From positions 19,431-83,430 of the IMG/VR virus record IMGVR_UViG_2920292642_000002: a stretch of 64,000 nt of DNA; one strand, written 5' to 3'. The notes under the pieces were generated by a model. The model did not search any database and had not been told where the DNA came from. It saw nothing but the letters and a program-made list of their open reading frames with translations. The DNA comes from a virus (lineage: Duplodnaviria > Heunggongvirae > Uroviricota > Caudoviricetes). Below are positions 1-64,000 of this stretch, piece after piece. The translations under genes and the position numbers were made by a program. Numbering within the stretch: the stretch's first letter is position 1; each line of letters opens with the position of its first letter.

Positions 1-68
1 ATCACCAGCTTGCCGTTGGCGTAGAGTCCGACCCAGTCGTCTCCGTTGACGTAGATGATATGCATTTC
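1..68 (-). CDS. hypothetical protein, 5'-partial in window (starts MHIIYVNGDDWVGLYANGKLV, continues off the left edge)
   Basis: ATG at 66-68 on minus strand follows the stop of the upstream small gene; reading frame runs off window start. Confidence 0.3.
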
Positions 69-229
69 AGTTTTCCTCAGCGTCTTCCTGCCACTCGCGC
101 AGGATGTCCATGGCGTGTTCATGACCATCCCAGTTGTCGACGCCGGCAGCCTCCAAGGCGTCCAGCTTCATTCCGTCCGCTACGAGCTTCTGGTATTCCT
201 CCAGCGTGATCGTGATCGTTTCTTTTTCC
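62..229 (-). CDS. hypothetical small protein (~56 aa, MEKETITITLEEYQKLVADGMKLDALEAAGVDNWDGHEHAMDILREWQEDAEEN)
   Basis: manual translation; ATG at 229 directly preceded by the conserved junction motif GGAGGGTTGAGTGCAG; below the 60-aa cutoff of the ORF track. Confidence 0.4.
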
Positions 230-249
230 ATCTGCACTCAACCCTCCGA

Positions 250-429
250 TTACATCCACCAGCCCCGATCACCGGACATCGTGGCCGGCTGGTAGACGTG
301 GTATTTCACGACGTGATGGTCTCCGATCACGAGGCCGCACTTCGGCTGGAATGGAAGATCAACCGTCTTCCAGACCCCATCCGCGTTGGGCTCGTTGTTC
401 GGGACAAGCTTGACCTCGTACTTCGCCAT
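250..429 (-). CDS. hypothetical small protein (start MAKYEVKLVPNNEPNADG...)
   Basis: ORF 250..435; true ATG at 429 immediately after GGTGGGTTGAGTGCAG junction motif. Confidence 0.45.
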   Translation of the reverse strand: MAKYEVKLVPNNEPNADGVWKTVDLPFQPKCGLVIGDHHVVKYHVYQPATMSGDRGWWM

Positions 430-435
430 CTGCAC

Positions 436-645
436 TCAACCCACCAAAGCCATGCCGAGAAGTACGAGACCGACGACGATCCCGGAGCCGAACATGAAGT
501 AGAACATGACCCCACCGAAGATGAGCGCGCTGAGCCCATCCCCCTTCCTGTTCAGGAAGATCGTGAACCACGTCAGCAGCATCGACACGACGTACAGTCC
601 GACAAGGTAGAGTGCAGAGGCACCGACGATTTCCAGACCAGTCAT
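436..645 (-). CDS. small hydrophobic membrane protein (69 aa)
   Basis: ORF track; two predicted TM stretches; stop TGA embedded in junction motif feeding the next gene. Confidence 0.5.
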   Translation of the reverse strand: MTGLEIVGASALYLVGLYVVSMLLTWFTIFLNRKGDGLSALIFGGVMFYFMFGSGIVVGLVLLGMALVG

Positions 646-646
646 G

Positions 647-934
647 TCAGTCTCCGATCATCTTGTCGTAGTAGTGGGGTGACGCGTACTCGGTGCGAGC
701 GTCGGCGACCTCATCCAGAGCAGCCTCGGCGAGGTATTCGCTGAGCTTCGCGCCCTCTTCCGTGATGCTCCAAGGCACCACGATCACGCCGCCCTCACGC
801 CCCTTGCGAAGCTCCTCGGGGAACATCTCCAGCATGGTGGCGATCCCGCCCATGATGCCGCGCATTTCCTTGGGCGCGACACGCATCGCCCAGAAGGACA
901 AGAGGGATGAGAGCAGAAGACGGAGCTTGGCCAT
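647..934 (-). CDS. hypothetical protein (95 aa)
   Basis: ORF track, codon usage consistent with neighbours, tight spacing in minus-strand operon. Confidence 0.45.
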   Translation of the reverse strand: MAKLRLLLSSLLSFWAMRVAPKEMRGIMGGIATMLEMFPEELRKGREGGVIVVPWSITEEGAKLSEYLAEAALDEVADARTEYASPHYYDKMIGD

Positions 935-937
935 CGC

Positions 938-1213
938 TCAACCCAGATGCTTGAGGGACAGGATGCAGTGATCACGATCCAGCACCACGGAAGACATCGC
1001 GCAGGGCGTGTCGTTCGACGTGATGTAGGTGATCTCGAAGTCAGCCGAGCGGCCGGAGTAACCACCGCCGAACGGTTCGTACTCTTCGAGGCGGATCACC
1101 TGCCCGACCTTGAAGTCGCGGTCCTTCTTACGCACGTCGTGCGTCTTCTTGCCGGCGATCATCTCGCGAAAGAACGCCGGCCACGACTTCATGGTGTGTG
1201 CTGGAATGTTCAT
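938..1213 (-). CDS. ASCH/PUA-like domain protein (91 aa)
   Basis: sequence pattern (KKTHDVRKKDRDFKVGQVIRLEEYEP) resembles ASCH-domain proteins; 4-nt overlap with upstream HNH gene. Confidence 0.4.
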   Translation of the reverse strand: MNIPAHTMKSWPAFFREMIAGKKTHDVRKKDRDFKVGQVIRLEEYEPFGGGYSGRSADFEITYITSNDTPCAMSSVVLDRDHCILSLKHLG

Positions 1214-1742
1214 CGAATTTCCTCAACAAGAAAAGGGTCGTCCGGCTCGATCAGAGGAGCAAAACAATCAAGTACGACGGTTCTGAATTTCTCGGAAAGC
1301 GCAGGCATCGCCTGTGCGTAGAAACAGATGTAATCATAGACGCCGGAGAAATCGCCAGCCTCTGCGAGTGTCGTCAATTCTGCATAGTTGAAGCCGCGAG
1401 AAGTAAGGCGAACGAATATGTGGTCCATGTGCCCTTGATAAGTTGTCTGCTTGTTAGCGAACCAACTCCAATACATGGATTTATTGTACTGCTCAGCGAG
1501 CCCTTCACTCTCAATGTGACAGGGCGCACAAAGTACATGCAGGTTGTCAGGCGAGTTGTCGCCGCCATGCCAGATTGCGACGATATGAGCGCGCTCAAGG
1601 CGCGCCCCGTCACCACACGCCGCACAGCATACGTCTCCAGAGACCTCAAACCCTTGTTCCTCCAAGATTGGAAGCCAATGATCGTGAATGGCCTGCTTCG
1701 ACGGCATCCCCTTCCGTCTCTGTTTCTGCTCCTTACTCATCA
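1210..1742 (-). CDS. HNH endonuclease (about 176 aa; start MSKEQKQRRKG at 1740, ATGA overlap with polymerase stop)
   Basis: HNH motif CAACGDGARLERAHIVAIWHGGDNSPDNLHVLCAPCH in ORF 1210..1905; upstream part of that ORF overlaps polymerase gene so internal Met chosen. Confidence 0.7.
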
Positions 1743-3842
1743 GTGCGTCTGAGCCCACGTTAGTCCAATCTTTGCTTCCGCATCGACCGGCGCGACATAG
1801 TTGAAGTGATGGCCGGCATCGGCGGCGGCGCGCTTGGCGATCTCGGCCGCGTGCTCGGCGATCTCCTTGGTCCGGCAGGCCGACTGGATTTCGTCGTGGA
1901 CCCATGCGCAGAGCGTGAAGTCACCATCCCAGCCGAAACGGTAGCCGGCGTCTTCCATGTACTCGACGTAGAGGCAGACCCACTTCTTGGCGATCAGAGC
2001 GCCGTCCGACTGGAGCAGCAAATTCAATGCCGAGTGAGGCGACTTCACCCAGAGCTTGCGCCCGTCGAGGCCGGGCATCCAGCCCTGACGCGCCTGCTTG
2101 GCGACCCAGCGCATAAGCTCGCGGTACGCCGGCACGCCCTGCTGGAACTTCGCCTTCAGTTCCTTGCCGCGCGCCGCCATGATCTTCTCAGGCGTGCCCG
2201 GAGGACAGACGATCGAGCCGATCTTGGCGTCGCCACCACCGTAGAGGGTCGCGTAGATGAAGGTCTTCGCGTTGTCGCGGGTCGGCAGACCTGCGGCCTG
2301 CTGATTGGTCGTGTGAACGTCGCCGTTGAGGACGACTTCGAGATATGATCCCTCGTCCCAGCGGGCGAGATGGTGGCCGAAGCAGCGAAGCTCGATGCCC
2401 GACAGGTCGCAACCCATGAGCCACCACTGGTGGCCGTTGAGGACCGGAGCCTGAAAGAGGTTTCGGCACTCCCATCCATAATTGCCAGCGCGGCCATAGA
2501 CGACCGCAGCCTTCTTGAGACTGCCGTCCGCCTTGTAGCACTGCGGTAGCCACTCACCATTCGCGTCGAGCAGCAGATTGTTCTTGGAGCCGTCCTTCAA
2601 GATCAGGTCGACGACCTTGACCTTCGGCACCTGCGCAATATTCGGGAACGAATGGCTGGCGCGGCCGGAGCGCGTGCCGCCTGCGTTCGTGCGAGCGTGA
2701 ATGAAGCCGTCCTCGTCGACGAGCTTCATCCATCCGTTCTGACCCTTGGCGACCTGACCGTGCAGCTTGGCTAGGAAGAACAGTTCCGCCAGCGTGTCAC
2801 AGATCGGCCAGTCGTCCGCGAGCTTGCGCAGGACCTCGTCATCAACCTGAGGATTGCCGGCCTCGGTGAAGTCGACGGGTTCCCAGTTGTAGACGACGCG
2901 CAGGCGATCGATGATCTGCGGGCGCGAGTTCGGATTGAAGTCCTTACGCTCGACCTTGCAGTACGGAGCGTCGGCGCTGAAATGGCACCAGACGCCGGCC
3001 GCGTCGCCTTCCTTCATCCGGACGCGCCGGGTCGCGCGCTTCTCGATCGTGACCTCGGCCCAGACCGAGCGGCTGTCGTCCTCGCCGAAGTGCTCGCGCG
3101 GCTCACCCTTGTACTTCTTCGACGGAGCCAGCCACCATCCAAAGTGCTCGATCGCGACCTTGGAAAGCTTTTCGTATTCGGCCGTGACCTCGTCTTCGAG
3201 CGCCTGTCCACCAATACGGTCGAACCAGAAGCCCGCCCGCTCTTGCAGCGCCATCAGGTGCGTGATCTGGTGTTCGAGGCGGATCGCCTCGTCGGACCAC
3301 TGAACACCCTTGCACTTCATCCACAGGCGGTAGGTGACCTCGATGTCGTCCTCGCAGTAGGGGACGCCCGTCTCGAAATCGAAGTCTTTCCAAGGGTCGC
3401 GGCCGAGAGCCTGCATGTCCTTGGCGTAGGAGCCCTTGTAATGACCAAGGCGCTGACCCCACGCTTCAAGTCCGTGCCGGCCGATCAACTTGCCTTCCAA
3501 CACGCCGCGTTCATGCAACTTGTAGTCTTTGTCCTTCTGGTTGGCGAAGATCATCTGCGACAAGGCTTGCGTGTCGCGGATGATCTGCCCTTCCTTCGGG
3601 TTGAAATCTTCGTAGAGCTTTTCGAGGACCAGAAGGTCGTAGCCGAGCAGGTTGTGGCCGATCGAAATGTCAGCCTCTTCGATGATGCCCACGGCGTCAT
3701 CGATCTCGTCTCCGGTGTAGGAGAAGATCGGGCTAGGCTCGTCGTTCTCGATGATCATCAGCGAGATCACCCAGATGCGGGAGACCTCAGGCAGCAGACC
3801 ATCGGTTTCGCAGTCCCAGATGACCTCACGCACGTGCGTCAC
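1740..3842 (-). CDS. family A DNA polymerase with 3'-5' exonuclease domain (700 aa)
   Basis: Exo motifs DCETDGL and HNLLGYDLLVL; polymerase motif A LMGCDLSGIELR, motif B KTFIYATLYGGG, motif C VHDEIQ. Confidence 0.9.
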   Translation of the reverse strand: MTHVREVIWDCETDGLLPEVSRIWVISLMIIENDEPSPIFSYTGDEIDDAVGIIEEADISIGHNLLGYDLLVLEKLYEDFNPKEGQIIRDTQALSQMIFANQKDKDYKLHERGVLEGKLIGRHGLEAWGQRLGHYKGSYAKDMQALGRDPWKDFDFETGVPYCEDDIEVTYRLWMKCKGVQWSDEAIRLEHQITHLMALQERAGFWFDRIGGQALEDEVTAEYEKLSKVAIEHFGWWLAPSKKYKGEPREHFGEDDSRSVWAEVTIEKRATRRVRMKEGDAAGVWCHFSADAPYCKVERKDFNPNSRPQIIDRLRVVYNWEPVDFTEAGNPQVDDEVLRKLADDWPICDTLAELFFLAKLHGQVAKGQNGWMKLVDEDGFIHARTNAGGTRSGRASHSFPNIAQVPKVKVVDLILKDGSKNNLLLDANGEWLPQCYKADGSLKKAAVVYGRAGNYGWECRNLFQAPVLNGHQWWLMGCDLSGIELRCFGHHLARWDEGSYLEVVLNGDVHTTNQQAAGLPTRDNAKTFIYATLYGGGDAKIGSIVCPPGTPEKIMAARGKELKAKFQQGVPAYRELMRWVAKQARQGWMPGLDGRKLWVKSPHSALNLLLQSDGALIAKKWVCLYVEYMEDAGYRFGWDGDFTLCAWVHDEIQSACRTKEIAEHAAEIAKRAAADAGHHFNYVAPVDAEAKIGLTWAQTH

Positions 3843-4455
3843 CTGTGACGATCGTCAGCTTCGGCTTCAGGGCGTAGTGGACCTCGGCCGCGCGATTGCC
3901 CGCGCCGGGACTCCAGATGAACCACGCGTAGTTGTGTCGGGGAGAGCCGGTGCTGTCGGCGATCCAGCGCGGACGCCAAAGCAGTGACAGCTTCGTGTCG
4001 TACTGCGCACAGTCGAGGAAGAACTTACGGCGGGTGATCGCGCTGTCGACTTCGTTGCGCATCAGCATCGCGCATGTGACGCCGTATTCGCGGGCGAACG
4101 TCACGCACTTCGCCATAAAGGCGTCAATCACGTCCCGCTTGTAGGGCGGGTTGGTGATGATGTAGTCGATCGGCTCCTCGACGCCGATCACGGCCGTGGT
4201 GAAGTCACCGACGACTGCGTTCTTCGTTTGCGGGGCGATGTCGGACTCGATCACTTGCGCGCCGTAGAGGCGACACACCTTGGAGATGTGCCCCTGACCG
4301 GCAGCCGGCTCCCAGACGAGCTTGTCGAGAACGCCGCGACCCTGCGCCTCAAGGAAGCGCAGGAGCGCATGCGTGCACTCAGCCGGCGTCGGGTAGAAAT
4401 CGTTCTCGACACGCTCGTGACCCGACGTGCCAAGCATGGCATTGTCGGAGCGCAT
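3826..4455 (-). CDS. DNA N6-adenine methyltransferase (209 aa)
   Basis: DFYPTP and NPPY motifs typical of phage-type N6-adenine MTases. Confidence 0.75.
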   Translation of the reverse strand: MRSDNAMLGTSGHERVENDFYPTPAECTHALLRFLEAQGRGVLDKLVWEPAAGQGHISKVCRLYGAQVIESDIAPQTKNAVVGDFTTAVIGVEEPIDYIITNPPYKRDVIDAFMAKCVTFAREYGVTCAMLMRNEVDSAITRRKFFLDCAQYDTKLSLLWRPRWIADSTGSPRHNYAWFIWSPGAGNRAAEVHYALKPKLTIVTGDARA

Positions 4456-5177
4456 CAGAAGTAGGTCTCACCCGAGCGAAGGAGGGCCGGAAGGGGATTT
4501 CGGTAGCTGTCATCAACCGGATTCTGGCTGAGCGGTCCGCCAGCCACGTCGTCGGTCATGACATCGATCCGACCGGCGCGTTGCATCAAGCGTATGAAGC
4601 CGGCGACCACGGCCGCAAGCCGATCGTCTTCATGGTCCCAGATGACATCATCGTTCAGAAGACGAGGCGTGTTCGGATCGACCCATTCGAACTCGGTGTC
4701 CTCCTCGGTGCCATCCGCGTGTAGGTAATAGCCGTCGATCTGGAAGCGCAGCGCCTCCTCGACGACCGCCTGCCGGTCGGCCCACTGGAGCAGATCGTCA
4801 TACTTCTCCATGAGGCCGTGCAGATCGAAGCGCTCGACTACGGCCGCGAGAACACGTGCCTCGATCTGCTTGTAGACATCACCGAGCAGTCGCTTCAGCG
4901 GCGTCGGCACGTCGACAACAGCAAACTCCGGGAAATCGTGAACGAGGCCGACGATGCCGGCCTCGGCGATCTCGACATCCGACATGCCAAGGCCGCTCGC
5001 GCGCTCCATCATCAGGTGCGCGACTTCGCAGATATGCTGCCCAACTTTCAAAGGCGAATGTCCATTGAATCTGGACACGCGGGACAAAGAGTTGGCGATG
5101 TCGAAAAGGGTAATCTGCGTGGGGTCGGGATTGAGAAAATCAATCCGCCGCCCGGTGCCGGTTTTGATCCACGACAT
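4455..5177 (-). CDS. HD-domain phosphohydrolase-like protein (240 aa)
   Basis: H...HD-type metal-binding pattern (GQHICEVAHLM ... GLVHDFPE); phage nucleotide metabolism context. Confidence 0.55.
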   Translation of the reverse strand: MSWIKTGTGRRIDFLNPDPTQITLFDIANSLSRVSRFNGHSPLKVGQHICEVAHLMMERASGLGMSDVEIAEAGIVGLVHDFPEFAVVDVPTPLKRLLGDVYKQIEARVLAAVVERFDLHGLMEKYDDLLQWADRQAVVEEALRFQIDGYYLHADGTEEDTEFEWVDPNTPRLLNDDVIWDHEDDRLAAVVAGFIRLMQRAGRIDVMTDDVAGGPLSQNPVDDSYRNPLPALLRSGETYF

Positions 5178-5270
5178 CGGCCGCTCCTGATTTTTGGTGT
5201 GTCCAGTTATTCTTTACGATTAGGTCGAGAAATGGTTAACAGTCAAGAAGATGTTAGGAACGTCGCGTTC

Positions 5271-7577
5271 CTAACCATCGAGCGCCTGATCGATAATCTC
5301 TTGTTTCCCCACGATCTTTCCGAGCAGACTGTCGTCGAGAGAACCTTGCACGACCAGATGTTGTGCTATGACGTGGTCCGTCTGTCCGAAACGGTGAGCG
5401 CGGTCTTCGGCCTGACACAACTCGTGTGGCAGCCACGTCAGTTCGGCGCAGACGACAAAGCGCGCGGCCGTCAGCGTGTAGCCGGTGCCAGCAGCGGTGT
5501 ACTGACCGATAAACGGGTTGCAGTCCGGGTCGTCCTGAAAGCGATCTGCCTCGGCCTGCCTGTGCTTCGTCGGCGTACCGCCATAGATGCAGGCTGCGGA
5601 GTTGTCCCAGCGCTTCTTCAGCGCCTCGATCACCGCCCGGTGGTAGGCAAAGACAATGACCTTCTCGCCCTGCTCCATCAGGCTCTGGACGTGCTCGATG
5701 ATCATCGGCACCTTCTCCAGCGCCAGTTCGGCGCGGGCGATCGCGAGCTTGTTCAGTGGCGTGTCCGGATCGAGGCTGCCGTCGACCGTCTTGGCGTAGT
5801 CGTCGAACATCTGCGGTCTGGCGTTCATCACCAGTTCTGCGATGTCGGCGTCTGGCATGTCCTTATGGATGCCGAGATGGGCTTCGTACTGAGCCAGCAG
5901 CGCCTTGACTGCGCTCTTCTCAGCCGCGACCTTCTTGACCAAGCCTTCGGAGGAAAGCGGGATTACCTGCCGCGTCTTCGGCGGTAGGTCCTTCAGCACG
6001 TCGGCCTTGAGATGGCGGACCATGAAGCGGTCGCGCATGAGCTTGCGCAACTCGTCGAGGTTCGTCGCGCCGTTGTCGTCGAGCCCCATTGCCGTTTCAT
6101 AGGCACCGCAATAGCGATAAGCGAAGGCGCGGTAGTTGCGGCCGAGCCCGTCCGGATCGCAGCGCCGGACCAGCGGCCAGATGTTTTTGACGCGGTTCGG
6201 GATTGGCGTCCCGGTCAGGTAAAGCTCACGCTTGGCACTGATCTCCTTGAAGCGGCGCTTCTTCTTTTCGCGCTGGTACTTGTTGTCAGCGTCTCGAAAC
6301 TCCTCGGTGACCTTGATCTCCTTGCCGTAGGAGCCCATCACGTTGACGGTGCGGCGCGCGAGTTCGTTCTGGAGGTAGTGGGCCTCGTCACAGATCAGCA
6401 CGTCCCACGTGCCGGCGCGGATTGCCTCATAGTGCCGGTGCAGGATGTCGTAGTTGATGACGACGCATTCGGTATCCGGGAAGAAGTCGCCCTCGGCGAT
6501 GCCGACGCTGAGTCCGTGGATGTCCCACTTCTCGACGGCGCGCGCCCAGTGAATTTTATGGCTGGCAAGGCAGATGATCAGCACCGACCGGACTTCCGGC
6601 AGGTTGTTGCAGAAGCCGATGCCACTCACGGTGTTATGGGTAAGGATGAACTGATCGGTCAGGTACAGTCTGTCCGGAGCCTCGACCTCGATGCAGCGGA
6701 CGAACTCCTGACCGCAGGGCAGGATTTGCGTGATCGAGCGCGGCGGGATGCCGGGCACGAAGTGTTTCCAGCGGCGATGGATGCGTGTGACGTTTGGTCG
6801 ATAACCGACCAGAGACAGCCACAGATCGTCGGGCAGATAGATGTCGACCCGATTGTGCCATGGTAGTTTCTTGACCAGCGCCAGACCGCCGAGGCTGCGC
6901 GTGATCTGCACAATCGCCTCGATCAGGTCGGCGACCGGCTCGTTGTGATGTTTGATGAACAGGCGAATGTTCATGTCGCCGCGCACGCGGCCATGATTGC
7001 GGATGATGGCCGACAGGAACGCGATGCGCTGCCCCGGCGAGCCGTCGACATAGGCGAGCGGGTCGATGACGGGATAGCCTTCGATGCACGGTCGCATCAG
7101 ATGTGCGCCGGCCAGTCTCGGCTCGATCTCGTAGGTCTTGGCCAGAAACTCGACCGGCTTGCCGACTACCGGAAGATCGAACTGATCACCCTTCAACAGC
7201 CGCGCCGCGATTTCCGTGGTGCCGATCGTCACGAAGTCGCCGGCCACGTAGTCGTAGACGGTCCACAGATGATCGCCGTCGACAACGACAGACGCGCCGT
7301 CGCTGGTCATGACGCGATAGACCGGCAGGACACCGCGCTCGTGAATTTTGATGATGCGGTTTGGAGAGCCGTCCGATCCGAAGACGTGGTCACCCTCACG
7401 CAGATCGCCGACCGGTCGGAATCCTGTCGGGGTCGGCAAAAGCTGCGTCAGGGGATGGCCCTTGCCAAGGCCCGGCTGGTCGGCAATCAGCGTCCGCTTG
7501 CGCCGAAGCGCGTAGCGGATGCTGTTATGCTGAAAGTCTAGGTAGTTCTCGCCCTCGGGGCGAATGAGGACTTGCAC
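5271..7577 (-). CDS. SNF2-family DNA helicase/translocase, interrupted by an intein in the Walker A loop
   Basis: ADQPGLGK | 276-aa insertion | TVSGIGF restores GLGKT; DEAH box LICDEAHYLQN; motif III LTGTPIPN; C-terminal helicase motif QAEDRAHRFGQ. Confidence 0.8.
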   Translation of the reverse strand: MQVLIRPEGENYLDFQHNSIRYALRRKRTLIADQPGLGKGHPLTQLLPTPTGFRPVGDLREGDHVFGSDGSPNRIIKIHERGVLPVYRVMTSDGASVVVDGDHLWTVYDYVAGDFVTIGTTEIAARLLKGDQFDLPVVGKPVEFLAKTYEIEPRLAGAHLMRPCIEGYPVIDPLAYVDGSPGQRIAFLSAIIRNHGRVRGDMNIRLFIKHHNEPVADLIEAIVQITRSLGGLALVKKLPWHNRVDIYLPDDLWLSLVGYRPNVTRIHRRWKHFVPGIPPRSITQILPCGQEFVRCIEVEAPDRLYLTDQFILTHNTVSGIGFCNNLPEVRSVLIICLASHKIHWARAVEKWDIHGLSVGIAEGDFFPDTECVVINYDILHRHYEAIRAGTWDVLICDEAHYLQNELARRTVNVMGSYGKEIKVTEEFRDADNKYQREKKKRRFKEISAKRELYLTGTPIPNRVKNIWPLVRRCDPDGLGRNYRAFAYRYCGAYETAMGLDDNGATNLDELRKLMRDRFMVRHLKADVLKDLPPKTRQVIPLSSEGLVKKVAAEKSAVKALLAQYEAHLGIHKDMPDADIAELVMNARPQMFDDYAKTVDGSLDPDTPLNKLAIARAELALEKVPMIIEHVQSLMEQGEKVIVFAYHRAVIEALKKRWDNSAACIYGGTPTKHRQAEADRFQDDPDCNPFIGQYTAAGTGYTLTAARFVVCAELTWLPHELCQAEDRAHRFGQTDHVIAQHLVVQGSLDDSLLGKIVGKQEIIDQALDG
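6633..7460 (-). other. intein (276 aa) inserted in SNF2 helicase P-loop; first residue reads Gly (GGC) instead of Cys/Ser
   Basis: Hint blocks: A-like PLTQLLPTPTG...GDHVFGSDG, B DGDHLWTV, F/G LYLTDQFILTHN followed by +1 Thr; degenerate endonuclease-like middle. Confidence 0.6.
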
Positions 7578-7578
7578 G

Positions 7579-7821
7579 TTAGGTTCCGGTGCCGGAACCC
7601 GGTGCGGTAAGCTCTTCGCCAGTCAGCATGTAGTCGAAGTCGTGGAGAGGGGCCTGCTCCTCGATCTTGGCGACGATGTTGTTGTGCATGGGATCGGAAG
7701 CGGCGAAGGCAAAGTTGCCGATGTCGGTGAACAACGCGACGCCGACACCCTCCTGCCGAACGGCAGCATATCCAAGCTGGGCCATGGGTACTCCTATGGT
7801 TAACGTCGGGCTGATAACCAC
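7579..7821 (-). CDS. hypothetical protein (80 aa or shorter from internal Met)
   Basis: ORF track; ends 2 nt before helicase start. Confidence 0.35.
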   Translation of the reverse strand: MVISPTLTIGVPMAQLGYAAVRQEGVGVALFTDIGNFAFAASDPMHNNIVAKIEEQAPLHDFDYMLTGEELTAPGSGTGT

Positions 7822-7915
7822 AAGAAGCGCGAATGTCCAGATATTCTTAACAACGGCTCATGAGCCGGAGTACGAATCGGTTCGGGATCGGAGGAATGTG
7901 TGCTATGGTTTCCGC

Positions 7916-8092
7916 ATGCGCCCAGACGATCCCGAAATGCTTGATTGCACCTGCGTCCACCGTGCGTTGACGCGCGAGGAAGTCATTGAATTTCTTTGCC
8001 CGGACGGGACAGGCTTCCGGGTCGCCAAGGACTGTCCAGTGCACGGGATGATCGATCATAAAAAAGAGGGCTCAACTCCGGAAACGTATTGA
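7916..8092 (+). CDS. hypothetical small Cys/His-rich protein (58 aa, MRPDDPEMLDCTCVH...)
   Basis: internal Met of ORF 7667..8092; upstream part of that ORF overlaps minus-strand gene; sits just upstream of recombinase. Confidence 0.3.
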   Translation: MRPDDPEMLDCTCVHRALTREEVIEFLCPDGTGFRVAKDCPVHGMIDHKKEGSTPETY

Positions 8093-8146
8093 CACGTCCA
8101 GAATTTCTGTCTAATTCTGTGCATGTCAACACAACGGAGTTAGGCC

Positions 8147-8803
8147 ATGAACATCGCAGTCCGCATCCCACCGCGCAAGAAGACCCGGCTCACCCCGGTC
8201 GTCACCAAGGTGCAGCCGTCGCATAGCGGCGCGCATGGCAAGGCCAAGATTCTCACCCCTGACCAGTTGCAGACGGCGCTCGGCAAGTGCGACGAGTCGA
8301 CGTTCCCGACGCGCGATCGCCTGATGCTGCTGCTGTCACACTATGCGGCGCTGCGTGCGCAGGAGATTGCCTATCTGGAGTATGAGGATATCTGCGACGT
8401 GGAAGGCCGGATCGTCGGCACGCTCCATGTATCGAAGAAGGCCGGCAAGTACGGCAAGGAGCGGGACATCCCGATGCATCCGGTCCTGCTCAAGGCGCTC
8501 AAGGCGTATTGCGCCGAGGCCGAGATCACCGATGGTCCGATCTTCTTCAGCCGCTTCGGTGAGCAGATGACGCCCAATGCGGTCCAGAAGCAAATCAAGG
8601 CGATCTACAAGGCCTGCAACTTCAAGGGCGCGTCGTCGCACAGCGGCCGGCGTGGTTTCATCACCCGGCTGGCAAGGTCGGCCGGTCAGGAGGAATGCTC
8701 GCTGGTCGACGTGCAGAAGTTGGCCGGTCACGCGTCTCTGACGACGACTGCGCTCTATATCGACGCCAGCCCGCAGGCCAAGCGTCTGGTGATGGCCCTG
8801 TGA
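8147..8803 (+). CDS. int: tyrosine recombinase / phage integrase family (218 aa, short form)
   Basis: catalytic region HSGRRGFITRL ... LAGHASLTTTALYID (R..H-R-Y signature); preceded by GTCAACACAACGGAG leader. Confidence 0.8.
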   Translation: MNIAVRIPPRKKTRLTPVVTKVQPSHSGAHGKAKILTPDQLQTALGKCDESTFPTRDRLMLLLSHYAALRAQEIAYLEYEDICDVEGRIVGTLHVSKKAGKYGKERDIPMHPVLLKALKAYCAEAEITDGPIFFSRFGEQMTPNAVQKQIKAIYKACNFKGASSHSGRRGFITRLARSAGQEECSLVDVQKLAGHASLTTTALYIDASPQAKRLVMAL

Positions 8804-8883
8804 TGGGCCATCGCCAAGATTCACTTTACGATTCCGTCAAGATTTGGTAGACACCGGGTTCTCCCAACGATAAAGACCCCGGA

Positions 8884-11800
8884 ATGCCCAGCGAACAGAC
8901 CTTCCTCCAGACATGGCTCGGCGGAACCTTCGGCCACGTCGACGGTGACCTCGACTTCCTGAATGCAGATGGCTCAGCCATCGTCACGACCGGCGACTAC
9001 GCCGAGATCGTCCAGTTTATCGAGGAGCAGGAAGAGGTCTTCATCGATCTGGTGGCCGGCGAACTGTTCGCCGGCTTCGCTCTCCAGTTCCCGGACGATG
9101 GAAATGTCGAGGCCGGCGTGTTCGCGCCGAGCTTCGCGATTCGAGGCAACGGCTATCGCTGGGATGTCTATCTTACCGACGCCTCGGACGGTGAGCTTCG
9201 TGGTCTGATCGACGAGCTTCAGCCGCAACAGGACGACACCTATACGGTTGAACGCCTGATCCCGCTACCCATCAACAATTTCGAGATGTCGGACGCGGAC
9301 GCCGATCGCGCGACCGAAGGTTATCGGGTCTTCACTCTGGAGGAAATCGAGGCGGTCTTCTTCGCCCCTGTCGAGGAGCCGGCCGCGCCGGCGACCGAGC
9401 CGTCCGGCCACATCAACGACGCCGAAATCTGGGGCGACGTGACGCCCGAGATGCAGGCGCTCGAAGTCGCCATCTCCACCGCCAAGAATCGAGAGGCCAA
9501 GGAGTGGACGACCCACGACCCGAAGCCGTTCATGGACATCTTCCAGACCGTCTTCTCCAAGCACGTCGCCGGTAAGAAGGACGGCAACTCCGTCGTGCTG
9601 GGCGCGCTCGGGCAGCAGACCAAGCGGCGCACAAAGACCAACGTCATCCGCAATTCGATGATGGGGCTCGACATCGACTCGGGTGCGTCCATGGAGGAGA
9701 CCTTCCAGCGCGTCCGCAAGATGGGTCTGGCCGCGATCTTCTACACCACGCACAGCCATGGCTCGACCGAGATCGAGATCGCCTACGACAAGTTCTATCG
9801 CTGGGCGCTCAAGAATGAGATCGAGCCGTCCGAGTCGACGGAACTGATCCGCCGCTACATGCGCGAGGAGACCAACTACGTCTCCGACGTGTGCGACCAT
9901 TCCGAGTTCGTGGAGAAGCGTCACGAGGACGGCATGAAGCTGATCCTGCGCACCCGGCCGATCGACAAGTTCCGCGTGATCTTCCCGCTCAAGGAAGCCT
10001 TCGTCTACGCGCAGCAGCAAGGCGCGCATAAGGACGTGATCCATCAGTGGGAATTGAAGGTCCTCGGCATGGGCCGCTCGATCGGCGTCGAGATCGACCG
10101 CGTCGCGCGCGACCCGAGCCGCCTTTTCTACCTGCCGCGCCACGGTAAGGACTCTACCAACCATCGCATCATGCTGACCTGCGGTAAGCTGGTCGCCTAT
10201 GAGGATGTCCCGGCCGCGTCCACCACCAGCCGCGTCTCTGACGATCCGTTCGATCAAGCCGCCGCGATCATGGGCGGCACCATGCGTGGCCGCACCATGT
10301 CACCGACACTCGGCCTCGATCTCGGTCAGTGGGCGAAGGACCACGCGCACGAGTTCGACATTGCCAGCGTCTTTCGCGATCATTGTTCGGATCGCATCCG
10401 CGTCGAGCAGACGCAGGACAAGCTAACGGTCGAGTGTCCGTTCGACGACGACCACTCCAATCCCGGTGATCCCGACGATCCCGGCTGCTTCATCCAGTCG
10501 GCCGGCATGGAGGCGGAGAGCTTTGCTTTCCATTGCAGCCACGCCGGCTGCGCCGGCCGCAACCGTCTGGTCATGCTCCAGAAGGCGATGCAGGAGGACT
10601 GGTTCCCCGACAACGTCCTCAACGACAAGGTCTATCTGGTCGAGAGCGAGGACGAGGAGGAGGAAAAGACCAAGGACGACGCCGGTCCGGATGCGGATGA
10701 CGACGAGGTCGAGGACAAGGCCTATTCCGACCGTCATCAGGAGGCGGTCGAGGCCATCTCCAAAATCTCGAAGGAGGCCAAGCGCTCGCAGATCAAGGAG
10801 GTCTACGAACTGGTTGCGACACTCAACCGGTCGGACCGTGGTCAGTTGGCGAAGACGCTGGCGAAGAAGCTCGGACTCGTCAAGGATGACGTGATCGCCC
10901 ACATCAACAGCCTGCGTTCCAGCGGCGCGGTCGAGGTTGATGACGAGACGCCGGACCCTGCCTCCGTGGTCAAGAATCTGAAGCGCAGGTACAAGGCGTT
11001 CAAGAACTCGAAGAAGCCGATCGTGCCGCAGATCGACGCCAACATGAAAGGCTCGATCGACTATTTCGTAGACACGGTCAGCACGGTGAACGATCAGAAG
11101 CCGATGCTCTTCCTGTACGGCTCGGAGAAAATCCGCTGCGTCCGGTCGACCAATAACGAGTTCCATCCCGAGACTCTGTCCAAGCCGGTGATGCGATCGG
11201 TGGCGATCGAGGAACTGGACGTGGTCGAGATCACGGCGGATGGGACCGTGAATCGAAAGGCCGTCAATGACGTGATGGCCGAGCAGGCTTGCATGTCGAC
11301 CCGGTTGAAGCTGCACAAGCTCGACGGCTATTCCGACCTGCCCTACTTCACCCGTGAGGGCAAGCTGGTCACCACGCCCGGCTATGATCGCGACGGCCGG
11401 CGTATCCTGCGCCTCTCCGAGAATGCGGAAAGCGCCTATGCGCCGGACAAGTTGCTCCCGGTGACGGCCGAGAACCTGCGCTTGGCCAAGGATGAAATCC
11501 GCTACGTGTTCTCCGACTTCCCGTTCAAGGATGCGGAAGTCGGCGACGGCGGCGCGTCCTCCTATTGCCACCTTCTGGCAATGATGCTCCAGCCGCTGGT
11601 CCGATCCATGTTCGACGGCAACAGTCCGTTCTACATGGTCAACAAGCCGATGGCCGGCACAGGCGCGACGCTCATGGTCACCACGGCGATGCACATCGCC
11701 ACCGGCACCAATCCTGGCACCGTGGCGATGTCGCACAATGACGAGGAGCTTCGCAAGGCGATCACGGCCCGGTTCCAGACCGGAACCAACGTCACCTTCT

Positions 11801-12633
11801 TCGACAACCTGACCCAGCCGTTGAGCAGTCCGCATCTGGCGAACCTCGCGACTTCGGCGGAATGGGAGGATCGCATCCTCGGCCAGACGACGATGACCAA
11901 GATTCCGAACCGGATGCAGGTGATCGTCGCCGGTAACAGCGTGCGGACCTCGGAGGAGAACACACGCCGCGTGCTGCCGATCTTCCTCGATACGCTCGAC
12001 GATCCGACCGAGCGTAAGGGATTCAAAATCAACGACCTCAAGGGTTATGTCGAAGAGAACCGCGAGGAGCTTTTCAAATACCTTATCTTGTTGGTCCAGT
12101 ATTGGCTCCAGAACCGCCCGGCCGGCTGGGACTATCGCAACTGGAAGGGTTTCAAGCTGCCGTCGTTCGAGCAGTATTGCGCCGTCATGGGCTCCATCAT
12201 GGAGACGATCGGTGTCGAAGGCTTTGGCGTCAATTGCAAGTACGTCCGTGCCGAGAACTCGGACCGGCAGGCGTGGAACGTCTTCCTCGGCGAGGTCGCC
12301 TCGAAGGCCAAAATTACCGCACTCGTACCGTTCGTCGAGTCGAAGCCGTTCACCCAGCACCAGATGGCCGGCTGGTTCGTCGACTGGGAGAACAAGATGG
12401 AGCTTCGCGTCAACGGACAGGCGCGACCGCTTCAAGGTATCGACGTGGACGATGTCAACCGCGATTTCTCGCGTCTCGTGCCCGGCATCCAGAACAACAT
12501 CTTCAAGATCATGTGGGAGGAAGCGCGCGACCACCATGTCGAGGTCAAGGTCCGCTTGCACGTCGGCAAGGACGCCAAAGGCGCGCCGCTCTTCACTCTG
12601 CGGCGGGTCGGCGAGAGCGCCGAGGCAGCCTAA
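8884..12633 (+). CDS. large replication protein: putative primase-polymerase (AEP-like) with zinc-ribbon and C-terminal NTPase-like region (1249 aa)
   Basis: GLDIDSG (acidic motif) and YTTHSHGSTEI resemble prim-pol motifs I/II; CPFDDDHSNPGDPDDPGCF zinc-binding primase-like motif; acidic linker; no close recall beyond family level. Confidence 0.55.
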   Translation: MPSEQTFLQTWLGGTFGHVDGDLDFLNADGSAIVTTGDYAEIVQFIEEQEEVFIDLVAGELFAGFALQFPDDGNVEAGVFAPSFAIRGNGYRWDVYLTDASDGELRGLIDELQPQQDDTYTVERLIPLPINNFEMSDADADRATEGYRVFTLEEIEAVFFAPVEEPAAPATEPSGHINDAEIWGDVTPEMQALEVAISTAKNREAKEWTTHDPKPFMDIFQTVFSKHVAGKKDGNSVVLGALGQQTKRRTKTNVIRNSMMGLDIDSGASMEETFQRVRKMGLAAIFYTTHSHGSTEIEIAYDKFYRWALKNEIEPSESTELIRRYMREETNYVSDVCDHSEFVEKRHEDGMKLILRTRPIDKFRVIFPLKEAFVYAQQQGAHKDVIHQWELKVLGMGRSIGVEIDRVARDPSRLFYLPRHGKDSTNHRIMLTCGKLVAYEDVPAASTTSRVSDDPFDQAAAIMGGTMRGRTMSPTLGLDLGQWAKDHAHEFDIASVFRDHCSDRIRVEQTQDKLTVECPFDDDHSNPGDPDDPGCFIQSAGMEAESFAFHCSHAGCAGRNRLVMLQKAMQEDWFPDNVLNDKVYLVESEDEEEEKTKDDAGPDADDDEVEDKAYSDRHQEAVEAISKISKEAKRSQIKEVYELVATLNRSDRGQLAKTLAKKLGLVKDDVIAHINSLRSSGAVEVDDETPDPASVVKNLKRRYKAFKNSKKPIVPQIDANMKGSIDYFVDTVSTVNDQKPMLFLYGSEKIRCVRSTNNEFHPETLSKPVMRSVAIEELDVVEITADGTVNRKAVNDVMAEQACMSTRLKLHKLDGYSDLPYFTREGKLVTTPGYDRDGRRILRLSENAESAYAPDKLLPVTAENLRLAKDEIRYVFSDFPFKDAEVGDGGASSYCHLLAMMLQPLVRSMFDGNSPFYMVNKPMAGTGATLMVTTAMHIATGTNPGTVAMSHNDEELRKAITARFQTGTNVTFFDNLTQPLSSPHLANLATSAEWEDRILGQTTMTKIPNRMQVIVAGNSVRTSEENTRRVLPIFLDTLDDPTERKGFKINDLKGYVEENREELFKYLILLVQYWLQNRPAGWDYRNWKGFKLPSFEQYCAVMGSIMETIGVEGFGVNCKYVRAENSDRQAWNVFLGEVASKAKITALVPFVESKPFTQHQMAGWFVDWENKMELRVNGQARPLQGIDVDDVNRDFSRLVPGIQNNIFKIMWEEARDHHVEVKVRLHVGKDAKGAPLFTLRRVGESAEAA

Positions 12634-12635
12634 AG

Positions 12636-12665
12636 AAAAGGCCCGGTCAATGCCGGGCCTTTTTG
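12636..12665. terminator. bidirectional rho-independent terminator
   Basis: GGCCCGGTCAATGCCGGGCC hairpin flanked by AAAGAAAA and TTTTTGA. Confidence 0.6.
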
Positions 12666-12667
12666 AT

Positions 12668-12865
12668 TCATTCGCTCTTGAAGAGAAAAGCGCGGACCGC
12701 CGCGTCCTTGGCTTCGAGGAGTTTTCGGAGTGCCACGGTGCGCTCGGGGTTGCGCGGCAGCGTGTCGACGATGCTCTTGGCCATCTCGCCGAACGGGCGA
12801 GAGATGTCCTGCAAGTGCGCCGGAAGATGCTCGTAGGCGAAGAACTGAAGGATTGCTTCCTGCAT
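12668..12865 (-). CDS. hypothetical small protein (65 aa)
   Basis: ORF track; flanked by hairpin terminators at 12636-12665 and 12893-12920. Confidence 0.45.
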   Translation of the reverse strand: MQEAILQFFAYEHLPAHLQDISRPFGEMAKSIVDTLPRNPERTVALRKLLEAKDAAVRAFLFKSE

Positions 12866-13299
12866 AAAGACTCCGTGCTGATGTTGAAAAGAAAAAGCCC
12901 GGCTGGAGCCGGGCTTTCTTCCCCTGTTCTGTTTACAGGCCGGGGATGCCCAGTGGGTTACGCCGCGAGGCGGTTGGCCACAGGGAAATTGTCGTTTGCG
13001 ACAGTTTCTAGGTTCGGACGATAACGGTGTACCTCACCGGGTCGCGTGTCCCCTTGCTCACAGCAGTCGATCCTATTTCGCCCCCATCATAACCACACTG
13101 AGCGCTGCCGTCTTGTGGAAGGCGCGGCCGTTGCCAGTGACGCCCACAGGCGTGATATCTAACCCCAAACGCGGGCCAGTGTGGTTATGGTGGAGGCGGC
13201 GGGTTCCGCCCCCGCGTCCTGCATGCAATCCAGTTTCCCGGATTACGACCATGCGACGTACATACTCCGAAGACCGAGGTGCTGTCAAGTGTTTCTTGC

Positions 13300-13599
13300 C
13301 TAGCCGGTCAAAATTTTCTGCGCCTGTGTGGTCAGGCCTCCATGCTCCACGATCGCCGCGAAGATGAAGTTGATGAGGTCCTGCGGATCAGTTTTTGGCT
13401 TCCGCTTCCCGAACTCCACCTGCTCGTACTCCTTCCAACGCTCATTGAGGGAGTCGGCGCAGGCCTTCGCCTTCGCCTGCGAAGCGAAGACGATCTCGAC
13501 GCCGGGGAACTCCGCATCCTTCCAGAAGAGAATCGTGCGGCCCTTGCGATGGCAGAGCCGCCACGACTTGTCGTCATGCTGTCGCGCGCCGAAGGCCAT
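13300..13599 (-). CDS. hypothetical protein (99 aa)
   Basis: ORF track; start/stop overlap with upstream 256-aa gene suggests operon. Confidence 0.5.
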   Translation of the reverse strand: MAFGARQHDDKSWRLCHRKGRTILFWKDAEFPGVEIVFASQAKAKACADSLNERWKEYEQVEFGKRKPKTDPQDLINFIFAAIVEHGGLTTQAQKILTG

Positions 13600-14369
13600 C
13601 AGCCGTCCTCCAGTCCTGCCAAGGTCTCGCGAATCGTGGCGAGGCGCGTCGTGAAACCCAACGGCTCAAGAAACTCCTCGGATTTCCGCAGGTGGGTGAC
13701 GATAGCCTCCTTCGTGATGGCTCCGTCCTTGATCCGCTTGTGGAAGTATTCGGCCGGCGTCAGGTTCTCAAGCGCGTGAGGACCCTTGGCCTGAGCGACG
13801 ATCTGGAATCGCCTGAGCTTGATGTCCGCCTCCGAGGGAGGATGGTGATCGTCGATCCGATCGACCTCGACCATTTCCGGGAAAGCAATGACTTCATTTT
13901 CGTCCGACAGGAACAGCAGGACATTCGGCACCGGTAGGCGTCCGACCGTCACCGTGGGTTGGTGGGAGCCGGAGAGGTTGGCGAACTGCTCGGCGCGGGC
14001 ACGCTTGGTCGTCCACGAGAAGCCTGTGTGGTTGAGTGCAGAGCCTCCGCGATAGACCTTCAGAGGGGCATCGCGCCGCGCCGCCCGCTTGATGAAGTCA
14101 AGCTCCTCGGCACTCATCGCCATGAACCGGGCCGGCGACTGGATGCGCGCCAGAGTCAGCATGTTCCTGATCTCAACTCCATGCAGGAAGAGAGATTCCG
14201 ATTCACGCCAGACCCTGCGGAACAGGGACCAGAACGCCTCATCGGTAAGCTCCTCATGAATATCGTGCAGGGCGGAAACCCGCTCGAATTTGTCGTGCAT
14301 CGTGAAGATGGCACGGACGAGATCGTCCAACATGTTTTTTGCCTCCCCGTAGAGTTTTGATTGACACAA
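13599..14369 (-). CDS. hypothetical protein (256 aa)
   Basis: ORF track; non-shadow composition; weak R/S-T/E pattern (YRGGSA, FSWTT, EMVEVD) noted. Confidence 0.5.
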   Translation of the reverse strand: MCQSKLYGEAKNMLDDLVRAIFTMHDKFERVSALHDIHEELTDEAFWSLFRRVWRESESLFLHGVEIRNMLTLARIQSPARFMAMSAEELDFIKRAARRDAPLKVYRGGSALNHTGFSWTTKRARAEQFANLSGSHQPTVTVGRLPVPNVLLFLSDENEVIAFPEMVEVDRIDDHHPPSEADIKLRRFQIVAQAKGPHALENLTPAEYFHKRIKDGAITKEAIVTHLRKSEEFLEPLGFTTRLATIRETLAGLEDG

Positions 14370-14450
14370 TCGGCAAGGAAATCTATACGGACTGCGATCG
14401 CGACAATCAATAGACTCTGTCGCGTTTTAACAAGGGATAAGTGGGGCAAC

Positions 14451-15680
14451 ATGTCCGATTTCGAGTTTATCGCCCAAGAGGGCAAGATGAGGTCCCATAT
14501 CAAGGCGTGGAACAGGGGCGTCGAGTTCGACGAGGGCACCTATGCCCAACTTAGAAACATCGCCAGCCTGCCATTCATCCACAAGCATGTGGCCGCTATG
14601 CCAGATGCACATGTCGGCATCGGAGCGACGGTCGGTTCGGTCATCGCCACCAAGGGCGCAGTGATCCCGGCAGCGGTCGGAGTCGACCTCGGCTGCGGAA
14701 TGATGGCGTGGCGCATCTCCCTGAAGGAGAGCGATCTGCCCGACTCGCTTGGCCACATCCGCGCCGAGATGGAGCGCGCGACGCCGCACGGTCGCACCAA
14801 CAACGGTGAGAAGGGTGATCGCGGCGCGTGGGATAACGCTCCGACCTCTGCACTCAACCGCTGGAATGGTCTCTTCGATCGTTACGAACAGATCATCGCC
14901 AAGCACCCGAAGGCCAAGAGCTACAACGGCCTCAACCATCTCGGCACGCTCGGCACCGGCAACCACTTCATCGAGCTTTGCGGTGACGAGAATCAGGACC
15001 TCTGGGTCATGCTGCATTCCGGCTCGCGTGGCATCGGCAACAAGATCGGCTCCTACTTCATTGAGCAGGCGAAGAAGGAGATGGAGCGCTACCACGTCAC
15101 CGAGTACCTGCCGAATGCGGACTGCGCCTATCTGGTCGAACACACCGAGCTTTTCCAAGACTATGTCGAGGCGGTTAGCTGGGCTCAGGACTTCGCGTGG
15201 GAGAACCGCAAGCAGATGATGCACCAGACCATTATGGCCCTGCGGAAGGTGCTGCCGCCGTTCGCTGTAACCCAAGAGGCGATCAACTGCCATCACAACT
15301 ACATCTCTCGCGAGCATCATTTCGGCGAGAACGTGATCGTCACGCGCAAGGGCGCTGTCCGGGCGCGCGAAGGTGATCTCGGGATCATCCCCGGCTCCAT
15401 GGCAACCGGCTCCTACATCGTGCGCGGCAAGGGGAATCACGATTCCTTCTGCTCGTGCTCGCATGGTGCCGGCCGGCGCATGAGCCGTGGTCAGGCCTTC
15501 AAGGCGATCAGCCTCGAAGACCACATCAAGGCGACCGAGGGGGTTGAGTGCAGAAAGGATGCCGACGTGATCGACGAGAGCCCGGCAGCCTACAAGGACC
15601 TCGGCGCGGTGCTCGCCGCCCAGTCCGATCTCGTCGAGGTCGTGCACCGGCTGCGGACGCTCGTGAACGTCAAGGGTTGA
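14451..15680 (+). CDS. rtcB: RNA-splicing ligase RtcB (3'-phosphate/5'-OH RNA ligase)
   Basis: VGVDLGCGM, GNHFIELCGDEN, HSGSRGIGNKIG, SCSHGAGRRMSRGQA metal/GTP-binding motifs; start aligned to canonical RtcB N-terminus (MSDFEFIAQEGKMRSHIKAW). Confidence 0.9.
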   Translation: MSDFEFIAQEGKMRSHIKAWNRGVEFDEGTYAQLRNIASLPFIHKHVAAMPDAHVGIGATVGSVIATKGAVIPAAVGVDLGCGMMAWRISLKESDLPDSLGHIRAEMERATPHGRTNNGEKGDRGAWDNAPTSALNRWNGLFDRYEQIIAKHPKAKSYNGLNHLGTLGTGNHFIELCGDENQDLWVMLHSGSRGIGNKIGSYFIEQAKKEMERYHVTEYLPNADCAYLVEHTELFQDYVEAVSWAQDFAWENRKQMMHQTIMALRKVLPPFAVTQEAINCHHNYISREHHFGENVIVTRKGAVRAREGDLGIIPGSMATGSYIVRGKGNHDSFCSCSHGAGRRMSRGQAFKAISLEDHIKATEGVECRKDADVIDESPAAYKDLGAVLAAQSDLVEVVHRLRTLVNVKG

Positions 15681-15686
15681 GTGCAG

Positions 15687-15860
15687 ATGGGCGACCGGCT
15701 GCTCCTTGAGTGGAGCAAGAAAGGCATCTGGTACGGTTCGACAGACCCAAAGTACGTCGAACCGTACCGTGAATGGGCTCTGGAAGCCCTATCCAAAACA
15801 TCCGAGCGCTACGTCTATCTGCACGGCAGGGCTCGGATTTCATTCTACGAGGGATGTTGA
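15687..15860 (+). CDS. hypothetical small protein (57 aa, MGDRLLLEWSKKGIWYG...)
   Basis: manual translation; ATG immediately after GGTTGAGTGCAG junction containing rtcB stop. Confidence 0.4.
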   Translation: MGDRLLLEWSKKGIWYGSTDPKYVEPYREWALEALSKTSERYVYLHGRARISFYEGC

Positions 15861-15865
15861 CGGTA

Positions 15866-16042
15866 ATGGAATCTGTTGTCGTTGAGTTCCCGACTGGGCG
15901 GCGCGAAGTCGCCGCCTATCTCGACACGTCGCGAAGGCGTGCGCTCCAGCTTCCAGTGGTCACGCCAGCACCGATTCCCGGCTATCGCTTCGAGCAGTCG
16001 ATCGCCGGAGACTGGTACGCCTTTGAAACATGGAGGGACTAA
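15866..16042 (+). CDS. hypothetical small protein (MESVVVEFPTGRREVAAYL...)
   Basis: internal Met of ORF 15773..16042; coupled TAATG to next gene. Confidence 0.35.
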   Translation: MESVVVEFPTGRREVAAYLDTSRRRALQLPVVTPAPIPGYRFEQSIAGDWYAFETWRD

Positions 16043-16452
16043 TGTCTGATCCTTCTCCGTGGGCCAACCCGCCTAAGAACGTTCCGGAACCTCGGCGTCC
16101 ACAGGCCTTCGTCGCGATCTCATCAGTCGAATATGACCGGGTCTGTGAGCACCTGATCCGGGTGGCGGCTGGTCTTAGACGCCTTGCCGGTAAGAAGGTC
16201 GCCCTTGGTTTTGGCTGGACCACCATGCCGGCGTTGAAGCTCGACGATAGTCAATTGCGGGAGCGGGTCGTCATCAACAACGACATTCCGCAGCGGTACG
16301 GACGCCTTCTCGACGATAGGGGTGAATGGGCTGAAGCACCCCTTACCAATCTCTTTCCCTCGATCGAGGACAGGTCGAAGGAAGACGATGAGGTAGGTCA
16401 GTGGACCTACTTCTTTGTGGACTGGTTCGAAAGGCCGGCGTGCCATGGGTAG
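16042..16452 (+). CDS. hypothetical protein (about 136 aa, MSDPSPWANPPKN...)
   Basis: ORF 16030..16452 from ATG 16042. Confidence 0.4.
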   Translation: MSDPSPWANPPKNVPEPRRPQAFVAISSVEYDRVCEHLIRVAAGLRRLAGKKVALGFGWTTMPALKLDDSQLRERVVINNDIPQRYGRLLDDRGEWAEAPLTNLFPSIEDRSKEDDEVGQWTYFFVDWFERPACHG

Positions 16453-16606
16453 CGCGGCCGACGACCTGTTCGACGCGGTGCTGCGTGAGCAGGAGATGCG
16501 ACATATCCTGCGCACCGCCTGCCCCTGTCACAATGAGAGCAACTGGTTCCGCAACGACGATGGCGTGATGGAATGCCGTCAATGCGGGGAAATGGTGGAT
16601 GAATAG
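16445..16606 (+). CDS. hypothetical small zinc-ribbon-like protein (CPCHNESNWF...CRQCGEM)
   Basis: ORF 16415..16606 from internal ATG 16445. Confidence 0.35.
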   Translation: MGSAADDLFDAVLREQEMRHILRTACPCHNESNWFRNDDGVMECRQCGEMVDE

Positions 16607-16607
16607 G

Positions 16608-17069
16608 ATGAGTGCAGAGCCTCAATACAAGAACATTCCAACGGTCTGCGTCACCGTCGTGCCGTTGACCACTGACAACAGGTTCAGCGGCATATTGCTG
16701 GTGAAGCGCGGTCTCAAGGACGATTGGCACGGTAAGTTGGCGCTACCGGGCGGCTATCAGGAGTTTGGCGAGACGTGGCAGGAGGCAGCCGCGCGCGAAG
16801 TTCGCGAGGAGACCGGGCACGAGGTCGAGATCGCGAGCAGGCCTTTTGCAGTCATGACGGTTCCGTCCGGCCACAACCTAATTTTCGGCGTGGCTTATCC
16901 GATCCCGTTCGACCAGCATGCCAACTACGAGCAGGTCGAGACGCTGGAGATCATGGCCGGCCGGGAGCCGTTCGAGCTTGCCTTTCCAGCGCACACCCAG
17001 ATTTACAATACGTGCCTGAGATTCCTCCGACAATCGCTGGACCTGAGCCACCTTTTCAGTAAAACTTGA
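16608..17069 (+). CDS. NUDIX hydrolase
   Basis: Nudix box GGYQEFGETWQEAAAREVREETG. Confidence 0.7.
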   Translation: MSAEPQYKNIPTVCVTVVPLTTDNRFSGILLVKRGLKDDWHGKLALPGGYQEFGETWQEAAAREVREETGHEVEIASRPFAVMTVPSGHNLIFGVAYPIPFDQHANYEQVETLEIMAGREPFELAFPAHTQIYNTCLRFLRQSLDLSHLFSKT

Positions 17070-17117
17070 CAGATACGTCCAGAATATCTAACCGAGAACG
17101 TAAATGGGAGTGTACTC

Positions 17118-17285
17118 ATGAACGCCTTCTTCGCCCTCGCCTTCTGGCTCACCATGCTCGCGTCGTGGCTGACGCACTTCTACGTCTCGATCGTCGACGA
17201 CAGGATCGCCCTCCTCTTCCTTGGGACGTTTGTCCCTCCGATCGGCTGGCTGCACGGCCTCGGCGTCTGGGTGGGTCTCTTCTGA
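17118..17285 (+). CDS. small membrane protein (55 aa)
   Basis: manual translation MNAFFALAFWLTMLASWLTHFYVSIVDDRIALLFLGTFVPPIGWLHGLGVWVGLF; GGGAG RBS upstream. Confidence 0.4.
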   Translation: MNAFFALAFWLTMLASWLTHFYVSIVDDRIALLFLGTFVPPIGWLHGLGVWVGLF

Positions 17286-17527
17286 TGGCCCAGCCGGTCG
17301 CGTTTGCCGGTCAGACGGACATCCTCGGCGCACCAAAGGGGAGTGCCGGCGTCAAGCCCCTCCCCTGCTATATGGACGGATCACAGGTGATCTCGGCGTG
17401 GCAACTTTCGCCTGAGGAGATCGAGGAGGTCCTGCGCACGGGCATCGTCTGGTGCTTCGTCATGAGCAGCAACCAGCCGCCAGTTTACCTTACCGGCACG
17501 AACCCGTTTCCCAAGACACAAAACTGA
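17285..17527 (+). CDS. hypothetical protein (80 aa)
   Basis: ATG overlapping previous stop (TGATG); tail of ORF 17066..17527. Confidence 0.4.
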   Translation: MAQPVAFAGQTDILGAPKGSAGVKPLPCYMDGSQVISAWQLSPEEIEEVLRTGIVWCFVMSSNQPPVYLTGTNPFPKTQN

Positions 17528-17561
17528 CGACAATGAGCCTCTGTCATGCTATCTCTTTGAC

Positions 17562-17768
17562 ATGACAGAGATTCAGAAGCTTGAGCGCGCAATCAACCAA
17601 GTCCTCGCCGAGGCAAAGCCCGGTGACGTATTCCTGTGTTGCGCGCAGCACGTAGGCGACTGCCCGCACTATGCCGAGCAGACCTGCGACTGTCCCATGA
17701 TCACGATCACCGAGGAGACGACGGCCGCTGAGGTCGTCGCCCTCTATCAGCAGCAGCCGAAGCACTGA
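17562..17768 (+). CDS. hypothetical Cys-rich small protein (68 aa)
   Basis: ORF track. Confidence 0.4.
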   Translation: MTEIQKLERAINQVLAEAKPGDVFLCCAQHVGDCPHYAEQTCDCPMITITEETTAAEVVALYQQQPKH

Positions 17769-18041
17769 TCATTCCGTCGTCGTGAACTTGGTGCGGTGCT
17801 TGACACAGAACGGGCACTGCCATCCGTACTTGCGCGTTCTCTTGTAGCCACGCGCTCTCGCTTCCTCGGCCGATCGCTTCATCATCCAGTCCGGCCGCTG
17901 CCCAGTCCTGAACAGGAGACCTGAGTTTTCCGCGTCTTGCGTGGCGCACGACATCATCCCATAGGGCGGAGCCTTGCGCCAAATACTGTCCGGCACATCC
18001 TCAGCCGGCGTGTCGCAGTGTATTTCAATCCAGACAGCCAT
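17769..18041 (-). CDS. hypothetical protein with C-terminal zinc-ribbon (CPFCVKH)
   Basis: internal Met (MAVWIEIHCDT) of ORF 17769..18287; upstream remainder is high-GC shadow. Confidence 0.4.
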   Translation of the reverse strand: MAVWIEIHCDTPAEDVPDSIWRKAPPYGMMSCATQDAENSGLLFRTGQRPDWMMKRSAEEARARGYKRTRKYGWQCPFCVKHRTKFTTTE

Positions 18042-18510
18042 TCCAAATCTCCTCGGTATCAATGACCGGAAAACCCTGCTGGCGCGACCGGCAGACCATG
18101 TCGGCCGTCCCGGAGCCTCCGGGCATGGCCACGACGGCATGTGGGCGCGGCTGGCTGTCCAGTATGGCTTGGTTGCGGCGAGGCCCTGCGGCCTTCCTGA
18201 AGCGCTCCCAGTCGGCCTTGGTGATCGGCAGTGCACGCTCGCCGACTGAGTTCGATCGAGCCCAGAAGCCGAGCAGCTTGTCGGCACCTGTAGCGTTCCC
18301 GTGGGTGATGAAGCTCGGGTTGAGGATGGACTTGATCGGCTGCATCGAGAGATCGAGGAACTTCAAGTTAAGGAAATTCCGTCCACCGGTCCCGGCAATG
18401 ACAATGCGTTGGAGAGGACCCCAGCGCTCGATGATCTCAGTTAGAGCGGCGCGCGCCTCGGCTATCAGCGCGCGCCGGTATCTCTCCAACACCTTATCCG
18501 TCGTCGTCAT
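18025..18510 (-). CDS. SLOG/DUF2493-like Rossmann-fold protein (161 aa)
   Basis: IVIAGTGGRNF ... HAVVAMPGGSGTADMV pattern typical of phage YspA-like SLOG proteins. Confidence 0.45.
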   Translation of the reverse strand: MTTTDKVLERYRRALIAEARAALTEIIERWGPLQRIVIAGTGGRNFLNLKFLDLSMQPIKSILNPSFITHGNATGADKLLGFWARSNSVGERALPITKADWERFRKAAGPRRNQAILDSQPRPHAVVAMPGGSGTADMVCRSRQQGFPVIDTEEIWNGCLD

Positions 18511-19189
18511 TGGACGCTTCGATCTGGAGCGGCAGCGGGCCGGACTGGAGAGCGGTGATGCCGGCGCGATTGATCACGTTCTGCATGTAGCCGTGTATTT
18601 CCTGTTTGGCCTTCTCGACGACCTCTTCCGTGTACTCGGCGAAGGATTTTGCGAGGAAAGGATAGTTGGCGGTGAGGTCCTGAATGACCATATCAAGAGC
18701 GTCCTTGATCTCAGCCGTCTTACCCTTCGGCAGGTTCATGCTGTCGATCCTCTCCTGCACCGTCTTGATGCGTCCGACCGTCCGCTTCGAGGCTTCCTTG
18801 AACTCCTCGGCAGACTGCTTCGTCCGAGCTTCCGGATCAGGAAGCGCAGGGATGATCTCTCCACCGATGTAACGGATCGTGCACTGAGTTCCGTCGCCGA
18901 CGTTAGGCGACGAGATCAGCGTCGCCCACTGCGCCTCGGACATATCGATCTCGATCAACTGTCCACGAGCATGTGGTCGATCGTGATAGAGGCTGCGGTG
19001 AAGCTCGCTGCGCGCGATCCTGAGACGGATGGTGGCATTGTGTTGGAAGTCAGAGCCATAGAGGCTGGCACGCCCTCCGGTCATACGACTGACACCAACC
19101 TGCCCGAAGGCAGGATGTGTGGTGACAGTCTCTCTGTCTCTGCCGGGTCCCACGGCCGCTACGGTCTTCGGCTCTTCAACTGGTCTCAT
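18494..19189 (-). CDS. hypothetical protein (about 231 aa)
   Basis: ORF 18494..19210 taken from Met at 19189. Confidence 0.45.
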   Translation of the reverse strand: MRPVEEPKTVAAVGPGRDRETVTTHPAFGQVGVSRMTGGRASLYGSDFQHNATIRLRIARSELHRSLYHDRPHARGQLIEIDMSEAQWATLISSPNVGDGTQCTIRYIGGEIIPALPDPEARTKQSAEEFKEASKRTVGRIKTVQERIDSMNLPKGKTAEIKDALDMVIQDLTANYPFLAKSFAEYTEEVVEKAKQEIHGYMQNVINRAGITALQSGPLPLQIEASNDDDG

Positions 19190-19599
19190 CAGAACAAAAC
19201 CTCTCCCCAATTACGCCGCGACCTGATTGCGGCTTCGTCAATCATCGACTGTTTCCACTTGACCCGGCCGACGACTACCACGTCCTCGATCGGGTAACAG
19301 CATCCGGCCACGCCGGAGCCACAGACGTACTCAGCTTGGGTCTCGTCGCACCATGCAAGGCGCGTCTTACCCTTGCCTGTATCGAACTCGCGGCACGACT
19401 CTTCGAGGATGTCTGCGATGATGGCCTCGAATCCAGTCAGTTTCGACGGCTTTCGCACATGTGCCTTCATGTAGCCCGTGACGCGCCACGTGTAGGGTCG
19501 CTGTCGCCACTTGGCATCCTCCACCGCTCTAGGATGATCCTCGCGCAGTTGGATGATATCGCCGATCCGAGGCACAAAACGAACAAGGGCGGTGCCCAT
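19189..19599 (-). CDS. hypothetical protein (136 aa)
   Basis: ORF track. Confidence 0.45.
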   Translation of the reverse strand: MGTALVRFVPRIGDIIQLREDHPRAVEDAKWRQRPYTWRVTGYMKAHVRKPSKLTGFEAIIADILEESCREFDTGKGKTRLAWCDETQAEYVCGSGVAGCCYPIEDVVVVGRVKWKQSMIDEAAIRSRRNWGEVLF

Positions 19600-19678
19600 G
19601 AATCTATCTCCGTCGTGTTGACGTTGATAGATTTACTAGACACCACCCGTCAAGTCAATCTGGACAGTTCAGGCAAGG

Positions 19679-19873
19679 TTAATGCTGGACGCCCTGAACC
19701 TGTTTTCCGCAGCCGGGGCAGACGATATACCAGACGGTGTCTCTACCGCCACCGTAGTCGGTGTAGCTGAGGGTCTGGACTTCCGACCGGGTGTAACGGA
19801 GCCGGGAGGCGCACGAGCGGCAGGTGCATTCGAACACCTGCGACTCGTCCCGACCGACAATCTGAACCATCAA
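19679..19873 (-). CDS. small zinc-ribbon protein (64 aa; CTCRSC...CPGCGK)
   Basis: ORF track; 4-nt overlap with nadV start. Confidence 0.45.
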   Translation of the reverse strand: MMVQIVGRDESQVFECTCRSCASRLRYTRSEVQTLSYTDYGGGRDTVWYIVCPGCGKQVQGVQH

Positions 19874-21288
19874 AGCCCCCTGTACTGTGCCCGCTCTCGA
19901 ACCTCGGCGAAGTTCCAGTGCTTGATCATCGGCACGGTGCTACGATCATCCATCCGGTAGACCGTCTGGAGGAGATCGCCGGGGACGGTGTATGGTCCTT
20001 CCGTGGGGATGGTTACGATGCCTTCGGTGCCGGGCATCCGGATGACATGCTGCACGCCGGCCTTTGACGCCTTCGACGGGTCGGTCTTCGGCTTCTTCTG
20101 GACGCTGTACCACGAGCCATCCGTGCGACCGATCGCCGAGGCCTTCATGGCGAAGCGCAGCGTGTCGCGGTTGACGTGCTGAAGCAGGCCGGCACCCATG
20201 CCGAAGGCGACGTTGTCGAGCGACCAGCCGTTTCCGATCATGGCGTCGACGATCTCGGTCAGGCTCTCGCGATCGATGCCGTCGCCCTGAATGAGGCGGA
20301 CCTTCGGGTGCAGGACCTTGTAGCCCTTCGAGTTGGTGGTGAAGCCCCATTCGTCGGCAAGCATCTCCAGCGACGACAAGACCAGATCAAGCGGATCGCC
20401 GCTGTCCGGGCGGATCACCAACGTCCCCTCGCGCGCATTCACGAGAGCACTCAGGTCACGACTCCAAATCTTCTGGAGTGCGTTCCAGTAGTCGTAGCTG
20501 TCGGAGACGACGGCGACGAGTCCACGCGGGAACTTCTCCAGCATGTTGCGATAGGCGTCGTTCTCGCGATCCGCACCCCACGACGTGATCGTGCTGTGCT
20601 CGGCGGCCGGGATCGAGAAGCCAGCCATGCCAGCATGGTAGTAGCGCTGGGCGAAGTACGCACCCATCATGGTGTCAGTGCCCTTGAAGTTCACCAGATG
20701 CGCCGCGCCGCCGATGCCGGCCTGCTCATTTGCACCCGTACCACGCGCGCCGAAATCATGGAGCTTGAACGGGGCCTGCCCGGCAGGATCATCGGACGAC
20801 CGCATCAGCGCGTCGACGATCACCTTCTTGATCTCGCGCGAGTTGGTGGCCACGGTCGACGGATACCAGACCGCGCGCAGCAGCGCCGTCTCGACGTAGC
20901 TGGTCAGCCACGGCAGGCGCGGATCGGTGTTGACAACCTGCACCATCGGAGTCCCGGTTGGCACCACCGTGCCCTCGGAAAGCGCCTTGATCTCTAGTGG
21001 TAGATATCCGTCGTATTCGTGAGCGATGATCTCCCAGCCGGTGCGATTGAACGGTACGCCGTGCGCCTCGCAGAAGGCCTCAGCCTCATCGATCACATTG
21101 GCGGTGACCTGCGGACCCCACAGCAGATATTCCTTGATGAACATCTGGAGGCCGAAGAAGACGACCTCGTCGTAGCCCTCCACCGGCCGCGCCTCGATGT
21201 AAGAGTTCACGAAGGCCGTCTCAGGCGGGTACTGGAGGAAGTGCGAAGTCTTGTAGCTGTCGGTATTCAGAATCGGATTGATCTTCAT
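19870..21288 (-). CDS. nadV: nicotinamide phosphoribosyltransferase (NadV/NAMPT)
   Basis: N-terminus MKINPILNTDSYKTSHFLQYP and full-length 472 aa NAMPT-like sequence. Confidence 0.9.
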   Translation of the reverse strand: MKINPILNTDSYKTSHFLQYPPETAFVNSYIEARPVEGYDEVVFFGLQMFIKEYLLWGPQVTANVIDEAEAFCEAHGVPFNRTGWEIIAHEYDGYLPLEIKALSEGTVVPTGTPMVQVVNTDPRLPWLTSYVETALLRAVWYPSTVATNSREIKKVIVDALMRSSDDPAGQAPFKLHDFGARGTGANEQAGIGGAAHLVNFKGTDTMMGAYFAQRYYHAGMAGFSIPAAEHSTITSWGADRENDAYRNMLEKFPRGLVAVVSDSYDYWNALQKIWSRDLSALVNAREGTLVIRPDSGDPLDLVLSSLEMLADEWGFTTNSKGYKVLHPKVRLIQGDGIDRESLTEIVDAMIGNGWSLDNVAFGMGAGLLQHVNRDTLRFAMKASAIGRTDGSWYSVQKKPKTDPSKASKAGVQHVIRMPGTEGIVTIPTEGPYTVPGDLLQTVYRMDDRSTVPMIKHWNFAEVRERAQYRGL

Positions 21289-21290
21289 GA

Positions 21291-22304
21291 TTACAGTCCC
21301 AACATGTCCTGAATGATGCTGAAGTGATCTTCGAAGAACTCACCGCGCTCCAGTGAGTCGACCGGGTGCCAGTTGGCACTCTCGGCGTCGTCCGCGCCGT
21401 TCACCCGCCACAACGGCTTGGCGTCCGGCAGACGGAACAGGAAGGCGTGCGTTACCGTCCGACCGCGAGTTGACCGATAGGGATTGTCGAAGACCTTGCT
21501 CTCGGTGATGTACGTGTCTAGCCGGCCGGGAGGGATGCGTCCGCGCCCGTCCGCGATCTCCGTCTCCTCGCGCAGTTCACGCACGGCCGCTGTACGGATG
21601 CGCTCGTACTGGTCGATGAAGCCGCCCGGCAGTGCGAGCAGACCCTTGCCGGGATAGTCTCCGCGCCGGATCAGGAGGATGTGGCCGGACTGGACGACGA
21701 CGGCGTCGACCGTGATGAAGGTCGGCGGGAAGGGTGCCGCCTCCCACGAGCGCCGGTAGCGCGAGATCGACTCGTGCTCGTAGTGGAGATTCCAATAGAA
21801 GTCGGAACTTACCCAGTCGTTCAGATATTGCCCGACTTCAGCAGGCATGGCCGTCGCGTCGATCTTCTTGAGGAAGGAGAAATAGGCGTTACGAATCGTG
21901 GTCGCGTCGAGCGTTCTGCGCGTCGACTGGATGTCGAGCGAGCCCCAGTCCGGGAAGAGCTTCAGATAGAAACTCGACTGATCCTTCGAGTAGCCGACCA
22001 GAACGATGTCGTCGCCATAGGCGTTTTCGTTCACGCTGTTGCGGACCTCAGCGATCCAGCGCTCATCGCTGGGATAGTCGCAGATCGGCAGGAACTCGAC
22101 CCGGCCGATCTCCTCGTCGGACAGGGTGCGGCTGATCATCTGCACCCGTTCATGGAACAGCCACGGGTTGCGCGTCGACCGCGCCGCGCCGGCCGAGCCG
22201 ACGAGGATCAGAAGTTTGTCGAGTTGGGAAAGAGATTCGCGGACGATCTGGAGATGGCCGCAGTGAAAGGGCTGGAAACGCCCTATAAAGACGCCAGTGC
22301 GCAT
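21291..22304 (-). CDS. natV: bifunctional NMN adenylyltransferase / Nudix ADP-ribose pyrophosphatase (NatV/NadM-Nudix)
   Basis: N-terminal nucleotidyltransferase GRFQPFHCGHL (HxGH) plus C-terminal Nudix box GGFIDQYERIRTAAVRELREETE. Confidence 0.85.
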   Translation of the reverse strand: MRTGVFIGRFQPFHCGHLQIVRESLSQLDKLLILVGSAGAARSTRNPWLFHERVQMISRTLSDEEIGRVEFLPICDYPSDERWIAEVRNSVNENAYGDDIVLVGYSKDQSSFYLKLFPDWGSLDIQSTRRTLDATTIRNAYFSFLKKIDATAMPAEVGQYLNDWVSSDFYWNLHYEHESISRYRRSWEAAPFPPTFITVDAVVVQSGHILLIRRGDYPGKGLLALPGGFIDQYERIRTAAVRELREETEIADGRGRIPPGRLDTYITESKVFDNPYRSTRGRTVTHAFLFRLPDAKPLWRVNGADDAESANWHPVDSLERGEFFEDHFSIIQDMLGL

Positions 22305-22392
22305 GAGACACCCTCATGATGTTGAAGAGGTCACGCCCACCGCGTGACCATGCTCTTACTACTCCGATCGGAGTCGTTTGTCAAGAATTAGT

Positions 22393-22932
22393 TTACATCG
22401 CCAGAACAGGACTGAGTTCGGCAAGCCGCTGCAACGGCATCCGCTGGTCGGCGATCATGCGGTAGAGCGGCATCTGTTCGCGACCACCTTGGAAGAAGGT
22501 CATCATGAAGAAATCGAACTCGTCGATGTGCTTGCCGGCCCAGATCGGATCGCGCGTCAGAAGGTCATGCTGGTGGTGGCAGTAGCGATCGGCGAGCTTG
22601 ACCAGCGACGCCCGTGGATCGGACGCAGCGCGCGGCAGTGAGATGGCCTTGGCTTCGCTCCGGGACAATCCCTCGGGATCGGTCACGAGGTCGACGATCC
22701 GCGCAATCTCGTTGCCGTAGGCGTAGCGGATGTCCTCGCTCTCGACATCGGTATCCTCGACGATGTCGTGCAGCCACGCCGCCGCGATGGTCTCCTGATC
22801 GGTCGTGAACAGTGCCACCATCCCGGCGACGGCCGTCAGGTGGTGCGTGTAGGGAAGATTGCCGTAGGTCTGGTTGCGGTGATGCTCGACCGCGAGCGCA
22901 CGCGCCGTATCGGCGACAGTTCGGTTTTTCAT
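22393..22932 (-). CDS. HD-domain (p)ppGpp hydrolase-like protein (small alarmone hydrolase-like)
   Basis: HHRNQTYGNLPYTHHLTAVAGMVA ... AAWLHDIVEDT resembles RelA/SpoT HD hydrolase domain; start at MKNRTV after GGAGAC RBS. Confidence 0.65.
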   Translation of the reverse strand: MKNRTVADTARALAVEHHRNQTYGNLPYTHHLTAVAGMVALFTTDQETIAAAWLHDIVEDTDVESEDIRYAYGNEIARIVDLVTDPEGLSRSEAKAISLPRAASDPRASLVKLADRYCHHQHDLLTRDPIWAGKHIDEFDFFMMTFFQGGREQMPLYRMIADQRMPLQRLAELSPVLAM

Positions 22933-23042
22933 ACAGGTCTCCTTGAGCCGGTCAGAGGTAATCCTTGACCTCCCGGACTGTCCAGAGTATCTGTCCAAGA
23001 CTGCGCGACTGTCAAGCGTATCTTTTCACTCTTATGGTTAAC

Positions 23043-23117
23043 GACGTGGTGGCGGAGTGGCTTACGCGCCGGATTGCAACCCCGGTCACGCCGGTTCAAT
23101 TCCGGCTCACGTCTCCA
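23043..23117 (+). tRNA. tRNA-Cys(GCA), CCA encoded, U73 discriminator
   Basis: manual cloverleaf: acceptor GACGTGG/TCACGTC, T-arm GCCGG-TTCAATT-CCGGC, anticodon loop TTGCAAC; A31-C39 mismatch. Confidence 0.6.
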
Positions 23118-23131
23118 ACTCCCCTGAGCAA

Positions 23132-23356
23132 ATGCGGCATTTCAAGATCATCACTCAAGACGACTGCAAATACTGTGACCGCGCGAAGGCGCTGATTCGG
23201 GAGATGGGTGATACCTTCTCCGAGATCAATCTTTCGACATTCACTGAGGAGGCGCGGGGCGCGTTCAAGAAACGCTACGGGACCGTTCCGCAGGTCTTCC
23301 TCGAAACGGTGCGCATTGGCGGCTCCGACGATCTTGCGGCATGGTACGCTACTTAG
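23132..23356 (+). CDS. glutaredoxin-like protein (NrdH/Grx family, 74 aa)
   Basis: CKYC active site and GTVPQVF...GG motif. Confidence 0.7.
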   Translation: MRHFKIITQDDCKYCDRAKALIREMGDTFSEINLSTFTEEARGAFKKRYGTVPQVFLETVRIGGSDDLAAWYAT

Positions 23357-23816
23357 CCGACTCCTTGACGTGGTAGGCGTCGCCTTCCTTGTCCTTGACC
23401 AGTATTCCCCTCTTGGCCATCTCGGACAGAGCGGCCCATACCGTCTGCTTGCGGATACCATCACCGAGCGCTGCGATGATCTCGGCGCTCGTCATCGGAC
23501 GTTCCTGACCAATTAATATGGTTGTGATTTGCTGCTTTATCGGCGGTTTTTTCTCGATAACGGCCGACATGAAATCCTTTGCGGCGCGCTTCGTAGATGG
23601 TGGGTTTACCGGGCCATTCGATTTTCGAGTCTTGGGAGCGGCGTGCGATTCCGTTTGTCGTTGCTGGTCGGCTTTCTTGAAGGAGTGGTAGGCCCCGGCC
23701 TCGATCGGCTCTCGGAGAGATTCGATCGTGTTTCTGACATCCTCCAATTTGTTTATTCTGATTTTTAATGCTTCGATCTCGCGGTCGATCTGGGCGCACA
23801 TCGCATCGATGTCCAT
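23349..23816 (-). CDS. hypothetical protein with C-terminal winged-helix DNA-binding domain
   Basis: TSAEIIAALGDGIRKQTVWAALSEMAKRGILV resembles wHTH regulators. Confidence 0.45.
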   Translation of the reverse strand: MDIDAMCAQIDREIEALKIRINKLEDVRNTIESLREPIEAGAYHSFKKADQQRQTESHAAPKTRKSNGPVNPPSTKRAAKDFMSAVIEKKPPIKQQITTILIGQERPMTSAEIIAALGDGIRKQTVWAALSEMAKRGILVKDKEGDAYHVKESAK

Positions 23817-24099
23817 TAACGACTCCCTGTCCCCTTGGTTTGTTGTTGCTGCGGTTCTCCGCAGACGATTACCTCACCCAAGGTCAGACCTTATCTGAAA
23901 TATGGCATCATGGGTATAACTCGTGCGTTAAGGAGGCTGGAAATTAACGGACGAAATCATAAGTCATTATGTCGCATAATTCGTCGGCTTTTAAGCCGGG
24001 TGGGTGCACCATCTAGGGTGCTTTCTGAAGGCGGGCAAGCGACTCATACGTGTACGCATGAAAAAGCCCCGACCGCTATCGGCCGGGGCTCTGTACTCA

Positions 24100-24417
24100 T
24101 CACATTTTGTCGAAATCGACAGCGTCATTGACCGGGATTAGAAGCTCTTCGAGATCGAGCATCACGTCCTCGTACTTCTTGATGAAGGCCTTGGTCACCT
24201 GCACGTCCGGGAGCGCGACGCTGTTGGGCTGGGCGTAGAGGGTGCCGAGCCCATCGACGTAAGCATCCTTGTTGACCTGCCTGACGCGGAGGGTCGTGTC
24301 ACCCTTCGGGCGCTCATGCTTGAACCAGTTCCAGAATGCCTTGTCGACATCCTCGGCCTTGCCCCACGAATTTCCTCCGACCACGATAAAGTGGTTGAGC
24401 GGCTGTTGCTCACTCAT
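24100..24417 (-). CDS. hypothetical protein (105 aa)
   Basis: ORF track; followed by hairpin plus U-tract at 24059-24092. Confidence 0.5.
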   Translation of the reverse strand: MSEQQPLNHFIVVGGNSWGKAEDVDKAFWNWFKHERPKGDTTLRVRQVNKDAYVDGLGTLYAQPNSVALPDVQVTKAFIKKYEDVMLDLEELLIPVNDAVDFDKM

Positions 24418-25106
24418 GTTGACACTCCTATAAGGTTTTCAAAGAACATTCCGCCTCATTGGCAGCATCTATATCATAGCATATCTGGTTGATATTGCAA
24501 CAACTTTGTTCTTTGTAAGAATACTTGCGAGACAAGACTAGGTTGAGTGCAGACTAACTTTGAATACTACTGCAAACACGAAAAAGGCCCGGTGGGAGAC
24601 GGGCCTTGATGGTTAGGGGTTGAGTGCAGAGACTAACATCGCAGGAATGATGACGATCTGGAGGAGAGCGGCTGGTCTTGATCCGCAGACCTCTCCCGAG
24701 GTCCCAACCGTTTTCGAGACGGTGCCGGCGCGCCTGTCCGGTTCACTCTCCATAACTGGTCCGAGGGGAGAGAATTTGCACTCCCACAGTCTAAGACGGC
24801 CGCTTTACAGGCGGTTAGGCTCACTCGTGCCCAGCCCTCGGATGCGCGATCGCGTATAAAGCGAGTTTATCCGGAATCGCGTATAAATGGCGGAAGGCGG
24901 TGGCCCTGATCCACTAACCCGTGCGGGTCTCATCCGTTTAGCAAACGGAGCCGGCCCGAGCCGGTTCACCTTCCAGAAATGAAATGGAGGAGACGGAGAG
25001 CAGGCCAGTATCGCTCGCGCTCGATTACGGGCGCGCCGGCCTGTCTCCTAGCCCTCTTACTCGCGCCATCCTATCGAGCCAACAGGACCGCTTCGGCAGG
25101 GCATCT

Positions 25107-25192
25107 TGGCGGAGAGCGGAGAACTCGAATCCCACACCTTGCGGTGCGCTTCGCCTTCCAAGCGGGCCGGGAACCTATCCCGTTCACTCTCC
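25107..25192 (-). tRNA. tRNA-Ser(GGA), class II
   Basis: manual fold: acceptor GGAGAGU/GCUCUCC, long variable arm, loop UUGGAAG, T-loop TTCGAGT, CCA encoded. Confidence 0.5.
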
Positions 25193-25196
25193 ATAC

Positions 25197-25272
25197 TGGT
25201 CCCAGCGGCAGGATTCGAACCTGCGACCTCTCCCTTATGAGGGGAAAGCACTACCGCCGTGCTCCACTGGGT
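25197..25272 (-). tRNA. tRNA-Met(CAT) (elongator or Ile-lysidine type)
   Basis: manual fold: T-arm GCAGG-TTCGAAT-CCTGC, anticodon loop CTCATAA, CCA encoded. Confidence 0.6.
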
Positions 25273-25748
25273 TAATCGCGTCGGACCACCTGAATGGGGC
25301 CGTCCGACAGAATGTCGTGCTTGATGCAGACCTCGACGGCGCGCTCGGCCGTCGCGCCCATCTCCAGAGCACCCACGGCGATCATGTCGCCGGAGCCGAA
25401 GACGTGCCATTCGCTCTCGACCTCGTAAGGTGGATCGTCCCCCTCGAAGCGGATGCAGACGCCGTCCGGCTTGATCACGAAGCCGGTGCAGTTGTCGTCC
25501 TTCCCAGTCGGCTCGATCCGAGGACTGCTGTACTCCAGATTCTGGAGGAACTTGGGGAAGTTGTCCGAGCGGCACCAGCGGATGAACTTGGCGACGTAGG
25601 GCGCTTCGCCGGTCCCACCGACGAGGTAGGCTTCACCATCGACATCGACGCGAGCGATCTTCTCGGCGTGGCCGAGCACGTTCCAGTTGCGTCGGATCAA
25701 CTGAGAATCCGACGCAAGGACACCGTCACGATAGACGAGGACAGTCAT
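25272..25748 (-). CDS. HslV-like N-terminal-nucleophile peptidase (proteasome beta-subunit family)
   Basis: MTVLVYRDG N-terminus (Thr2) and GSGDMIAVGALEMGATAERAVEV similar to HslV. Confidence 0.5.
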   Translation of the reverse strand: MTVLVYRDGVLASDSQLIRRNWNVLGHAEKIARVDVDGEAYLVGGTGEAPYVAKFIRWCRSDNFPKFLQNLEYSSPRIEPTGKDDNCTGFVIKPDGVCIRFEGDDPPYEVESEWHVFGSGDMIAVGALEMGATAERAVEVCIKHDILSDGPIQVVRRD

Positions 25749-26131
25749 CAGTAGCGCGCCGCGCCGAGCGAACGGGAAGGCGCAGCGCCCAGACCGGTCT
25801 CGGTGGACTTCTTGCCCTTCTTCTTGTTGTCGTCGAAGAACTTGTCGAGCGACTGGACCTGCACCGCCTTGACGATCAGGCGAACGATCGCGACCGGGTA
25901 GGTATTGGCCGAGGCCGAAACATCTCCGAAAGTGGCGATCGACGACTCGGTGTCGCCATTGCCGATCTTCCCGCCGACATCCCCCTTTCCGAGGATCGAA
26001 TTGACGGCCGCAGCCGCCTTGGTCACGTCGGTGAGGTCGGTGCCGAGGAGATTGTTCGCTGCTGCGAGCGCCGCGTCCTCGTCGTTGAGCTTGCTGATTT
26101 CGACCAGCTTCTCGAAGTCGTTTCTGTCCAT
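25748..26131 (-). CDS. hypothetical protein (127 aa)
   Basis: ORF track. Confidence 0.45.
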   Translation of the reverse strand: MDRNDFEKLVEISKLNDEDAALAAANNLLGTDLTDVTKAAAAVNSILGKGDVGGKIGNGDTESSIATFGDVSASANTYPVAIVRLIVKAVQVQSLDKFFDDNKKKGKKSTETGLGAAPSRSLGAARY

Positions 26132-26203
26132 GCCCGGAACTCCCTTGTGGTTAGGCTTGCGGGATTCCGTTTAGGGGTTCTTTACGGCAGTGTCAAGAAA
26201 AAC

Positions 26204-26277
26204 TGGATGCCCTGCCACGACTCGAACGTGGACTCATCGCTTCAAAGGCGCGCGTCCTACCTTTAGACGACAGGGCA
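26204..26277 (-). tRNA. tRNA-Gln(TTG)-like; weak anticodon stem
   Basis: manual fold: acceptor TGCCCTG/CAGGGCA, T-arm CCACG-TTCGAGT-CGTGG, loop CTTTGAA, CCA encoded. Confidence 0.5.
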
Positions 26278-26287
26278 GGAGTGAGGG

Positions 26288-26360
26288 TGGCTCGGCAGGT
26301 ACGGGTCGAACGTACATCGGCTGATTCAGAGTCAGCGTGCTTACCATTAGCGACTGCCGA
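26288..26360 (-). tRNA. tRNA-Gln(CTG)
   Basis: manual fold: anticodon arm GCTGA-CTCTGAA-TCAGC, T-arm GTACG-TTCGACC-CGTAC, CCA encoded. Confidence 0.6.
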
Positions 26361-26366
26361 ATAAAC

Positions 26367-26443
26367 TGGTGCCAAGGGGAAGTTTCGAGCTTCCGACCTC
26401 CGGGGTTTCAATCCGGCGCTCTAACCATCTGAGCTACCAAGGC
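26367..26443 (-). tRNA. tRNA-Phe(GAA)-like; U-U mismatches in acceptor stem
   Basis: manual fold: D-arm GCTC-AGATGGTTA-GAGC, loop TTGAAAC, T-loop CTCGAAA, CCA encoded. Confidence 0.5.
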
Positions 26444-26451
26444 ATAAAAAT

Positions 26452-26537
26452 TGGCTCGCGAGGGAGGGATCGAACCTCCGCCCCCTTCGGGGTCCACCGG
26501 TTAACAGCCGGGAACATTACCACTCTGCCACTCGCAA
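26452..26537 (-). tRNA. class II (long variable arm) tRNA with anticodon loop CTGTTAA (reads GTT/Asn-like; one base from Tyr GTA)
   Basis: manual fold: variable arm CCCCGAAGGGGG, T-arm GGAGG-TTCGATC-CCTCC, acceptor starts UU. Confidence 0.45.
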
Positions 26538-26546
26538 TCATAACAC

Positions 26547-26634
26547 TGGAGAACCGGGTGGGGATCGAACCCACGGTGGGCTTTCGCCATCGGATTAAAA
26601 GTCCGCGCCCTTCGACCAACTTGGATACCGGTTC
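26547..26634 (-). tRNA. class II scaffold tRNA with Lys anticodon TTT
   Basis: manual fold 88 nt: acceptor GAACCGG/CCGGTTC, variable arm GGCGAAAGCC, loop CTTTTAA, T-arm GTGGG-TTCGATC-CCCAC. Confidence 0.45.
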
Positions 26635-26640
26635 ACGATC

Positions 26641-26715
26641 TGGAGCCCTGCTCGGGGACCGCACCCGCTTCTACCGCTTACAAGGCGGCTGCTTCACTCT
26701 CAAAGCTTTCAGGGC
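26641..26715 (-). tRNA. tRNA-Thr(TGT)-like; non-canonical T-loop TGCGGTC
   Basis: manual fold: D-arm GCTT-TGAGAGTG-AAGC, anticodon arm GCCGC-CTTGTAA-GCGGT. Confidence 0.5.
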
Positions 26716-26721
26716 ATTGTC

Positions 26722-26796
26722 TGGAGCCTCGGTCGGGAACTGCACCCGCTTCTGACCGGTACGAACGGCCTGCTTCACTCGCAAAGCTTTCGAGGC
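26722..26796 (-). tRNA. tRNA-Thr(CGT)-like; non-canonical T-loop TGCAGTT
   Basis: paralog of previous unit; anticodon arm GGCCG-TTCGTAC-CGGTC. Confidence 0.5.
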
Positions 26797-26807
26797 ATAA
26801 TAAATAA

Positions 26808-26895
26808 TGGAGTACCCGGCTGGATTCGAACCAGCGGTGTGCTTTCGCAGGCGGATTAAGAGTCCGACGCCATCGACCAACTCGGCCACGGGTAC
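26808..26895 (-). tRNA. class II scaffold tRNA with Lys anticodon CTT
   Basis: manual fold 88 nt: D-arm GCC-GAGTTGGTCGAT-GGC (Ser-like), loop CTCTTAA, variable arm TGCGAAAGCA, T-arm GCTGG-TTCGAAT-CCAGC. Confidence 0.45.
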
Positions 26896-26901
26896 ATTAG
26901 C

Positions 26902-26975
26902 TGGAGCCGACACGTGGAATTGAACCACGGCTCCGTCCTTACCACGGACGGCGTCTACCACTGACATATATCGGC
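26902..26975 (-). tRNA. tRNA-Thr(GGT)
   Basis: manual fold: anticodon arm CGTCC-GTGGTAA-GGACG, T-arm CGTGG-TTCAATT-CCACG. Confidence 0.6.
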
Positions 26976-27060
26976 AAAATTTAACTGTCTCGATTAATCG
27001 AGCCGCAACTTGTCCTTGCTACAACCGCTGTGCTGATCACAACACCACGAGGCAACAGAC

Positions 27061-27243
27061 ATGATGAAACTGCTGAAGCGCTTCCAGAGCGATGAGTCTG
27101 GAGCAACTGCAATCGAATACGGCCTGATCGCTGCTTTGATCGCGCTGGCGATCGTCGTCGGCGCTGGCGCACTCGGCGAGAACCTGAACGCCAAGTTTCA
27201 GGCAATCAGTGACCAGTTGGCGGGTACGCCGGAGGGAGAATAG
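27061..27243 (+). CDS. flp: Flp/Fap-family type IVb (Tad) pilin precursor (60 aa)
   Basis: prepilin signature KRFQSDESGATAIEYGLIAALIALAIVV matching the Flp motif; own terminator follows. Confidence 0.75.
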   Translation: MMKLLKRFQSDESGATAIEYGLIAALIALAIVVGAGALGENLNAKFQAISDQLAGTPEGE

Positions 27244-27282
27244 AGTTCCTTGTCCGCGTTACAGCAACGACAAGCAACTGAC

Positions 27283-27310
27283 CGCCCTCCGGGGCGGTTT
27301 TTTTTTTTTG
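27283..27310 (+). terminator. rho-independent terminator of flp-like gene
   Basis: CCGCCCTCCGGGGCGG hairpin followed by T11. Confidence 0.65.
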
Positions 27311-27386
27311 GTGGAGACGGTGAGAATCGAACTCACAACAGCCTGCTTGCAAGGCGGGCTCGCTAACCCTTAGAACATGCGTCCCC
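27309..27386 (-). tRNA. tRNA-like, probably Ala(TGC); D-arm unclear
   Basis: T-arm GTGAG-TTCGATT-CTCAC, acceptor GGGGACG/CGTCTCC, loop CTTGCAA. Confidence 0.4.
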
Positions 27387-27563
27387 AAACTCTGAAAAAT
27401 GATCCGGCAGGCGGGCGAGTGTCCCCGCGTCATCTCCCCGGCTAGACAGCACCGAGGTTTTGCAGCCACGCCTTGTCTAAGGGCGGGTCGCTATGTCCGG
27501 AAGGTCACGTTATTCCACGCCAGACCATCCGCTGCTCGTCGCGTTCTGAGCTACTGCCGAAAC

Positions 27564-27640
27564 TGGACCTTCCGGCTGGGATCGAACCAGCGCCCTCCAG
27601 CTTCGGAGGCCGGCGCTCTTGTCCGCTGAGCTACGGAAGG
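27564..27640 (-). tRNA. tRNA-Arg(CCG)
   Basis: manual fold: anticodon arm CCGGC-CTCCGAA-GCTGG? with T-arm GCTGG-TTCGATC-CCAGC, acceptor CCTTCCG/CGGAAGG. Confidence 0.55.
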
Positions 27641-27643
27641 AAT

Positions 27644-27718
27644 TGGAGCGGGTAGCGAGGGTCGAACTCGCGCCTCTAGGCTGGCAACCTAGTGCTCTAC
27701 CAACTGAGCTATACCTGC
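27644..27718 (-). tRNA. tRNA-Gly(GCC)
   Basis: manual fold: anticodon arm CTAGG-TTGCCAG-CCTAG, D-arm GCTC-AGTTGGTA-GAGC, T-arm GCGAG-TTCGACC-CTCGC. Confidence 0.6.
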
Positions 27719-27905
27719 AATTTCGCGGGGTGGGGCTCAGGTCATCACTCCTGTCCCCTGAGCGGGTGATGATCCGGTTTGGGGCCGGTCCCTCTCCCCC
27801 TGCTCGGAGAGCCCGAAGGCTCAATCCTTGGAAACTCTCGACAGGGGTCACCTGTCGCTAGGCAAGGCTCTGAAGGTTGACGAGACCTTCGCCCTTGCGT
27901 GCCTA

Positions 27906-27983
27906 TGGCCTCCCCGGAGAGATTCGAACTCCCGACACGGGAGGTAGAAGCTCCCTGCTCTAGGTCCACTGAGCTACGGAGAG
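27906..27983 (-). tRNA. tRNA-Arg(TCT)
   Basis: manual fold: anticodon arm GGGAG-CTTCTAC-CTCCC, T-arm GGGAG-TTCGAAT-CTCTC. Confidence 0.55.
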
Positions 27984-28431
27984 GAGATCGCTTTTGGAGG
28001 GAGGCCAGCAGGCCATCGTTAGATGGAGTGTCAACACAACGGAGTCGCAAGACTTGCCGAAGCTGCCGACCTCCCGCCAAAGGCGATCTAGGTGCCGAAA
28101 GCGTGAGACTACCGCTTTCGATGACGACCTTCCCGCATTATCCGACGCCTTGCGAGCGTGGTTCTCGGGATGTCCACGCCGAGCATATTGCTATGTCTCG
28201 ACGTATTCGTCAATGCCGCCTTTTTTAGCGCGTGGCGTTTCGCGCGTCGCTGCGTGCTATTCGGCGTCTCGTCGACCGTGAGCCTTGCGGGCTCTTCGCG
28301 GCTGCTACACCGCTACGATCTCTTCCTCACCGACACCCTCCAGCTTGCGACCTTCAGGTGACCCAGTTCCCCGCAGGGCTGGGCATTAGGCATCTTTCAC
28401 ACGCAACCGGGACAGGCTTTGCGTTTTGTTA

Positions 28432-28506
28432 TCGTGAGGCCGGATTTGAACCGGCGACCGATGGCTTAGAGGGCCATTGCGCTACCAACTGCGCTACTCG
28501 CAACCC
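28432..28506 (-). tRNA. tRNA-like (anticodon loop CCTCTAA, TCT with C33; no encoded CCA) - possible pseudo-tRNA
   Basis: T-arm GCCGG-TTCAAAT-CCGGC, D-arm GCGC-AGTTGGTA-GCGC, acceptor with mismatch. Confidence 0.35.
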
Positions 28507-29061
28507 ACCGAGACGTGCTGCCCCAGTTGCTCCAAGCCCTTTTGGGACCCAGAATACAACACGCCTGCTGCTACCTTTCGCGCTGCTAACGCTACTCGAT
28601 CATGCTTCGAGATCACGGGTCATTTCAGCCCGAGACCTTGCCACATTGCCAGACGCCCTCGGCCGCTAAGCCTCGAACCTTCTGACTACCCTTCATCATC
28701 GGCCATCGATCAGTTTGCGTGCCGGGCGCGCTTTGCGAGCGCTTGAGGGCCACCATCGGCTACCCTCTTATCCAACCTTGCGGGTCGGACCCTGCCTGAT
28801 CTTCGGGCCTAGCCCACCTTCCGGTAAGCCGGGTGTCCCCGTGACTGGGCTTGCATGGCTGGACGCGGTTACCCGCGTGGAGGTTTATGGGAAACCCTCC
28901 TTTGGGCCGGTTGCCCGGCTTACCCTGACGACGCCATGCCGCCAAACTCTGCTCCGGTTCTCGTCGCCGATCGCCGTCGCCTTGTTGTCCTCTAACTACT
29001 TCACGACTGCGCCGCCCGTCAAGCATTAATTTGCAATCGTGTTAAGATTTTTTCGACATAC

Positions 29062-29141
29062 TGGAGCGCACGGCAGGGGTCGAACCTGCATCTTCCTCCA
29101 TTACCTTACTCTCGGTTCGTAGCCGAGGGGGTTACGTGCGC
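29062..29141 (-). tRNA. tRNA-Arg(ACG)-like with aberrant architecture (no recognisable D-arm, 21-nt insertion after anticodon arm)
   Basis: perfect acceptor GCGCACG/CGTGCGC, anticodon arm CTCGG-CTACGAA-CCGAG identical to E. coli tRNA-Arg ACG, T-arm GCAGG-TTCGACC-CCTGC. Confidence 0.4.
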
Positions 29142-29146
29142 ATAAA

Positions 29147-29222
29147 TGGCGAGCCATAAGGGAGTCGAACCCTCCTTCTCCGATCGACAGTCGGAGCCCT
29201 TCACCACGACGGGAAATGGCCC
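29147..29222 (-). tRNA. tRNA-Asp(GTC)
   Basis: manual fold: anticodon arm TCCGA-CTGTCGA-TCGGA, T-arm GAGGG-TTCGACT-CCCTT, CCA encoded. Confidence 0.6.
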
Positions 29223-29230
29223 ATTGAAAA

Positions 29231-29305
29231 TGGAACTGGGAGCCCGGCTCGAACGGGCGATTCCGGGGACACAACCCGGCCGGTTACCTCTACCGTCATC
29301 CCAGC
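29231..29305 (-). tRNA. tRNA-His(GTG)
   Basis: manual fold: anticodon arm CCGGG-TTGTGTC-CCCGG, T-arm GCCCG-TTCGAGC-CGGGC. Confidence 0.6.
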
Positions 29306-29313
29306 ATAGTGTT

Positions 29314-29388
29314 TGGAGCGGACTGCCGGGATCGAACCGGCCTTGGGAGATTGGAAGCCTCTTAACTCACCGAGAGCAAGCCCGCATG
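29314..29388 (-). tRNA. tRNA-like, probably Gly(TCC); short D-arm
   Basis: T-arm GCCGG-TTCGATC-CCGGC, acceptor GCGGGCT/AGTCCGC, loop CTTCCAA. Confidence 0.4.
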
Positions 29389-29400
29389 TCTGGTACGCCT

Positions 29401-29482
29401 AGCAGGACTTGAACCTGCACGCCGAAGCACGGGCATCTCAGTCCCGCGTGTCTACCTTTCCACCATAGGCGCATGTTTGTTT
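29401..29482 (-). tRNA. tRNA-Leu(GAG), class II
   Basis: loop CTGAGAT, variable hairpin TGCTTCGGCGT, T-arm GCAGG-TTCAAGT-CCTGC. Confidence 0.5.
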
Positions 29483-29621
29483 GGCGGGGCCGAACACCTG
29501 TCGACCCGATCCGGACGCGATCCCGGACCCTGCACGATTACCCTCTCGCCGATCGCGCGGCCGTTCATGACCGGCCTTTGTTCTCGGGCGATTTTGATGA
29601 AGAGAGTCGCCGTCGCCAATC

Positions 29622-29704
29622 TGGTGTCCGAGGGGAGACTTGAACTCCCACGCCGAAGCTCTGCGGTCTGAGCGCAGTGCGTCTTCCGATTCCGCCACTC
29701 GGAC
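29622..29704 (-). tRNA. tRNA-Leu(CAG), class II
   Basis: anticodon arm CTGCG-CTCAGAC-CGCAG, variable AGCTTCGGCGT, T-arm GGGAG-TTCAAGT-CTCCC. Confidence 0.6.
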
Positions 29705-29710
29705 ATGTCT

Positions 29711-29820
29711 GGTGGAGTGTGACCGGATTTTTACCGGAGCCCATAGGGACAGGTGTACGGCCTGTTCGGGATAGGCAGTCCCGCTCGCAGACCTCTAGCG
29801 GTCCGCTTAATCACAACTCC
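29711..29820 (-). ncRNA. unresolved 110-nt tRNA-like RNA (acceptor-like ends GGAGTTGTG...CACACTCCACCA, multiple internal hairpins; no canonical T-loop)
   Basis: encoded CCA tail and terminal helix but atypical internal structure. Confidence 0.3.
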
Positions 29821-29825
29821 ATAGA

Positions 29826-29904
29826 TGGTGCCTCGCCCCGGATTCGAACCGGGAGGATGTCGCCGGGTTTGAGCCGACCGCGTCTTCCGTTCCGCCAGCA
29901 AGGC
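29826..29904 (-). tRNA. tRNA-Leu(CAA)
   Basis: anticodon arm GTCGG-CTCAAAC-CCGGC, T-arm CCCGG-TTCGAAT-CCGGG. Confidence 0.55.
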
Positions 29905-29960
29905 ATTGATACGTTTAGAGGTATAGAGCGCGCGGCTCTATACGTCTAAAGGTATCAGAT

Positions 29961-30035
29961 CGTGGCAAAGGCTGAGAGATTCGAACTCCCGCCGCAGGGT
30001 TTTGGAGACCCGCATGCTACCGCTACAACAAGCCG
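29961..30035 (-). tRNA. tRNA-Trp(CCA)-like; two mismatches in acceptor stem
   Basis: anticodon loop CTCCAAA as in E. coli tRNA-Trp, T-arm GGGAG-TTCGAAT-CTCTC. Confidence 0.45.
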
Positions 30036-30556
30036 ATCCACGAGCCCCGGCCGGACGGATTCCCGGCCGGGGTTTCTGATGTCATCATTCCTACGATGTC
30101 AAAGAACGGGACCCTAACTAAGGTCCAAATGCAAGAAGGCCCCGGAGATTTCTCGCCGGGGCCTTCTGATCGATCCGAGGATGGTACTGTTAGAATACAG
30201 TACCTCCGTCGCCAGAAGACCCCATGATACCGAACAGATTGGTATCAAGCAGACGCAAGGAGGCGCGGCGCGACTGCGCCGTCCCACTCGTCATTTGATG
30301 CCAATACTGCTGTTTCACAGCGGTCTTCCTTGTTCACGTCCCTCAGGAGAGCGGATATCCGCTGGTCGACTCCGAGGGCTCATTCCGAAATTCTGTTGCG
30401 GTCCCCATACGGTGAACCTGAGAGCGGCGTCAGCCAAGCTCAGCGCGAATGATGAACAATCCTGAGACGTTTGTCAAGCAAGAAAATCATCCGTCTCAAG
30501 AAAAAGTTTACATCGGAAAAGGTTGACGATCGAGTCACGAGGGCTAGATGTCGGGC

Positions 30557-30676
30557 TGTTACGAAGTCGGAGCATGGTGCTCTGATCATTTTTGAGAGGG
30601 AGCAATCTCAAGAGTGAAAGTGGACTCTTCCCAGACTTGACCATGAGTCTAGCCCGCTTCGGCGGGCTTCTTTTTT
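30557..30676 (+). ncRNA. candidate small RNA (promoter-like TTGACG-N17-TAGATG upstream, strong terminator at 3' end)
   Basis: no credible ORF; hairpin GCCCGCTTCGGCGGGC followed by TTCTTTTTT at 30653-30676. Confidence 0.25.
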
Positions 30677-30679
30677 GGA

Positions 30680-30754
30680 TGGCAGCCCATGACGGTTTCG
30701 ATCCGTCTTCTCCTGATTGAGAATCAGGTGTCCTATCCACTAGACGAATGGGCC
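30680..30754 (-). tRNA. tRNA-Glu(CTC); T-loop ATCGAAA (A54)
   Basis: anticodon arm CCTGA-TTCTCAA-TCAGG, D-arm GTC-TAGTGGATAG-GAC, CCA encoded. Confidence 0.55.
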
Positions 30755-30758
30755 AAAT

Positions 30759-30837
30759 TGGTCGGGCGGACGGGGCTCGAACCCGCATCGCAACGCTTGA
30801 AAGGCGCGCCACCTAGTCCAGTTTAGAAGGACCGCCC
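30759..30837 (-). tRNA. tRNA-Glu(TTC)-like; weak anticodon stem
   Basis: perfect acceptor CGGGCGG/CCGCCCG, loop CTTTCAA, T-arm GCGGG-TTCGAGC-CCCGT. Confidence 0.5.
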
Positions 30838-30914
30838 GTGGTCCTCGACCGTGGTTTCGATCCACGTGCCTCCGGCGTGTCGTGCCGGCGCTCTCCCGAG
30901 TGAGCTAGTCGAGG
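30838..30914 (-). tRNA. tRNA-Val(GAC)-like with C33 (loop ACGACAC); abuts previous tRNA
   Basis: anticodon stem CCGGC/GCCGG, T-arm CGTGG-ATCGAAA-CCACG, acceptor CCTCGAC/GTCGAGG. Confidence 0.45.
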
Positions 30915-30915
30915 T

Positions 30916-30991
30916 TGGTTGACCCTGCCGGTTTCGATCCGGCTGCCTCCTGTGTGTAAGACAGGCGCTCTCCCGAGTGAGCTAAGGGTCT
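30916..30991 (-). tRNA. tRNA-Val(TAC); 1-72 mismatch
   Basis: anticodon arm CCTGT-CTTACAC-ACAGG, T-arm GCCGG-ATCGAAA-CCGGC. Confidence 0.55.
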
Positions 30992-30995
30992 GAAC

Positions 30996-31069
30996 TGGTT
31001 GTCCCACTGAGAATCGAACTCAGATCAACCGCTTATCAAGCGGACGCTCTACCGTTGAGCTATGGGACG
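30996..31069 (-). tRNA. tRNA-Ile(GAT); C1-A72 mismatch
   Basis: loop TTGATAA, D-arm GCTC-AACGGTA-GAGC, T-arm CTGAG-TTCGATT-CTCAG. Confidence 0.55.
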
Positions 31070-31110
31070 ACACCGGGCCGAGGCTTGCGCCCCGACCCGA
31101 TGGGGCTTGT

Positions 31111-31185
31111 TGGTCTGGGTGCGGAGTTCCGCCCTCCGGCATCCGGCTTCCAAGGCCGGTACTCTTCTGCACGAGCTTCACCCAG
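31111..31185 (-). tRNA. tRNA-Pro(TGG)-like with non-canonical D- and T-loops
   Basis: perfect acceptor CTGGGTG/CACCCAG, anticodon arm CCGGC-CTTGGAA-GCCGG, T-loop GGCGGAA. Confidence 0.4.
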
Positions 31186-31195
31186 TTATCAGGCA

Positions 31196-31240
31196 AAAAA
31201 GAAGGCCCGGTTTTCACCGGGCCTTTGAAGTTGCCAACAG
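31196..31240. terminator. bidirectional hairpin terminator
   Basis: GGCCCGGTTTTCACCGGGCC flanked by AAAAAAGAA and TTTGAAG. Confidence 0.5.
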
Positions 31241-31352
31241 AACTCTTGATTGGTTCAGTCGCGCAATACCTTCCGGCCCGATTCCTCGGTCGGTTCAATG
31301 ATCTCCACGACGGGGACGATCAGGTTGCGCACTGGTGTTCTCCTAACGAAAT

Positions 31353-31431
31353 TGGTTGCGGCGGCTGGATTTGAACCAGCGATCTTCTGGTTATGAACCA
31401 AACGAGATTGACCGGGCTTCTCTACACCGCA
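31353..31431 (-). tRNA. tRNA-Met(CAT) (second CAU tRNA; Met/Ile2 unresolved)
   Basis: loop TTCATAA, D-arm GAGA-AGCCCGGTCAA-TCTC, T-arm GCTGG-TTCAAAT-CCAGC, CCA encoded. Confidence 0.5.
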
Positions 31432-31515
31432 TCAGTCGGAGCGAACTCTCTCACAGGTCGGAGGTTGTGTCAACTCTTTTTTAGCGGCTCAATAAACTTT
31501 TTCTGGACACACAAA

Positions 31516-31545
31516 AGCCGGCGAGGGTGTCGCCGGCTTCTTTAG
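31516..31545 (-). terminator. rho-independent terminator of band-7 operon
   Basis: GCCGGCGACACCCTCGCCGGC hairpin then TTTTGTGTG on minus strand. Confidence 0.55.
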
Positions 31546-31562
31546 TGAGGGTTGAGTGCAGA

Positions 31563-32414
31563 TCAGTTCGGAGAGAGATTGACGAACGGCAGGGCTCCGC
31601 CCGGCACCATGGTGGCCGGAAGCTGGCCGTTCCACGTCTCCACCTTCACGAGATCGATGACAGTCGGATTGTCGCGCAGCGCCTTGCCGCGTGCCGCGAT
31701 CGCCGAGGCGTCGGCGTCGCCCTTCAGTCGGATCGCATCGGCATCGGCCTGCGCCTTCTTACGAATCGCGTCGGCATCAGCCTGCGCCTTGGCGACCGTA
31801 ATCTCGTTGCGTTCGGCCTCCTGCTTCTTCTCCTGCTTGAGGCGTTCGACCTCATTCTCGGCGAGCATGCGCTTCTCGATCGACTTCTCGTAAGCGTCGG
31901 AGAAGTTGACATCCTCGATCTGAACCGACTCGATCAGGATGGGGCCGGCGATGTTCTCGGTCATGGCCTTGGCGACTTCGACGCCGAGACGTTCGCGCTC
32001 GGTGATGGCGGTCGCGGCCGTGAACGTGCCCATGACCTCCTTCAGTTCCTTCTTCACACGTCGGTCGACGAGTCGCGTCAGGACGCCCTCCTCGCCGCCA
32101 TATTCGGAATAAATCTGCGCGATCTTGTCAGCCGCGAGCTTGTAGGTGACCGACACCGTCATCGTCGCCGCCTGTCGGTCGGCCGAATAGAAGGGCTCGT
32201 CCTGATAAAGCCGCGAGTTGGTCCGGATGGAAATCGACTTGACGCTGTCGACCAGCGGGGTGATGAAGTTCATACCCGGCTCGGCGATCGACGAGTACGC
32301 ACCGTTGCGCAGGACCACGCCGCGCTCGCCCTCATCGATCGTCTCGATACTGAGGAGCGCGCCGAACATAACGACCACTGCGATCGTCCCAATTGCTGCA
32401 AAAATTCCCTTCAT
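31563..32414 (-). CDS. SPFH/band-7 (prohibitin/HflK-like) membrane protein with C-terminal coiled-coil
   Basis: N-terminal TM, SPFH core (GVVLRNGAYSSIAEPGMNFITPLVDSV...), repeated KKAQADADAIR coiled coil. Confidence 0.8.
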   Translation of the reverse strand: MKGIFAAIGTIAVVVMFGALLSIETIDEGERGVVLRNGAYSSIAEPGMNFITPLVDSVKSISIRTNSRLYQDEPFYSADRQAATMTVSVTYKLAADKIAQIYSEYGGEEGVLTRLVDRRVKKELKEVMGTFTAATAITERERLGVEVAKAMTENIAGPILIESVQIEDVNFSDAYEKSIEKRMLAENEVERLKQEKKQEAERNEITVAKAQADADAIRKKAQADADAIRLKGDADASAIAARGKALRDNPTVIDLVKVETWNGQLPATMVPGGALPFVNLSPN

Positions 32415-32415
32415 G

Positions 32416-32520
32416 CTATTTCCTTTTTCCCTTCTTCACAGTTACGTTCTCGACGACCCAGTAGACGCCGAATGCTACGAGCGCGACGAGGACGGCCGCG
32501 CCCAGTATTTTCAGTCCCAT
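32416..32520 (-). CDS. small membrane peptide (34 aa, MGLKILGAAVLVALVAFGVYWVVENVTVKKGKRK)
   Basis: C-terminal part of ORF 32416..32715; immediately upstream of band-7 gene. Confidence 0.35.
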   Translation of the reverse strand: MGLKILGAAVLVALVAFGVYWVVENVTVKKGKRK

Positions 32521-32533
32521 GACTTGTCTCCTT

Positions 32534-32812
32534 CTATGAAAGGACTTCCATGACGCCGCCCGGAACCAGACGGAGACGGACGATATTCTCGATCCAGTTG
32601 ACGACCATCTGATCATCAAAATCCAGTCCGGGGAGGACGACGATCCGTTCGCAAGGCAGTGCTTGGAGCCCGCCGAACGTGCCGATCGTCCGCCACTCGG
32701 CTTCCGGCAGGCCAAAGGCCTTGCGGGCGCGGCGGGCGATCAGTTCGGTGCGGCCGACGATGAGTTTGAAGGTGCGGCGGCTCGGGACTTCGATGGGGCG
32801 ATCGAGCGACAT
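32534..32812 (-). CDS. hypothetical protein (92 aa)
   Basis: ORF track. Confidence 0.45.
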   Translation of the reverse strand: MSLDRPIEVPSRRTFKLIVGRTELIARRARKAFGLPEAEWRTIGTFGGLQALPCERIVVLPGLDFDDQMVVNWIENIVRLRLVPGGVMEVLS

Positions 32813-33319
32813 TCAGTCGACTCCCACCACGTCGAGGACATAGCGGACGCCCATGGCAGCGACCTGCAAGGCCTCGGTCTGGGCCATCCGCGTACGTCCT
32901 TCATCGGGCCGCACCAGTTCCCAAAGCTCGTCGACCTCCTCGGCGATGACGCCGTAGGCCTCGAAGCCGGACACCATTGGTTTGTGCTTGAGAGTAGCCT
33001 TCCGGACTTCCTGCTCGACGGCGTCGAGCGCGACCTGAAGATCATCCTCTCCCGGCAGATGGGAGAGCGTGGTGAGATCGAGGACGTAGCGGACCGCCGC
33101 GCCGGACAGGTTGAGGCCATCGTGGAGTGGCTTCGTCGAGGAAGCGGCGGGATCGGTCACGCCCTTCCAAAGCTGCTCCATGGACGCGAAGATATAGGCA
33201 TAGCCCTCATGCGGAGAGTTGAGCACCTTGGCCCGCTCGACCGCGTACGACACCTTCTTCATCACCTTGGCGAGATCGGCGTCCAGCAATTCTGGACACG
33301 CTTTATAGTCTTTGGCCAT
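32813..33319 (-). CDS. hypothetical protein (168 aa)
   Basis: ORF track. Confidence 0.5.
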   Translation of the reverse strand: MAKDYKACPELLDADLAKVMKKVSYAVERAKVLNSPHEGYAYIFASMEQLWKGVTDPAASSTKPLHDGLNLSGAAVRYVLDLTTLSHLPGEDDLQVALDAVEQEVRKATLKHKPMVSGFEAYGVIAEEVDELWELVRPDEGRTRMAQTEALQVAAMGVRYVLDVVGVD

Positions 33320-33623
33320 CCTGCCTCTTCCTCAGACCTTGAAGTTTCGCATGGCGCGATCCTCTAGCTCGCGGATGTGTCGGATCAGTTTGCGGCGCAT
33401 GCGCCACGCCTTGATCTGGCGTGACCCTTCCTGCACCGCACGGATGCAGTGGGAAACGCCTACGCCGAGGCCAAACCCGACTACCGCTGCAAAGATCACG
33501 TCTTCCATATCCGGCTCATTAACCTTACCAAGCGGAAATGTCCAGAGGTTCTTTACAAAAGTTAGGAACGTTTCTTGACAGCATCGGAGGTCAGGTATAG
33601 GTCTCAACGAAAAGGAGTCTCGG

Positions 33624-33854
33624 ATGGATTGGCCGATCGTAGTGAAGACCTTGCGCGCCAGCGCACAGAAGGATGCGTCGCGCTCCGCCGACATGCAGCG
33701 CACCGATCCGGCGTTCGCCATGGAGCTTCATCTTATGTCGCTGCTGTCGAACCGACTGGCGGAGGCTTTCGAGGCCGGGCATGTTGCGGCGGGGGTCGAG
33801 CCGGTTCCCGAGTCCGTGCCGGAAAAGCGCGGCCGGCCGCGCAAGGTCGCTTGA
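33624..33854 (+). CDS. hypothetical protein with AT-hook-like KRGRPRK tail
   Basis: ORF track. Confidence 0.4.
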   Translation: MDWPIVVKTLRASAQKDASRSADMQRTDPAFAMELHLMSLLSNRLAEAFEAGHVAAGVEPVPESVPEKRGRPRKVA

Positions 33855-33865
33855 GGAGGAGTCCG

Positions 33866-34144
33866 ATGCCTAGACATACCTACGAACAGGCACGTACCGA
33901 TCACGAATATCTCTGGGCCTATGGCCCGGCCAACGACATGACCGGTGGGTATGTCGATCAGACTGATTTGGCGAAGCTCTTGAAGAAGCCGACCAAGACG
34001 ACGGCTCGCAATTGCTACATCGACCAGATCGAATACTGGTTCCAAGTCGGTCCGGATCGTAATTTTCAGGGGATGTCGAAGGAATTAATCATCGAGACTG
34101 ATCCCGCCGTCCGCGAAATCGGCGAACGCTATGGGTGCCTCTGA
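33866..34144 (+). CDS. hypothetical protein (92 aa, MPRHTYEQARTDHEYLWAYGP...)
   Basis: internal ATG of ORF 33575..34144 with GAGGAGGAG RBS. Confidence 0.45.
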   Translation: MPRHTYEQARTDHEYLWAYGPANDMTGGYVDQTDLAKLLKKPTKTTARNCYIDQIEYWFQVGPDRNFQGMSKELIIETDPAVREIGERYGCL

Positions 34145-34395
34145 TGAATAATGAGAGACCAGCCACCACTAAGAAGCGATGCCCAAAGTGCCGCTCTCGC
34201 TCCTTCTACATTCACGAGACACAGGAAGTGCACCAGACATGGCGGGTCGAGGGCGGTAACCTCGATCGCACGCCCGGTGACACCATGTTTGGTAGCTTCG
34301 TCGGCGTCTCCGGTGAGTGTTTACACTGTGACCACCGTTGGACATTTCGCGCTCAGCAGATCGACGACTTAGTGACGGAGAACGACGATGGATGA
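34144..34395 (+). CDS. zinc-ribbon protein (CPKC...CLHC)
   Basis: ORF 34135..34395 from ATG 34144 (ATGA coupling). Confidence 0.45.
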   Translation: MNNERPATTKKRCPKCRSRSFYIHETQEVHQTWRVEGGNLDRTPGDTMFGSFVGVSGECLHCDHRWTFRAQQIDDLVTENDDG

Positions 34396-34564
34396 AGCGC
34401 TGATCAGGCTTGTGTCCCTTTGGGACGATGTCGACAACGCTGCCGCGCGCGTCGAAACGTCCTTGCCCTTTCAGATGTCAGAAGCAATCGCCCGGTTGGA
34501 GGAGACCCGCAAGGTCTTTCGGATCGCGCTTCAGAGCTATGCCATGAGCAGGAATAAGCCATGA
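34388..34564 (+). CDS. hypothetical small protein (58 aa, MDEALIRLVSLWDD...)
   Basis: manual translation; ATGA coupling to next gene. Confidence 0.35.
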   Translation: MDEALIRLVSLWDDVDNAAARVETSLPFQMSEAIARLEETRKVFRIALQSYAMSRNKP

Positions 34565-34938
34565 ACAACATGACGCTGGAAGCGATCCTCGAAGAGCTTT
34601 GCCGCTACGGCCTACCGTCTCTGCATCCGTTCATGGCGGACCCCTACGATCGAGATCAAACCAAGCCAACTAAGCCCGGTCTGTGGGACTGCCACATTCA
34701 GGTGCCCTACAACGACGCCTCCTATGAACTCAACCCGTATCGCCACGGTGAATGCTCGGGGACGCGGGCATACGCACGCAAGTTCAAGCAGCAGGTCGGC
34801 TTCAATGGACGCGGCAAGACGGCGCGGGAAGCTGCGCAGCAGTGCCTCGATCGGGTCCTGCTCTATCAGGAATATGGCTGGCACTATCTGTGGCCGGCCG
34901 AAAAGAAACCCGCAGGAGTGCCCGACATTGCCGCGTAA
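34561..34938 (+). CDS. hypothetical protein (125 aa)
   Basis: ORF track. Confidence 0.45.
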   Translation: MNNMTLEAILEELCRYGLPSLHPFMADPYDRDQTKPTKPGLWDCHIQVPYNDASYELNPYRHGECSGTRAYARKFKQQVGFNGRGKTAREAAQQCLDRVLLYQEYGWHYLWPAEKKPAGVPDIAA

Positions 34939-34966
34939 ATTGACCGTGACCGAAGCCCTTGCAGAG

Positions 34967-35131
34967 ATGAAACAGAACGTGATCGACTGTGACGGCATTG
35001 AAGTCTTCAAGGCCGATTGGCCTCTGGGTGACAAGCTCGTCGCAGCCGGGGAGTGTGAGTGGATCGGCGATCCTCGCGGTCCCTATTTAGCGTGGAAGCG
35101 CCTCGGACTAGCAGGGAGTGTCCAGTCTTGA
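34967..35131 (+). CDS. hypothetical small protein (start uncertain; MKQNVIDCDGIEVFKADWPLGDK...)
   Basis: tail of ORF 34724..35131; alternative TTG/GTG starts at 34939/34945. Confidence 0.3.
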   Translation: MKQNVIDCDGIEVFKADWPLGDKLVAAGECEWIGDPRGPYLAWKRLGLAGSVQS

Positions 35132-35394
35132 AGACCTTTGAGATCGAAGTCCGCCAGACCGTCAAGGTCACGCTCGACGAGTCCAAGTTCACTGAACCGT
35201 TCATGGAGGAGTTCCGGGCGCACTTCTTCCCGTTTTATGACGTGGAAGACCACGCCAAGCACATTGCTCAGCTTACCGCCCGCGAGGTCGCCGACTTTGG
35301 CCACAACCGGCATGAGTTCGTCGAAGGTTATGGGCCGATCGGCGACTTCGGCATCCGCGCCGAGGTCACCGACACCGAGATGGAGGTTCTGTAA
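35128..35394 (+). CDS. hypothetical protein (KTFEIEVRQTVKVTLDESKF...; non-ATG start likely)
   Basis: tail of ORF 35059..35394. Confidence 0.35.
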   Translation: MKTFEIEVRQTVKVTLDESKFTEPFMEEFRAHFFPFYDVEDHAKHIAQLTAREVADFGHNRHEFVEGYGPIGDFGIRAEVTDTEMEVL

Positions 35395-35619
35395 ATGAGT
35401 GCAGCAACCTCAGCAGCTACGGCAGCAACCACCGCGTGTCTTGCAGTGATTCTGATCGAGGAAGATCGGCGTCGCCGGGAGAAAGAGGGAGAAATACCCT
35501 ACTATCCTTATTATTCGAGCGACTACGTTGCGCCTTCACCGTGGTGGTGGCGTTTGTTTGTGCTCACGATGATCCTCTTCTGTGTTGGCGTGGCCGGCGT
35601 CGTCTGGGCCTTGTCATGA
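35395..35619 (+). CDS. small membrane protein (74 aa)
   Basis: ORF track; C-terminal TM LFVLTMILFCVGVAGVVWAL. Confidence 0.45.
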   Translation: MSAATSAATAATTACLAVILIEEDRRRREKEGEIPYYPYYSSDYVAPSPWWWRLFVLTMILFCVGVAGVVWALS

Positions 35620-35804
35620 TCGACCCCGGAGAGCACGAACTGGTCACCATCGAGCAGCCTTATGACAAGGTCGAAGAGGGGCTGCTGAGGAGGATTGAGG
35701 ACCTGCGGCAGGAGTACATGCAGCGGATACAGCCTTTGGTCGACGAGTTCGTCGCACGCAGGGCCACAAAGGTGCCGAAGTATATTTTGGTGAGGAAGGG
35801 TTGA
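35616..35804 (+). CDS. hypothetical protein (62 aa, MIDPGEHELVTIEQPYDK...)
   Basis: ATGA overlap with previous gene; tail of ORF 35436..35804. Confidence 0.4.
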   Translation: MIDPGEHELVTIEQPYDKVEEGLLRRIEDLRQEYMQRIQPLVDEFVARRATKVPKYILVRKG

Positions 35805-36035
35805 TTGATGGCATCGGTCAACGTTTCAGAAGCTGAGTTCATGGTCGTCGCACACGCTGCCTACGAGGCTCATGCGCATGGTGACACGGATTCGGCCAAG
35901 GTGTTGGATAAGCTCGCCCGCAAGATCAATGCGGCGCTGTCCAATGAGACCACGTCAAGGGCCACTCCTTTCGCCCGCGTGACAAAACCGGCGTCGTGGA
36001 AGGACATGCCGTCGACATTGGATAGGGAGGGTTGA
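35805..36035 (+). CDS. hypothetical protein (76 aa); stop embedded in GGTTGAGTGCAG junction
   Basis: ORF track. Confidence 0.45.
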   Translation: MMASVNVSEAEFMVVAHAAYEAHAHGDTDSAKVLDKLARKINAALSNETTSRATPFARVTKPASWKDMPSTLDREG

Positions 36036-36041
36036 GTGCAG

Positions 36042-36344
36042 ATGAAGTCGATCCTGAGCCCACGTGAGACCGAATTTCTCGTCGATCTCTTCCGCAAGTC
36101 GAAGGGCGAGCCGTGGGAGCCGAACAATCCCAAGCACCCGTTCTTCGACAAGGCGATCAAGGCCGGTTACCTGCGGCGTGCAGACGGACGCTGCGGCTTC
36201 GAGCGGTTCAAGGACTCCTTCGTCGCGTGGACAGAGGCCGGGCACAATGCTCTAACCCTGTCCGAGGCGGTCATGGAGCCTGTCCGTCGCCAAGAGATCA
36301 TTAGACACCGAGCAATGGGGATCGTGAATGCAGCTACCAATTGA
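36042..36344 (+). CDS. hypothetical protein (100 aa)
   Basis: ATG directly after junction motif. Confidence 0.45.
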   Translation: MKSILSPRETEFLVDLFRKSKGEPWEPNNPKHPFFDKAIKAGYLRRADGRCGFERFKDSFVAWTEAGHNALTLSEAVMEPVRRQEIIRHRAMGIVNAATN

Positions 36345-36783
36345 CGTGGCGCGGCAAGCGCCATTCAAGAAGCCAAAATACATCGACGAAGAGACGCCGA
36401 TGCTCTCGCGATGGATGGTCTTCGGCTTCCGGCCCGAGGATCAGCACAAGCCCTACGCACATCAACGCGTCGACGTGACCGATCCGAACGGCAGTGACAT
36501 CTTCACGAACGTCACCGGAAAGCAGGCAGACGCGATCCTAAAGGCGCGAAACGACTTCGTCGACGCGATCCTCAAGATCATCAATCATCGCGTTCCTGAG
36601 GCGTGGCGGGTTGGGATGCGGGTCGAGTATATCCGCCAAATCTCGTGGGGACCAAGTACCGGCGACAAGGGAACGATCGTCGAAGTCAACGGCGTGAACG
36701 ACTTCATCGTCATGCCCGACGAAAACGAGTCCCATCGGTTCTACACCACCACCGACGACGTGACGTGGTTGCCCGACGATTAA
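36328..36783 (+). CDS. hypothetical protein (151 aa)
   Basis: ORF track. Confidence 0.45.
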   Translation: MQLPIDVARQAPFKKPKYIDEETPMLSRWMVFGFRPEDQHKPYAHQRVDVTDPNGSDIFTNVTGKQADAILKARNDFVDAILKIINHRVPEAWRVGMRVEYIRQISWGPSTGDKGTIVEVNGVNDFIVMPDENESHRFYTTTDDVTWLPDD

Positions 36784-36858
36784 CCATGTCCAGTTTTTCT
36801 GTTTGATTTTGTCCAGAATCGGTGTAATTCTGTCTTCGTCAACACACGGAGATTACGC

Positions 36859-37377
36859 ATGACGGACCTGCTCAAAGAACTCGCCGACGCTGAGGCTGAA
36901 GCTGCCCAGCGCGTCAGGCTGGAGAAGCGGCCGAAGCCCCAGTTCGGATATCGCAACATGTACGCGGTCATGATCGACGGCGTGTACCGGGGCTTCGTTG
37001 CCATGCGGAACGGATGGGGCGGTCGCTGGGACTATCTGAACATCTATCAGCGGCGTCCTCAGAGCGCATTTCTTCCCTTTATCTACGACAAGGAAGGTGC
37101 GCCTCGACGCATCCTTGAAGCCTACACGAAGTATCCAAACGAATCGTTCTGGCGCAGCGTTGAGGAGATCGAGGCAGCGGAGTCCAAGAAGAAGGAAGAG
37201 GCCGAGCAGCGTGAGCAGGCTTGGAAGAAGGCTGCCGAAGAGCGGCGAGAGAAGAACGCGGCGACGCTGGAAGGTCTTATTTCCCTGCGCGACAATCACG
37301 ACAGCCGGCGCTATACCAATCAGGAGTTCGCGGCGATTGTTGCGGCGATCGACTATTTCAAGGGGCAGGTAGGGTGA
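36859..37377 (+). CDS. hypothetical protein (172 aa), own promoter/leader GTCAACACACGGAG
   Basis: ORF track. Confidence 0.5.
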   Translation: MTDLLKELADAEAEAAQRVRLEKRPKPQFGYRNMYAVMIDGVYRGFVAMRNGWGGRWDYLNIYQRRPQSAFLPFIYDKEGAPRRILEAYTKYPNESFWRSVEEIEAAESKKKEEAEQREQAWKKAAEERREKNAATLEGLISLRDNHDSRRYTNQEFAAIVAAIDYFKGQVG

Positions 37378-37616
37378 TGGCCGGCGATCAAAACTACGAG
37401 CGGTATCTGGAGGGTCGGCAGCTACGCCGCATGAAGGCCGACGATCGCTGGCTTGCCCGGCGCGAGCGGCTTGAGGCCAAGGCCGATCGGATGATCGGCG
37501 AACTCTGTCGCGACGGTAAGACCGTCCACTACGTCTTTCCAGTTGGCGGACGCTACAAGGAAGGAACGTGGGGAGAACTGGTCGACTACCTGATCCGTAA
37601 CAAGTGGGTGCACTGA
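37377..37616 (+). CDS. hypothetical protein (79 aa)
   Basis: TGATG coupling; tail of ORF 37221..37616. Confidence 0.4.
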   Translation: MAGDQNYERYLEGRQLRRMKADDRWLARRERLEAKADRMIGELCRDGKTVHYVFPVGGRYKEGTWGELVDYLIRNKWVH

Positions 37617-37801
37617 TGGGATACCCAAACGTCACCGCATTCTGCAAGGCTCTCGGGCATCATGGAGTGTGTCCCGAGGGTCTGGAGGTCATGGGTAAGG
37701 TCGCGCACTTCCTCGACGAGGAGACGCGCGAGGAATACGACCAGATCATGCGCGATCTCCGGGCGATGTTCGCGCCGGTAGGCGAGTCGTCACAGGACTG
37801 A
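37616..37801 (+). CDS. hypothetical protein (61 aa)
   Basis: ATG in ORF 37604..37801. Confidence 0.4.
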   Translation: MGYPNVTAFCKALGHHGVCPEGLEVMGKVAHFLDEETREEYDQIMRDLRAMFAPVGESSQD

Positions 37802-37881
37802 CGTTAACCACGTCCAGTTTTTCTGTTTGATTTTGTCCAGAATCACTGTAGATATGTGTACGTCAACACACGGAGAGACCA

Positions 37882-38469
37882 ATGACCAACGAACCGAACA
37901 TGCGCTCGATCGCGGACACCATCAACAAGGCGCAGGAAGGCTTGAGGGGCGTCCATGTGAATGCCGTCCCACGCATGTCAAAGCTGCCTGAAATCACGAT
38001 CAAGTGTGATTCCTTCGGATATACCTTCGAGCACGCACGATTCACCGCTAACTGGACGGAAGGGGACGCTCGTTTCCACGTCTGGATCAACAGCGACGGC
38101 GAAGTCGAAGAGACGATCCACAAGAATAGCATCGCGGACATGTGGATGGACACGCCGGACGGCCGTCGCGTGCACAATCCGGCGTATTATCCACATCGCA
38201 CGCTTGACCTCACTGCGAAGAAGAATCAGCCCATTCGCGAAGCGATCCTCGAACTCATCAAGGACGGTGAAGTTCTACGATCCCTTCACGCGGCTGCCAA
38301 GCAGAAAAAGGACGATGAGGAGGCAGCCAAGCAGTCTGCCTACGCCGAGAAGATGCGCAACGCGCTCCTGACCGAAGGCGCTACCCTCGGCGACGAGTTT
38401 GCGTCCTTGGTCAAGTCCCTGAGCGAGGAGCAGTTGCATACGCTCGCGAAGATAGTGCATTCAGCATGA
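37882..38469 (+). CDS. hypothetical protein (195 aa), own promoter/leader
   Basis: ORF track. Confidence 0.5.
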   Translation: MTNEPNMRSIADTINKAQEGLRGVHVNAVPRMSKLPEITIKCDSFGYTFEHARFTANWTEGDARFHVWINSDGEVEETIHKNSIADMWMDTPDGRRVHNPAYYPHRTLDLTAKKNQPIREAILELIKDGEVLRSLHAAAKQKKDDEEAAKQSAYAEKMRNALLTEGATLGDEFASLVKSLSEEQLHTLAKIVHSA

Positions 38470-38828
38470 GCATCAGGAACATCATCGCCGGCCTCTTCGG
38501 CTATGGCAAGGCGAGGGTGAATGTCGCCCTCGCCGACGCCTTCAAGAACTGGGAGCGGCCGGCTGATGCCGGCGAGCTTCCCGACGATCAGTTGCGCTAT
38601 ATCTACGACGCCAGCAAATGTCCCTACTGCAAGTCCAAGCATGGACTTTTCGAGGGTCCACGCGGCGGCGCGAGCGTCAACATGTTCTGCGGTGATCCGG
38701 ACTGCGACAGCCGATTCAACGTCGTCGACGGGAAGATTTGGGGCTTTATCCCGTGGGGCGAGTTCACCGGCCGCTGTCCTCCTGAGTTCATCGAGCAGCG
38801 CCGGAAGGAGATCGCCAATGTGGTATGA
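38466..38828 (+). CDS. zinc-finger protein (CPYC...CGDPDC)
   Basis: ORF track. Confidence 0.45.
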   Translation: MSIRNIIAGLFGYGKARVNVALADAFKNWERPADAGELPDDQLRYIYDASKCPYCKSKHGLFEGPRGGASVNMFCGDPDCDSRFNVVDGKIWGFIPWGEFTGRCPPEFIEQRRKEIANVV

Positions 38829-39123
38829 TCAGTACCAGAACAAGCTCGTCGGCTTCGTCGTCGAGACCCGTCGCGGCATGTTCAAGCCGCTGATCGGGAA
38901 GTGCATCGAGAGCGACGGCGATGACGATTGCTTCATCAGTGTGATTGGCAACCAGCCGCCGCAGGAGACGCTTGATCAAGCGCTCGCTTTCTTTGCACCT
39001 GATCAGGACAAGTTTGTCCGCGTCTTCACCAAGCCAAACAAGTCGGGCGGGATGATGGGGCATTGGCTGTGGGCGTTGATGTTCAATGAGGATGGCGTCA
39101 ACCCGAGGAAGATCGCGACCTGA
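38818..39123 (+). CDS. hypothetical protein (101 aa, MWYDQYQNKLVGF...)
   Basis: internal ATG of ORF 38521..39123. Confidence 0.4.
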   Translation: MWYDQYQNKLVGFVVETRRGMFKPLIGKCIESDGDDDCFISVIGNQPPQETLDQALAFFAPDQDKFVRVFTKPNKSGGMMGHWLWALMFNEDGVNPRKIAT

Positions 39124-39347
39124 TGGACGACCTCGACCGCTTGATCCACCACATCCAAGGCACCTGCCTGTCGATCGAGCAAGCCGTCGAGAGTCTTGAA
39201 CTCGATCCCTCGATCGACTGGAAAGACAAGCTCCTCGACCGCAACATTGAATTGTGCGGCGTCTGTAACTGGTGGCACGAGTCCGGGGAACTGGAGTTCG
39301 ATGAGCAGCGGAACTTCGGTGTCTGCGAACAGTGTCTCGACGATTAA
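39123..39347 (+). CDS. Cys-rich small protein (74 aa)
   Basis: ORF track. Confidence 0.4.
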   Translation: MDDLDRLIHHIQGTCLSIEQAVESLELDPSIDWKDKLLDRNIELCGVCNWWHESGELEFDEQRNFGVCEQCLDD

Positions 39348-39425
39348 CCATCGTCAAGATTTGCTTGACAAACCTCTTGCCGAGGAGGCGGGAGGCGTAT
39401 AGGTTGGCGGAAAGGTTGAGTACAG

Positions 39426-39779
39426 ATGCAAACTCCTAGCCTCATGGATATCATCAGGGCCAACAAGAATGAGCCCTCGGGTCCGGAAAAGCCACTTAGT
39501 TTCGGAACGCATCTTCTGGGTTCGAGGGGTTGGGCCATTCTCGAAATCACAAGAATGGAGCCGGATTGGGCGATGACCAAGGTGGTCGACGCCTCGCGCG
39601 CCGACTGTATTGGCAACGTCATGCACATATCGGGGAACACCGGCTTCATCAAGCGCGCCCGCGCCAGCAGACGCGAGGATTTGAGGACCTTCAAGGTCGG
39701 CACCCGGATCACGATCGCGATGACCTATCGCGATAAATTTGGTCATCGTCTGGCCGAGATCGAGAAGGTTGAGGGATGA
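39426..39779 (+). CDS. hypothetical protein (117 aa)
   Basis: ATG after junction motif variant GGTTGAGTACAG. Confidence 0.45.
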   Translation: MQTPSLMDIIRANKNEPSGPEKPLSFGTHLLGSRGWAILEITRMEPDWAMTKVVDASRADCIGNVMHISGNTGFIKRARASRREDLRTFKVGTRITIAMTYRDKFGHRLAEIEKVEG

Positions 39780-39970
39780 GCATCCAAGATGACATCTTTG
39801 ACGTTGAGCATGCCCTGCGTCGCAATCCGGCGATGAAGAAGGCATTCGAGCGCATCGTCACACACCTTGCCGCCGTCGAGCGGAGAGAAGAGCAGGCACG
39901 GACACATCTGCTCCGTCTTGCTGATGGTGCGAAGGCCTTCAAGGAACTGGTCGATCTAGGTCGGGGTTGA
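39776..39970 (+). CDS. hypothetical protein (64 aa)
   Basis: ORF track; stop in junction motif. Confidence 0.4.
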   Translation: MSIQDDIFDVEHALRRNPAMKKAFERIVTHLAAVERREEQARTHLLRLADGAKAFKELVDLGRG

Positions 39971-39977
39971 GTGCAGA

Positions 39978-40295
39978 ATGAACCGCAAGGACCGCACCAT
40001 AGCAGCCGGTCTGGCGGCGCGCTGGGAATGGGGAAGCACGAGCAGCGGTCCTGAGGCAGCGGCGAAGTATGCCTGCGCCAAGGACCTGATCGAGGAGCTT
40101 GCGATCCCGGCCGAGGACCTGTCCTTCGCGCGCGCTTGGGAGATAGCCGAGCGCATGCAGATCAAGGACGACGAAGCGCTGATGGATGTCCTGAATGACA
40201 TGGTGGACGACGACTACAAGGCCGTGGTCGACATGATCGAGGACTTTGGTTTCGACGGCCTGAAGCATGAGATCACGAAGAGGGCGACGGCATGA
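39978..40295 (+). CDS. hypothetical protein (105 aa)
   Basis: ORF track. Confidence 0.45.
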   Translation: MNRKDRTIAAGLAARWEWGSTSSGPEAAAKYACAKDLIEELAIPAEDLSFARAWEIAERMQIKDDEALMDVLNDMVDDDYKAVVDMIEDFGFDGLKHEITKRATA

Positions 40296-40699
40296 TTGTC
40301 GAGTGGGACAAGGTCGACGCCGACTACCTGCGCAAGGTTCTGGCCGAGAACGATCCGGCCGCGTTCCGCAAGCTCTATCTGTGCGAGCCGGTGCCAGAGC
40401 CTTTTCCTGAGGTCTACTGGTTCTTCGCGCCGAGCTTCCGCGTCGCCGAGGCGGTCCTGTGGTCCGACTATGACATCCACCCGAAGCTACCGATCATCAA
40501 GATCGTGACCAAGTCTATAGACAGTCTGCGTAGCCTCAAGGCCGGATCGACCGTGACGATGTTTGATGACCCTGAATTTTCAGAGCGCATCCGCATGCGA
40601 GACCGTGAAGAGTTCTGGATGCTGGGCAGATATCGCGGCTGGCGTAACTGGGACAAGCGCGACAGGGATTACCTTCGAGCTTTGACAAGACAGGGTTGA
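40292..40699 (+). CDS. hypothetical protein (135 aa)
   Basis: ORF track. Confidence 0.45.
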   Translation: MIVEWDKVDADYLRKVLAENDPAAFRKLYLCEPVPEPFPEVYWFFAPSFRVAEAVLWSDYDIHPKLPIIKIVTKSIDSLRSLKAGSTVTMFDDPEFSERIRMRDREEFWMLGRYRGWRNWDKRDRDYLRALTRQG

Positions 40700-40705
40700 G
40701 TGCAG

Positions 40706-40972
40706 ATGACGGATCAGGCTAAAAGCACGCGCCTATTTACGTTTCCAGACAAACTTCTCGTGGCGACGAGCCTTATGGAGGCACGTCGAATCAAGCGCGT
40801 GCTTGGCCTCGGCGACGATTGGCGACCGGTTGGGTTGTACCAGAACATGGCTGGATTCCGTGCTTCCAAGATCGTGGTGATCGGCGTCAAGTTCTATAGA
40901 GGACTGGAGGTCGACTTGGTCGAGCAGCTTCGGTCGCGCCTGCGGCCGGGCGGTGATTTGGAGACCATTTGA
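40706..40972 (+). CDS. hypothetical protein (88 aa)
   Basis: ATG after junction motif. Confidence 0.45.
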   Translation: MTDQAKSTRLFTFPDKLLVATSLMEARRIKRVLGLGDDWRPVGLYQNMAGFRASKIVVIGVKFYRGLEVDLVEQLRSRLRPGGDLETI

Positions 40973-40973
40973 G

Positions 40974-41144
40974 ATGACCACGGAAGAAGAGGTTGAATGG
41001 TGGGCTCCGATGCTCGCTTACCATAACGGCCGTAAGCATGCAGCTTGGGGCTGGCCTCGGCGGTATGGAGCCAACTGGCACCAGAAGCAGAAAGACGCCT
41101 ACGATCGTGGCTGGAAAGAGACGGTGAATGGCCGAGGAAGCTGA
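40974..41144 (+). CDS. hypothetical small protein (56 aa)
   Basis: manual; tail of ORF 40953..41144. Confidence 0.35.
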   Translation: MTTEEEVEWWAPMLAYHNGRKHAAWGWPRRYGANWHQKQKDAYDRGWKETVNGRGS

Positions 41145-41433
41145 AAGCGAACGCCTGCGCCGACTTGGCTGGGACTGGCTGCGAAAGACACGTCGGGACA
41201 TCAGAGCCCGCGAAGCTGCCGAGGCTTTGCAGACCGACGCCGGTCTCCTGAAAGCCCTGCCGGCGATGATCCAAGTGCACCGCACGATCGCCGAGAACAC
41301 GGACAACAACTACTATATCCGCGACCTGTCGGCGAAGACCTATCAGGTGATGGAGCACGCGGAACGGCGACTCAAGGAACTGCTCAAGGACGAGGCCCTG
41401 CGCCAGTGGGGAGAGTCCTCGAACTTCTCGTGA
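41128..41433 (+). CDS. hypothetical protein (101 aa)
   Basis: ORF track. Confidence 0.45.
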   Translation: MAEEAESERLRRLGWDWLRKTRRDIRAREAAEALQTDAGLLKALPAMIQVHRTIAENTDNNYYIRDLSAKTYQVMEHAERRLKELLKDEALRQWGESSNFS

Positions 41434-41442
41434 TGGGTTGAC

Positions 41443-41673
41443 ATGTCTAAGCTGACACAGCGCCTACTCAACAGAGCCGCAGACCTCGCCGAGCTTCAGT
41501 CGAAGGTCCAGTCCGATCTTACCGAGGCCTTCCGAGAGCGCTACGGCACCACCTACTCCGATGTCAACGCCGACGAAATCATAGATGTGCTTGACTATCA
41601 TGGCGGACATATCACACTCAGTGATGTCGACGAAATCATGACAAAGGCCGGGTATCCGCCGCGAAAGGGTTGA
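41443..41673 (+). CDS. hypothetical protein (76 aa)
   Basis: ORF track. Confidence 0.45.
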   Translation: MSKLTQRLLNRAADLAELQSKVQSDLTEAFRERYGTTYSDVNADEIIDVLDYHGGHITLSDVDEIMTKAGYPPRKG

Positions 41674-41679
41674 GTGCAG

Positions 41680-41958
41680 ATGGGTAGCTACACACTCCTC
41701 GAAAAGAACGGCCTCATGGTCGACCTCGACGAGGCGAAGAAGGACTTCACCTTGGCGATCGTCGCCGAGGAGCCAGCCATGCTCAAGGTGAGCACGCACT
41801 ATCACCACCACGTCGAGATCATCGACCCGATGCTCTCGCCGGAGGACCTGATTCAGATCGGCATGCGGCTGATCAAGGTCGCGGCCGGACGGATGTCGCC
41901 GGAGGCCATCAAGGAGGCGGCTGGTGAGTTCGAGAAGATACTAGCCGTCAAGGAGTGA
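41680..41958 (+). CDS. hypothetical protein (92 aa)
   Basis: ATG after junction motif. Confidence 0.45.
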   Translation: MGSYTLLEKNGLMVDLDEAKKDFTLAIVAEEPAMLKVSTHYHHHVEIIDPMLSPEDLIQIGMRLIKVAAGRMSPEAIKEAAGEFEKILAVKE

Positions 41959-41967
41959 TCGCCGGCC

Positions 41968-42381
41968 ATGATCGCTCACTACATCCTGCGCGATCGCGAA
42001 CCGGTCCCGGCCGAGTTGATGGAGTGGGCGCGGTGGTTCGAGACGGCCGATCGGCACGTCGCGCTCGCCGACACCCAGCTTCACACGGTCTCGACGGTCT
42101 TCCTCGGCATCGATCACAATTTCAGCCGCCACGGCCGGCCGCTGCTCTTCGAGACGATGGTGTTCGAGCGCTGGAAGGGGGAAGACCGACAGGATGAGCC
42201 CGAGCGCGACGGTTTACCAGACCGGGTCATCGACTGGATCGAGACTCTTGGCATCTGCCGGCGCTACCCGACATGGGGCGACGCCGAGGAAGGTCACCGC
42301 AAGGTCGTGGCCGAGGTCCTGCGCACTGAGATGGACGCCAATCACCAACTGTTCGAAGCGATCCGCAAGCCCGCTCGCTGA
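41968..42381 (+). CDS. hypothetical protein (137 aa)
   Basis: ORF track. Confidence 0.45.
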   Translation: MIAHYILRDREPVPAELMEWARWFETADRHVALADTQLHTVSTVFLGIDHNFSRHGRPLLFETMVFERWKGEDRQDEPERDGLPDRVIDWIETLGICRRYPTWGDAEEGHRKVVAEVLRTEMDANHQLFEAIRKPAR

Positions 42382-43848
42382 TCACCGGACCTGATATTTC
42401 CGGTTTGCCTCATCCATCTCACGCTGGCGCTTCTGCCGGCTGCGCTCCCACATCACGTCCTCGACATCCTCAGGGCAGAATAGGTCGAGCGCTTCCTGCG
42501 TCAGCCGGCGATCGTAGGTCGTGACCTTCTCGATCCACGTGCCCTTGCCGTCGCCATAGCCTTTCGTCTCCCTGTTCAGACGCATGCGCGCGTAATGCGC
42601 GTCCGGGATCGTGCCGTGGAATTTCTGCCAATCCGGATGGAAGTCCCTGATGTCCTCCATCATCCCGTTGAAGGTGAAAAAGGCATCCGGGCTGACCTGC
42701 TGGCGGAACGCCTGCCGGCGCATGAACTCGTAGAACCAGTCGACCAGATAGTTCTCCTTGACATCGTAGTCGTGGAAAGCCTGCCGGCGCGGCCGGTAGA
42801 GTCCGTAACGCACGCGCTCAATTCGCGCTTCTCGATCGGTGTCGTCCGCACCCTTGCTCTTGGTTCGCCGCCAGCGTTCGAGATGGGTATCGATCGTGTG
42901 TGGGTTGGAGGGCTCACCGAAGACCTCGGGATCGGCCGTCATCCTGACCACGGTCTCTCGATCGAAGACGGGGAAATGCTCCAGCTTGAGGAGGATGTCC
43001 TTCCACGTCCACATCCGCTCATTGCGCTTGGCCGAAAGCTTCTCGATGTTGAAGGCGGCGCGGCGCTCGCGGAACACGTCATAGACATCCGACCGGTTGA
43101 TCCTGTCCAGAATCTCCGGCTGGATCATGAACTGGCCGGTCGATTTCGGCATGCGGCCGTTCGGAAGGGTCCGATGCTTGGCGAACATCTCCGCCTCGAT
43201 CGGCGCAATCATGTGACGGGCCGACTCGATCGTATGTGGAGTGAACAGATACTTCTTGGCAACGCGTCGGAAGAATGGCTCGCTCGGGTGATAGAAGGTC
43301 CGGCTCGGGTCCACGTCCATGGCGTAACGACCCATGGGACCGACACCCAACGTCTCGATCATCTCGTCGGACCGCTCCAGCTTCTTGCGATATCCCTCGG
43401 GATCGGCGTCGAGATGGAACACGTCGGTGAAGCAGGAGGAGAAGAGCTTGCGGGTCATCCACACCGCGCCCGGCCGGAAGTCGCGCTCCTGACTGTCGCG
43501 GGTGATTGTGAACGGGTTGCCGTCACTGTCGAGCACAGGCTTGCCGTCGATCAGGTATGGCGTCTCGATCGGCGGGTGGTAGATGCCCTTGTGATCGGTG
43601 TAGCCATAATACTCGCGCCGGGTCGCGGCCGGGAAGGGTGTCGCCCGGAGATAGGCGTCGCAGACCGCGCGCATCCATATCTCCATGGCGGTGAAGACGA
43701 ACTCCTTGCCGTCCTCCTCGACCTCGAACAGATTCTGAAACCTCGGCGAGACGCGGCGCTTGCGGGCATTGCTACGAATGTTTCGGTTCTGCGACCGTCG
43801 CTCCTTCGAACGCCCGCTTCCCATCTTCAGCTTCATTCTGCACTCACT
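42382..43848 (-). CDS. hypothetical protein (~488 aa) with highly basic N-terminus
   Basis: ORF 42382..43854; ATG at 43848 follows duplicated junction motif; no family recognised. Confidence 0.5.
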   Translation of the reverse strand, partial: SECRMKLKMGSGRSKERRSQNRNIRSNARKRRVSPRFQNLFEVEEDGKEFVFTAMEIWMRAVCDAYLRATPFPAATRREYYGYTDHKGIYHPPIETPYLIDGKPVLDSDGNPFTITRDSQERDFRPGAVWMTRKLFSSCFTDVFHLDADPEGYRKKLERSDEMIETLGVGPMGRYAMDVDPSRTFYHPSEPFFRRVAKKYLFTPHTIESARHMIAPIEAEMFAKHRTLPNGRMPKSTGQFMIQPEILDRINRSDVYDVFRERRAAFNIEKLSAKRNERMWTWKDILLKLEHFPVFDRETVVRMTADPEVFGEPSNPHTIDTHLERWRRTKSKGADDTDREARIERVRYGLYRPRRQAFHDYDVKENYLVDWFYEFMRRQAFRQQVSPDAFFTFNGMMEDIRDFHPDWQKFHGTIPDAHYARMRLNRETKGYGDGKGTWIEKVTTYDRRLTQEALDLFCPEDVEDVMWERSRQKRQREMDEANRKYQVR

Positions 43849-44593
43849 CTGCACTCAACCTGTTTGGGCCGGGTTTCCCTGTGTGCGCAAGCGCAGTCGC
43901 GCGGTCTCAATAGTGGACGATCTGGGTGCACCGGTCCCAACCCCTTCCTCTCCCTTTAAGCCAAGAGAAGGCGTAGCATTTATGGTTAGCGCCTATGCTT
44001 AATCCTGTCAATCGTATCTTTACACGTTCGGACATCCGTTCTGGACGCGTCGGCTCCTCCTCTCCCCTCGACGAGGCGGTAGCCGGTCGGTCAGACAGGG
44101 CGGTAGTTAGGGATTAGAGTTATTGGCTAATCTAAAATGCTACTGCTTCTCAAGGCTTTTAGGTAGGTTAAGGGGTAAGAGAAATTTAGAGGACCAGAAA
44201 ACTAGAAGCTGAGAAAACCAGAAATCCATCAGTCGATCAGGTTGAGTTCAGAGCGTCTGCACTCAACCCGAGATCAACGGACGGGCACGCCCCTTCTCAC
44301 CGGACAGCCGCCGCGCCGGCCGCACTCGATCCAGCGCAGCACGATCCACTTGATCCAATTCTAAAAGGTTGAGTGCAGACCGGCACCATCCACGCCCAAT
44401 CCCATCCTCTCCAAATCCCTTCTCCCAGCAGGATGAGTGCAGACCGGCACCATCCAAAACTCAGACTTACAAACACCGGGTTGAGTGCAGACGCGCTTCA
44501 CAGCCCGATCGCTTTGTCAAGGTATTATAGTGAGCCACTGTCCAGAATTTCTTGACATTTAGCCTCCAGAAGTCGAGACTCCGCACATTCTCC

Positions 44594-45136
44594 AAAATGC
44601 GTGCGGTGCACATGACTCTGACCCTCAAGCGGCCACGGCCGACCTTTGCGCAAGTCTTCGCGACGACCGCACATCCCGACGTTCTCCATTGGATTTCCAA
44701 AAGCGAAGCGCGCATCGGCCCGGACGCCTATAAGGAGTTCGTCGGCTCGCTCCCCTCCGAGCACACGCAGTTCCTGCACCTGCTCGAAGTGTCACTGCGA
44801 CAGGGTCAGGGCAATCTCGACGGCTTTCGCGTCGCCTCCGATCTCAAATCCTATCTCGATTGGCCGGTCGATTCCGAACTGGTCAAGATCATCGACGACG
44901 CCGTGGACATGACCCAGCGCAAGAACCTGCGGCTGGCGACGATCGCATGGGTGATGGAGACTGGCACCCGCTTCCACGCCAAACCCTCCGAGGAAGTCCA
45001 ATATCGCGGCGAGACCTTTTCCGGCACACGCTCCGGCCGCGTCGTCGAGGTCGACAGGGTGATCGCCTCTGGCACCGTCGCCGATGCCAATGACCAGCGC
45101 TGGACCGTACTCGGCGAAAATCTGGTGGCGGCATGA
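44594..45136 (+). CDS. hypothetical protein (180 aa)
   Basis: ORF 44552..45136 from ATG 44594 preceded by GTCCAGAAT...TTGACA promoter-like region. Confidence 0.45.
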   Translation, partial: KMRAVHMTLTLKRPRPTFAQVFATTAHPDVLHWISKSEARIGPDAYKEFVGSLPSEHTQFLHLLEVSLRQGQGNLDGFRVASDLKSYLDWPVDSELVKIIDDAVDMTQRKNLRLATIAWVMETGTRFHAKPSEEVQYRGETFSGTRSGRVVEVDRVIASGTVADANDQRWTVLGENLVAA

Positions 45137-45699
45137 AGTGGTCGGACAAAACCATCCGGCCGGGACCTGTCTGCGGCATCGATCCGGGCGTCGACGGCGC
45201 ACTCGCCTTTCTCGATGTGACCGACTGGACGATCGAGATCGTCGACGTTCCGAAGATAAAGGTCATCGTCAACGGTAAGCCGCGTCATCACGTCGACCAT
45301 GTCCGCCTCGCCGAGATCATCACGGCGCGCCGGCCGTGGATGATCGTCACCGAGCATCTGTGGTCGCGGCCCGGTCAGGACGCCAAGGGCCTGTTCTCGC
45401 TCGGCCGCTACACCGGACAGGTCGAAATGGCCTCCTCCATGCTCGGCTGTGACCTCCGGCAGGTGACGCCGCAGGAGTGGAAGTCCGACCTCGCCGTCTC
45501 CTCCGACAAGAACCTCAGCCGCGAACGCGCCGCGCAACTGATGCCGTGCCTCGCGCCGACCCTCACCCGCAAGGGCGACCACGATCGCGGCGAGGCCGCG
45601 CTGCTCGCCTTCTGGGGCGCGCTCAAGCTCGGCCGCATGCCCAAGCCGATCCGCCTCATCAACCCACCCGCCCCTCCCAAGAGAAAGAAAGCAGCATGA
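45133..45699 (+). CDS. RuvC-like Holliday-junction resolvase (RNase H fold)
   Basis: N-terminal GIDPGVDGALAFLD motif and acidic residues. Confidence 0.5.
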   Translation: MKWSDKTIRPGPVCGIDPGVDGALAFLDVTDWTIEIVDVPKIKVIVNGKPRHHVDHVRLAEIITARRPWMIVTEHLWSRPGQDAKGLFSLGRYTGQVEMASSMLGCDLRQVTPQEWKSDLAVSSDKNLSRERAAQLMPCLAPTLTRKGDHDRGEAALLAFWGALKLGRMPKPIRLINPPAPPKRKKAA

Positions 45700-46091
45700 A
45701 GAAAATGAACTGGGACGACGAGATGCGTACCCACGTCCCGTCGATGTTCATCACCGAGGATGACGACGACGAGGTCGAGTTGGTCGACACCGGCCGCGTC
45801 GACAAGGACGGCGTCCCGATCATCATCGCGCTCTCTCACAAGCAGGGCTTCGCCGGCTTCCTGCCGCCCGGAATGTACGAGCGTATCCAGCAGGCGAAGG
45901 AGGAGGCCGAGGCCAAGGCTGAGCTTACCGAGATGATCGAGGAGATCGTCACCGTCACGCTGAAGAAGATCGGCATCAAGCTCCCGCCGCCCGCGCCGGG
46001 GCCGGCTCCGGCTGTGATCCCGCGCATCAAGGAGAAGACTGTCAAGGTCTCGAACAAGAAGAAGGGATCGGCCGATGCCCGTCCTGAGTAA
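45696..46091 (+). CDS. hypothetical protein (131 aa)
   Basis: tail of ORF 45477..46091 from ATG 45696. Confidence 0.4.
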   Translation: MKKMNWDDEMRTHVPSMFITEDDDDEVELVDTGRVDKDGVPIIIALSHKQGFAGFLPPGMYERIQQAKEEAEAKAELTEMIEEIVTVTLKKIGIKLPPPAPGPAPAVIPRIKEKTVKVSNKKKGSADARPE

Positions 46092-46566
46092 CCCGAAATG
46101 GGAGGTCTTCGCCACCGGTCTGGCGGACGGCCTCACCGTTCTCGATGCCTATGAGCAGGCCGGCTACCCGCGCTCGGCCTCCTCGGCGTCGCAGTTGAAG
46201 AACCGGCCTGAGCTTCAGTCGCGCGTGCAGGAACTGATCTACGAGAAGCAGAGCGCCGCCCGGCGTGAGTCCGAGAATGATCCCGACATCAACCCGCACG
46301 AACTCAACCGTGCATGGTTGATCACCACGCTGATGAAGAATGTCGAGATCGCCCAGAAGGCGCAGCAGATCGCACCGGCCAACAAGGCGGTCGAGATGCT
46401 GGCCGAGATCATCGGCTACTCGCTCAAGAACCGTGGCGGCAAGAACGCCAACGACGACGACCCCAACAAGGACGGCGAAGCGCCCGGCTTTGATTTCGAC
46501 AAGGCCAATGACGCCATCGGCCGGCTCATGGAAGTGCTGCCGGACGCACCGACCGAGGGTAGCTGA
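46075..46566 (+). CDS. terS: terminase small subunit
   Basis: N-terminal HTH-like region PKWEVFATGLADGLTVLDAYEQAGYP typical of phage small terminase family; immediately upstream of terL. Confidence 0.6.
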   Translation: MPVLSNPKWEVFATGLADGLTVLDAYEQAGYPRSASSASQLKNRPELQSRVQELIYEKQSAARRESENDPDINPHELNRAWLITTLMKNVEIAQKAQQIAPANKAVEMLAEIIGYSLKNRGGKNANDDDPNKDGEAPGFDFDKANDAIGRLMEVLPDAPTEGS

Positions 46567-49379
46567 TGGCCCGTCCCTACCCTTACGCGGATCGGGACCG
46601 GGTCTACGCGTTTCTCAAACAGGCCGAAGAGTTCGCCACTCTGGTCGAGAAGATCGCCGAAGGTCAGGCCGATCACAGTCCCGAGCTTCAGGGCGCGCTC
46701 GCCGCGCTCACCGGAGCCACCGACCTGCATCAGCAGCACAAGGCCGTCCAATACATGCTGGATCGTGCCCGCAAGGAGCACGAGCGCCGGCTGATCGAGG
46801 CCGCGCCGAACGACTTCACCGCCTATGTCGAAGTGATCAATCCGGAGGAGCCGTGCGCCTCGAAGCTGCACCGCTTCCTCGGCGAGACGCTGATGGAGAT
46901 GGAGGCCAATTCCGGCCTCAAGAAGGGCGTCTCGATGCCACCCGGCCACGCCAAGGACATGTGCGTGTCCACGCCTGTGATGTTGGCGGACGGCTCGATG
47001 AAGCCGCTCGGCGAGGTCCAGGTTGGCGACTTCGTCATCACCCACACCGGCAGCGCCCGCGAGGTTCTGGAGGTCCACGATCAGGGCAAGCGCCCGGTCA
47101 TGCGTATGCGCACCCTCTGCGGCCGTGAGCTTTTTCCACATCCCGAGCATCCGTTCCTGACGCCGGCCGGCTGGGTGCAGGCGCAATATCTGAAGCAGGG
47201 TGACGTACTGGCGCAGCAGCGCGAGTTCTCGATTCCCAACGGCTCCGGCCGGTCCCTCTACGATTTCATTCTGGCCGGCTACATGATGGCGGCTGGCATG
47301 GTGCGCGGCCGGCATTACAGCCGCGTCTTCACCGTCGACCGCACCTTCCGCACCGACGATCCCGAGATCATGGCCGATCTCATCGACACGGCCAAGCGAC
47401 TAGGATTCCGCGCGCGGATCGCCAAGAAGGGTAGCTACGGCAAGGAGATCGAGACCGCCCGGTTCGATGAGAAGTTCATCCACTGGCTGCGTGGCCAGCG
47501 CCTGAACGGCCTGCACCGCCATACCATGCGGGTCCCCGACTGGGTGTTCAAGGGTGGGCTGATCGAGATCGCCGCCTTTGTCGGCGCGATCTTCTCGATG
47601 GACGCCAGTCTGGTGCCGACCTCCCACAAGCAGAGCCTGAACGCCCGCAAGATGGTGATCCGGCTGCGCAACGCCGGATTGGTTGGTGACATGCAGCGGC
47701 TGCTCGCCCGCCTCGGCGCGCGCTCGGCACTCGATAAGCATCTGGTCAACAACTACAACTACGAGCCGACCGAGTTCTGGAGCCTGACGGTCTGGGACGC
47801 CGAGGATCAGTATTATCTCCAGCGCTCGATGCGCGTGCGTGGCGTCAACCAGCGCCTGTGGGCCGACCCGATCGTGCCGCGCGCCTTCTTCGACGGACGC
47901 TATGCCACCGACCGCATCATCGCGATCGACTATGACTGGGACGTGCGGGAGACCAAGTGCCTGACCGTCGACGAGGACCATTCCTTCCTCGCTGATGGCG
48001 TGGTGGTGCACAACTCCACCTATTGCTCGCGCCTGTTTCCGTCGTGGTGGATGGGCAAGCGCGAGAACAAGCGCTGGCTTCAGGCCGGCCACACCCAGCG
48101 TTTTGCCGAGAAGGAGTTTGGCAAGAAGACCCGCGACAACATCCTCGCCACGGCAGCCTATCAGAAGGTGTTTCCGGGCGTCGGGGTCAGCACCGCCTCG
48201 CAGGACGAGATCATCCTGACCAATGGCTGCGCCTACAACGTCAAGGGCGTCGGACAGGGCATCTCGGGTTACCGCTCGCACTTCAACAACGTCGACGACC
48301 CATACGCGACCCATGAGGACGCGATGAGCCCGACCATCCGCGAGAAGGTCTGGAACTGGTGGGCGAACGACTTCAGGACCCGTCGCCTGCCGGGCGCGGG
48401 CGAACTGATCATCGTGACGCGCTGGCACACCGACGACGTGGTCGGCCGTCTGGAGGAGATGATCAAGAAAGGCGAAATAGAACCATGGGAGTTTATTAAT
48501 CTACCCGCGTTTGCGGTAGAAGAAAACGATGTATTAAATCGCAAAATTGGTGACGTTTTGTGGCCGGAAGTATTCAAAAAAGAATTTCTTCTGGACATAA
48601 AAGGCACCAGTACGGAAGAAAACTGGTCCGCCCTGTACCAGTGTGCGCCAGTGTTGGAAAAGGGCAACATCCTCCAGCGTAACTGGATTAAATACTATAA
48701 ACAACTGCCGCAGCGTAGTATTCGCCCGGCTGGTACTGTGCAGGCCGTGAACCGGGCTCCCGTGGCCGATCCGCGCCTCGTACGGGTGGACCCTTTGAAA
48801 TTCAAAATCGGGGCCGAGGGACCCTCGGAATCGAAACCGGGGCCGGCCGATTCTGGAAATCAAAATTCGGTTTTTGCAATTCGAACCGTGGTTTCCGTCG
48901 ACACCGCCGAAACGGATTCGGCAAGGGCCGACCGCTCGGCGCTTCAGGTCTGGATTTATGGATCGGACCGCAACCACTATCTGGCGCATGCCTCGGTCGG
49001 CAAGTATCTGTTCCCCGACCTCGTCGAGGCGATCGAGACGACGGCGCTGGCATGGGGAGCCGATCTCGTGCTGATCGAGACCAAGGGCGCGGGTCTGCAA
49101 TACATTCAGGCGCGCACCGGCCACTCGCAGACGCCGATCATCGGTTTCAACCCGAAGAACATCGAGAAGTCGATGCGCTTTGACGGCACCATGGTGATGT
49201 GGCAGACCGGCACCGTGCTGCTGCCGGAGAAAGGGACATGGCTGGCCGACTATGTCGACGAGCTTCTGAAGTTCCCGTCTGGGCGTTACGACGACCAAGT
49301 CGACGCGACCAGCCAGTATTTGCACTGGCACCGGATCGACGGCGGCTGGGATCGCGGCATGAAGAAGATCAAGGGCTGA
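46566..49379 (+). CDS. terL: terminase large subunit interrupted by a 351-aa LAGLIDADG intein
   Basis: N-extein ...MPPGHAKDM | CVSTPVMLADG...VVVHN | STYCS...; C-terminal nuclease/ATPase region typical of TerL. Confidence 0.8.
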   Translation: MARPYPYADRDRVYAFLKQAEEFATLVEKIAEGQADHSPELQGALAALTGATDLHQQHKAVQYMLDRARKEHERRLIEAAPNDFTAYVEVINPEEPCASKLHRFLGETLMEMEANSGLKKGVSMPPGHAKDMCVSTPVMLADGSMKPLGEVQVGDFVITHTGSAREVLEVHDQGKRPVMRMRTLCGRELFPHPEHPFLTPAGWVQAQYLKQGDVLAQQREFSIPNGSGRSLYDFILAGYMMAAGMVRGRHYSRVFTVDRTFRTDDPEIMADLIDTAKRLGFRARIAKKGSYGKEIETARFDEKFIHWLRGQRLNGLHRHTMRVPDWVFKGGLIEIAAFVGAIFSMDASLVPTSHKQSLNARKMVIRLRNAGLVGDMQRLLARLGARSALDKHLVNNYNYEPTEFWSLTVWDAEDQYYLQRSMRVRGVNQRLWADPIVPRAFFDGRYATDRIIAIDYDWDVRETKCLTVDEDHSFLADGVVVHNSTYCSRLFPSWWMGKRENKRWLQAGHTQRFAEKEFGKKTRDNILATAAYQKVFPGVGVSTASQDEIILTNGCAYNVKGVGQGISGYRSHFNNVDDPYATHEDAMSPTIREKVWNWWANDFRTRRLPGAGELIIVTRWHTDDVVGRLEEMIKKGEIEPWEFINLPAFAVEENDVLNRKIGDVLWPEVFKKEFLLDIKGTSTEENWSALYQCAPVLEKGNILQRNWIKYYKQLPQRSIRPAGTVQAVNRAPVADPRLVRVDPLKFKIGAEGPSESKPGPADSGNQNSVFAIRTVVSVDTAETDSARADRSALQVWIYGSDRNHYLAHASVGKYLFPDLVEAIETTALAWGADLVLIETKGAGLQYIQARTGHSQTPIIGFNPKNIEKSMRFDGTMVMWQTGTVLLPEKGTWLADYVDELLKFPSGRYDDQVDATSQYLHWHRIDGGWDRGMKKIKG
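46962..48014 (+). other. intein with double LAGLIDADG homing-endonuclease domain inside terL
   Basis: block A CVSTPVMLADG, block B HPEHPFLT, LAGLIDADG-like LYDFILAGYMMAAGMV and LIEIAAFVGAIFSMDASL, block G VVVHN + Ser. Confidence 0.75.
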
Positions 49380-49688
49380 GCGGCGTTAACCTTACCTGCA
49401 CAAGGTTAACGCCCGCGCCCGGCTCTGCACTCAACCCAGTTTCCCTAATGATTTCAAGGCTTTACGCCGGACTCCTACCAACTCCTAGAATGTACGAATT
49501 AGGAGTTGGGGAAAATTTGGATGATCATGGCCTCCAGATTTTGGATGAGCATGGTTTTGCATGAGGTCTGGCATGAGCATGGTCGAATTTTTGGATGGGG
49601 GAGAATTGGAACACGCGCCTGCGCGAGCGCGCGCCCGGATCGCTCAGATTTTCGGAAAACTTGAGTAAAATTTGAAACAAGCCCGCCG

Positions 49689-49845
49689 TTAACCATGCTC
49701 AGGTAAGGTTAACGCGCCTTGTTAACCATTCTCAGGTAAGGTTAACGGCCGGCGTTAACCATGCGGGAGTAAGGTTAACGCCGACCGCCTCCACCCAGCC
49801 CGCCTCGTTAACCCTACCCGAGTAAGGTTAACAACGCCAGCCCCG
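49689..49845. promoter_or_regulatory. cluster of four tandem GTTAACC-N10-GGTTAAC palindromes plus a half-site (operator-like array)
   Basis: perfect 7-bp inverted repeats with 10-bp spacer repeated at 49692, 49727, 49762, 49812; same element precedes every downstream cassette. Confidence 0.55.
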
Positions 49846-49927
49846 GCGTTAACCTTGCTGGCGATCGCCACTTGCATTTCGTGCGCAATGCATTATTCTG
49901 TATCAGTCAACGCAACAGGAAAGAAAA

Positions 49928-50149
49928 ATGAGCAAGGAACCTCCCTTCCTCGACTGGGACGCGATCGAGACCGAGATCGCCGACACCAATCGCAAGGCGT
50001 GGGACGCCGAAAACACCCCGGAGAAGATCGCGGCGCGCAAGGCCAAGTCTGAAGCCGAGTTCGAGCGCGGAGTCCGTAACGGCTGGTGGGACAAGGACGG
50101 CAATTCCCTCCAGCCCGAGGAGCCGGACGAGGAGGAGGACGAGGAATAA
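49928..50149 (+). CDS. cassette small protein (73 aa, acidic C-terminus)
   Basis: preceded by TTGCAT...TATTCTGTATCAGTCAACGCAACAGGAAAG leader. Confidence 0.5.
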   Translation: MSKEPPFLDWDAIETEIADTNRKAWDAENTPEKIAARKAKSEAEFERGVRNGWWDKDGNSLQPEEPDEEEDEE

Positions 50150-50286
50150 GACGCCGGCCGTTAACCATTCCGGGGTAAGGTTAACGCGTGCCGGCCGCGC
50201 CCGGCGTTAACCTTGCTGTCCAGATTCGCTTTACAAATCCGGAGGCGTCGCCTAAGGTGCTCTGGTCAACGCAACCGGAGGACCCC

Positions 50287-50613
50287 ATGAGCAAGCGATC
50301 CGACAAGGCAGCGGCCAAGCTGTTCCACCAACTGTTTCCCGGCGTCGGCTGGGATTACACCGACCACAAGGCCAAGCCGCTGCTGCGCGCCGCGTTCGCC
50401 CTTTACGAATCGGAGTGGAAGACCACCCAGCCTCAGGCGTTCAGGATTGAGCGCTGGGAGTGGCCGGCTAAGGCGTTCAAGAGCGACGATCCATATGTTT
50501 TCGACGCGCATGAGCCGTGGACGGTGCTTTTCCGCGAGGTCAAGATGCTGCACGACGCTCACCGCGAGACAAGCGGATACCCGCGCACGCTGGCGGACCG
50601 GATGCCCCGGTGA
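50287..50613 (+). CDS. cassette small protein (108 aa)
   Basis: promoter TTTACA-N17-TAAGGT and leader GTCAACGCAACCGGAGG upstream. Confidence 0.5.
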   Translation: MSKRSDKAAAKLFHQLFPGVGWDYTDHKAKPLLRAAFALYESEWKTTQPQAFRIERWEWPAKAFKSDDPYVFDAHEPWTVLFREVKMLHDAHRETSGYPRTLADRMPR

Positions 50614-50726
50614 TGACCTACGAAATCACCACGGCGCTTACCTTCCTGCTGATCCTCAAAGTGCCGCTGCTGCTCTGGATCGTCCAGTTCACGATGGACG
50701 TGGACTCCGGTCGCATCAAGCTCTGA
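50613..50726 (+). CDS. hydrophobic micro-protein (37 aa, MTYEITTALTFLLILKVPLLLWIVQF...)
   Basis: TGATG coupled to previous ORF; terminator follows. Confidence 0.4.
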   Translation: MTYEITTALTFLLILKVPLLLWIVQFTMDVDSGRIKL

Positions 50727-50907
50727 AACGTCGAGGCCGGGCCAAGCGCCCGGCCTTTTTCGTGCCGGCCGGCGTTAACCATACCCGAGTAAGGTTAACG
50801 GCGAGCGCGCCGGCTGCTCCGAGGCATTAACCTTGCTGTCCAGAATCGCTTTACAAAAGCGGAGGTATGGCCTAAGGTCCTCTGGTCAACGCAACGGAGA
50901 GACCGAC

Positions 50908-51168
50908 ATGTTCAAAATGGAGTTCAGGACCGACAACGCCGCTTTCGTCGACGATCAGGCCGGCGAGATCGACCGGATTTTCCGCGAGGTCGCCGAGCGC
51001 GTCGCGGCGGCGGAAAAGGGCGGCACGATCCGCGATAGCAACGGCAACCGAGTCGGCCGCTGGGAACTGGAGGCCGAAGACGAAGAGGAGGAAAACCCCT
51101 TCGATCCCGAGAGCCCGGAGGGTCGCGCGTGGGAGCGCGGCGACCGTCACCTTGTGGGAGGCAACTGA
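50908..51168 (+). CDS. cassette small protein (86 aa)
   Basis: leader GTCAACGCAACGGAGAG. Confidence 0.5.
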   Translation: MFKMEFRTDNAAFVDDQAGEIDRIFREVAERVAAAEKGGTIRDSNGNRVGRWELEAEDEEEENPFDPESPEGRAWERGDRHLVGGN

Positions 51169-51404
51169 TGACCAAGCGAGAGAAGCGCCGTTTCATCCGC
51201 GAACTGATCAGCGCTGTCCAGAAGTCAATTCTGGATCGTGTCCCAGACATGCCGGAGGAGTGGGACGGTCACGAACTGCGCGCCTATATCGCCGAGAAGT
51301 TCGGCGAAACCGTTGTGACGGTCGGCAGGACCGGGCACTATGGCAAGCCCTACGCCAAGCGGACCCGTGACTATCGCAACACCGTTATCGAGCGCAACCT
51401 ATGA
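51168..51404 (+). CDS. cassette small protein (78 aa)
   Basis: coupled to previous. Confidence 0.45.
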   Translation: MTKREKRRFIRELISAVQKSILDRVPDMPEEWDGHELRAYIAEKFGETVVTVGRTGHYGKPYAKRTRDYRNTVIERNL

Positions 51405-51532
51405 CCCTATTCGTGGAAGGCTACGAGGCCGCGAGACGTGGCGTCAAATGGTGGCGCAATCCCTATCCCTCAGGCTCTGAGGACGCCTACACATGGGACA
51501 AGGGACACACGAGGTTCCGCACCATCGGCTGA
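51401..51532 (+). CDS. small protein (43 aa)
   Basis: ATGA coupling; manual translation. Confidence 0.35.
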   Translation: MTLFVEGYEAARRGVKWWRNPYPSGSEDAYTWDKGHTRFRTIG

Positions 51533-51843
51533 TGCTGCACCGCACAACACGATAAATCAGGAGGTCGGGCCGCGTGCCCGGCCTCTTTTGCATTGCGGTA
51601 AGAGATTGATCTGCAAGGCTGATCTGGTCCAACTCCGAAAAGGTGGAAAAGCGGAGATGTCCGAAATCTGCGGCAAAGTTCGGACCGGCCGGGCCTTAAC
51701 CCTACCCGGTCAAGGTTAACCCGTCGACAGGCTCAGGACGCCCGGCCGCGCCACCTGCCGGCGTTAACCATGGCCGAAATCTCCGCTTGCAAATCATGCG
51801 GGATGCACTATTCTGATCCTGTCAACGCAACGGAGTTTTCGAC

Positions 51844-52077
51844 ATGGCAGTGCATTCCCTCGACACCTTCGGCCAGCCGGACGGCTCGACCCAGATCAAG
51901 GATCGGACCGGCGCACTGGTCGCCACCCTCGACTGGGACGGAGAGGCCAGCGCATGGAAGGTCACCCCGGACAACGACCCGATCGGCTTCCCGCGCCCGG
52001 CACACTTCGCCAGCCGCGTCGCGGCCGAGTTCTGGGTGCTGGCCTACGCCAACGAACTGGAGGCGACCGGGCATTGA
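51844..52077 (+). CDS. cassette small protein (77 aa)
   Basis: leader GTCAACGCAACGGAG. Confidence 0.5.
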   Translation: MAVHSLDTFGQPDGSTQIKDRTGALVATLDWDGEASAWKVTPDNDPIGFPRPAHFASRVAAEFWVLAYANELEATGH

Positions 52078-52149
52078 GCCCGGTCTTTTCCTTGCCCGGC
52101 CGGCGTTAACCCTACCCGAGTAAGGTAAACGCGGCCGGCTGCGGCGTTA

Positions 52150-52225
52150 ACCTTGCTGTCCAGATTAGCTTTACAAGAGCGGAGACCACACCTATGATGC
52201 TCTGGTCAACGCAACGGAGGACGTA
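52150..52225 (+). promoter_or_regulatory. representative cassette promoter and leader: GTTAACCTTGCTGTCCAGATT - TTTACA - N17 - TATGAT - GCTCTG - GTCAACGCAACGGAGG - ATG
   Basis: -35 TTTACA at 52170-52175, -10 TATGAT at 52193-52198, SD GGAGG 7 nt before ATG 52226. Confidence 0.55.
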
Positions 52226-52477
52226 ATGACTAAAGGCCCTATCATCCATGCACCTGTCGTGGTGCGCGAAGCATTCCGCATCGGCGATGAGATCATCGAC
52301 GCCAACCCGATCAGCGGTTTCCATTTCTCCGTCGAGACGATCGGCGGCAAGGTCTACACCGGATGCCCGGAAGAGTACGCCGACAACGGCGTTCTAATTC
52401 TCGACTGCGTTGGCGGCACGCCGACGCCGATCATCGACGTTGCCAAGATCGCCGCCATCACCGTGGTTGAGGTCTGA
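52226..52477 (+). CDS. cassette small protein (83 aa)
   Basis: ORF track. Confidence 0.5.
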   Translation: MTKGPIIHAPVVVREAFRIGDEIIDANPISGFHFSVETIGGKVYTGCPEEYADNGVLILDCVGGTPTPIIDVAKIAAITVVEV

Positions 52478-52480
52478 ACT

Positions 52481-52696
52481 ATGACGCACTATCCCCTTAC
52501 CCACGTCGACGGGAGCGCCGACAAGCGCTACTCGATCGCCAAGGAGTTTTGCGGCCACGCCGATCGCCGCTGGGTGCTCCGCTTCTGCGGCGAGTTCGTC
52601 AAGTCGTCGATCAGCTTTGCCAGCGTCGCCATCCGCGCCGCTGGTCACCGCTCGGCACTCAACGGCCAAGTGATATTTGAGGAGGTCCGGGCATGA
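52481..52696 (+). CDS. cassette small protein (71 aa)
   Basis: ORF track. Confidence 0.45.
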   Translation: MTHYPLTHVDGSADKRYSIAKEFCGHADRRWVLRFCGEFVKSSISFASVAIRAAGHRSALNGQVIFEEVRA

Positions 52697-52887
52697 AGAC
52701 CCAACTGCAACATTTTTGGGAAGCGCATCGCCGCATCGCCGATCTCAATGAAGCGATGCTCGATGCACTCTTCGGACCCAACCCGATCACCGACGCCGAG
52801 CTTCGCGCCTTGATCGAGAAGCGGCCGGAGCGTTACGGCCGCTTTGCCGGCTATCTCGGCACCCGTCAGATGGAGCAGGCCGCGTGA
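52693..52887 (+). CDS. cassette small protein (64 aa)
   Basis: ORF track. Confidence 0.45.
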   Translation: MKTQLQHFWEAHRRIADLNEAMLDALFGPNPITDAELRALIEKRPERYGRFAGYLGTRQMEQAA

Positions 52888-53023
52888 GCGGCCTTTTCCT
52901 TGCCCGGCCGGCGTTAACCTAACCGAGATAAGGTTAACGCGGCGGCGCGGCCGTTAACCTTGCTGTCCAGATTTGCTTTACAGTCTCCCCGGCTCTGCTA
53001 TGGTGTTCTGGTCAACGCAACGG

Positions 53024-53274
53024 AGAGACTCATGTACGTGATCCGCACCCACACTGTCGAACTGGCCGACAAGCGCTTCCTGTCCAGCGACACGCTGACG
53101 GAGATGACGGCGAAGGAACTGCGTACCGCCGAGGCCGAGAACCGGTCCGGCATCGAATACAACATCGTCACCGCCGAGATGGCGCGCCGCTATGTCAAGC
53201 AAGGCATGGTCCATGAAACGGGACTCTGGGTCGACATGGACGGTAAGGTCCGATACGCCAAGGCCGGGGAGTGA
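53024..53274 (+). CDS. cassette small protein (83 aa)
   Basis: internal ATG of ORF 52960..53274 after leader. Confidence 0.5.
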
Positions 53275-53417
53275 TCCCGGCCAACCCTTCACGCGCGTTA
53301 ACCATTCCAAGGTAAGGTTAACGGCCGCTCCGGCGTTAACCTTGCTGTCCAGAATCACTTGCATCTGGCGCAATCTCCGCTATTGTGAGACTGTCAACGC
53401 AACAAAGGAGATCGCTG

Positions 53418-53741
53418 ATGTACATGTTCAAGGACAAGAAGCTGGAGCAGGACCAACGCAAGGTCCAGTTCGGCGACGCCGACAAGTCCACCCTCGCCAA
53501 CATCTGCATGGTCGCGGCCGAGCGCTTTCGGGAGAACGCGGCCGAGTTCCGCAAGTGTATCGACTACAAGCCGAAGGAAGGCGAGTTCCCAATCTTCCCG
53601 ACCGGCGAGGCAGCCAAGCGGCTGGTCGAGCAGTTCGAGCGGCAGGCAGCCGAGGCGGAGAAGTTCCGCGACCTGTTCGACAACGTGGTTCAAATCCCGG
53701 ACATGGTGACGTTTGTCGAGGAAGAGGAGGAGGCCGCGTAA
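53418..53741 (+). CDS. cassette small protein (107 aa, ends EEEEEAA)
   Basis: stop codon lies in loop of terminator hairpin. Confidence 0.5.
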   Translation: MYMFKDKKLEQDQRKVQFGDADKSTLANICMVAAERFRENAAEFRKCIDYKPKEGEFPIFPTGEAAKRLVEQFERQAAEAEKFRDLFDNVVQIPDMVTFVEEEEEAA

Positions 53742-53886
53742 GCGGCCTTTTTCTTCGCCCGCCATTAACCCTAACCGGTCAAGGTAAACGCGGCCGGCCC
53801 CGGCGTTAACCTTGCTGTCCAGATTCGCTTTACAGATGCCGGCGATCTGCTATGGTGCTCCTGTCAACGCAACGCAGGAGTCCTGA

Positions 53887-54436
53887 CATGGATCATCTCG
53901 CTTTCCTCATGCCCATTTTCAATCGCCCAATGGGCGAAAGCTGGATCACCATGGTGATCGATGTCGTGCAAAAGCGCGACGCCGAGGATCACCCGATCAA
54001 CGGCGCAGATGTCGTCTCTTCCTATGAGACCGACAATCCCAAGCTGATCGGACATTCGCTGCGCGATCTGATCATCTCGGCACAGGCAAGCGTCACCGGA
54101 CAAGAGGACTGGTACGCCATTCGCGTCGAATACCGCAACGCCAATACGGTCGACGCCAAGCGCGCCCGAGCCATGGTCAAGACGCTCACCGCGATCGAGA
54201 AAGCGGCCGAGAAACTGCGCGACAAGCAGGGGCTCGACTATCTCACCGCGATCCTGCTGGCCTTCGACAAGGTATTTCCGGGCATGCAACTGGCCGAGAC
54301 TTCCGAGGGCGGCACAGTGCGCGGCTTCTACAATCGCCACAAGTGGCGGTGGACGCCGATCGGCGGCGCAGTCCGGGCAATCCGATCGAGCGCCGAGGAG
54401 GCGCTTGTCAGACACAGGAAGGAGAAGGCCGCGTAA
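53887..54436 (+). CDS. cassette protein (182 aa)
   Basis: ORF 53852..54436 from ATG 53887. Confidence 0.5.
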
Positions 54437-54584
54437 GCGGCCTTTTCCTTGCCCGGCCGGCGTTAACCCTACCCGGTCAAGGTTAACGCGGCCGACTCCG
54501 GCGTTAACCTTGCTGTCCAGATACGCTTTACAAATGCGGAGGTCGTGGTATGGTGCTCCTGTCAACGCAACAAGGAGTTCTGAC

Positions 54585-54962
54585 ATGACCCACATGGAAA
54601 ACCGCATCGCCCGCGCCGAGGCGCTGCTGGCCGAGAAAGGCGTCAACGTCTCGACCAAGGCCAGCCTCAAGATCGCGATCGATCAGGCCGGCGTCGCCCG
54701 CGTCAAGCTGGCCGATGTCAAGAATCACCTCCATCTGGTCTCCATGGCGGTCGAACGTGTGCTGGAGACGGGTCATCGCCTGACCGCGCACGAGTTCAAC
54801 GACGAACGATATTCCAAGGCGGTCACGGCCTGCGCCGCGATCGGTTTTCGCGAGGCGCTGGCCGCGCTCGATCGCGCGATCGAGTTCGCCGAACGCGATC
54901 TGGTCGCGTGGCGCGACGCGTGGAAGAACATCCGCACCATGACCAAGGAACGGGCCGCGTGA
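54585..54962 (+). CDS. cassette protein (125 aa)
   Basis: ORF 54405..54962 from ATG 54585. Confidence 0.5.
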   Translation: MTHMENRIARAEALLAEKGVNVSTKASLKIAIDQAGVARVKLADVKNHLHLVSMAVERVLETGHRLTAHEFNDERYSKAVTACAAIGFREALAALDRAIEFAERDLVAWRDAWKNIRTMTKERAA

Positions 54963-54974
54963 GCGGTCCGCCCC

Positions 54975-55037
54975 ATGGTCGCAGTCTTCCAACTGATCCT
55001 TGCACTTCTACTACTTTACATCCTCTGGCCGCTCTGA
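54975..55037 (+). CDS. hydrophobic micro-protein (20 aa, MVAVFQLILALLLLYILWPL)
   Basis: sits between main ORF and terminator; paralog at 59283. Confidence 0.4.
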   Translation: MVAVFQLILALLLLYILWPL

Positions 55038-55202
55038 CGAGCGGCCTTTGGCTTGCCCGGCCGGCGTTAACCCTACCCGGTCAAGGTTAATACTACCGCA
55101 CCGGCCGCGACCTCGACGCGTTAACCTTACTACCGATCGCCGCTTGCAATTCATGCAGGATGCACTATTCTGATCCTGTCAACGCAAACGGAGGTTTTCA
55201 AA

Positions 55203-55679
55203 ATGTCTGCATGGATGGTTTCTAACGCCCACGTCACCGCAATGATTTCTTGTGCGGTCGCACTGTTCCGGGAGTCCGACTCCTTCTCCGAGTTCCGTCT
55301 TGCTAATGGCAAGACGGCCGCGCGCCACGCTTTGGCCACTGCCGATCTGACCGAGCTTGGCAAGCTCCTGCTTCAGGAGAACGCCAAGAGCCTCGACGCC
55401 CGCTATCCCGGCGATAAGGGGTCAAGCGATGGCGACATGTACCATCAAGAGGAGATCGACTCCTATGTCTACGCCCGCGACAGTCACGCGGCCGGTCAGG
55501 ATGTCGGATTCCTTGCCAAGTTGATTAGCTGTTACGCTTATCAGTCCTGCGAACATGACGGCTGGGAGACCAGCGCGGCCAAGCAATGGTGCGACTGGGC
55601 GCAGGAGGTCGGCATCTCGGTCCTGCCGAGCTACAAGCGCGCACCATGGGGCTATGACGGACCGCCCGCGCCGCGTTGA
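55203..55679 (+). CDS. cassette protein (158 aa)
   Basis: ORF track. Confidence 0.5.
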   Translation: MSAWMVSNAHVTAMISCAVALFRESDSFSEFRLANGKTAARHALATADLTELGKLLLQENAKSLDARYPGDKGSSDGDMYHQEEIDSYVYARDSHAAGQDVGFLAKLISCYAYQSCEHDGWETSAAKQWCDWAQEVGISVLPSYKRAPWGYDGPPAPR

Positions 55680-55864
55680 CACACACGCGGGCCAAAGGAG
55701 GCCGGGCCGATCGCCCGGCCTCTTTTTCGCGCCGCGCCGGCCGTTAACCCTACCCGAGTAAGGTTAACGCCGATCGCCGGCCGCGTTAACCTTTCTGTCC
55801 AGATTTGCTTGCATCTGGCACAATCTCCGCTATTGTGGAATAGTCAACGCAAACGGAGGCTCCC

Positions 55865-56263
55865 ATGCCGCTACCTTCTCACCTGTTCATCGCCGATGAC
55901 GGCGCGCTCTACGACACCCGCGAACCAAACTGGGCGGAGCGCGCCCTTCGCCCGGTCTACAGAAAGACCGCCGTAACCATCCACGATGTCGCCGAACTGA
56001 AGGCGACCCTGCGCGTCGGTTCGCATGCATGGCCGGGTGGCTATCCCCTGTACATCGTATTGCAGGATGGATCGCCGATCACCCATGACACCGCGCGCAA
56101 GAATTTCCGCGAACTGGTCGCCGCAATGTGGGACGAGAACCTGCGCAACGACTGGCGACCGGTCGCCACGGGAATCAACTGGGAAGACCCGGACCTGTAC
56201 GACGCGCACACAAATGAGCGAATCCCCTCGGCCTATGCCGAGCCGGAGGAGGAGGCGGCGTGA
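55865..56263 (+). CDS. cassette protein (132 aa)
   Basis: ORF track. Confidence 0.5.
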   Translation: MPLPSHLFIADDGALYDTREPNWAERALRPVYRKTAVTIHDVAELKATLRVGSHAWPGGYPLYIVLQDGSPITHDTARKNFRELVAAMWDENLRNDWRPVATGINWEDPDLYDAHTNERIPSAYAEPEEEAA

Positions 56264-56331
56264 TCCTGCTGGTCCGACTCTTCGGGCTGGCACTGGCGCT
56301 GCTGTTTGCCTTCATCGTCTTCCAACTATGA
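56260..56331 (+). CDS. hydrophobic micro-protein (23 aa, GTG start, ILLVRLFGLALALLFAFIVFQL)
   Basis: GTGA overlap with previous stop; followed by terminator. Confidence 0.3.
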   Translation: MILLVRLFGLALALLFAFIVFQL

Positions 56332-56514
56332 CCGGGCGCAAGCCCGGTCCTTCCCTCCCCGGCCGGCGTTAACCCTACCCGCGTAAGGTTAACGCGCCGA
56401 GCGCCGGCCGCACCTGTCGGCGTTAACCTTACCTGCCGGCCGGTCAAGTTTCCGCTTGCAATTGTCCAGAATTACTTTACAACTCAAGGAGGTCAACGCA
56501 ACGGAGTTTCCGCG

Positions 56515-57147
56515 ATGGAACGCATAAAACTTCCCAACGGCTGGTCCGCCGAAATTCATCAGGATGAGGACTGCGAACGTCCCTATCAGGACGATGACGC
56601 GGTGCGGATCGTCGTCCTGCACGGCCGTTACATCGATCCGGCCAAGGGAAACTGCGGATCGGACCCGGATGAGGTCGCGCGCTGGGTCAAGGAAAACGCC
56701 CGCGATTGGTTCGTGACCAATCTCTATCTGTACGATCATAGCGGCGTCGCCTATCGGGCCGGCGAACGCAATCCATTCTCCTGCCCATGGGATAGCGGGC
56801 AGGTTGGCATCGTCGCGCTCAAAAAGAGCGAATGGGGACGCGGCAAGGGCGAACGCAACGCCAAGCGGCTGGAATATGCCAAGTCCGTCGCCGAGGAGTA
56901 TGGCCGCTGGGCCAATGGCGAATGCTATGGCTATGTGCTGCACGATCCCGAGGGCGAGGAAAGCGACTCCTGCTGGGGACACATCGGTTACGATTGGGTA
57001 TGCGAGGCCGCGAAGGACGCGGCCGAGGCCGGCGAGAAAGCCCGGCAACGGAGATTGAAGGAGGAGCAGGAGGAACGGAGACTGGCCCGGCAATCCAGAA
57101 CCAAAGCTTACATCCGCAACCACGTGCCGCTGGACAGGCGAGTCTAG
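56515..57147 (+). CDS. cassette protein (210 aa)
   Basis: ORF track. Confidence 0.5.
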   Translation: MERIKLPNGWSAEIHQDEDCERPYQDDDAVRIVVLHGRYIDPAKGNCGSDPDEVARWVKENARDWFVTNLYLYDHSGVAYRAGERNPFSCPWDSGQVGIVALKKSEWGRGKGERNAKRLEYAKSVAEEYGRWANGECYGYVLHDPEGEESDSCWGHIGYDWVCEAAKDAAEAGEKARQRRLKEEQEERRLARQSRTKAYIRNHVPLDRRV

Positions 57148-57390
57148 GAGGTCGACAAATCCCACACATTGATTAAAAGGCCGGACAAACTGTCCGGCCT
57201 TTTTGCTTGTCCGGCCGGTGTTAACCTTACCTGATCAAGGTTAACGGCCGTCGACGAGGCCTCCGACCTCGACCTCCGCGTTAACCTTACCGTCGACATC
57301 GGAGTTCGATTTTTGAAAAATTAGCTTGCATCCGTCCAGAAAATCTGTACGGTCAGAGTTGTCAATGCAACGCGAAATGGAGATCGCACA

Positions 57391-58476
57391 ATGACCACTC
57401 TGATCAACGCCCACAACAATTGGGCGCGCCGCGCACCCGATGAACGCTTTTCGTCGGTCGCGGACCTGCACGCCGCAGCCCTCAACTACAAGAACGCTGC
57501 GCGGCAGACCTCGAACCTGCCCGCCACCCGGCTGGAGGCGAAGGCGACCGAGGACGGCGCAGTCGTCCTCAACGGGTCGATGACCGAAACTAAGCTCACT
57601 CACTGGAGCTTTGGCCAGCTTGCCAAGATCGCCGATGCGCCGGCCGGCTATCTTCAGGACCTGCCCGCGCCGCTTGCGGCCGACTGCCTGAACAACGGCC
57701 TGCGCAAGGCGGGCGGCAAGGTCAACCTGTTCTACAAGATGGATGATCCGACCGAGCCGGCCGGCATGCGCACGCTGCGCGCGCTGACCTCGAACCGCTA
57801 TACCCGAATCTGGAATAGTGACATCACCCGCCGACTTGGCGAACTGGAGGCCGAAGGGCCATGGCAGCCCGCGCCGGCTGCGTTTGACGGCAGCCGTGGG
57901 TTGTATCTCGGCGACCGCGACATGTTCGCCTTTATGGTTGACAATGATCGCCGTATCTTCGAGACTGGTCCTGCTGGAGGCCTAAGCCGTGGATTTTTCG
58001 TAGAAAACTCCGAAGTCGGCGCGGCCTCTTTCAAGTTCACCAGCTTCCTGTATGAGTTTGTATGTGGCAACCACCGCGTGTGGGGCGCTTCCGAAGTCAA
58101 GGAGGTGCGCATCCGTCACGTGGGCGCGGCCGACGACTCCGCCTTCCGTCAACTGGAGGCCGAACTGGTCGCCTATGCCAATGCATCGGCGGCAGACGAT
58201 GAACTGAAAATCCAGCGCATGCGCCGCTATACGCTGGGCAAGGACCTCGACGCCGTCATCGATACCGTTATGGGCTTGCGAGTGCCCGGACTCGGCAAGA
58301 AGATGATCGAAGCAGGCTACGATCGCGCAGAGCAGTACATTGATTGGTACGGCGCGCCTAACACCGCTTGGGCGCTGGCCGGAGGCCTGACGCAGATCGC
58401 CCGCGACATGCCGAACGCTAACGATCGGGTGGCGCTGGAGCGGGCTTCCTCGAAGGTCATGGAAATGGCCTTCTGA
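57391..58476 (+). CDS. cassette protein (361 aa; possibly DUF932-like)
   Basis: ORF track; largest cassette gene. Confidence 0.5.
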   Translation: MTTLINAHNNWARRAPDERFSSVADLHAAALNYKNAARQTSNLPATRLEAKATEDGAVVLNGSMTETKLTHWSFGQLAKIADAPAGYLQDLPAPLAADCLNNGLRKAGGKVNLFYKMDDPTEPAGMRTLRALTSNRYTRIWNSDITRRLGELEAEGPWQPAPAAFDGSRGLYLGDRDMFAFMVDNDRRIFETGPAGGLSRGFFVENSEVGAASFKFTSFLYEFVCGNHRVWGASEVKEVRIRHVGAADDSAFRQLEAELVAYANASAADDELKIQRMRRYTLGKDLDAVIDTVMGLRVPGLGKKMIEAGYDRAEQYIDWYGAPNTAWALAGGLTQIARDMPNANDRVALERASSKVMEMAF

Positions 58477-58703
58477 TCCGACCGGGCCGGGCGAAAAGCC
58501 CGGCCCTCCCCTCCCCGAACGGCCCGGTTTCGACCGGGCCGTTTTGATTCAAACTTTAATCGTCGGCCGGCCGAAATTAACCCTACACGATTAAGGTTAA
58601 CGGAAATCGGAGCCGTCGACGACCTCCGACCGTCCATATTTTCCGCTTGCATCCGTCAAGATTTCCTGTACAAATCAGGAGGTCAACGCAACGGAGATGA
58701 GAC

Positions 58704-59213
58704 ATGCCTGAGTTCATCATGGAAGGAAAGGAACTCCCTGAGTTCCGCAAACTCGATAGCTTCACACAGGGCTACATCCAAGCCCTATTCTTCACCGAAT
58801 GCGAGCCTAACACCACGGCGGACGCCGGACAGGTCGACGACTTCATTCGGCTCTGGGACCCGGAAACGCAATCGAGCCTCCCCGGCGATGTCGGTTTCGC
58901 CGATCTCGACGCCGACTCGCTGGCGCGGATCATCAAGGCCTGTCAGGAGTTCCAAGCGATCTACGAAGCGGACCTCGATACCGTCGACGGCTACGCCCAT
59001 GGCCGACGCGGTGAGACATATTGCCGGGAACACGCCGGCCATGACTTCTGGCTGACCCGCAACGGCCATGGCGCTGGCTTCTGGGACCGCTACAAGTCCT
59101 CAGACGACCAGCCCGACGTGAAGGCGGCATTCGATCGCCTCAGCGATGCGGCCAAGGCCAAGGGCGAATGCTGGGCCACCTATGGCGATGACGGCAAGGT
59201 CTACCAGTCTTGA
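58704..59213 (+). CDS. cassette protein (169 aa)
   Basis: ORF track. Confidence 0.5.
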   Translation: MPEFIMEGKELPEFRKLDSFTQGYIQALFFTECEPNTTADAGQVDDFIRLWDPETQSSLPGDVGFADLDADSLARIIKACQEFQAIYEADLDTVDGYAHGRRGETYCREHAGHDFWLTRNGHGAGFWDRYKSSDDQPDVKAAFDRLSDAAKAKGECWATYGDDGKVYQS

Positions 59214-59282
59214 CGTGATTCCGTCCCGGTGACCGGCGCGACGCCGGGCCGGGATCATGCAGAGCGCGCCGCAAGGTGTTTT

Positions 59283-59345
59283 ATGCAAGCCGTGTTTTCG
59301 CTGATCCTATCGGGTCTATTCCTTTACATTCTATGGCCCTTGTGA
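59283..59345 (+). CDS. hydrophobic micro-protein (20 aa, MQAVFSLILSGLFLYILWPL)
   Basis: paralog of 54975..55037; terminator follows. Confidence 0.4.
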   Translation: MQAVFSLILSGLFLYILWPL

Positions 59346-59518
59346 GGCCGGGCCGGGGAACCTCCCCGGCCTTTCTTTTGCGCCGCGCCGGCCGTTAACC
59401 CTACACCATTAAGGTAAACGCCGCGCCGGCCGCGCGTTAACCTTGCTGCGCGCAACGGCTTGCATCTGTCCAGCGAATCTGTACAAATCAGGAGGTCAAC
59501 GCAACGGAGTTTCACACA

Positions 59519-60103
59519 ATGACCCGCAAGGAATTTGACCTGCACGGCTTCACCGCCGCACTCGCCGCCGTCCTCGGCGGCAAAGATCAGTCCAATTCAG
59601 ACCATTCGATGACGCGGCTTAGCGTCATGACTGGAGCGGTGGAGATGAGCCTGCGCACCGGCTACGGCTCGACATGGAACAAGGTGACGATCTGCCCCTA
59701 TTTTCCATGCCAGCAAGGCTTGAACCACTATGAGCAAATCAAGGTCGACTCGATAACCGTGACCGGCGATCGTGACATAGCGGCCGTGGCCAAGGACGTT
59801 AAGCGGCGCATTCTCGACGGCATCGAACCCAAGCTGGAGGAGGCGCGCGCCCGCGTCGCCGCCCGTGAGACGCTGAAAAGCAGCGTCGCCGAACGTGCGG
59901 CCGATTGGCAAAGGCGTTTCCCCGGACTGCAAGTGAAGATCAGCAGTGATGGAACGGGCGCAGATGTTTATTACAACCGCGCCGGCCGTTATCTCAACGG
60001 CTCAATGACCCGCGATGGTACGCTGAGTCTTCAGCGGGTGTCACTCGACGGGCCTGAGACCTCTGAGGCACTGCTGGCCTTACTGACCGCCGCGCCGCGT
60101 TGA
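59519..60103 (+). CDS. cassette protein (194 aa)
   Basis: ORF track. Confidence 0.5.
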   Translation: MTRKEFDLHGFTAALAAVLGGKDQSNSDHSMTRLSVMTGAVEMSLRTGYGSTWNKVTICPYFPCQQGLNHYEQIKVDSITVTGDRDIAAVAKDVKRRILDGIEPKLEEARARVAARETLKSSVAERAADWQRRFPGLQVKISSDGTGADVYYNRAGRYLNGSMTRDGTLSLQRVSLDGPETSEALLALLTAAPR

Positions 60104-60348
60104 CATCTAAGCGCGGCAACGGCCGGGGATGAGCCAAGCTCTCCCCGGCCTTTTCACGCGTGCACCTGAGACCTGTTAACCATATCCGGGTAAGGTTAAC
60201 GCCGTCCTAACGGGCCGGGACCCTTCGGAATCAAACTCCGGGCCTTTCGAATCGCTGGTTAACTTTATCTCCGCTTTTGTACAGTTTCGCTTGACTTGTC
60301 GCACTCCGGCCCTATCCTCGACCCTGTCAACGCAATGGAGTTCATGAC

Positions 60349-60987
60349 ATGGCCAAGGAAAAGTTTTTGATCATCGCCGAAAAGATGATTCCGGACTGTT
60401 TCGGTGTCTTCTCGGAGACCGCCAATTGCGCGGCGATCGACGCCGGCACCGCTGACCCGTCCGATCCTTATAGCTGGATCGAGGCGAGCTTCGAGATCAA
60501 GCTGGTGCGCTATCGCGAGGCCACCCACATTTGCAGCCTCACCCCGTCCGCTTATTATGTCTGGCTGCAAAACCAGTTTGTCGGCGAGCCGAACGCCGCG
60601 TGGGATCGCGATGGTGATCCTGAGGGTCTGGAGTTCGAAAACGGTGGCGAATGTCACGGCTATGGCACCTATCGCGATGAGTACGATCCGCGCTTCATTT
60701 GCGAGACCTTCACAATCGACACGATGAAGGACCTCCCCGATCCGATGCGCAAGCCGACCGTGCGCAACACCCTGTCACACCGCACCGACAAGGAACAGTC
60801 GGCGCTCGATCGCTATCACCGGGCAATCTGGAAAGCTGCCGAGGAGGCCGCGCGCGAGATGATGTGCAATAGTCTCTGGTGCGACATCCTGAACGTCTAC
60901 ACCTATCGCCAGTGGGAGCGCGACAAGCTGGAGGCCACACGGCGGCGATCATTGGATGAGTCCAAGCGTGCATGGATGAGCCTGTGA
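60349..60987 (+). CDS. cassette protein (212 aa)
   Basis: ORF track. Confidence 0.5.
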   Translation: MAKEKFLIIAEKMIPDCFGVFSETANCAAIDAGTADPSDPYSWIEASFEIKLVRYREATHICSLTPSAYYVWLQNQFVGEPNAAWDRDGDPEGLEFENGGECHGYGTYRDEYDPRFICETFTIDTMKDLPDPMRKPTVRNTLSHRTDKEQSALDRYHRAIWKAAEEAAREMMCNSLWCDILNVYTYRQWERDKLEATRRRSLDESKRAWMSL

Positions 60988-61239
60988 TCAGCATGTGATG
61001 AGATCGCGGGCGCTTCATCCCTCCCCCCGGAGCCGCGCGCCTGCGAGACGCGGGGACCTCCCGCCGAGGTCCCGGCGTTTTCGTTTGCCGGCCGGCGTTA
61101 ACCATACCGAGGTAAGGTTAACGGCTACGCCTGCCCGCGTTAACCAAAGATGCCGGGGACCCTTCGGAATCAAAGATAGGGCCTTGCTATTATTGCAGAA
61201 TGCAATATTCTGATCTGGTCAACGCAACGGAGTTTTCAC

Positions 61240-61524
61240 ATGTCCATCGAAGTCGATACCGTCACTGCGCCGGCCTACTGGGCTTCAGCCCTGATCAATG
61301 GTGATGAGTCCGGCATGGAGGACCACGAGATCAAGGCAATGGAGATGTGGCTGAAAGGTCTCGGCGACTTCTACGTCGTCGACGTTGCCCGCGATGAGGC
61401 CGGGGAGTCGCAGGAGGCGCGCTTCACTTGGAGCTATGAACTGTATGGCGGCACGGCTCAAGGTGGAGACGTTCTCGACTATGTGGTGCACCGAATCGTC
61501 AAGCAGGAGGCCGGCGCGGCTTAG
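61240..61524 (+). CDS. cassette small protein (94 aa)
   Basis: ORF track. Confidence 0.5.
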   Translation: MSIEVDTVTAPAYWASALINGDESGMEDHEIKAMEMWLKGLGDFYVVDVARDEAGESQEARFTWSYELYGGTAQGGDVLDYVVHRIVKQEAGAA

Positions 61525-61751
61525 GCCGAGCCCTTTCCTATCGCTGATCTCGCTGGATGGCGGGAGCGCATGCAGAACCTGATCGAGGGCGGGCCGCGCA
61601 AGCGGCCCTTTCCTTGTGCGGCCGAGGCCGTTAACCTTGACCCGGTAAGGTAAACAAATGCACCGGCCGGCGTTAACCATGTTTCCGAATGGGCCTTGCA
61701 TTTAATGCAGGATGCAATATTCTGCACTGGTCAACGCAACGGAGTTACGAA

Positions 61752-62006
61752 ATGTCCATCACCCAGACCAAAGGCGCGATCATCGCAACCGGCGAGGGCG
61801 TCAGCGTCTTTCAGGCGATCACGATCAAGACCGCCCTGAAGCTCTACGCCAAGACAGGCATCAAGGCCAATCGGGCATACACGCCGAAGGCCATGATGAC
61901 CATGGCCGAGAAGATCACGGGCCAGAAGTTCCGGGCACGGGATTACCTCGGCGCGGTCGCCGGGCTGGAGACGTGGATCGACGAGCGCAAGGAGGCAGGG
62001 GCGTAA
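61752..62006 (+). CDS. cassette small protein (84 aa)
   Basis: ATG in ORF 61689..62006 after leader. Confidence 0.5.
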   Translation: MSITQTKGAIIATGEGVSVFQAITIKTALKLYAKTGIKANRAYTPKAMMTMAEKITGQKFRARDYLGAVAGLETWIDERKEAGA

Positions 62007-62226
62007 GCCCCTCGACCTTGCCTAAAATTTTACCGAAATTTTTTACCGACCGTTAACCATACTCAGGTAAGGTAAACGAAAAGTTAACGCGACCGGCGCA
62101 GGTCGAGGCCGCGCGCCGGCCGCGTTAACGCGCCGTTAACCATGTCCAGAATAGGTCGACAAAGGCGCTTGCAATTCATGCAGGATGCACTAATCTCCGT
62201 CATGTCAACGCAACGGAGATTTGGTC

Positions 62227-62388
62227 ATGAAAAAGAATGTTCTGCACTTCGGACTGGATAGCGGATTCAAGGCGATCGCCCGCGATCACAACGTGACTCG
62301 CCGGACTTTCAAGGGCGAATACGTCACGGTAAAGCCGAGCTTCGCCCGCGTCATCGTCGACGCGATCAAAAACATTTTCGGCCTTTAA
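62227..62388 (+). CDS. cassette small protein (53 aa)
   Basis: manual translation. Confidence 0.4.
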   Translation: MKKNVLHFGLDSGFKAIARDHNVTRRTFKGEYVTVKPSFARVIVDAIKNIFGL

Positions 62389-62400
62389 GGAGGCCGAGAA

Positions 62401-62565
62401 ATGAAGCCGATCCGCTTCGATATCATCGATCGCCACACTGGAAAGAAGGTCGGCGAGGCGACGACTCGGGCAGGGGCGAATCGCTCCGTTGATCGCCGCG
62501 ATAACGCGTATGGCGCATATCGATACTCGGCAAAACCGATCTATGCCGAGGACAAGGCCGCGTAA
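62401..62565 (+). CDS. cassette small protein (54 aa, ends EDKAA)
   Basis: manual translation; stop in terminator loop. Confidence 0.4.
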   Translation: MKPIRFDIIDRHTGKKVGEATTRAGANRSVDRRDNAYGAYRYSAKPIYAEDKAA

Positions 62566-62695
62566 GCGGCCTTTTCTTTTGCCGATCGAGGCCGTTAACC
62601 CGGCGTTAACCATGTCCAGAATGGGTTTACAATCGTCCTTGCAATTCGTGCCGAATGCAATATTCTGTCCTTGTCAACGCAACGGAGTAAGCAAA

Positions 62696-62872
62696 ATGCG
62701 CTGCAAGATTTTCAATCTCTTCGAAGGCGAAATTCTTTTCCGAGTCGGCGAGGCGTTTCACGTCCAGTTGGACAACGGAATCGAAGTCAAGGTCGACGCG
62801 GCCGATGTCGATTTCTTCGCCTACATGCCGACGATCGAACTGGTCGAAGTTGTGGAGTATGTCGCGGCTTAG
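62696..62872 (+). CDS. cassette small protein (58 aa)
   Basis: tail of ORF 62489..62872. Confidence 0.4.
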   Translation: MRCKIFNLFEGEILFRVGEAFHVQLDNGIEVKVDAADVDFFAYMPTIELVEVVEYVAA

Positions 62873-62902
62873 GCCGCGACATTTCAACCGAGGAGGTTTG
62901 AA

Positions 62903-63145
62903 ATGCAGCCTTTCACCCTTTCGATCGAAACCGATGCTGGCACCTATCGGCACGGATTCCATCTCGGCACAATCGAGCGACTCGCGCGCGAACTGGCGGA
63001 GGAGATTTGTCTAAAGCGGAGGCCGCAACGCGGCACGCGAATCGTCACTGTCGCGCTTTGCCGCTTTGAGTCGATCGTCGACGTTTTCGACGGTAAAGAC
63101 TGGTCAAATGCGCTGCTTTCCAAGTTCGCCGAGGAGGCCGCGTAA
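62903..63145 (+). CDS. cassette small protein (80 aa, ends EEAA)
   Basis: ORF track. Confidence 0.5.
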   Translation: MQPFTLSIETDAGTYRHGFHLGTIERLARELAEEICLKRRPQRGTRIVTVALCRFESIVDVFDGKDWSNALLSKFAEEAA

Positions 63146-63265
63146 GCGGCCTTTTCTTTTGTTAACTCGGCGTTAACCATGGCGAGGAGTGGTTTACAAA
63201 AGGACTTGCGGCAATTCGTGCGGCATGCAATATTCACATTGTCAACGCAACTGAGGAGTCACCAA

Positions 63266-63496
63266 ATGCGCCGCTATCATCGTCCTGAAATGCTCCGCCA
63301 AGCCGCCCGCGTCCTCGGGCTGAATCGCACGCGCGATGGCGATCTCCGCCCCATGGTTTATGCTCTCCGCATGCTGCCGCGCCTTAACACTCCTGAGGAG
63401 AATCAGCGACTCGATGCGGCCGTTTACGCAATGCGACATTGGACGGAATTTCAAAACTTGTGCGGCCGTGTTCGAACTGGTCGCGAAACACTCTAA
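63266..63496 (+). CDS. cassette small protein (76 aa)
   Basis: tail of ORF 63179..63496. Confidence 0.45.
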   Translation: MRRYHRPEMLRQAARVLGLNRTRDGDLRPMVYALRMLPRLNTPEENQRLDAAVYAMRHWTEFQNLCGRVRTGRETL

Positions 63497-63530
63497 AAGA
63501 AAGGCCGCGAAAGCGGCCTTTTTCTTTTAC

Positions 63531-63768
63531 TGCACGCGATCGGCCGTCCTGCCGTCCAGAGGCGCGCCTGCACGCGATCGGCCGTCCTGCCGTCCAGAGG
63601 CGCGCCTGCACGCGATCGGCCGTCCTGCCGTCCAGAGGCGCGCCTGCACGCGATCGGCCGTCCTGCCGTCCAGAGGCGCGCCTGCACGCGATCGGCCGTC
63701 CTGCCGTCCAGAGGCGCGCCTGCACGCGATCGGCCGTCCTGCCGTCCAGAGGCGCGCCTGCACGCGTT
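63531..63768. repeat. tandem direct repeat, about 6.3 copies of a 38-bp unit (GCACGCGATCGGCCGTCCTGCCGTCCAGAGGCGCGCCT)
   Basis: perfect head-to-tail copies; each unit carries GTCCAGAGG resembling the promoter-proximal GTCCAGAAT box. Confidence 0.8.
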
Positions 63769-63871
63769 AACCTCTTGTTAACCATGTCCAGTATTGGTTT
63801 ACAAAAGGACTTGTGCCAAATCATGCGCCATGCAATAACACTCTTGTCAACGCAACTGAGGAGTTCAAGAC

Positions 63872-64000
63872 ATGGCCAGCCAAGTTTTCACCGTCACCGC
63901 AGAGTCCGAGGACTATCGCCCCTATCGCCTGACCTTCGTTCGTAGCAACTTCGGCGCTTTCCCCAAACTAACCAAAGTAGAGCGTCAGCAGGACAATGGC
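63872..64000 (+). CDS. cassette protein, 3'-partial at window end (MASQVFTVTAESEDYRPYRLTF...)
   Basis: leader GTCAACGCAACTGAGGAG then ATG. Confidence 0.4.
   Translation, partial: MASQVFTVTAESEDYRPYRLTFVRSNFGAFPKLTKVERQQDNG

Follow-up and report, generated by a model that had tools for sequence, protein, structure and literature searches.

A solitary Flp pilin gene inserted antisense to the tRNA array of a phage genome related to Cp1R7A-A1

A phage genome collinear with that of Mesorhizobium phage Cp1R7A-A1 carries an intact, solitary gene for a Flp-type pilin (flp), inserted as a cassette with its own strong terminator between two tRNA genes and on the strand opposite to them. The encoded pilin shares an identical 29-residue segment with two Flp proteins encoded on the same bacterial contig and differs from them in its C-terminal tail. 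From this arrangement we infer that flp may be expressed, that its product may be processed and co-assembled into the host pilus, and that such pili may serve to exclude other phages. Tad pili are the receptors of classic alphaproteobacterial phages, among them phiCbK and PhiCb5, and surface sensing and adhesion depend centrally on them. The DNA analysed, called here the window, is a stretch of 64,000 nucleotides; the limits of the flp gene parts and of the neighbouring genes are collected in Table 1.

Results

The phage gene encodes a canonical Flp prepilin

The flp open reading frame (27061..27243, plus strand) starts with ATG, is intact and codes for a protein of 60 residues, which reads MMKLLKRFQSDESG/ATAIEYGLIAALIALAIVVGAGALGENLNAKFQAISDQLAGTPEGE when written as leader and mature part. 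The protein matches the Pfam family Flp_Fap (PF04964) with a score of 68.5 bits (E 4.3e-19; cut-off 32.2) over positions 1–45 of the 46 in the profile, far above chance. Its layout comprises three segments, MMKLLKRFQSDESG / ATAIEYGLIAALIALAIVVGAGALG / ENLNAKFQAISDQLAGTPEGE, and displays the pattern of the family, namely a short basic leader running to a glycine, the G/xxxxEY motif and a stretch of about 20 hydrophobic residues. The cleavage motif of the prepilin is G/ATAIEY, and residues G14, T16, I18, E19 and Y20, which are invariant in an alignment of 23 sequences (alignment A4), are all kept in the phage protein.

Caulobacter PilA has a leader of 14 residues and a mature helix of about 45 residues (PMC11067988). 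The solved mature chains of Caulobacter Tad pilins (8U1K, which is PilA, 8U2B and 8UCR) all start at the residue aligned to A15 of the phage protein, and cleavage is therefore predicted after G14; the products would be a leader of 14 residues and a mature helix of 46. Residues 15–48 align to residues 1–34 of the 45-residue Caulobacter pilin, and, going by this alignment, the predicted 46-residue product has the build of a small mature pilin, that is, about 45 residues, a single helix and no globular domain. Removal of the leader is predicted to fall to a prepilin peptidase of the TadV/CpaA type supplied by the host. The original prediction of a Flp/Tad-type pilin with a canonical prepilin motif is thus borne out by the Flp_Fap score and by the alignment of the cleavage site to solved pilins. 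Disruption of the gene, which would have spoken against a function, is not seen: the reading frame is full, every invariant residue is present and a GAGG ribosome-binding site precedes the start codon.

A holin reading of the protein (phrog_4712, E 0.062) was dropped, the Flp_Fap match being far stronger. Neither the PADLOC defence-system components nor the NCBIfam models gave a match to flp, and a PHROG profile search likewise yielded no matching family. The protein has no sequence homology to FimU or to the type IVa PilA, Flp_Fap being the only family matched. As a protein it is an ordinary Flp pilin, already annotated as 'Flp family type IVb pilin'.

The window is collinear with phage Cp1R7A-A1

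The window encodes a DNA polymerase, a helicase, a primase-like protein of 1249 residues, RtcB, NAMPT, NMNAT/Nudix, TerS, TerL and an integrase-family protein, and over its entire 64 kb it matches the gene order of Mesorhizobium phage Cp1R7A-A1 (MT188704, 131 kb), gene by gene, with protein identities of 40–87%. The replication and packaging genes, together with a collinearity that extends across the whole window, agree with the earlier description of the surroundings of flp as an otherwise phage region. Cp1R7A-A1 clusters phylogenetically with the pilitropic phiCbK-like phages of Caulobacter and has promoters that were found experimentally to be bound by CtrA (PMC9437464). Protein database searches yielded two further relatives, one in a Mesorhizobium assembly (L172) and one from a sequencing run (L173). 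With the neighbouring 158-residue protein as query, no further phage relatives were detected in IMG/VR or in metagenome contigs, and the relatives returned by a scan with NMNAT did not exceed 43% identity and all lacked flp. Cp1R7A-A1 encodes two tyrosine recombinases, a homologue of one of which is present at 8147-8803 of the window.

Some further features of the phage genome were noted. Four CtrA boxes (perfect TTAA-N7-TTAA) are clustered at 62125-63781, within 1.7 kb, compared with 0.08 expected per window; the stretch holding the cluster is collinear with the left end of Cp1R7A-A1, a phage in which CtrA sites are concentrated in the terminal repeats and the promoter of Cp1R7AA1_019 binds CtrA (PMC9437464). 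The window lacks the four-gene 'tail fibre' module of Cp1R7A-A1, to which DUF2793 and F5/8 type C proteins belong. The module would be expected between a (p)ppGpp hydrolase-like gene with tRNA-Cys and the glutaredoxin gene, where the window has only 22998-23057 against 44375-48407 in MT188704 and 8845-12873 in L172. Judged from gene content, this absence points to a different host-recognition set. In addition, a permuted two-piece tmRNA gene of alphaproteobacterial type is located on the minus strand of the phage replication region (12958-13269; RF04321, 101.6 bits; RF01849, 89.1 bits).

The flp cassette is a lineage-specific insertion

ARAGORN identifies 26 tRNA genes in the window, 25 of which form an array (25197-31431) that lies entirely on the minus strand. 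The flp gene occupies the plus strand and is thus antisense to this array; the gap that holds it measures 333 nt and separates tRNA-Thr from tRNA-Ala (Table 1). The earlier description of the gene as embedded in the tRNA array is therefore correct as to its place between two array tRNAs, and has to be amended as to its orientation: flp is on the opposite strand, antisense to the array and not a member of it. The spacing between tRNA-Ala and tRNA-Thr is 9 nt in both Cp1R7A-A1 and L172, compared with 333 nt here, and the relative L173 is without tRNA-Ala. All three relatives lack flp in their tRNA arrays, and no flp is found anywhere in the whole Cp1R7A-A1 genome. Since none of the three carries flp at the tRNA junction, the gene is a lineage-specific insertion, and its absence from them indicates that it is dispensable for the phage. 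The cassette also differs in composition: its GC content is 54%, whereas the window has 60%, and its GC3 is 0.71, below the 0.76–0.84 of the phage genes. The view of flp as a moron, put forward at the outset as one possibility, is upheld by its absence from the junction in the three syntenic relatives, by its own terminator and by its position on the strand opposite to its neighbours.

The upstream region contains a GAGG ribosome-binding site (27049-27052) 8 nt ahead of the ATG, a perfect 14-bp palindrome (CTCGATTAATCGAG, 26989-27002) and a weak -35-like element CTTGTC (27009-27014), which is part of a weak CTTGTC...CTGATC pair. A role of the palindrome as a repeated operator is ruled out, as it occurs once in the window. 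A sigma-70 scan of 26976-27060, of a kind that covers alphaproteobacterial and activator-dependent promoters poorly, gave no match. There is no TTAA-N7-TTAA CtrA box upstream of flp, and control by CtrA is rejected for now, the spacing present being TTAA-N9-TTAA and not N7. The upstream region shows no similarity to any other part of the window.

The 3′ UTR of flp folds into two hairpins (-28.9 kcal/mol, z = -4.2). The first spans 27244-27279, and the second, at 27280-27299, is formed by a stem of 8 bp with 6 GC pairs (GACCGCCC-TCCG-GGGCGGTT), directly after which comes a run of 12 T (27298-27309) that reaches the 3′ end of tRNA-Ala, which is on the opposite strand. This is the sole run of eight or more T on both strands of the 64-kb window. 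A generic terminator scan of the region overall found 3 sites against 2.7 expected, without enrichment, and the case for a terminator therefore rests on the extremity of this single site. The GC-rich hairpin, the T12 run unique in the window and the z value of its fold do substantiate the strong terminator that had been assigned to flp.

Imperfect direct (15-nt) and inverted (17-nt) repeats (CTTGTCC..GCTACAAC) at 27009-27025 and 27249-27274 flank the flp reading frame, and could represent a pairing between 5′ and 3′ UTRs, a remnant of capture, or chance. A transposon-like insertion of flp is unsupported, the flanks showing only short imperfect repeats.

Elsewhere in the array, tRNA-Asn and both tRNA-Lys (26452-26537, 26547-26634 and 26808-26895) are unusually long, at 86–88 nt, as they are in Cp1R7A-A1, and the same phage encodes an RtcB RNA ligase (14361-15680); the two may be linked through tRNA repair or processing. 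The array also holds a full-length GOLLD RNA (RF02032; 205 bits, gathering score 150) on the minus strand at 28100-28566, inside which a tRNA-Arg(tct) is nested (28430-28504). GOLLD is likewise found in Cp1R7A-A1 (L001 7345-7807), L172 (2837-3299) and L173 (7009-7461), the copies of Cp1R7A-A1 and L172 holding a nested tRNA; the MT188704 record has no GOLLD annotation.

Table 1. Parts of the flp cassette and its flanking genes (positions in the window)
Feature	Position	Strand	Basis
tRNA-Thr(ggt), left neighbour, transcribed away from flp	26902..26975	-	ARAGORN; Rfam tRNA; alignment with Cp1R7A-A1
Whole inserted flp cassette, 333 nt	26976..27308	+	Alignment A3, tRNA maps, composition
flp upstream region, 85 nt	26976..27060	+	Sequence
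Leader peptide MMKLLKRFQSDESG, 14 aa (predicted)	27061..27102	+	Aligned to the mature start of 8U1K/8U2B; G14 invariant
Flp motif and hydrophobic assembly core ATAIEYGLIAALIALAIVVGAGALG	27103..27177	+	Pfam Flp_Fap; match to the tandem Flp proteins
Divergent C-terminal tail ENLNAKFQAISDQLAGTPEGE and stop codon	27178..27243	+	Comparison with the other Flp proteins of the contig
flp 3′ UTR	27244..27309	+	Fold and T-run scan
tRNA-Ala(tgc), right neighbour, convergent with flp	27309..27386	-	ARAGORN; Rfam 30.4 bits

The phage pilin and the resident pilins share an identical core and differ in their tails

The exact flp protein is present in Pseudaminobacter soli 19-2017 (MBS3648770.1 / WP_188254334.1), where its contig measures 391,276 bp. 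That contig also encodes eleven more of the window's proteins, whose accession numbers, from MBS3648741 to MBS3648822, follow the order of the window. The phage genome thus lies within a bacterial contig, apparently as a prophage, or else as the result of an assembly join. The phiCbK-related phage group is postulated to be virulent, and the bacterial location of one of its relatives suggests either lysogeny or such a join. The phage origin attributed to the DNA consequently holds for its genes and calls for one correction, namely that the genome resides inside the 391-kb contig of P. soli and is apparently a prophage.

Two adjacent Flp proteins of 54 residues (MBS3648647 and MBS3648648) are encoded on the same contig, about 122 CDS upstream of phage flp, a distance taken from GenBank accession order only. 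By a rough count, these tandem genes would be situated some 15–25 genes beyond a prophage of the size of Cp1, but they may also lie inside it. The phage pilin is 79% and 77% identical to the two proteins and has an uninterrupted run of 29 residues in common with them, DESGATAIEYGLIAALIALAIVVGAGALG (DESG...GAGALG; P0036 and P0073). This exact core recurs in 13 of the 120 best database hits, most Mesorhizobium pilins having ...AIIVG... or ...AIMVG.... The tails diverge, the tandem proteins ending in NNLSNKFNAIADKLK and the phage protein in ENLNAKFQAISDQLAGTPEGE, which is acidic and 6 residues longer. Comparison with host pilins by BLAST, which had been proposed as a check on the host-like nature of the gene, thus returns a segment of 29 residues identical to two Flp proteins of the same contig. 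Judging from the aligned sequences, the phage pilin matches those of the host in the part that would be processed and buried, and differs from them in the part that would face outward.

Searches by tblastn with CpaA-F, TadB and TadC found nothing in the 64-kb window; because the phage window encodes no Tad machinery, the prepilin must use that of the host. A protein search with CpaF for this machinery returned Mesorhizobium proteins only. Tad machinery would be expected beside the tandem flp genes, judging from their tandem arrangement and from what is typical of bacterial loci (53 of 80).

Close metagenomic homologues of the phage pilin (P0002 and P0003) are located on short contigs unrelated to the phage of the window. 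P0002, encoded at 184-438 of an ENA contig (L108), is a Flp protein of 84 residues in which the ATAIEYGLIAALIA...G core segment is internally repeated in tandem; the duplication is either genuine or due to misassembly.

Unrelated viral contigs also carry solitary flp genes

A scan of IMG/VR retrieved 24 viral contigs that carry flp, whose 20 distinct proteins all match Flp_Fap and which make up at least 14 sequence clusters unrelated to one another. In none of the 24 was any of eight tad genes found within about 8 kb of flp, whereas the same eight queries place at least three tad genes within 10 kb of flp in 53 of 80 bacterial loci. A tad-operon neighbourhood is typical of the Flp family and is not part of its definition; the phage flp is an orphan pilin gene. 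These viral genes resemble that of the window in being stand-alone, in having their own terminator, in lacking tad genes and in matching Flp_Fap. They differ in belonging to unrelated phages, TerS alone being weakly similar, and in encoding Flp proteins that are 44–61% identical to that of the window.

The largest cluster consists of ten prophage-like contigs of about 54 kb (among L002-L014), in which flp adjoins TerS, TerL and portal genes and converges on a tRNA-Met gene, as in L010 (8001-8183 and 8429-8506). Within this cluster, the 135 nt upstream of flp and its first 100 or so nucleotides are 87–95% identical and the terminator is 87–93% identical, whereas the part coding for the tail is only 39–68% identical; the tails are often rich in glycine and acidic residues. 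These patterns of identity describe a conserved cassette with a hypervariable, putatively exposed tail. Phage hallmark genes are found near flp in L024 (TerL), L018 (tail lysin) and L019 (helicase/primase); for L005, L015, L021 and L022, such genes are unconfirmed and the viral status is that of the IMG/VR classification. Among 50,697 GenBank phage records no Flp was detected by tblastn or blastn, the first tblastn being weakened by its low-complexity filter.

Discussion

A variant pilin that may mask a phage receptor

We tentatively propose that phage flp encodes a variant major pilin which, assembled by the host Tad apparatus, masks a phage receptor in the manner of P-FimU and P-PilA. According to this proposal, a Cp1R7A-A1-like siphophage would have captured a stand-alone Flp major-pilin gene as an autonomous cassette made up of ribosome-binding site, reading frame and strong terminator. 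The TadV/CpaA peptidase of the host would cut the phage prepilin after G14, and the Cpa/Tad apparatus would polymerise the 46-residue helix through a core identical to that of the resident pilins, so that the longer, acidic, phage-specific tail would end up on the pilus surface. Pili containing the phage pilin might then escape recognition by pilus-dependent phages, whether kin or competitors. The pay-off would be twofold: the lysogen or infected cell would be protected, and progeny would be spared adsorption to doomed cells. The antisense position of flp and its private terminator suggest that it is expressed independently of the lytic transcription of the tRNAs and probably to its exclusion, that is, from the prophage.

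Masking, or superinfection exclusion, was among the roles suggested at the outset and is plausible; it is favoured by the P-FimU precedent, by the kinship of the phage with pilitropic phiCbK-like phages and by the orientation of Tad pilins, whose C-terminus faces outward and in Caulobacter contacts the Mat protein of phage PhiCb5 (PMC11067988). The kept core and hypervariable tail of the ten-contig prophage cluster, together with the recurrence of solitary flp genes, argue in the same direction. The proposal is weakened, on the other hand, by the fact that neither a promoter nor a CtrA box was detected upstream of flp, and by the lack in the window of the tail-fibre module of Cp1R7A-A1. Moreover, transcription of the tRNA array, which runs antisense through flp, could silence the gene. 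The difference in the tails is not in itself specific evidence for an anti-phage role, because variable C-termini are general among bacterial Flp pilins.

The location of the phage element inside a bacterial contig, and a cassette that is normal and complete with a tail similar to those of P0042, P0004 and other bacterial Flp proteins, would also suit a lysogenic conversion to the benefit of the host, in which the extra pilin alters or boosts Tad pili (adhesion, biofilm, colonisation or antigenic variation) and exclusion is not what is selected. Indeed, the Flp proteins of Vibrio harveyi prophages have been interpreted as adhesion or virulence factors (PMC12482185). We nevertheless consider such a conversion rather unlikely here: two Flp genes with the same core are already on the contig, so that all a third copy would bring is a new surface; the phage lineage has pilitropic relatives; and the hypervariable tail of the prophage cluster suits an arms race better than a housekeeping adhesion. 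It is also unlikely that flp is a neutral or decaying passenger, that is, a recent fragment of a host tad locus (pilin and terminator) lodged in a permissive tRNA spacer and giving no useful expression. The failure to find a promoter, the antisense position to a heavily transcribed tRNA array and the absence of flp from the three relatives would all be expected of a passenger, and a host flp likewise has its own terminator (L080), so that the reading frame with its terminator may be the unit captured. However, the reading frame is unbroken, lacks none of the invariant residues and is preceded by a good ribosome-binding site (GAGG); the nearest homologue besides the protein itself being 79% identical, the capture was not very recent, and yet no decay is seen. 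That solitary flp genes occur in at least 14 sequence clusters of viral contigs, their promoter, core and terminator being conserved, further argues for selection.

A pilin whose core is identical to that of the resident pilins should compete for their machinery, and could act as a poison, or dominant-negative, subunit whose tail, longer and acidic, would prevent polymerisation or block the way through the secretin, thereby removing the pili and with them the receptor. The same alternative has been raised by Sztanko et al. for truncated phage PilA proteins (PMC12952977), and some phage proteins, such as Aqs1, are known to shut down type IV pili. Such an action is nonetheless improbable, given that ordinary bacterial Flp pilins have tails of similar length and charge and that the sequence bears no mark of an assembly defect. 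Finally, the phage pilin might act as a signalling decoy, feeding from the membrane into the pilus/c-di-GMP/CtrA circuitry and steering the state of the host in favour of CtrA-dependent phage genes. The four perfect CtrA boxes, against 0.08 expected, and the CtrA-bound promoters of Cp1R7A-A1 (PMC9437464) are compatible with a decoy, as is the link between Caulobacter Tad pili and cell-cycle regulation (PMC11067988). The argument is purely circumstantial, flp itself has no CtrA box, and a decoy function is very improbable. To our knowledge, no such CtrA/pilus circuit has been described in Pseudaminobacter.

Returning to receptor masking, a broader formulation can be considered, albeit a doubtful one: the solitary phage Flp proteins could be widespread and so far unrecognised 'tail-swap' major pilins, by which phages of Alphaproteobacteria alter the surface of the host Tad pilus. 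The window would then be an example from a phiCbK-related phage that is integrated, unexpectedly for its group, in a bacterial chromosome. If masking is true, no receptor-masking device described so far would be simpler than a helix of 46 residues that re-surfaces the Tad pilus by means of a new tail; the defence in which a phage replaces a component of the pilus would be extended from type IVa to Tad pili, and the strong variation of Flp C-termini would be explained in part. If flp is silent, it amounts to no more than a piece of the host that was captured and is of little interest. The idea lends itself to direct testing, as there is both a strain, P. soli 19-2017, and a phage relative in culture.

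Comparison with known systems

With the bacterial Flp/PilA proteins of Tad (type IVc) pili, the phage protein shares the Pfam family, the 14-residue leader, the G/ATAIEY motif and a mature helix of about 45 residues, and an own terminator after the pilin gene is likewise found in bacteria (L080). It differs from them in that its gene is solitary and located in a phage genome antisense to tRNAs, and in that its tail is distinct and longer.

Phage-borne Flp pilins have precedents in the tailed prophages phi354 and phiGAN1709 of V. harveyi, where they were read as adhesion or virulence factors (PMC12482185). Those genes also encode prophage-borne pilins of the Flp family recognised by annotation; in contrast to the present case, the host is gammaproteobacterial, the phages are unrelated and the study neither compares core and tail nor considers an anti-phage role. 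No functional study of any phage-borne Flp was found in the searchable literature. Among the sources searched, the present gene is the first Flp found in a phiCbK-related phage, and the Flp/Tad type of phage pilins has barely been noted before.

Aqs1 and related phage proteins, which disable type IV pili, would have the same presumed goal, the pilus receptor being removed or altered such that other phages are excluded. They are not pilin subunits, however, and act as inhibitors by binding to the motor or machinery.

The precedent for the proposed role is P-FimU, a type IVa minor pilin whose prophage-encoded copies enter the pilus, keep its function and block phages that bind the tip (PMC12952977); PilA-like genes are known from both prophages and virulent phages (Sztanko et al., Cell Rep 2026, PMC12952977). 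In P-FimU and P-PilA, as in the window, a phage copy of a host pilus subunit keeps the part needed for assembly and varies the part that is exposed. The gene of the window encodes instead a major pilin of the Tad/type IVc class, a single helix without a globular domain, for which exclusion is only putative. As the phage Flp falls outside the FimU and PilA families, it would be the strategy alone that the two systems have in common.

Follow-up and report, generated by a model that had tools for sequence, protein, structure and literature searches.

A conserved leader on one class of sigma-70-like promoters in a large, tRNA-rich phage, and its reverse complement beside a GOLLD RNA

Leader-bearing genes

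The DNA analysed here, a stretch of 64,000 nucleotides referred to below as the window, belongs to a large siphophage that is rich in tRNA genes and related to Mesorhizobium phage Cp1R7A-A1, and matches a 391-kb contig of Pseudaminobacter sp. 19-2017 with 100% identity. About 25 of its genes carry, directly 5′ of the ATG, a short leader of the form GTCAAC(R)CAAC followed by GGAG. They comprise the gene for a short tyrosine recombinase (218 residues, of the Phage_integrase family and consisting of the catalytic domain only), the two genes whose ATGs are at 36859 and 37882, one gene on the minus strand (19599), and the leading genes of 22 small transcription units lying 3′ of the terminase gene (Table 1). 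In each case GTCAAC is followed by a short linker containing, apart from the R position, only A and C; then comes the Shine-Dalgarno (SD) sequence GGAG, and after a further 5–10 nt the ATG. Leader sites lying 6–13 nt before an ATG number 24 on the plus strand, with one more on the minus strand; all 25 copies are co-oriented with their genes, and no structural gene of either the window or Cp1R7A-A1 is preceded by one.

That such a leader is shared, as noted in a first-pass annotation of this DNA, was confirmed by counting, which puts it well above chance: matches to GTCAACRCAACGGAG with at most two mismatches occur 19 times in the window against an expectation of 0.31 (a total of 19 being reached in 0 of 100 shuffles), while the core GTCAACRCA occurs 26 times against 0.96 expected. 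Other parts of the annotation need some adjustment. The element that it gave as 15 nt long upstream of the genes at 36859 and 37882 is indeed present, but as the 14-nt variant GTCAACACACGGAG, one base shorter; likewise, the recombinase gene does have its leader, but at 8125-8139 rather than at about 8116. The duplicated segment described upstream of the former two genes is real, positions 36785-36821 and 37809-37845 being identical at 36 of 37 positions, with TTAA before each. The statement that every cassette gene has the leader holds for the first gene of every transcription unit, but not for the one or two further genes that several units contain. Finally, the leader does span functionally unrelated modules, but to call it a genome-wide signature is too broad, because what it marks is one promoter class (that of early-looking, small-gene modules) and not all genes.

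Table 1 Positions of the leader copies, their promoters and the associated RNA features within the window.
Feature	Position	Strand	Details
Recombinase promoter	8089..8139	+	TTGACA 8089-8094; 17-nt spacer with GTCCAGAAT; TAATTC 8112-8117
Recombinase leader GTCAACACAACGGAG	8125-8139	+	ATG 8147
Leader GTCAACACGACGGAG	19608..19622	-	before 136-aa ORF 19599-19189; Cp1R7A-A1 orthologue at 51933
Conserved hairpin domain (predicted fold)	27986..28090	-	between GOLLD 3′ end and tRNA-Arg (27983); 11 nt after GOLLD
Anti-leader CUCCGUUGUGUUGAC	28030..28044	-	exact reverse complement of the recombinase-type leader, on the tRNA/GOLLD strand
GOLLD RNA (RF02032)	28100..28566	-	full-length, model positions 1-416; tRNA-Arg(tct) in linker
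CtrA half-site-like box TTAACCAT	36780..36787	+	upstream of promoter; paralogous copy TTAACCAC 37804-37811
Predicted -35 TTGATT	36803..36808	+	17 nt upstream of -10
GTCCAGAAT box in promoter spacer	36811..36819	+	second GTCCAG at 36788-36793
Predicted -10 AATTCT	36826..36831	+	alternatively TAATTC, 36825-36830; ends 6 nt before G of GTCAAC
Leader GTCAACACACGGAG	36838..36851	+	predicted +1 to +14; SD GGAG is its 3′ end; ATG 36859
Paralogous promoter and leader	37827..37875	+	-35 TTGATT 37827-37832; GTCCAGAAT 37835-37843; -10 AGATAT 37850-37855; leader GTCAACACACGGAG 37862-37875; ATG 37882
Array of 22 leader copies	49906..63860	+	each after a sigma-70-like promoter and before the first ATG of a small transcription unit
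Array, G of GTCAAC, copies 1-11	49906, 50265, 50885, 51821, 52205, 53011, 53393, 53863, 54561, 55178, 55843	+	
Array, G of GTCAAC, copies 12-22	56492, 57361, 58682, 59495, 60326, 61218, 61730, 62204, 62673, 63241, 63846	+	57361 is the variant GTCAATGCAAC

The units of the array are closed by a GC-rich hairpin and a run of T (at least 12 such terminators were found on the plus strand), and they are separated by a repeated intergenic module that reads terminator, GTTAACC-N11-12-GGTTAAC hairpin, GTTAACC, TGTCCAGA, promoter and leader, the genes between modules being different. An integron cassette array, in which promoterless cassettes with terminal attC sites depend on a common Pc next to an IntI integrase, does not describe this arrangement, given that each unit has its own promoter, leader and terminator and that the 218-residue recombinase is encoded 41 kb away.

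Promoter geometry and the predicted start of transcription

Upstream of all 25 leader sites there is a sigma-70-like pair of -35 and -10 hexamers, 16–18 nt apart and ending 6–7 nt before GTCAAC; because of this spacing, the G of GTCAAC, or a base next to it, is the predicted +1. In sequence profiles anchored on GTCAAC the -10 signal (tAt..T) falls at -12 to -7 and the -35 at about -35 to -30, and the geometry is the same for the 25 true sites of the window, for 18 sites in Cp1R7A-A1 and for 15 in the uncultured relative L266. A strict sigma-70 consensus scan of the array region gave 11 matches as against 4.5 expected; five of these lie upstream of a leader, and all five end 6–7 nt before the G. 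The suggestion in the earlier annotation of a common transcription start or 5′UTR is thus supported by the geometry, in the window and in two diverged relatives alike, and the leader would form the start of a 5′UTR of 21–27 nt. Within the anchored profile it is GTCAAC itself, rather than either hexamer, that makes up the most informative block. The first 15 nt of the mRNAs are predicted to be open to the extent of 0.60, compared with 0.46 for random genomic 15-mers in the same mRNAs, which is a modest gain.

At least four promoter subclasses, distinguished by their -35 and -10 hexamers and by where the GTCCAGAAT and TTAACC (CtrA-type) boxes lie, share the leader, which therefore appears to work downstream of promoter-specific regulation. 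The GTCCAGAAT box is a candidate operator: GTCCAGA occurs 29 times on the plus strand of the window, mostly in leader-bearing promoters, and is kept in their Cp1R7A-A1 orthologues. The CtrA half-site-like sequence TTAACCAT occurs 17 times in the window, almost always in leader-bearing intergenic regions, and there are four full TTAA-N7-TTAAC boxes (62125, 62595, 63162 and 63767); nearly all of these sites lie beside leader-bearing promoters, which by sequence thus have the upstream elements of CtrA-regulated promoters. In Cp1R7A-A1, binding of CtrA to such sites has been observed by EMSA, and a 123-bp fragment upstream of Cp1R7AA1_019 has promoter activity, driving lacZ in Caulobacter (C. crescentus) with about 2-fold dependence on CtrA (PMC9437464). 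Sequence comparison places the same leader in that fragment.

Several other ways of accounting for the element were considered and set aside. Promoters for a phage single-subunit RNA polymerase were rejected in view of the clear -35 and -10 hexamers, of several subclasses, that precede the leader; a sigma-dependent pause or Q-loading site was rejected by inspection, as the leader contains no -10-like hexamer and each unit has its own terminator; and extended pairing with the 3′ end of 16S rRNA was likewise rejected by inspection, GGAG alone being able to pair. GTCAAC and GTTAAC would both fit a GTYRAC methylation or restriction signature, but the counts reveal only the known intergenic enrichment.

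Conservation of the leader in related phages

The search of related phages proposed in the first-pass annotation did recover the leader. In Cp1R7A-A1, whose TerL is 70% identical, it is present at the orthologous recombinase, 136-aa-gene and array promoters; at the first of these the boxes and the leader have been kept, while the discriminator and the spacer between SD and ATG have diverged. Variants of the form GTCAAC-(A/C)1-5-GGAG occur in three uncultured relatives (L260, L266 and L301), and overall the leader is found across lineages with 59–70% TerL identity. Because it is kept at orthologous promoters in these phages while the flanks diverge, it is under selection. It is absent from L268 (50% TerL identity), which has a different conserved leader (..AACGGAGTCAC..ATG), and also from phiCbK, the 5′UTRs of which are long and GC-rich; since these two phages use other 5′UTRs, the leader is lineage-specific and, in evolutionary terms, dispensable. 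Wider scans added little: searches of IMG/VR with 15-mer and 16-mer leaders, with TerL peptides and with two patterns combining a GOLLD end with the anti-leader gave single chance matches or none, a metagenome scan with the SPFH protein encoded beside the tRNA cluster recovered bacterial SPFH genes only, and the distant homologues of a 158-residue protein of the tRNA cluster (P0128 and P0137) proved to belong to unrelated phages. By these scans the lineage is not represented in IMG/VR, and contigs of the TerL relative P0151 end at the terminase.

These comparisons also bear on the idea that the leader has no function of its own and is simply the conserved edge of a mobile terminator/promoter cassette, spread and homogenised by recombination within the array and serving mainly as homology for the shuffling of small genes. 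Whole intergenic modules are indeed repeated with different genes between them, and among relatives the gene content of the array varies while the modules persist. However, the leader is more conserved than the promoter attached to it and is common to subclasses with unrelated spacers; orthologous single-copy promoters at a distance from the array have retained it while the bases next to it have diverged; it persists over the range of TerL identities just given; and 15 nt is short for homologous recombination. We regard this as quite improbable as the whole explanation, although it can be compatible with a function for the leader as a common 5′ end.

A reverse-complement copy beside the GOLLD RNA

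In both the window and Cp1R7A-A1 there is one exact reverse copy of the leader per genome, in each case in an RNA-gene context. The copy in the window lies antisense inside the tRNA cluster, with neither promoter-like hexamers nor a conserved ORF, and will be called the anti-leader. Its complementarity is 15/15 to the recombinase leader and 15/15, with one G-U pair, to the array leaders, a U opposite the R position being able to pair with either A or G; in Cp1R7A-A1 the corresponding figure is 16/16. The contiguous complementarity to a translation-initiation region expected of a trans-acting antisense (anti-SD) RNA is therefore present. The anti-leader is kept in Cp1R7A-A1 (at 38756) and in L262, and in a shortened form, CUCCGUGUUGAC, in L263, with the SD complement retained in all four versions. 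Where the window has AAC, Cp1R7A-A1 has AAAC, a difference that tracks the majority leader of each phage and is exact for the recombinase leader.

The neighbouring GOLLD RNA matches the full Rfam model with a score of 205 bits (gathering score 150, E = 3e-57), and its homologues in L262 and L263 score 193–198 bits. The hairpin domain that contains the anti-leader is outside that model, has no Rfam match of its own and has no conserved ORF on the other strand; nor was any partner for the anti-leader found inside GOLLD itself. In the predicted fold, which has an MFE of -56 kcal/mol (z = -6.0; -5.6 for the Cp1R7A-A1 counterpart), there are small inner hairpins within a long outer stem, and the anti-leader lies in the centre, most of which is open. 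The architecture is the same in Cp1R7A-A1, L262 and L263, with different stem sequences around an invariant centre of roughly 20 nt; this comparison is one of independent folds, MAFFT/RNAalifold having misaligned the diverged stems of the four hairpins. Within the centre the predicted probability of being unpaired is 0.42-0.68 for the anti-leader core, whereas the CUCC part is predicted to be paired, leaving about 10 nt open. The hairpin has the same orientation as GOLLD and the tRNAs and is not separated from them by a terminator, which suggests that it is transcribed together with them.

It could be asked whether the copy at 28030 might instead be an ordinary sense leader, belonging to a small gene or to an antisense transcript across GOLLD and having no antisense role. 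A TTG 9 nt after its GGAG does open a 75-codon frame in the window. Against this, neither the window nor Cp1R7A-A1 has a -35/-10 pair, a GTCCAGA or a TTAACC box upstream of it; the frame is not conserved, Cp1R7A-A1 having a GTG at a spacing of 2, L262 a shifted frame and L263 just 3 codons; and the other strand carries both the 205-bit GOLLD RNA and the structure-conserved hairpin. Such a reading is accordingly very hard to credit.

The GOLLD loci of phiCbK and of the IMG/VR phages examined end in a terminator and have no anti-leader tail. When the tails of six other GOLLD loci, together with those of L263 and L282, were compared with their short flanking sequences, no outstanding complement was seen 5′ of the neighbouring genes. 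A scan of genome contigs with a GOLLD 5′ pattern returned about 14 matches, equal to the chance expectation, none of them with a GOLLD 3′ end. Duplex energies between 5′UTRs and the whole GC-rich hairpin are uninformative, as random 28-mers already average -22.5 kcal/mol.

Interpretation

The element is probably the common 5′ end of early-gene transcripts from one class of sigma-70-type promoters, that is, the first 11–15 nt of mRNAs made by the host RNA polymerase, with GTCAAC as +1 to +6; it would provide about 25 functionally unrelated and probably early genes with the same short, weakly structured, SD-bearing 5′ end. Its copy number, its fixed distance from promoter-like hexamers and its conservation at orthologous promoters amid diverging flanks are matters of observation; from these we infer the start of transcription, the temporal class of the genes and a role in efficient translation.

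The first-pass annotation had also raised a recognition site for some phage-specific factor. This may hold as well, with the difference that the candidate factor is an RNA and not a protein, since a reverse-complement copy lies in the hairpin beside GOLLD; that position gives a hint that one antisense element could control all the leader genes together. The common leader would then be the target of a trans-acting anti-leader in the hairpin fused to the 3′ end of GOLLD, where an exact complement of 15–16 nt covers both the 5′ end of the leader and the SD, and could act on the whole set of leader-bearing mRNAs simultaneously, by blocking or sequestering them. After expression of the tRNA/GOLLD operon, the exposed seed UGUGUUGAC might capture the 5′ ends of the roughly 25 early mRNAs, after which pairing would spread over the Shine-Dalgarno sequence, with the result either that the mRNAs are silenced or that they are tethered to a GOLLD assembly. 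We put forward the hairpin as a master anti-leader, and hence as an RNA-based early-to-late switch, as a tentative possibility on which we would not rely.

Several observations weigh against the antisense step. Leader and anti-leader are both known in only two lineages, L262 being a near-copy of Cp1R7A-A1; the three promoters visible in the L263 locus are without GTCAAC; the CUCC is predicted to be paired, and GOLLD loci without the tail exist; and a DNA-binding protein would equally explain a shared sequence in either orientation. If the antisense reading is correct, the array promoters of L263 would carry GTCAACACGGAG, the complement of its tail, and the GOLLD-adjoining hairpin of a relative would carry CUCCGUUGUUGAC or a close variant, matching GTCAACAACGGAG.

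Two further explanations would make a protein the partner. In the first of these, GTCAACRCAAC (+1 to +11) is an operator at the DNA level, bound by a phage or host protein that blocks or assists RNA polymerase in the manner of a stoperator or roadblock, with the reverse copy at 28030 as one more binding site inside the tRNA/GOLLD operon. The fixed position relative to the -10 would suit this well, and several regulators of the HTH and Ros/MucR types are encoded in this phage family; since a protein can bind its site in either orientation, the lone reverse copy would also be explained. The site is nevertheless asymmetric and has no dyad; its linker varies from 1 to 5 nt in L266 and L301, which is hard to square with a rigid protein site of 11–15 bp; and the reverse copy occupies the open middle of an RNA hairpin whose structure is conserved, where the adjoining CGGAG (the SD complement) is kept in four sequences with phage-specific spacing, although a protein recognising only GTCAAC would not need it. 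An operator of this kind seems to us unlikely.

The second is that a phage-encoded translational repressor or endoribonuclease recognises the leader on the mRNA. There is precedent in phage T4, where RegA binds early mRNAs at their translation-initiation regions and the GGAG of early Shine-Dalgarno sequences is cut by RegB. A conserved, predicted single-stranded sequence that contains GGAG, and with which many unrelated, early-looking mRNAs begin, is what such a protein might be expected to use. No candidate protein was identified, however, and the conserved reverse-complement copy in the hairpin would be left unexplained; we consider this rather improbable.

Significance

Promoters for the host polymerase are normally not conserved downstream of +1, so that an invariant leader on about 25 of them identifies a regulon recognisable from sequence alone, in a poorly known family of rhizobial phages. 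Should the leader prove to be the target of the GOLLD-adjacent complement, a simple and testable mechanism would follow, namely global shut-off of early genes by one RNA, and with it the first functional handle on the GOLLD locus and an entry point to a giant phage RNA of solved structure. Being compact and portable, the leader and its promoters may also be of use as modules for gene expression in Mesorhizobium and related bacteria.

Comparison with known systems

The c4 RNA of phages P1 and P7 and the sar RNA of P22 are hairpin RNAs in which exposed bases can pair with the ribosome-binding region of a phage mRNA, the former being matured by RNase P, and both act on one target. The hairpin described here resembles them in its predicted fold, with exposed bases complementary to a ribosome-binding region, and since its 3′ end abuts a tRNA, RNase P would define that end; the differences are that about 25 mRNAs share the target sequence and that the hairpin is joined to a giant structured RNA. 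In the temperate Cluster A mycobacteriophages, the repressor binds stoperators, DNA sites present as many copies of a 13-bp asymmetric sequence that lie both within and between genes and are oriented with transcription. The leader likewise has many asymmetric copies aligned with transcription, but it is tied to +1 and the SD and has no known repressor.

As in other members of the GOLLD family (RF02032; Kretsch et al. 2025, PMC12286853), the full-length GOLLD RNA here has a tRNA in its linker and lies in a phage tRNA island, whereas that paper describes no link to mRNA leaders, and GOLLD has no known function. The CtrA-box-rich terminal-repeat promoters studied by Mascolo et al. 2022 (PMC9437464) come from phiCbK-like phages and Cp1R7A-A1, in other words from the same phage group and intergenic regions, with TTAA-N7-TTAAC and TTAACCAT boxes upstream of the promoters; the promoter of Cp1R7A-A1 gene 019 was found there to be CtrA-binding and CtrA-dependent. 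It was the upstream CtrA boxes that were studied, and the words GTCAAC, leader and Shine-Dalgarno are absent from that paper.

The promoter-early stem-loop (PeSL) cassettes of T4-like phages are composite modules of terminator plus early promoter that recur between small variable genes, most of them of unknown function, in plastic parts of the genome, and for which a role in modular shuffling has been proposed (Arbiol et al. 2010, PMC2839356; Comeau et al. 2014, PMC4122927). The array units are similar in having a GC hairpin with a T run, then a GTTAACC hairpin, then a promoter. The PeSL is defined by its stem-loop and promoter, however, while in the present case conservation is strongest downstream of +1 and the leader also occurs at single-copy promoters outside the array; moreover, this phage is a phiCbK-like relative and not a T4-like myovirus.

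The start-associated sequence (SAS) of Cluster K mycobacteriophages (Pope et al. 2011, PMC3203893) is a short asymmetric motif with an SD core. It is found, always in one orientation, just 5′ of the start codons of some 10–20 non-structural genes that belong to different families, and is conserved across subclusters; its authors left open whether its partner is RNA or protein and whether phage or host encodes it. The leader is like it in being an asymmetric, SD-bearing repeat in one orientation at non-structural genes, with GGAG at its 3′ end 5–10 nt before the ATG. The SAS consensus GGGATAGGAGCCC is unrelated to the leader, which is accordingly an analogue and not a member; furthermore, SAS sites lie at the ribosome-binding sites of often operon-internal genes and have no fixed relation to promoters, whereas in the leader the core precedes the SD and stands at the predicted +1 of its own promoter, and host phylum and phage family are different. 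A single reverse copy of the SAS is also present in Cluster K phages, and although it has not been placed in an RNA structure it could, by analogy, reflect the same principle as the anti-leader.

Occurrence of the leader

Matches to GTCAACRCAACGGAG with no more than two mismatches number 19 in the window against 0.31 expected, and those to the core GTCAACRCA number 26 against 0.96; 25 leader copies immediately precede a start codon, which confirms the central observation of the first-pass annotation, that an element immediately upstream of ATGs is shared across modules. Some particulars need correction: the copy preceding the recombinase, placed there at about 8116, actually starts at 8125, and the leader precedes only the gene that opens each unit, not every cassette gene. 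The duplicated segment upstream of 36838 and 37862 is real and spans 37 nt (36/37 identical).

Coordinates of the main features of the window
Feature	Position	Strand	Remarks
Leader copy	8125-8139	+	5' of 218-aa Phage_integrase-family recombinase
Leader copy	19622	-	5' of 136-aa gene
Predicted long hairpin	27986-28090	-	-56 kcal/mol, z = -6.0
Reverse leader copy (anti-leader)	28030-28044	-	Exact 15-mer, antisense within tRNA cluster
GOLLD RNA (RF02032), full-length	28100-28566	-	205 bits, gathering score 150 (Rfam search)
tRNA-Arg(tct)	28430-28504		In GOLLD linker, inside tRNA island
TTAACCAT	36780-36787	+	
-35 TTGATT	36803-36808	+	Predicted
GTCCAGAAT	36811-36819	+	
-10 AATTCT	36826-36831	+	Predicted
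Leader	36838-36851	+	One-base-shorter variant GTCAACACACGGAG
ATG	36859	+	
Leader copy	37862	+	One-base-shorter variant GTCAACACACGGAG
Large terminase	46566-49379		Intein-containing
Leader copies, array	49906 to 63846	+	22 copies

Promoter geometry

A sigma-70-like hexamer pair precedes every leader copy, and when the sites are anchored on GTCAAC a tAt..T signal appears at -12 to -7 and a TTg signal at about -35 to -30, a geometry that recurs at 18 sites in Mesorhizobium phage Cp1R7A-A1 and at 15 in an uncultured relative, L266. The most informative block in the anchored profile is GTCAAC itself, exceeding both hexamers. In the array, scanning with a strict consensus returned 11 promoter-like sites against 4.5 expected, and each of the five that precede a leader stops 6-7 nt short of the G of GTCAAC. 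With the hexamer pairs at a fixed distance upstream, +1 is predicted to be this G. The element would thus open a 5'UTR of 21-27 nt, in which GTCAAC leads into an A/C linker (plus the R position) and GGAG, with a further 5-10 nt before the ATG; array units are closed by plus-strand terminators.

The promoters concerned fall into at least four subclasses: TGTCCAGA-N5-TTTACA-N16/17-TAnGGT; TTGCAA...ATGCAATATTCT, in which an inverted repeat extends over -35 and -10; TTGCAT followed by a spacer containing GTCCAGAAT and a -10 of the TACAA type; and, at three non-array promoters, TTGACA/TTGATT-GTCCAGAAT-TAATTC. Since all four share the leader, it would act downstream of whatever distinguishes them. 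The fixed geometry supports the earlier suggestion of a common transcription start or 5'UTR, and the element probably represents the start and short 5'UTR of a host-polymerase promoter regulon, selected at the RNA level; such a regulon would drive small, probably early, genes together with a few module-leading ones. Predicted openness is modestly higher for the leader (0.60 vs 0.46), and this and the A/C-only linker would suit a leader that stays unstructured to allow Shine-Dalgarno (SD)-led initiation. That the leader is instead a DNA operator at +1 is unlikely, given that the linker varies in length and that the complement of the SD is conserved at the reverse copy.

Conservation among related phages

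The window phage is large, with 26 tRNA genes at 23.0-31.4 kb and genes for replication and nucleotide metabolism. Within the phage collection, Cp1R7A-A1 alone is closely related to it (75% nucleotide identity, in the terminase only; 70% for the TerL protein), the next being phiCbK-like phages at ~32%. Three window proteins are 100% identical to proteins on a 391,276-bp contig of Pseudaminobacter sp. 19-2017, and a phiCbK-like, supposedly virulent phage genome thus lies within, or was assembled into, a bacterial contig; integration, episome carriage or misassembly could each be responsible. This phage family has two tyrosine recombinases.

The proposed search of related phages finds the leader in Cp1R7A-A1, at 13 array promoters and five others that include orthologues of the recombinase and 136-aa-gene promoters, and in three uncultured relatives (L260, L301 and L266) reached via protein look-ups. 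Pairwise alignments of orthologous promoters from the window and Cp1R7A-A1 show divergence in the discriminator and SD-ATG spacer but conservation of the -35, the leader and the GTCCAGAAT/-10 block, and for this reason the leader itself appears to be under purifying selection rather than recently duplicated. Conservation at single-copy orthologous promoters also contradicts the idea that the leader is the functionless edge of a mobile cassette of the promoter-early stem-loop (PeSL) type; as an explanation this is quite improbable, although it would be compatible as an additional evolutionary role.

Among the uncultured relatives, the Cp1R7A-A1-like L260 has GTCAACACACGGAG, L301 (SPFH 60% vs the window phage) has GTCAACACGGAG and GTCAACACAGGAG, and 15 array promoters of L266 (TerL 59%) carry GTCAACAACGGAG, GTCAACAAGGAG and GTCAACAGGAG. 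What stays constant is thus GTCAAC at +1, followed by an A/C linker of 1-5 nt and then the SD. GTCAAC is absent from L268 (TerL 50%), which has another conserved leader, ..AACGGAGTCAC(G)CC-ATG, and the 5'UTRs of phiCbK (TerL ~32%) are long and GC-rich. On these comparisons the leader is specific to one lineage. The equivalent array of L268 (NCBI JBAMLG010008366.1, 5800-12700) has promoters of the form TTGAYT-N17-TAGnnT, and its leader, (A)AACGGAGTCAC(G)CC-ATG, carries a conserved block 3' of the SD; it looks like an independent solution of the same design.

Array units and upstream boxes

Each array unit runs from a GC hairpin with a T run through a GCCGGCGTTAACC-N11-12-GGTTAAC hairpin, a GC-rich spacer, GTTAACC(A/T)TG and often TGTCCAGA to the promoter, leader and 1-3 small genes. 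The array is the counterpart of the Cp1R7A-A1 terminal-repeat region, which Mascolo et al. described as dense in CtrA boxes (PMC9437464); they reported CtrA binding and ~2-fold CtrA-dependent lacZ expression for a 123-bp region 5' of gene 019 (PMC9437464). This fragment contains the leader GTCAACGCAAACGGAG, which their paper does not mention (PMC9437464). Nearly all of the four full TTAA-N7-TTAAC boxes and 17 TTAACCAT half-sites in the window adjoin leader-bearing promoters.

GTTAACC occurs 43 times on the plus strand, as GTTAACC-N11-12-GGTTAAC hairpins (49385-49860 and every array unit, with three tandem 33-bp units at 49683-49781), lying 3' of each terminator and 5' of each promoter. There is overlap with CtrA half-site motifs, but most of these hairpins lack the TTAA-N7-TTAAC spacing. 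Directly 3' of the terminase gene, at the array start, 4-5 TTTGGATGAKCATGG-like motifs (49515-49600) could mark a packaging site or terminal-repeat boundary.

A GTCCAGA(AT) box, present 29 times on the plus strand (8096, 36811, 37835, 50218-57334 and elsewhere) in the spacer of the promoter or immediately 5' of the -35, is kept in Cp1R7A-A1 and L260, whereas L266 has CCTCGCAAAATG instead; it looks like a candidate operator of a lineage-specific regulator. A perfect tandem repeat (38 bp x 6.2, CTGCACGCGATCGGCCGTCCTGCCGTCCAGAGGCGCGC) at 63530-63766, just 5' of a full CtrA box and leader-bearing promoter, carries in each unit the box variant GTCCAGAG and could be a binding-site array for a GTCCAGA-recognising factor. 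In one promoter subclass (51790-51815, 55150-55172, 61190-61212, 61700-61725, 62175-62200, 62640-62668) an inverted repeat, TTGCAW...ATGCAA(T)ATTCT, extends across -35 and -10 with a third TGCA mid-way. This repeat is also found in Cp1R7A-A1, e.g. 5' of genes 011-020, and points to a dimeric regulator other than the GTCCAGA factor.

A leader complement beside GOLLD

The Rfam score places 28100-28566 within the GOLLD family, for which ribosome binding in pull-downs has been mentioned (PMC12286853). The long hairpin is predicted to begin 11 nt after the GOLLD model end and leaves 2-3 nt to the next tRNA; its centre, largely open in the predicted fold, reads CUCCGUUGUGUUGACACUCC. GOLLD, hairpin and central leader complement recur together in Cp1R7A-A1 (z = -5.6), in L262 (a Mesorhizobium sp. 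assembly contig) and in the more distant Logan contig L263. Across relatives the base pairing of the outer stem and 3' inner hairpin is preserved despite sequence differences, and the central ~20 nt are nearly invariant. The hairpin has CUCC-GUUG in the window, where leaders are mostly CAAC-GGAG, and CUCC-GUUUG in Cp1R7A-A1 and L262, the Cp1R7A-A1 leaders being mostly CAAAC-GGAG. In both the window phage and Cp1R7A-A1 the reverse copy is the exact complement of the recombinase leader; opposite the variable R it has a U, able to pair with A as well as G. The L263 version, CUCCGUGUUGAC, is the complement of GTCACACGGAG-type leaders, whose exact form GTCAACACGGAG was found in a different phage, L301.

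No -35/-10, GTCCAGA or TTAACC box lies upstream of the reverse copy, and it is very improbable indeed that this is a sense leader. The leader-sense strand at the hairpin holds no conserved ORF, the anti-leader segment has no partner inside GOLLD, and the hairpin, outside the GOLLD family model, matches no Rfam family; these three points support a non-coding, trans-acting reading, in which the leader may double as a common handle for an anti-leader RNA. A target for a RegA/RegB-like protein would leave the reverse copy unaccounted for, and no candidate protein was found, so that this alternative is distinctly unlikely.

That the leader is the target of a trans-acting anti-leader RNA is nevertheless put forward only tentatively, and is rather doubtful, because the pair is known in two lineages only (L262 being nearly Cp1R7A-A1), none of the three promoters seen in L263 has GTCAAC, predicted folds show CUCC paired and only ~10 nt (UGUGUUGACA) open at P(unpaired) 0.42-0.68, and the GOLLD loci examined in phiCbK and IMG/VR phages end at a terminator without such a tail.

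GOLLD homologues occur in Cp1R7A-A1 (unannotated, ~38208-38672), L262, L263, phiCbK-like phages and several IMG/VR contigs. In two of the latter, from an unrelated GOLLD-bearing phage (L277 ~5963 and L283 ~5412, both minus strand), the first promoter after the GOLLD terminator is TTTACA-N16-TAGGAT-N6-GTCAACGGAAGGAG-N9-ATG, with one leader of the GTCAAC type, a single case that may be due to chance. In the tRNA cluster (23043-31431) 25 of 26 tRNA genes are on the minus strand, and two small minus-strand ORFs (25272-26131), kept in relatives, interrupt it. The gene at 24417-24100, on the same strand, has the RBS GGAGTGTCAACATG (24416-24428) with GTCAAC between SD and ATG; its 12-mer GGAGTGTCAACA is identical to that of the anti-leader site and conserved in Cp1R7A-A1 (42495) and L262 (6933).

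Comparison with known systems

The leader itself is a solid, moderately surprising phage signature; the part surprising to a specialist is a conserved anti-leader fused to GOLLD, which gives a concrete, cheaply testable prediction on early-gene shut-off and GOLLD. The closest analogue is the start-associated sequence (SAS) of Cluster K mycobacteriophages, a 13-bp SD-containing motif 5' of many non-structural genes, of which several genomes carry one unexplained opposite-strand copy (PMC3203893); since sequences and positions differ, the leader is an analogue rather than a member. Architecturally, the array behaves like T4-type PeSL cassettes (PMC2839356, PMC4122927), and the upstream boxes are of the CtrA-regulated promoter type already described for this phage group (PMC9437464).

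Follow-up and report, generated by a model that had tools for sequence, protein, structure and literature searches.

Results

A non-coding gap upstream of the packaging operon

Within the 64-kb stretch of phage DNA that we analyzed (the window), a non-coding gap of 775 bp (43837-44611) lies between a leftward gene encoding a 484-aa protein (42382-43836, minus strand) and a rightward series encoding, in order, a 174/179-aa protein (phrog_11118), a RuvC-like resolvase, a 131-aa protein, TerS and TerL (terL, 46566-49379; 937 aa, intein-containing). An earlier note on this DNA had described a non-coding stretch of about 700 bp (43860-44575) between divergent modules. The stretch is indeed non-coding, with the wider limits given here, and the term divergent modules is too strong, as only a single gene runs leftward and the genes beyond it run rightward again. 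The downstream gene is taken to start at the ATG at 44612 because the public annotation and the relatives described below support that codon, and the start of the 484-aa gene agrees with the public protein (P0007). A conserved small open reading frame in the gap was considered and rejected, since tblastn matches merely reflect conserved DNA blocks, and an Rfam search of 43800-44650 on both strands returned no match at E ≤ 10.

The 484-aa protein is a member of a rare family and is very basic at its N-terminus. Searches of Pfam, PHROG, NCBIfam and PDB gave no match, its AlphaFold model is unusable (pLDDT 45), and of the 20 remote homologues (300-640 aa; P0008-P0028) obtained with a profile search, the ten that were scanned gave no significant domain match. 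The TerL intein (Hint, intein-splicing and LAGLIDADG matches) occupies residues ~135-484, where phiCbK TerL has its intein as well.

Mesorhizobium phage Cp1R7A-A1 (MT188704; TerL identity 70%) is the closest phage and has the same gene order around the gap; the phiCbK-like Caulobacter phages come next (TerL identity ~32%). The gene adjoining the gap has an identical counterpart in KEU06_09310 of Pseudaminobacter sp. 19-2017, which lies on a 391-kb contig; the phage is a Cp1R7A-A1-like relative of phiCbK carried in a Pseudaminobacter assembly. Relatives were found through homologues of the two flanking proteins and then the contigs that encode them, namely the metagenome contigs L059, L060 and L063 and the Mesorhizobium assembly contig L175; a further contig (L174) is a near-copy of Cp1R7A-A1. 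A near-identity search with 43000-46000 against 50,697 phage records gave no match, related-locus searches that used the two flanking proteins or a family alignment as query returned no relatives from the viral, metagenome or genome collections, and none of the 109 matches listed from TGTCCAGAATNNCTTGACA scans of metagenome and genome collections carries the motif array.

The repeats in the gap are copies of a family-specific, asymmetric 13-14-mer, rGGTTGAGTGCAGA. The earlier note had listed here an AT-rich stretch, a convergent palindrome, a direct repeat and a further motif copy, all of which are present; to its list two copies at the left edge must be added, and the gap therefore holds seven. 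These two form an overlapping pair (GGTTGAGTGCAGA-GTGAGTGCAGA, 43837-43859, minus strand) that abuts the ATG (43836) of the 484-aa gene and is window-specific: no such pair stands at the start of the Cp1R7A-A1 orthologue. An AT-rich, purine-rich island at 44081-44260 reaches a GC minimum of 0.38 in 120-nt windows (0.40-0.41 in 100-nt windows over 44100-44249, against ~0.60 around it), with G in excess of C and A in excess of T on the plus strand; two further islands in the window are equally AT-rich. The palindrome (GGTTGAGTTCAGAGCGTCTGCACTCAACC, 44240-44268) has 16-nt arms that are 88% complementary, separated by 3 nt, and is formed by a variant copy in forward orientation (GTTGAGTTCAGA, 44241-44252) and an exact one in reverse (44256-44267). 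To its right lie a GC-rich block (CGGACGGGCACGCC, 44278-44291, plus strand), three direct GATCCA boxes on the plus strand (at 44328, 44343 and 44352, spanning 44328-44357) and a 27-nt direct repeat with 96% identity between its two plus-strand copies, the first (44366-44392) being the motif plus CCGGCACCATCCA and the second (44430-44456) a GATGAGTGCAGA variant plus CCGGCACCATCCA. Related CCATCCA boxes come after motif copies in both the window and Cp1R7A-A1. The last copy, at 44480-44491, belongs to a promoter-proximal element, GGGTTGAGTGCAGA (44478-44491, plus strand), whose position is kept in all five relatives (alignment columns 795-810).

The earlier note had proposed a comparison with relatives, and this shows that the gap is syntenic in Cp1R7A-A1, L059/L060, L063 and L175, which share both the motif and the layout. 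The gap measures 630-800 bp in the relatives and its parts follow the same order in all. On the left stand a TGTCAA box near the leftward gene, the AT-rich island (with a counterpart in Cp1R7A-A1, L059, L063 and L175) and one forward copy; the middle holds an invariant GC-rich block (GGCTCCGGCACGGGGCACGCCTGCT, matched by CGGACGGGCACGCC in the window) and then one to three reverse copies; and on the right come two to four forward copies with C-rich spacers and a near-invariant 130 bp made up of the last motif copy, TTCAGA, TTTGTCAAG, TGAGCC and TGTCCAGAAT-NN-CTTGACA. These 130 bp are the best-conserved block in the alignment of five relatives; the proteins flanking the gap have just 40-61% identity to their homologues there. 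The forward-reverse pair that forms the palindrome is kept but its spacing is not, being 3 nt in the window and 60-100 nt in the relatives.

Two more distant phages separate these parts. In the more distant relative L061, the promoter core directly follows phoH, upstream of the orthologous gene, and the 484-aa gene, the AT-rich island and the array are all missing. The core promoter standing alone suggests that array and island are separable and travel with the leftward gene, with which they co-occur, and that the array is an add-on regulatory part outside the core promoter. In phiCbK (JX100813, 199617-200259; L064, 3139-3781), a 640-bp gap at the equivalent place upstream of RuvC-TerS-TerL has a 260-bp AT-rich island, GC-rich direct repeats and two TTGACA boxes, and no copy of the 13-mer; the architecture of the gap therefore appears to be older than the motif.

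A dispersed 13-mer conserved in the phage family

The earlier note had described motif copies in the gap. The copies are real, and they are not confined to it: the most informative fact about the region is that they form a genome-wide family conserved in relatives. With up to two mismatches to GTTGAGTGCAGA, the window has 29 matches, seven of them in the gap, against 4.6 ± 2.3 in shuffled sequence, where none of 100 shuffles reached 29; 24 copies have at most one mismatch, and the exact 12-mer occurs 18 times where about 0.01 occurrences would be expected. Cp1R7A-A1 (131 kb) has 39 copies with at most one mismatch, and its 20.8-kb locus alone has 13, against 0.03 in shuffles. Across the family the 13-mer is found 25-40 times per genome, and the gap is its densest cluster. 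A scan of IMG/VR with GGTTGAGTGCAGATG gave 54 single matches and no contig with two copies, which we discarded as chance matches, and the 13-mer is absent from the 16.7-kb phiCbK locus.

A count by position over 72 copies from three genomes confines the information to positions -2 to +11 and reveals no second conserved block within 45 nt on either side. A single compact block with no partner at that distance fits a single-site recognition element rather than a bipartite promoter. By-eye comparison with sigma-54 promoters and with LexA, IHF and CtrA sites gave no fit. A phage RNA polymerase promoter was rejected, as no RNA polymerase gene was seen (the 1249-aa protein encoded in the window is primase-like) and no second conserved block beside the motif supports one. 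An attP site was also rejected, as the gap is uninterrupted and runs collinear with that of the free phage genome. A full-text literature search found the sequence of the motif in unrelated papers only, and it therefore appears to be undescribed.

About a third of the copies are tied to translation starts. On or within 3 nt of a start codon lie nine of the 24 copies in the window and about 10-12 of the 39 in Cp1R7A-A1, always on the coding strand, the nine in the window included. The motif ends on the A of the ATG at 231 (minus), 429 (minus), 15676, 36031, 39415, 40695 and 41669, and the ATG directly follows the motif at 39966 and 43837 (minus); overall, 'TG' comes right after the motif in ~30% of copies, against ~6% expected. 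Read as GGT-TGA-GTG-CAG-ATG, the motif supplies a stop codon and in-frame starts and can act as a gene junction, and its reverse complement has neither a stop nor a start in any frame. Because only the sense orientation supplies both, junction copies are sense and flush on the ATG; because the reverse complement offers neither, antisense copies fall within coding sequence or gaps.

Many copies lie within genes. Exact copies occur in both orientations within the genes for RtcB, a DNA polymerase, ThyA and a ppGpp hydrolase, and about 15 of the 39 copies in Cp1R7A-A1 are intragenic. The RtcB gene has three copies, a sense one (encoding GVECR), an antisense one (SALN) and a third at the stop codon, all kept in Cp1R7A-A1; across the two in-gene copies, all eight wobble positions are the same in both phages, compared with 62.6% elsewhere in the gene. 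A hand tally against the deposited Cp1R7A-A1 annotation gave 23 copies sense to local transcription, 15 antisense and one ambiguous, and about 13 sense to 15 antisense once start-codon copies are set aside. Another antisense copy (49424-49435, minus strand) stands singly 45 nt past the terL stop and, with the gap, brackets the packaging operon; its position and orientation are kept in Cp1R7A-A1 (14052, plus), L059 (14826, minus) and L175 (4392, plus). Upstream of Cp1R7A-A1 gene 066, the spacer that separates a TTGACA box from a TAGGAA hexamer is taken up by one copy, and a protein bound there would sit in an occluding position. The 35-kb structural and lysis module of Cp1R7A-A1 (96-131 kb) contains none of the 39 copies (P ~5e-6 by hand calculation for random placement), a gap in the distribution that points to control of one temporal class of genes.

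Candidate promoters at both ends of the gap

Scanned for consensus sequences, neither the gap nor the window nor Cp1R7A-A1 yielded a sigma-70 promoter or a terminator, and we therefore infer promoters from conservation and paralogy. The earlier note had placed a promoter for the downstream genes at the right end of the gap. Its TTGACA is perfect (44552-44557) and the element TGTCCAGAAT-TT-CTTGACA is present as described (44539-44557), but the sigma-70 scan finds no canonical -10 hexamer at 16-18 nt. These boxes are part of a conserved promoter/operator block (44513-44557, plus strand), near-invariant in the five relatives, that comprises TTTGTCAAG (44513-44521), TGAGCC (44531-44536), TGTCCAGAAT (44539-44548) and CTTGACA (44551-44557).

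The GTCCAGAAT..CTTGACA element belongs to a repeated promoter/operator family. In Cp1R7A-A1, about 20 copies of GTCCAGAA-N-CTTGAC stand upstream of replication and structural genes, some of them as perfect palindromes (GTCAAGAAATTCTTGAC). In the window, about 15 near-identical cassettes lie at genes in the 50-63 kb region (49385-63000), each with paired TTAACC (CtrA-like) boxes, TGTCCAGA-N4-CTTTACA, 17 nt, TAnGGT, a conserved GTCAACGCAAC leader, GGAG and ATG. Aligned to the register of these cassettes (TGTCCAGA-N4-CTTTACA-N17-TAnGGT), the packaging promoter would have its -35 at 44552-44557 and a putative weak -10, GAGACT, at 44575-44580 (plus strand), which has no consensus match; the TTAACC boxes are absent from it. 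The cassette region agrees with the report of a CtrA-box-rich terminal-repeat region in Cp1R7A-A1 (PMC9437464). The window has 55 occurrences of CGTTAACC.

At the left end of the gap, a candidate -35 for the 484-aa gene (44003-44012) reads TTGACA on the minus strand, and its TGTCAA complement is invariant in all five relatives, each of which has a hexamer starting with TA or TTA 17-18 nt further left that could serve as the -10. The sigma-70 scan missed this promoter.

Discussion

The gap is probably the main cis-regulatory region of this phage and acts as a protein-binding switch rather than as a site where the genome is cut. Among the roles that the earlier note had offered, that of a regulatory switch fits best, given the resolvase, TerS and TerL genes to the right, the conservation of the right-hand 130 bp above all other blocks, and the repeated promoter family to which that end belongs. 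Since the gap is the densest cluster of the 13-mer and lies between two probable promoters, we read it as an operator cluster for both flanks, at which a putative sequence-specific DNA-binding regulator would act between the leftward promoter and that of the packaging operon. We hold this reading tentatively and put it slightly short of an even chance.

According to this model, the right end of the gap would be the promoter/operator of the resolvase-TerS-TerL operon and the left end the probable promoter of the 484-aa gene. The 540 bp between the two promoters carry the AT-rich island and five 13-14-bp sites, with two more sites on the start of the leftward gene. One sequence-specific protein, encoded by the phage or by the host, would read the 13-mer on double-stranded DNA. 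The gap would be its binding cluster of highest density, whose occupancy sets the activity of both flanking promoters, whether by repression or by activation, and the 20-35 single sites spread over the non-structural part of the genome would bring early and middle genes under the same control. What the sequences show directly is the motif, with its statistics, distribution and conservation, and the promoter family. Binding by a protein at the DNA level would account for every class of copy, at gene starts, within genes in either orientation and in the gap. Some observations fit an operator cluster less well. The five central copies lie 100-350 bp upstream of the presumed start of the packaging transcript, a long way off for a simple operator; a role at the RNA level would also suit the high precision with which about a third of copies are set on start codons; and an AT-rich island combined with repeats and GATCCA boxes is also origin-like. 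Additionally, we found no motif-binding protein: the neighboring proteins have no Pfam, PHROG, NCBIfam or PDB match, and no helix-turn-helix or repressor match was obtained among 25 nearby proteins.

As judged from sequence, the dispersed 13-mer resembles two mycobacteriophage systems while failing defining features of both. The first is that of the operators and stoperators of Cluster A phages (L5 gp71 type), asymmetric 13-bp sites that are group-specific, number more than 20 per genome, lie at promoters and in very short intergenic spaces, often over stop and start codons, and are oriented with transcription (PMC9283540). Their cognate repressor is a monomeric immunity repressor with a helix-turn-helix and a stoperator domain, made by a temperate phage (PMC9283540). 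The 13-mer is likewise an asymmetric site of ~13 bp (13-14 informative positions), specific to a phage group and present in more than 20 copies per genome, with nine junction copies in the window and one promoter-spacer copy in Cp1R7A-A1, yet some 15 of 39 copies there lie in genes. In contrast to the Cluster A sites, its orientation does not track the direction of transcription (23 to 15 in Cp1R7A-A1), many copies are intragenic, none falls in the structural module, neither a repressor of that type nor any helix-turn-helix protein was found nearby and the host belongs to another phylum.

The second is that of the start-associated sequences (SAS/ESAS) of Cluster K, which are asymmetric 13-bp repeats in the non-structural part of the genome, tied to the ATG and often containing the upstream stop codon (PMC3203893). 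The same study reports an AGGAG Shine-Dalgarno core, placement 3-7 bp before the start and nearly uniform orientation at starts (PMC3203893). Length, asymmetry, ties to the ATG, a frequent upstream stop codon within the repeat, conservation across subgroups and exclusion from structural genes (none at 96-131 kb in Cp1R7A-A1) are all shared by the 13-mer. Unlike SAS, it lacks a GGAG core and, at starts, ends on the A of the ATG or 0-3 nt ahead of it; two copies in three lie away from starts, both orientations are common, and seven copies cluster in one gap. A third comparison comes from the same lineage, in which alphaproteobacterial phages have CtrA-box-rich gaps and terminal repeats, and where a Cp1R7A-A1 promoter has been tested experimentally (PMC9437464). 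Large non-coding regions with dense regulator-site repeats between or upstream of genes are common to both situations, but the 13-mer is not TTAA-N7-TTAA, the packaging promoter is a cassette without the box, and the CtrA-like boxes of the window are concentrated at 49.4-63 kb, outside the gap.

Iteron-type origins such as P1 oriR and lambda ori combine direct repeats with an AT-rich segment and DnaA boxes, and it is possible to see in the gap an intergenic replication origin of this kind, in which the island would unwind, the 13-mers would serve as iterons for a phage initiator (possibly the 484-aa protein), the GATCCA/CCATCCA boxes would recruit host DnaA, and transcription from the flanking promoters would activate the origin. 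The island (GC 0.38) adjoins three direct and two inverted repeat copies; the three GATCCA boxes, read by eye, match the alphaproteobacterial DnaA-box consensus TGATCCACA at 6-7 of nine positions; the array and island accompany the 484-aa gene and are missing where it is missing, in L061; and phiCbK also combines an AT-rich island with repeats at this position. However, iterons are normally restricted to the origin and its control loci, whereas the 13-mers extend over ~95 kb, at gene starts and inside genes. Their spacings are out of helical register (64 and 48 bp in the window; 50, 104 and 33 bp in Cp1R7A-A1), the replication module (the primase-like 1249-aa protein, a helicase and a polymerase) lies 30-40 kb from the gap, the cumulative GC skew of Cp1R7A-A1 has no extremum there, and the window contains two other islands that are just as AT-rich. 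No initiator was found, and the adjacent 484-aa protein has no recognizable fold or family. On balance, we consider an origin unlikely.

A role at the RNA level is quite unlikely by our estimate. The 13-mer would then be an mRNA signal at translation starts, similar to Cluster K SAS or to an operator or cleavage site of the RegA/RegB type, and the gap would yield a non-coding RNA whose sense and antisense copies titrate a factor or pair with gene starts. The coding-strand copies at starts and the excess of 'TG' after the motif agree with such a signal. Also, RNA from the gap folds better than shuffled sequences (z = -3.3), because the forward and reverse copies pair, and in the relatives this forward-reverse helix extends into conserved GGGTAGGA/TCCTTC flanks. 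But exact antisense copies within genes and intergenic regions would not be explained by a signal confined to mRNA, 15 of the 39 copies in Cp1R7A-A1 are antisense to local transcription, and the motif lacks a GGAG core. A structured RNA was rejected for want of covariation support in the alignment fold: the alifold covariation term is unfavorable (+1.94), with a compensatory change in one of 39 pairs. The loop of 3 nt in the window compared with ~100 nt in the relatives indicates that no RNA architecture is conserved, and the gap has neither promoter and terminator consensus sequences nor an Rfam match. As a long shot, the 13-mer could be a dual-use signal, with a gap RNA bearing sense and antisense copies that pairs with the start-codon copies on about ten early mRNAs. 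Just as speculative is the variant in which this RNA competes for the factor that binds those start-codon copies. If true, the phage would possess a multi-target antisense or sponge RNA that silences early translation as the packaging genes turn on.

The proposal in the earlier note that the gap is a packaging (pac/cos) site, which would here be a recognition site bound by the small terminase, is very improbable, since the homologous mapped terminus projects to 48540, ~4 kb to the right of the gap, and the motif is dispersed genome-wide, 25-40 occurrences per genome making a poor unique packaging signal. The idea draws on the fact that TerS typically binds clusters of repeats ahead of the terminase genes, as in lambda cosB and SPP1 pac; the gap is such a cluster, 1.5 kb upstream of terS, and one further motif copy lies just past terL. 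The only relatives with mapped ends, phiCbK and four close relatives, point elsewhere, as does Lacusarx. In phiCbK and its four close relatives, the left terminus is at terL codon 652 and the right terminus ~10 kb downstream (PMC3556154), and the doubled-coverage repeat of Lacusarx directly follows the terminase genes (PMC5648845). The left end of Colossus is likewise placed just after terL (PMC3556154). In L061, moreover, the same operon is found without the upstream array.

By BLASTP, phiCbK codon 652 aligns with R659 of the window TerL (nt 48540-48542), at the center of a second AT-rich island that lies inside terL (48441-48650; GC down to 0.35). The GC dip in terL is also found in phiCbK and is weaker in the close relatives, and GTTTTGTGG, just 3' of the cut, is common to the window and phiCbK. 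The terL island near 48540 is a better candidate than the gap for the start of packaging and is likely the left boundary of a terminal repeat.

The mycobacteriophage 13-mers led to an unusual repressor that halts elongating polymerase, in the case of stoperators, and to a start-codon signal that is still unexplained, in the case of SAS. A comparable but distinct system is now apparent in large, tRNA-rich Rhizobiales phages, kin of the Caulobacter model phage phiCbK. It has a clear nucleation cluster beside the packaging operon and offers a concrete handle for finding a new regulator, and the motif should be useful for dissecting how gene expression is timed in a phage group whose use of host CtrA has been demonstrated. 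Should the sites prove to be merely a conventional operator array, the result would be a useful annotation and no surprise.

Other features of the window

The lifestyle of the family deserves a closer look. Cp1R7A-A1 was described as presumably virulent (PMC9437464), and the window phage sits in a 391-kb Pseudaminobacter contig, with a relative on a 28-kb contig of a Mesorhizobium assembly; an integrase-like gene (218 aa, 8147-8803) is present in the window. Integration or a carrier state in this family is thus worth checking.

The third AT-rich island (24371-24610, GC 0.38) contains two motif copies (24542 and 24619), which lie on either side of a hairpin that has a T-run on the minus strand, where the tRNA array ends, and are kept as a pair in Cp1R7A-A1 (42287 and 42366). 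The window has 26 tRNA genes (23043-31431), 25 of them in a single minus-strand array, and several, for Lys, Asn and Leu, are 82-88 nt long. Within the array lies a full-length GOLLD RNA (28100-28566, minus strand; 205 bits, E 2e-56), which overlaps a tRNA-Arg call at 28430-28504. Finally, the phage encodes a permuted tmRNA gene of the alpha (alphaproteobacterial) type (12958-13269, minus strand), which scores 101.6 bits to tmRNA_permuted.
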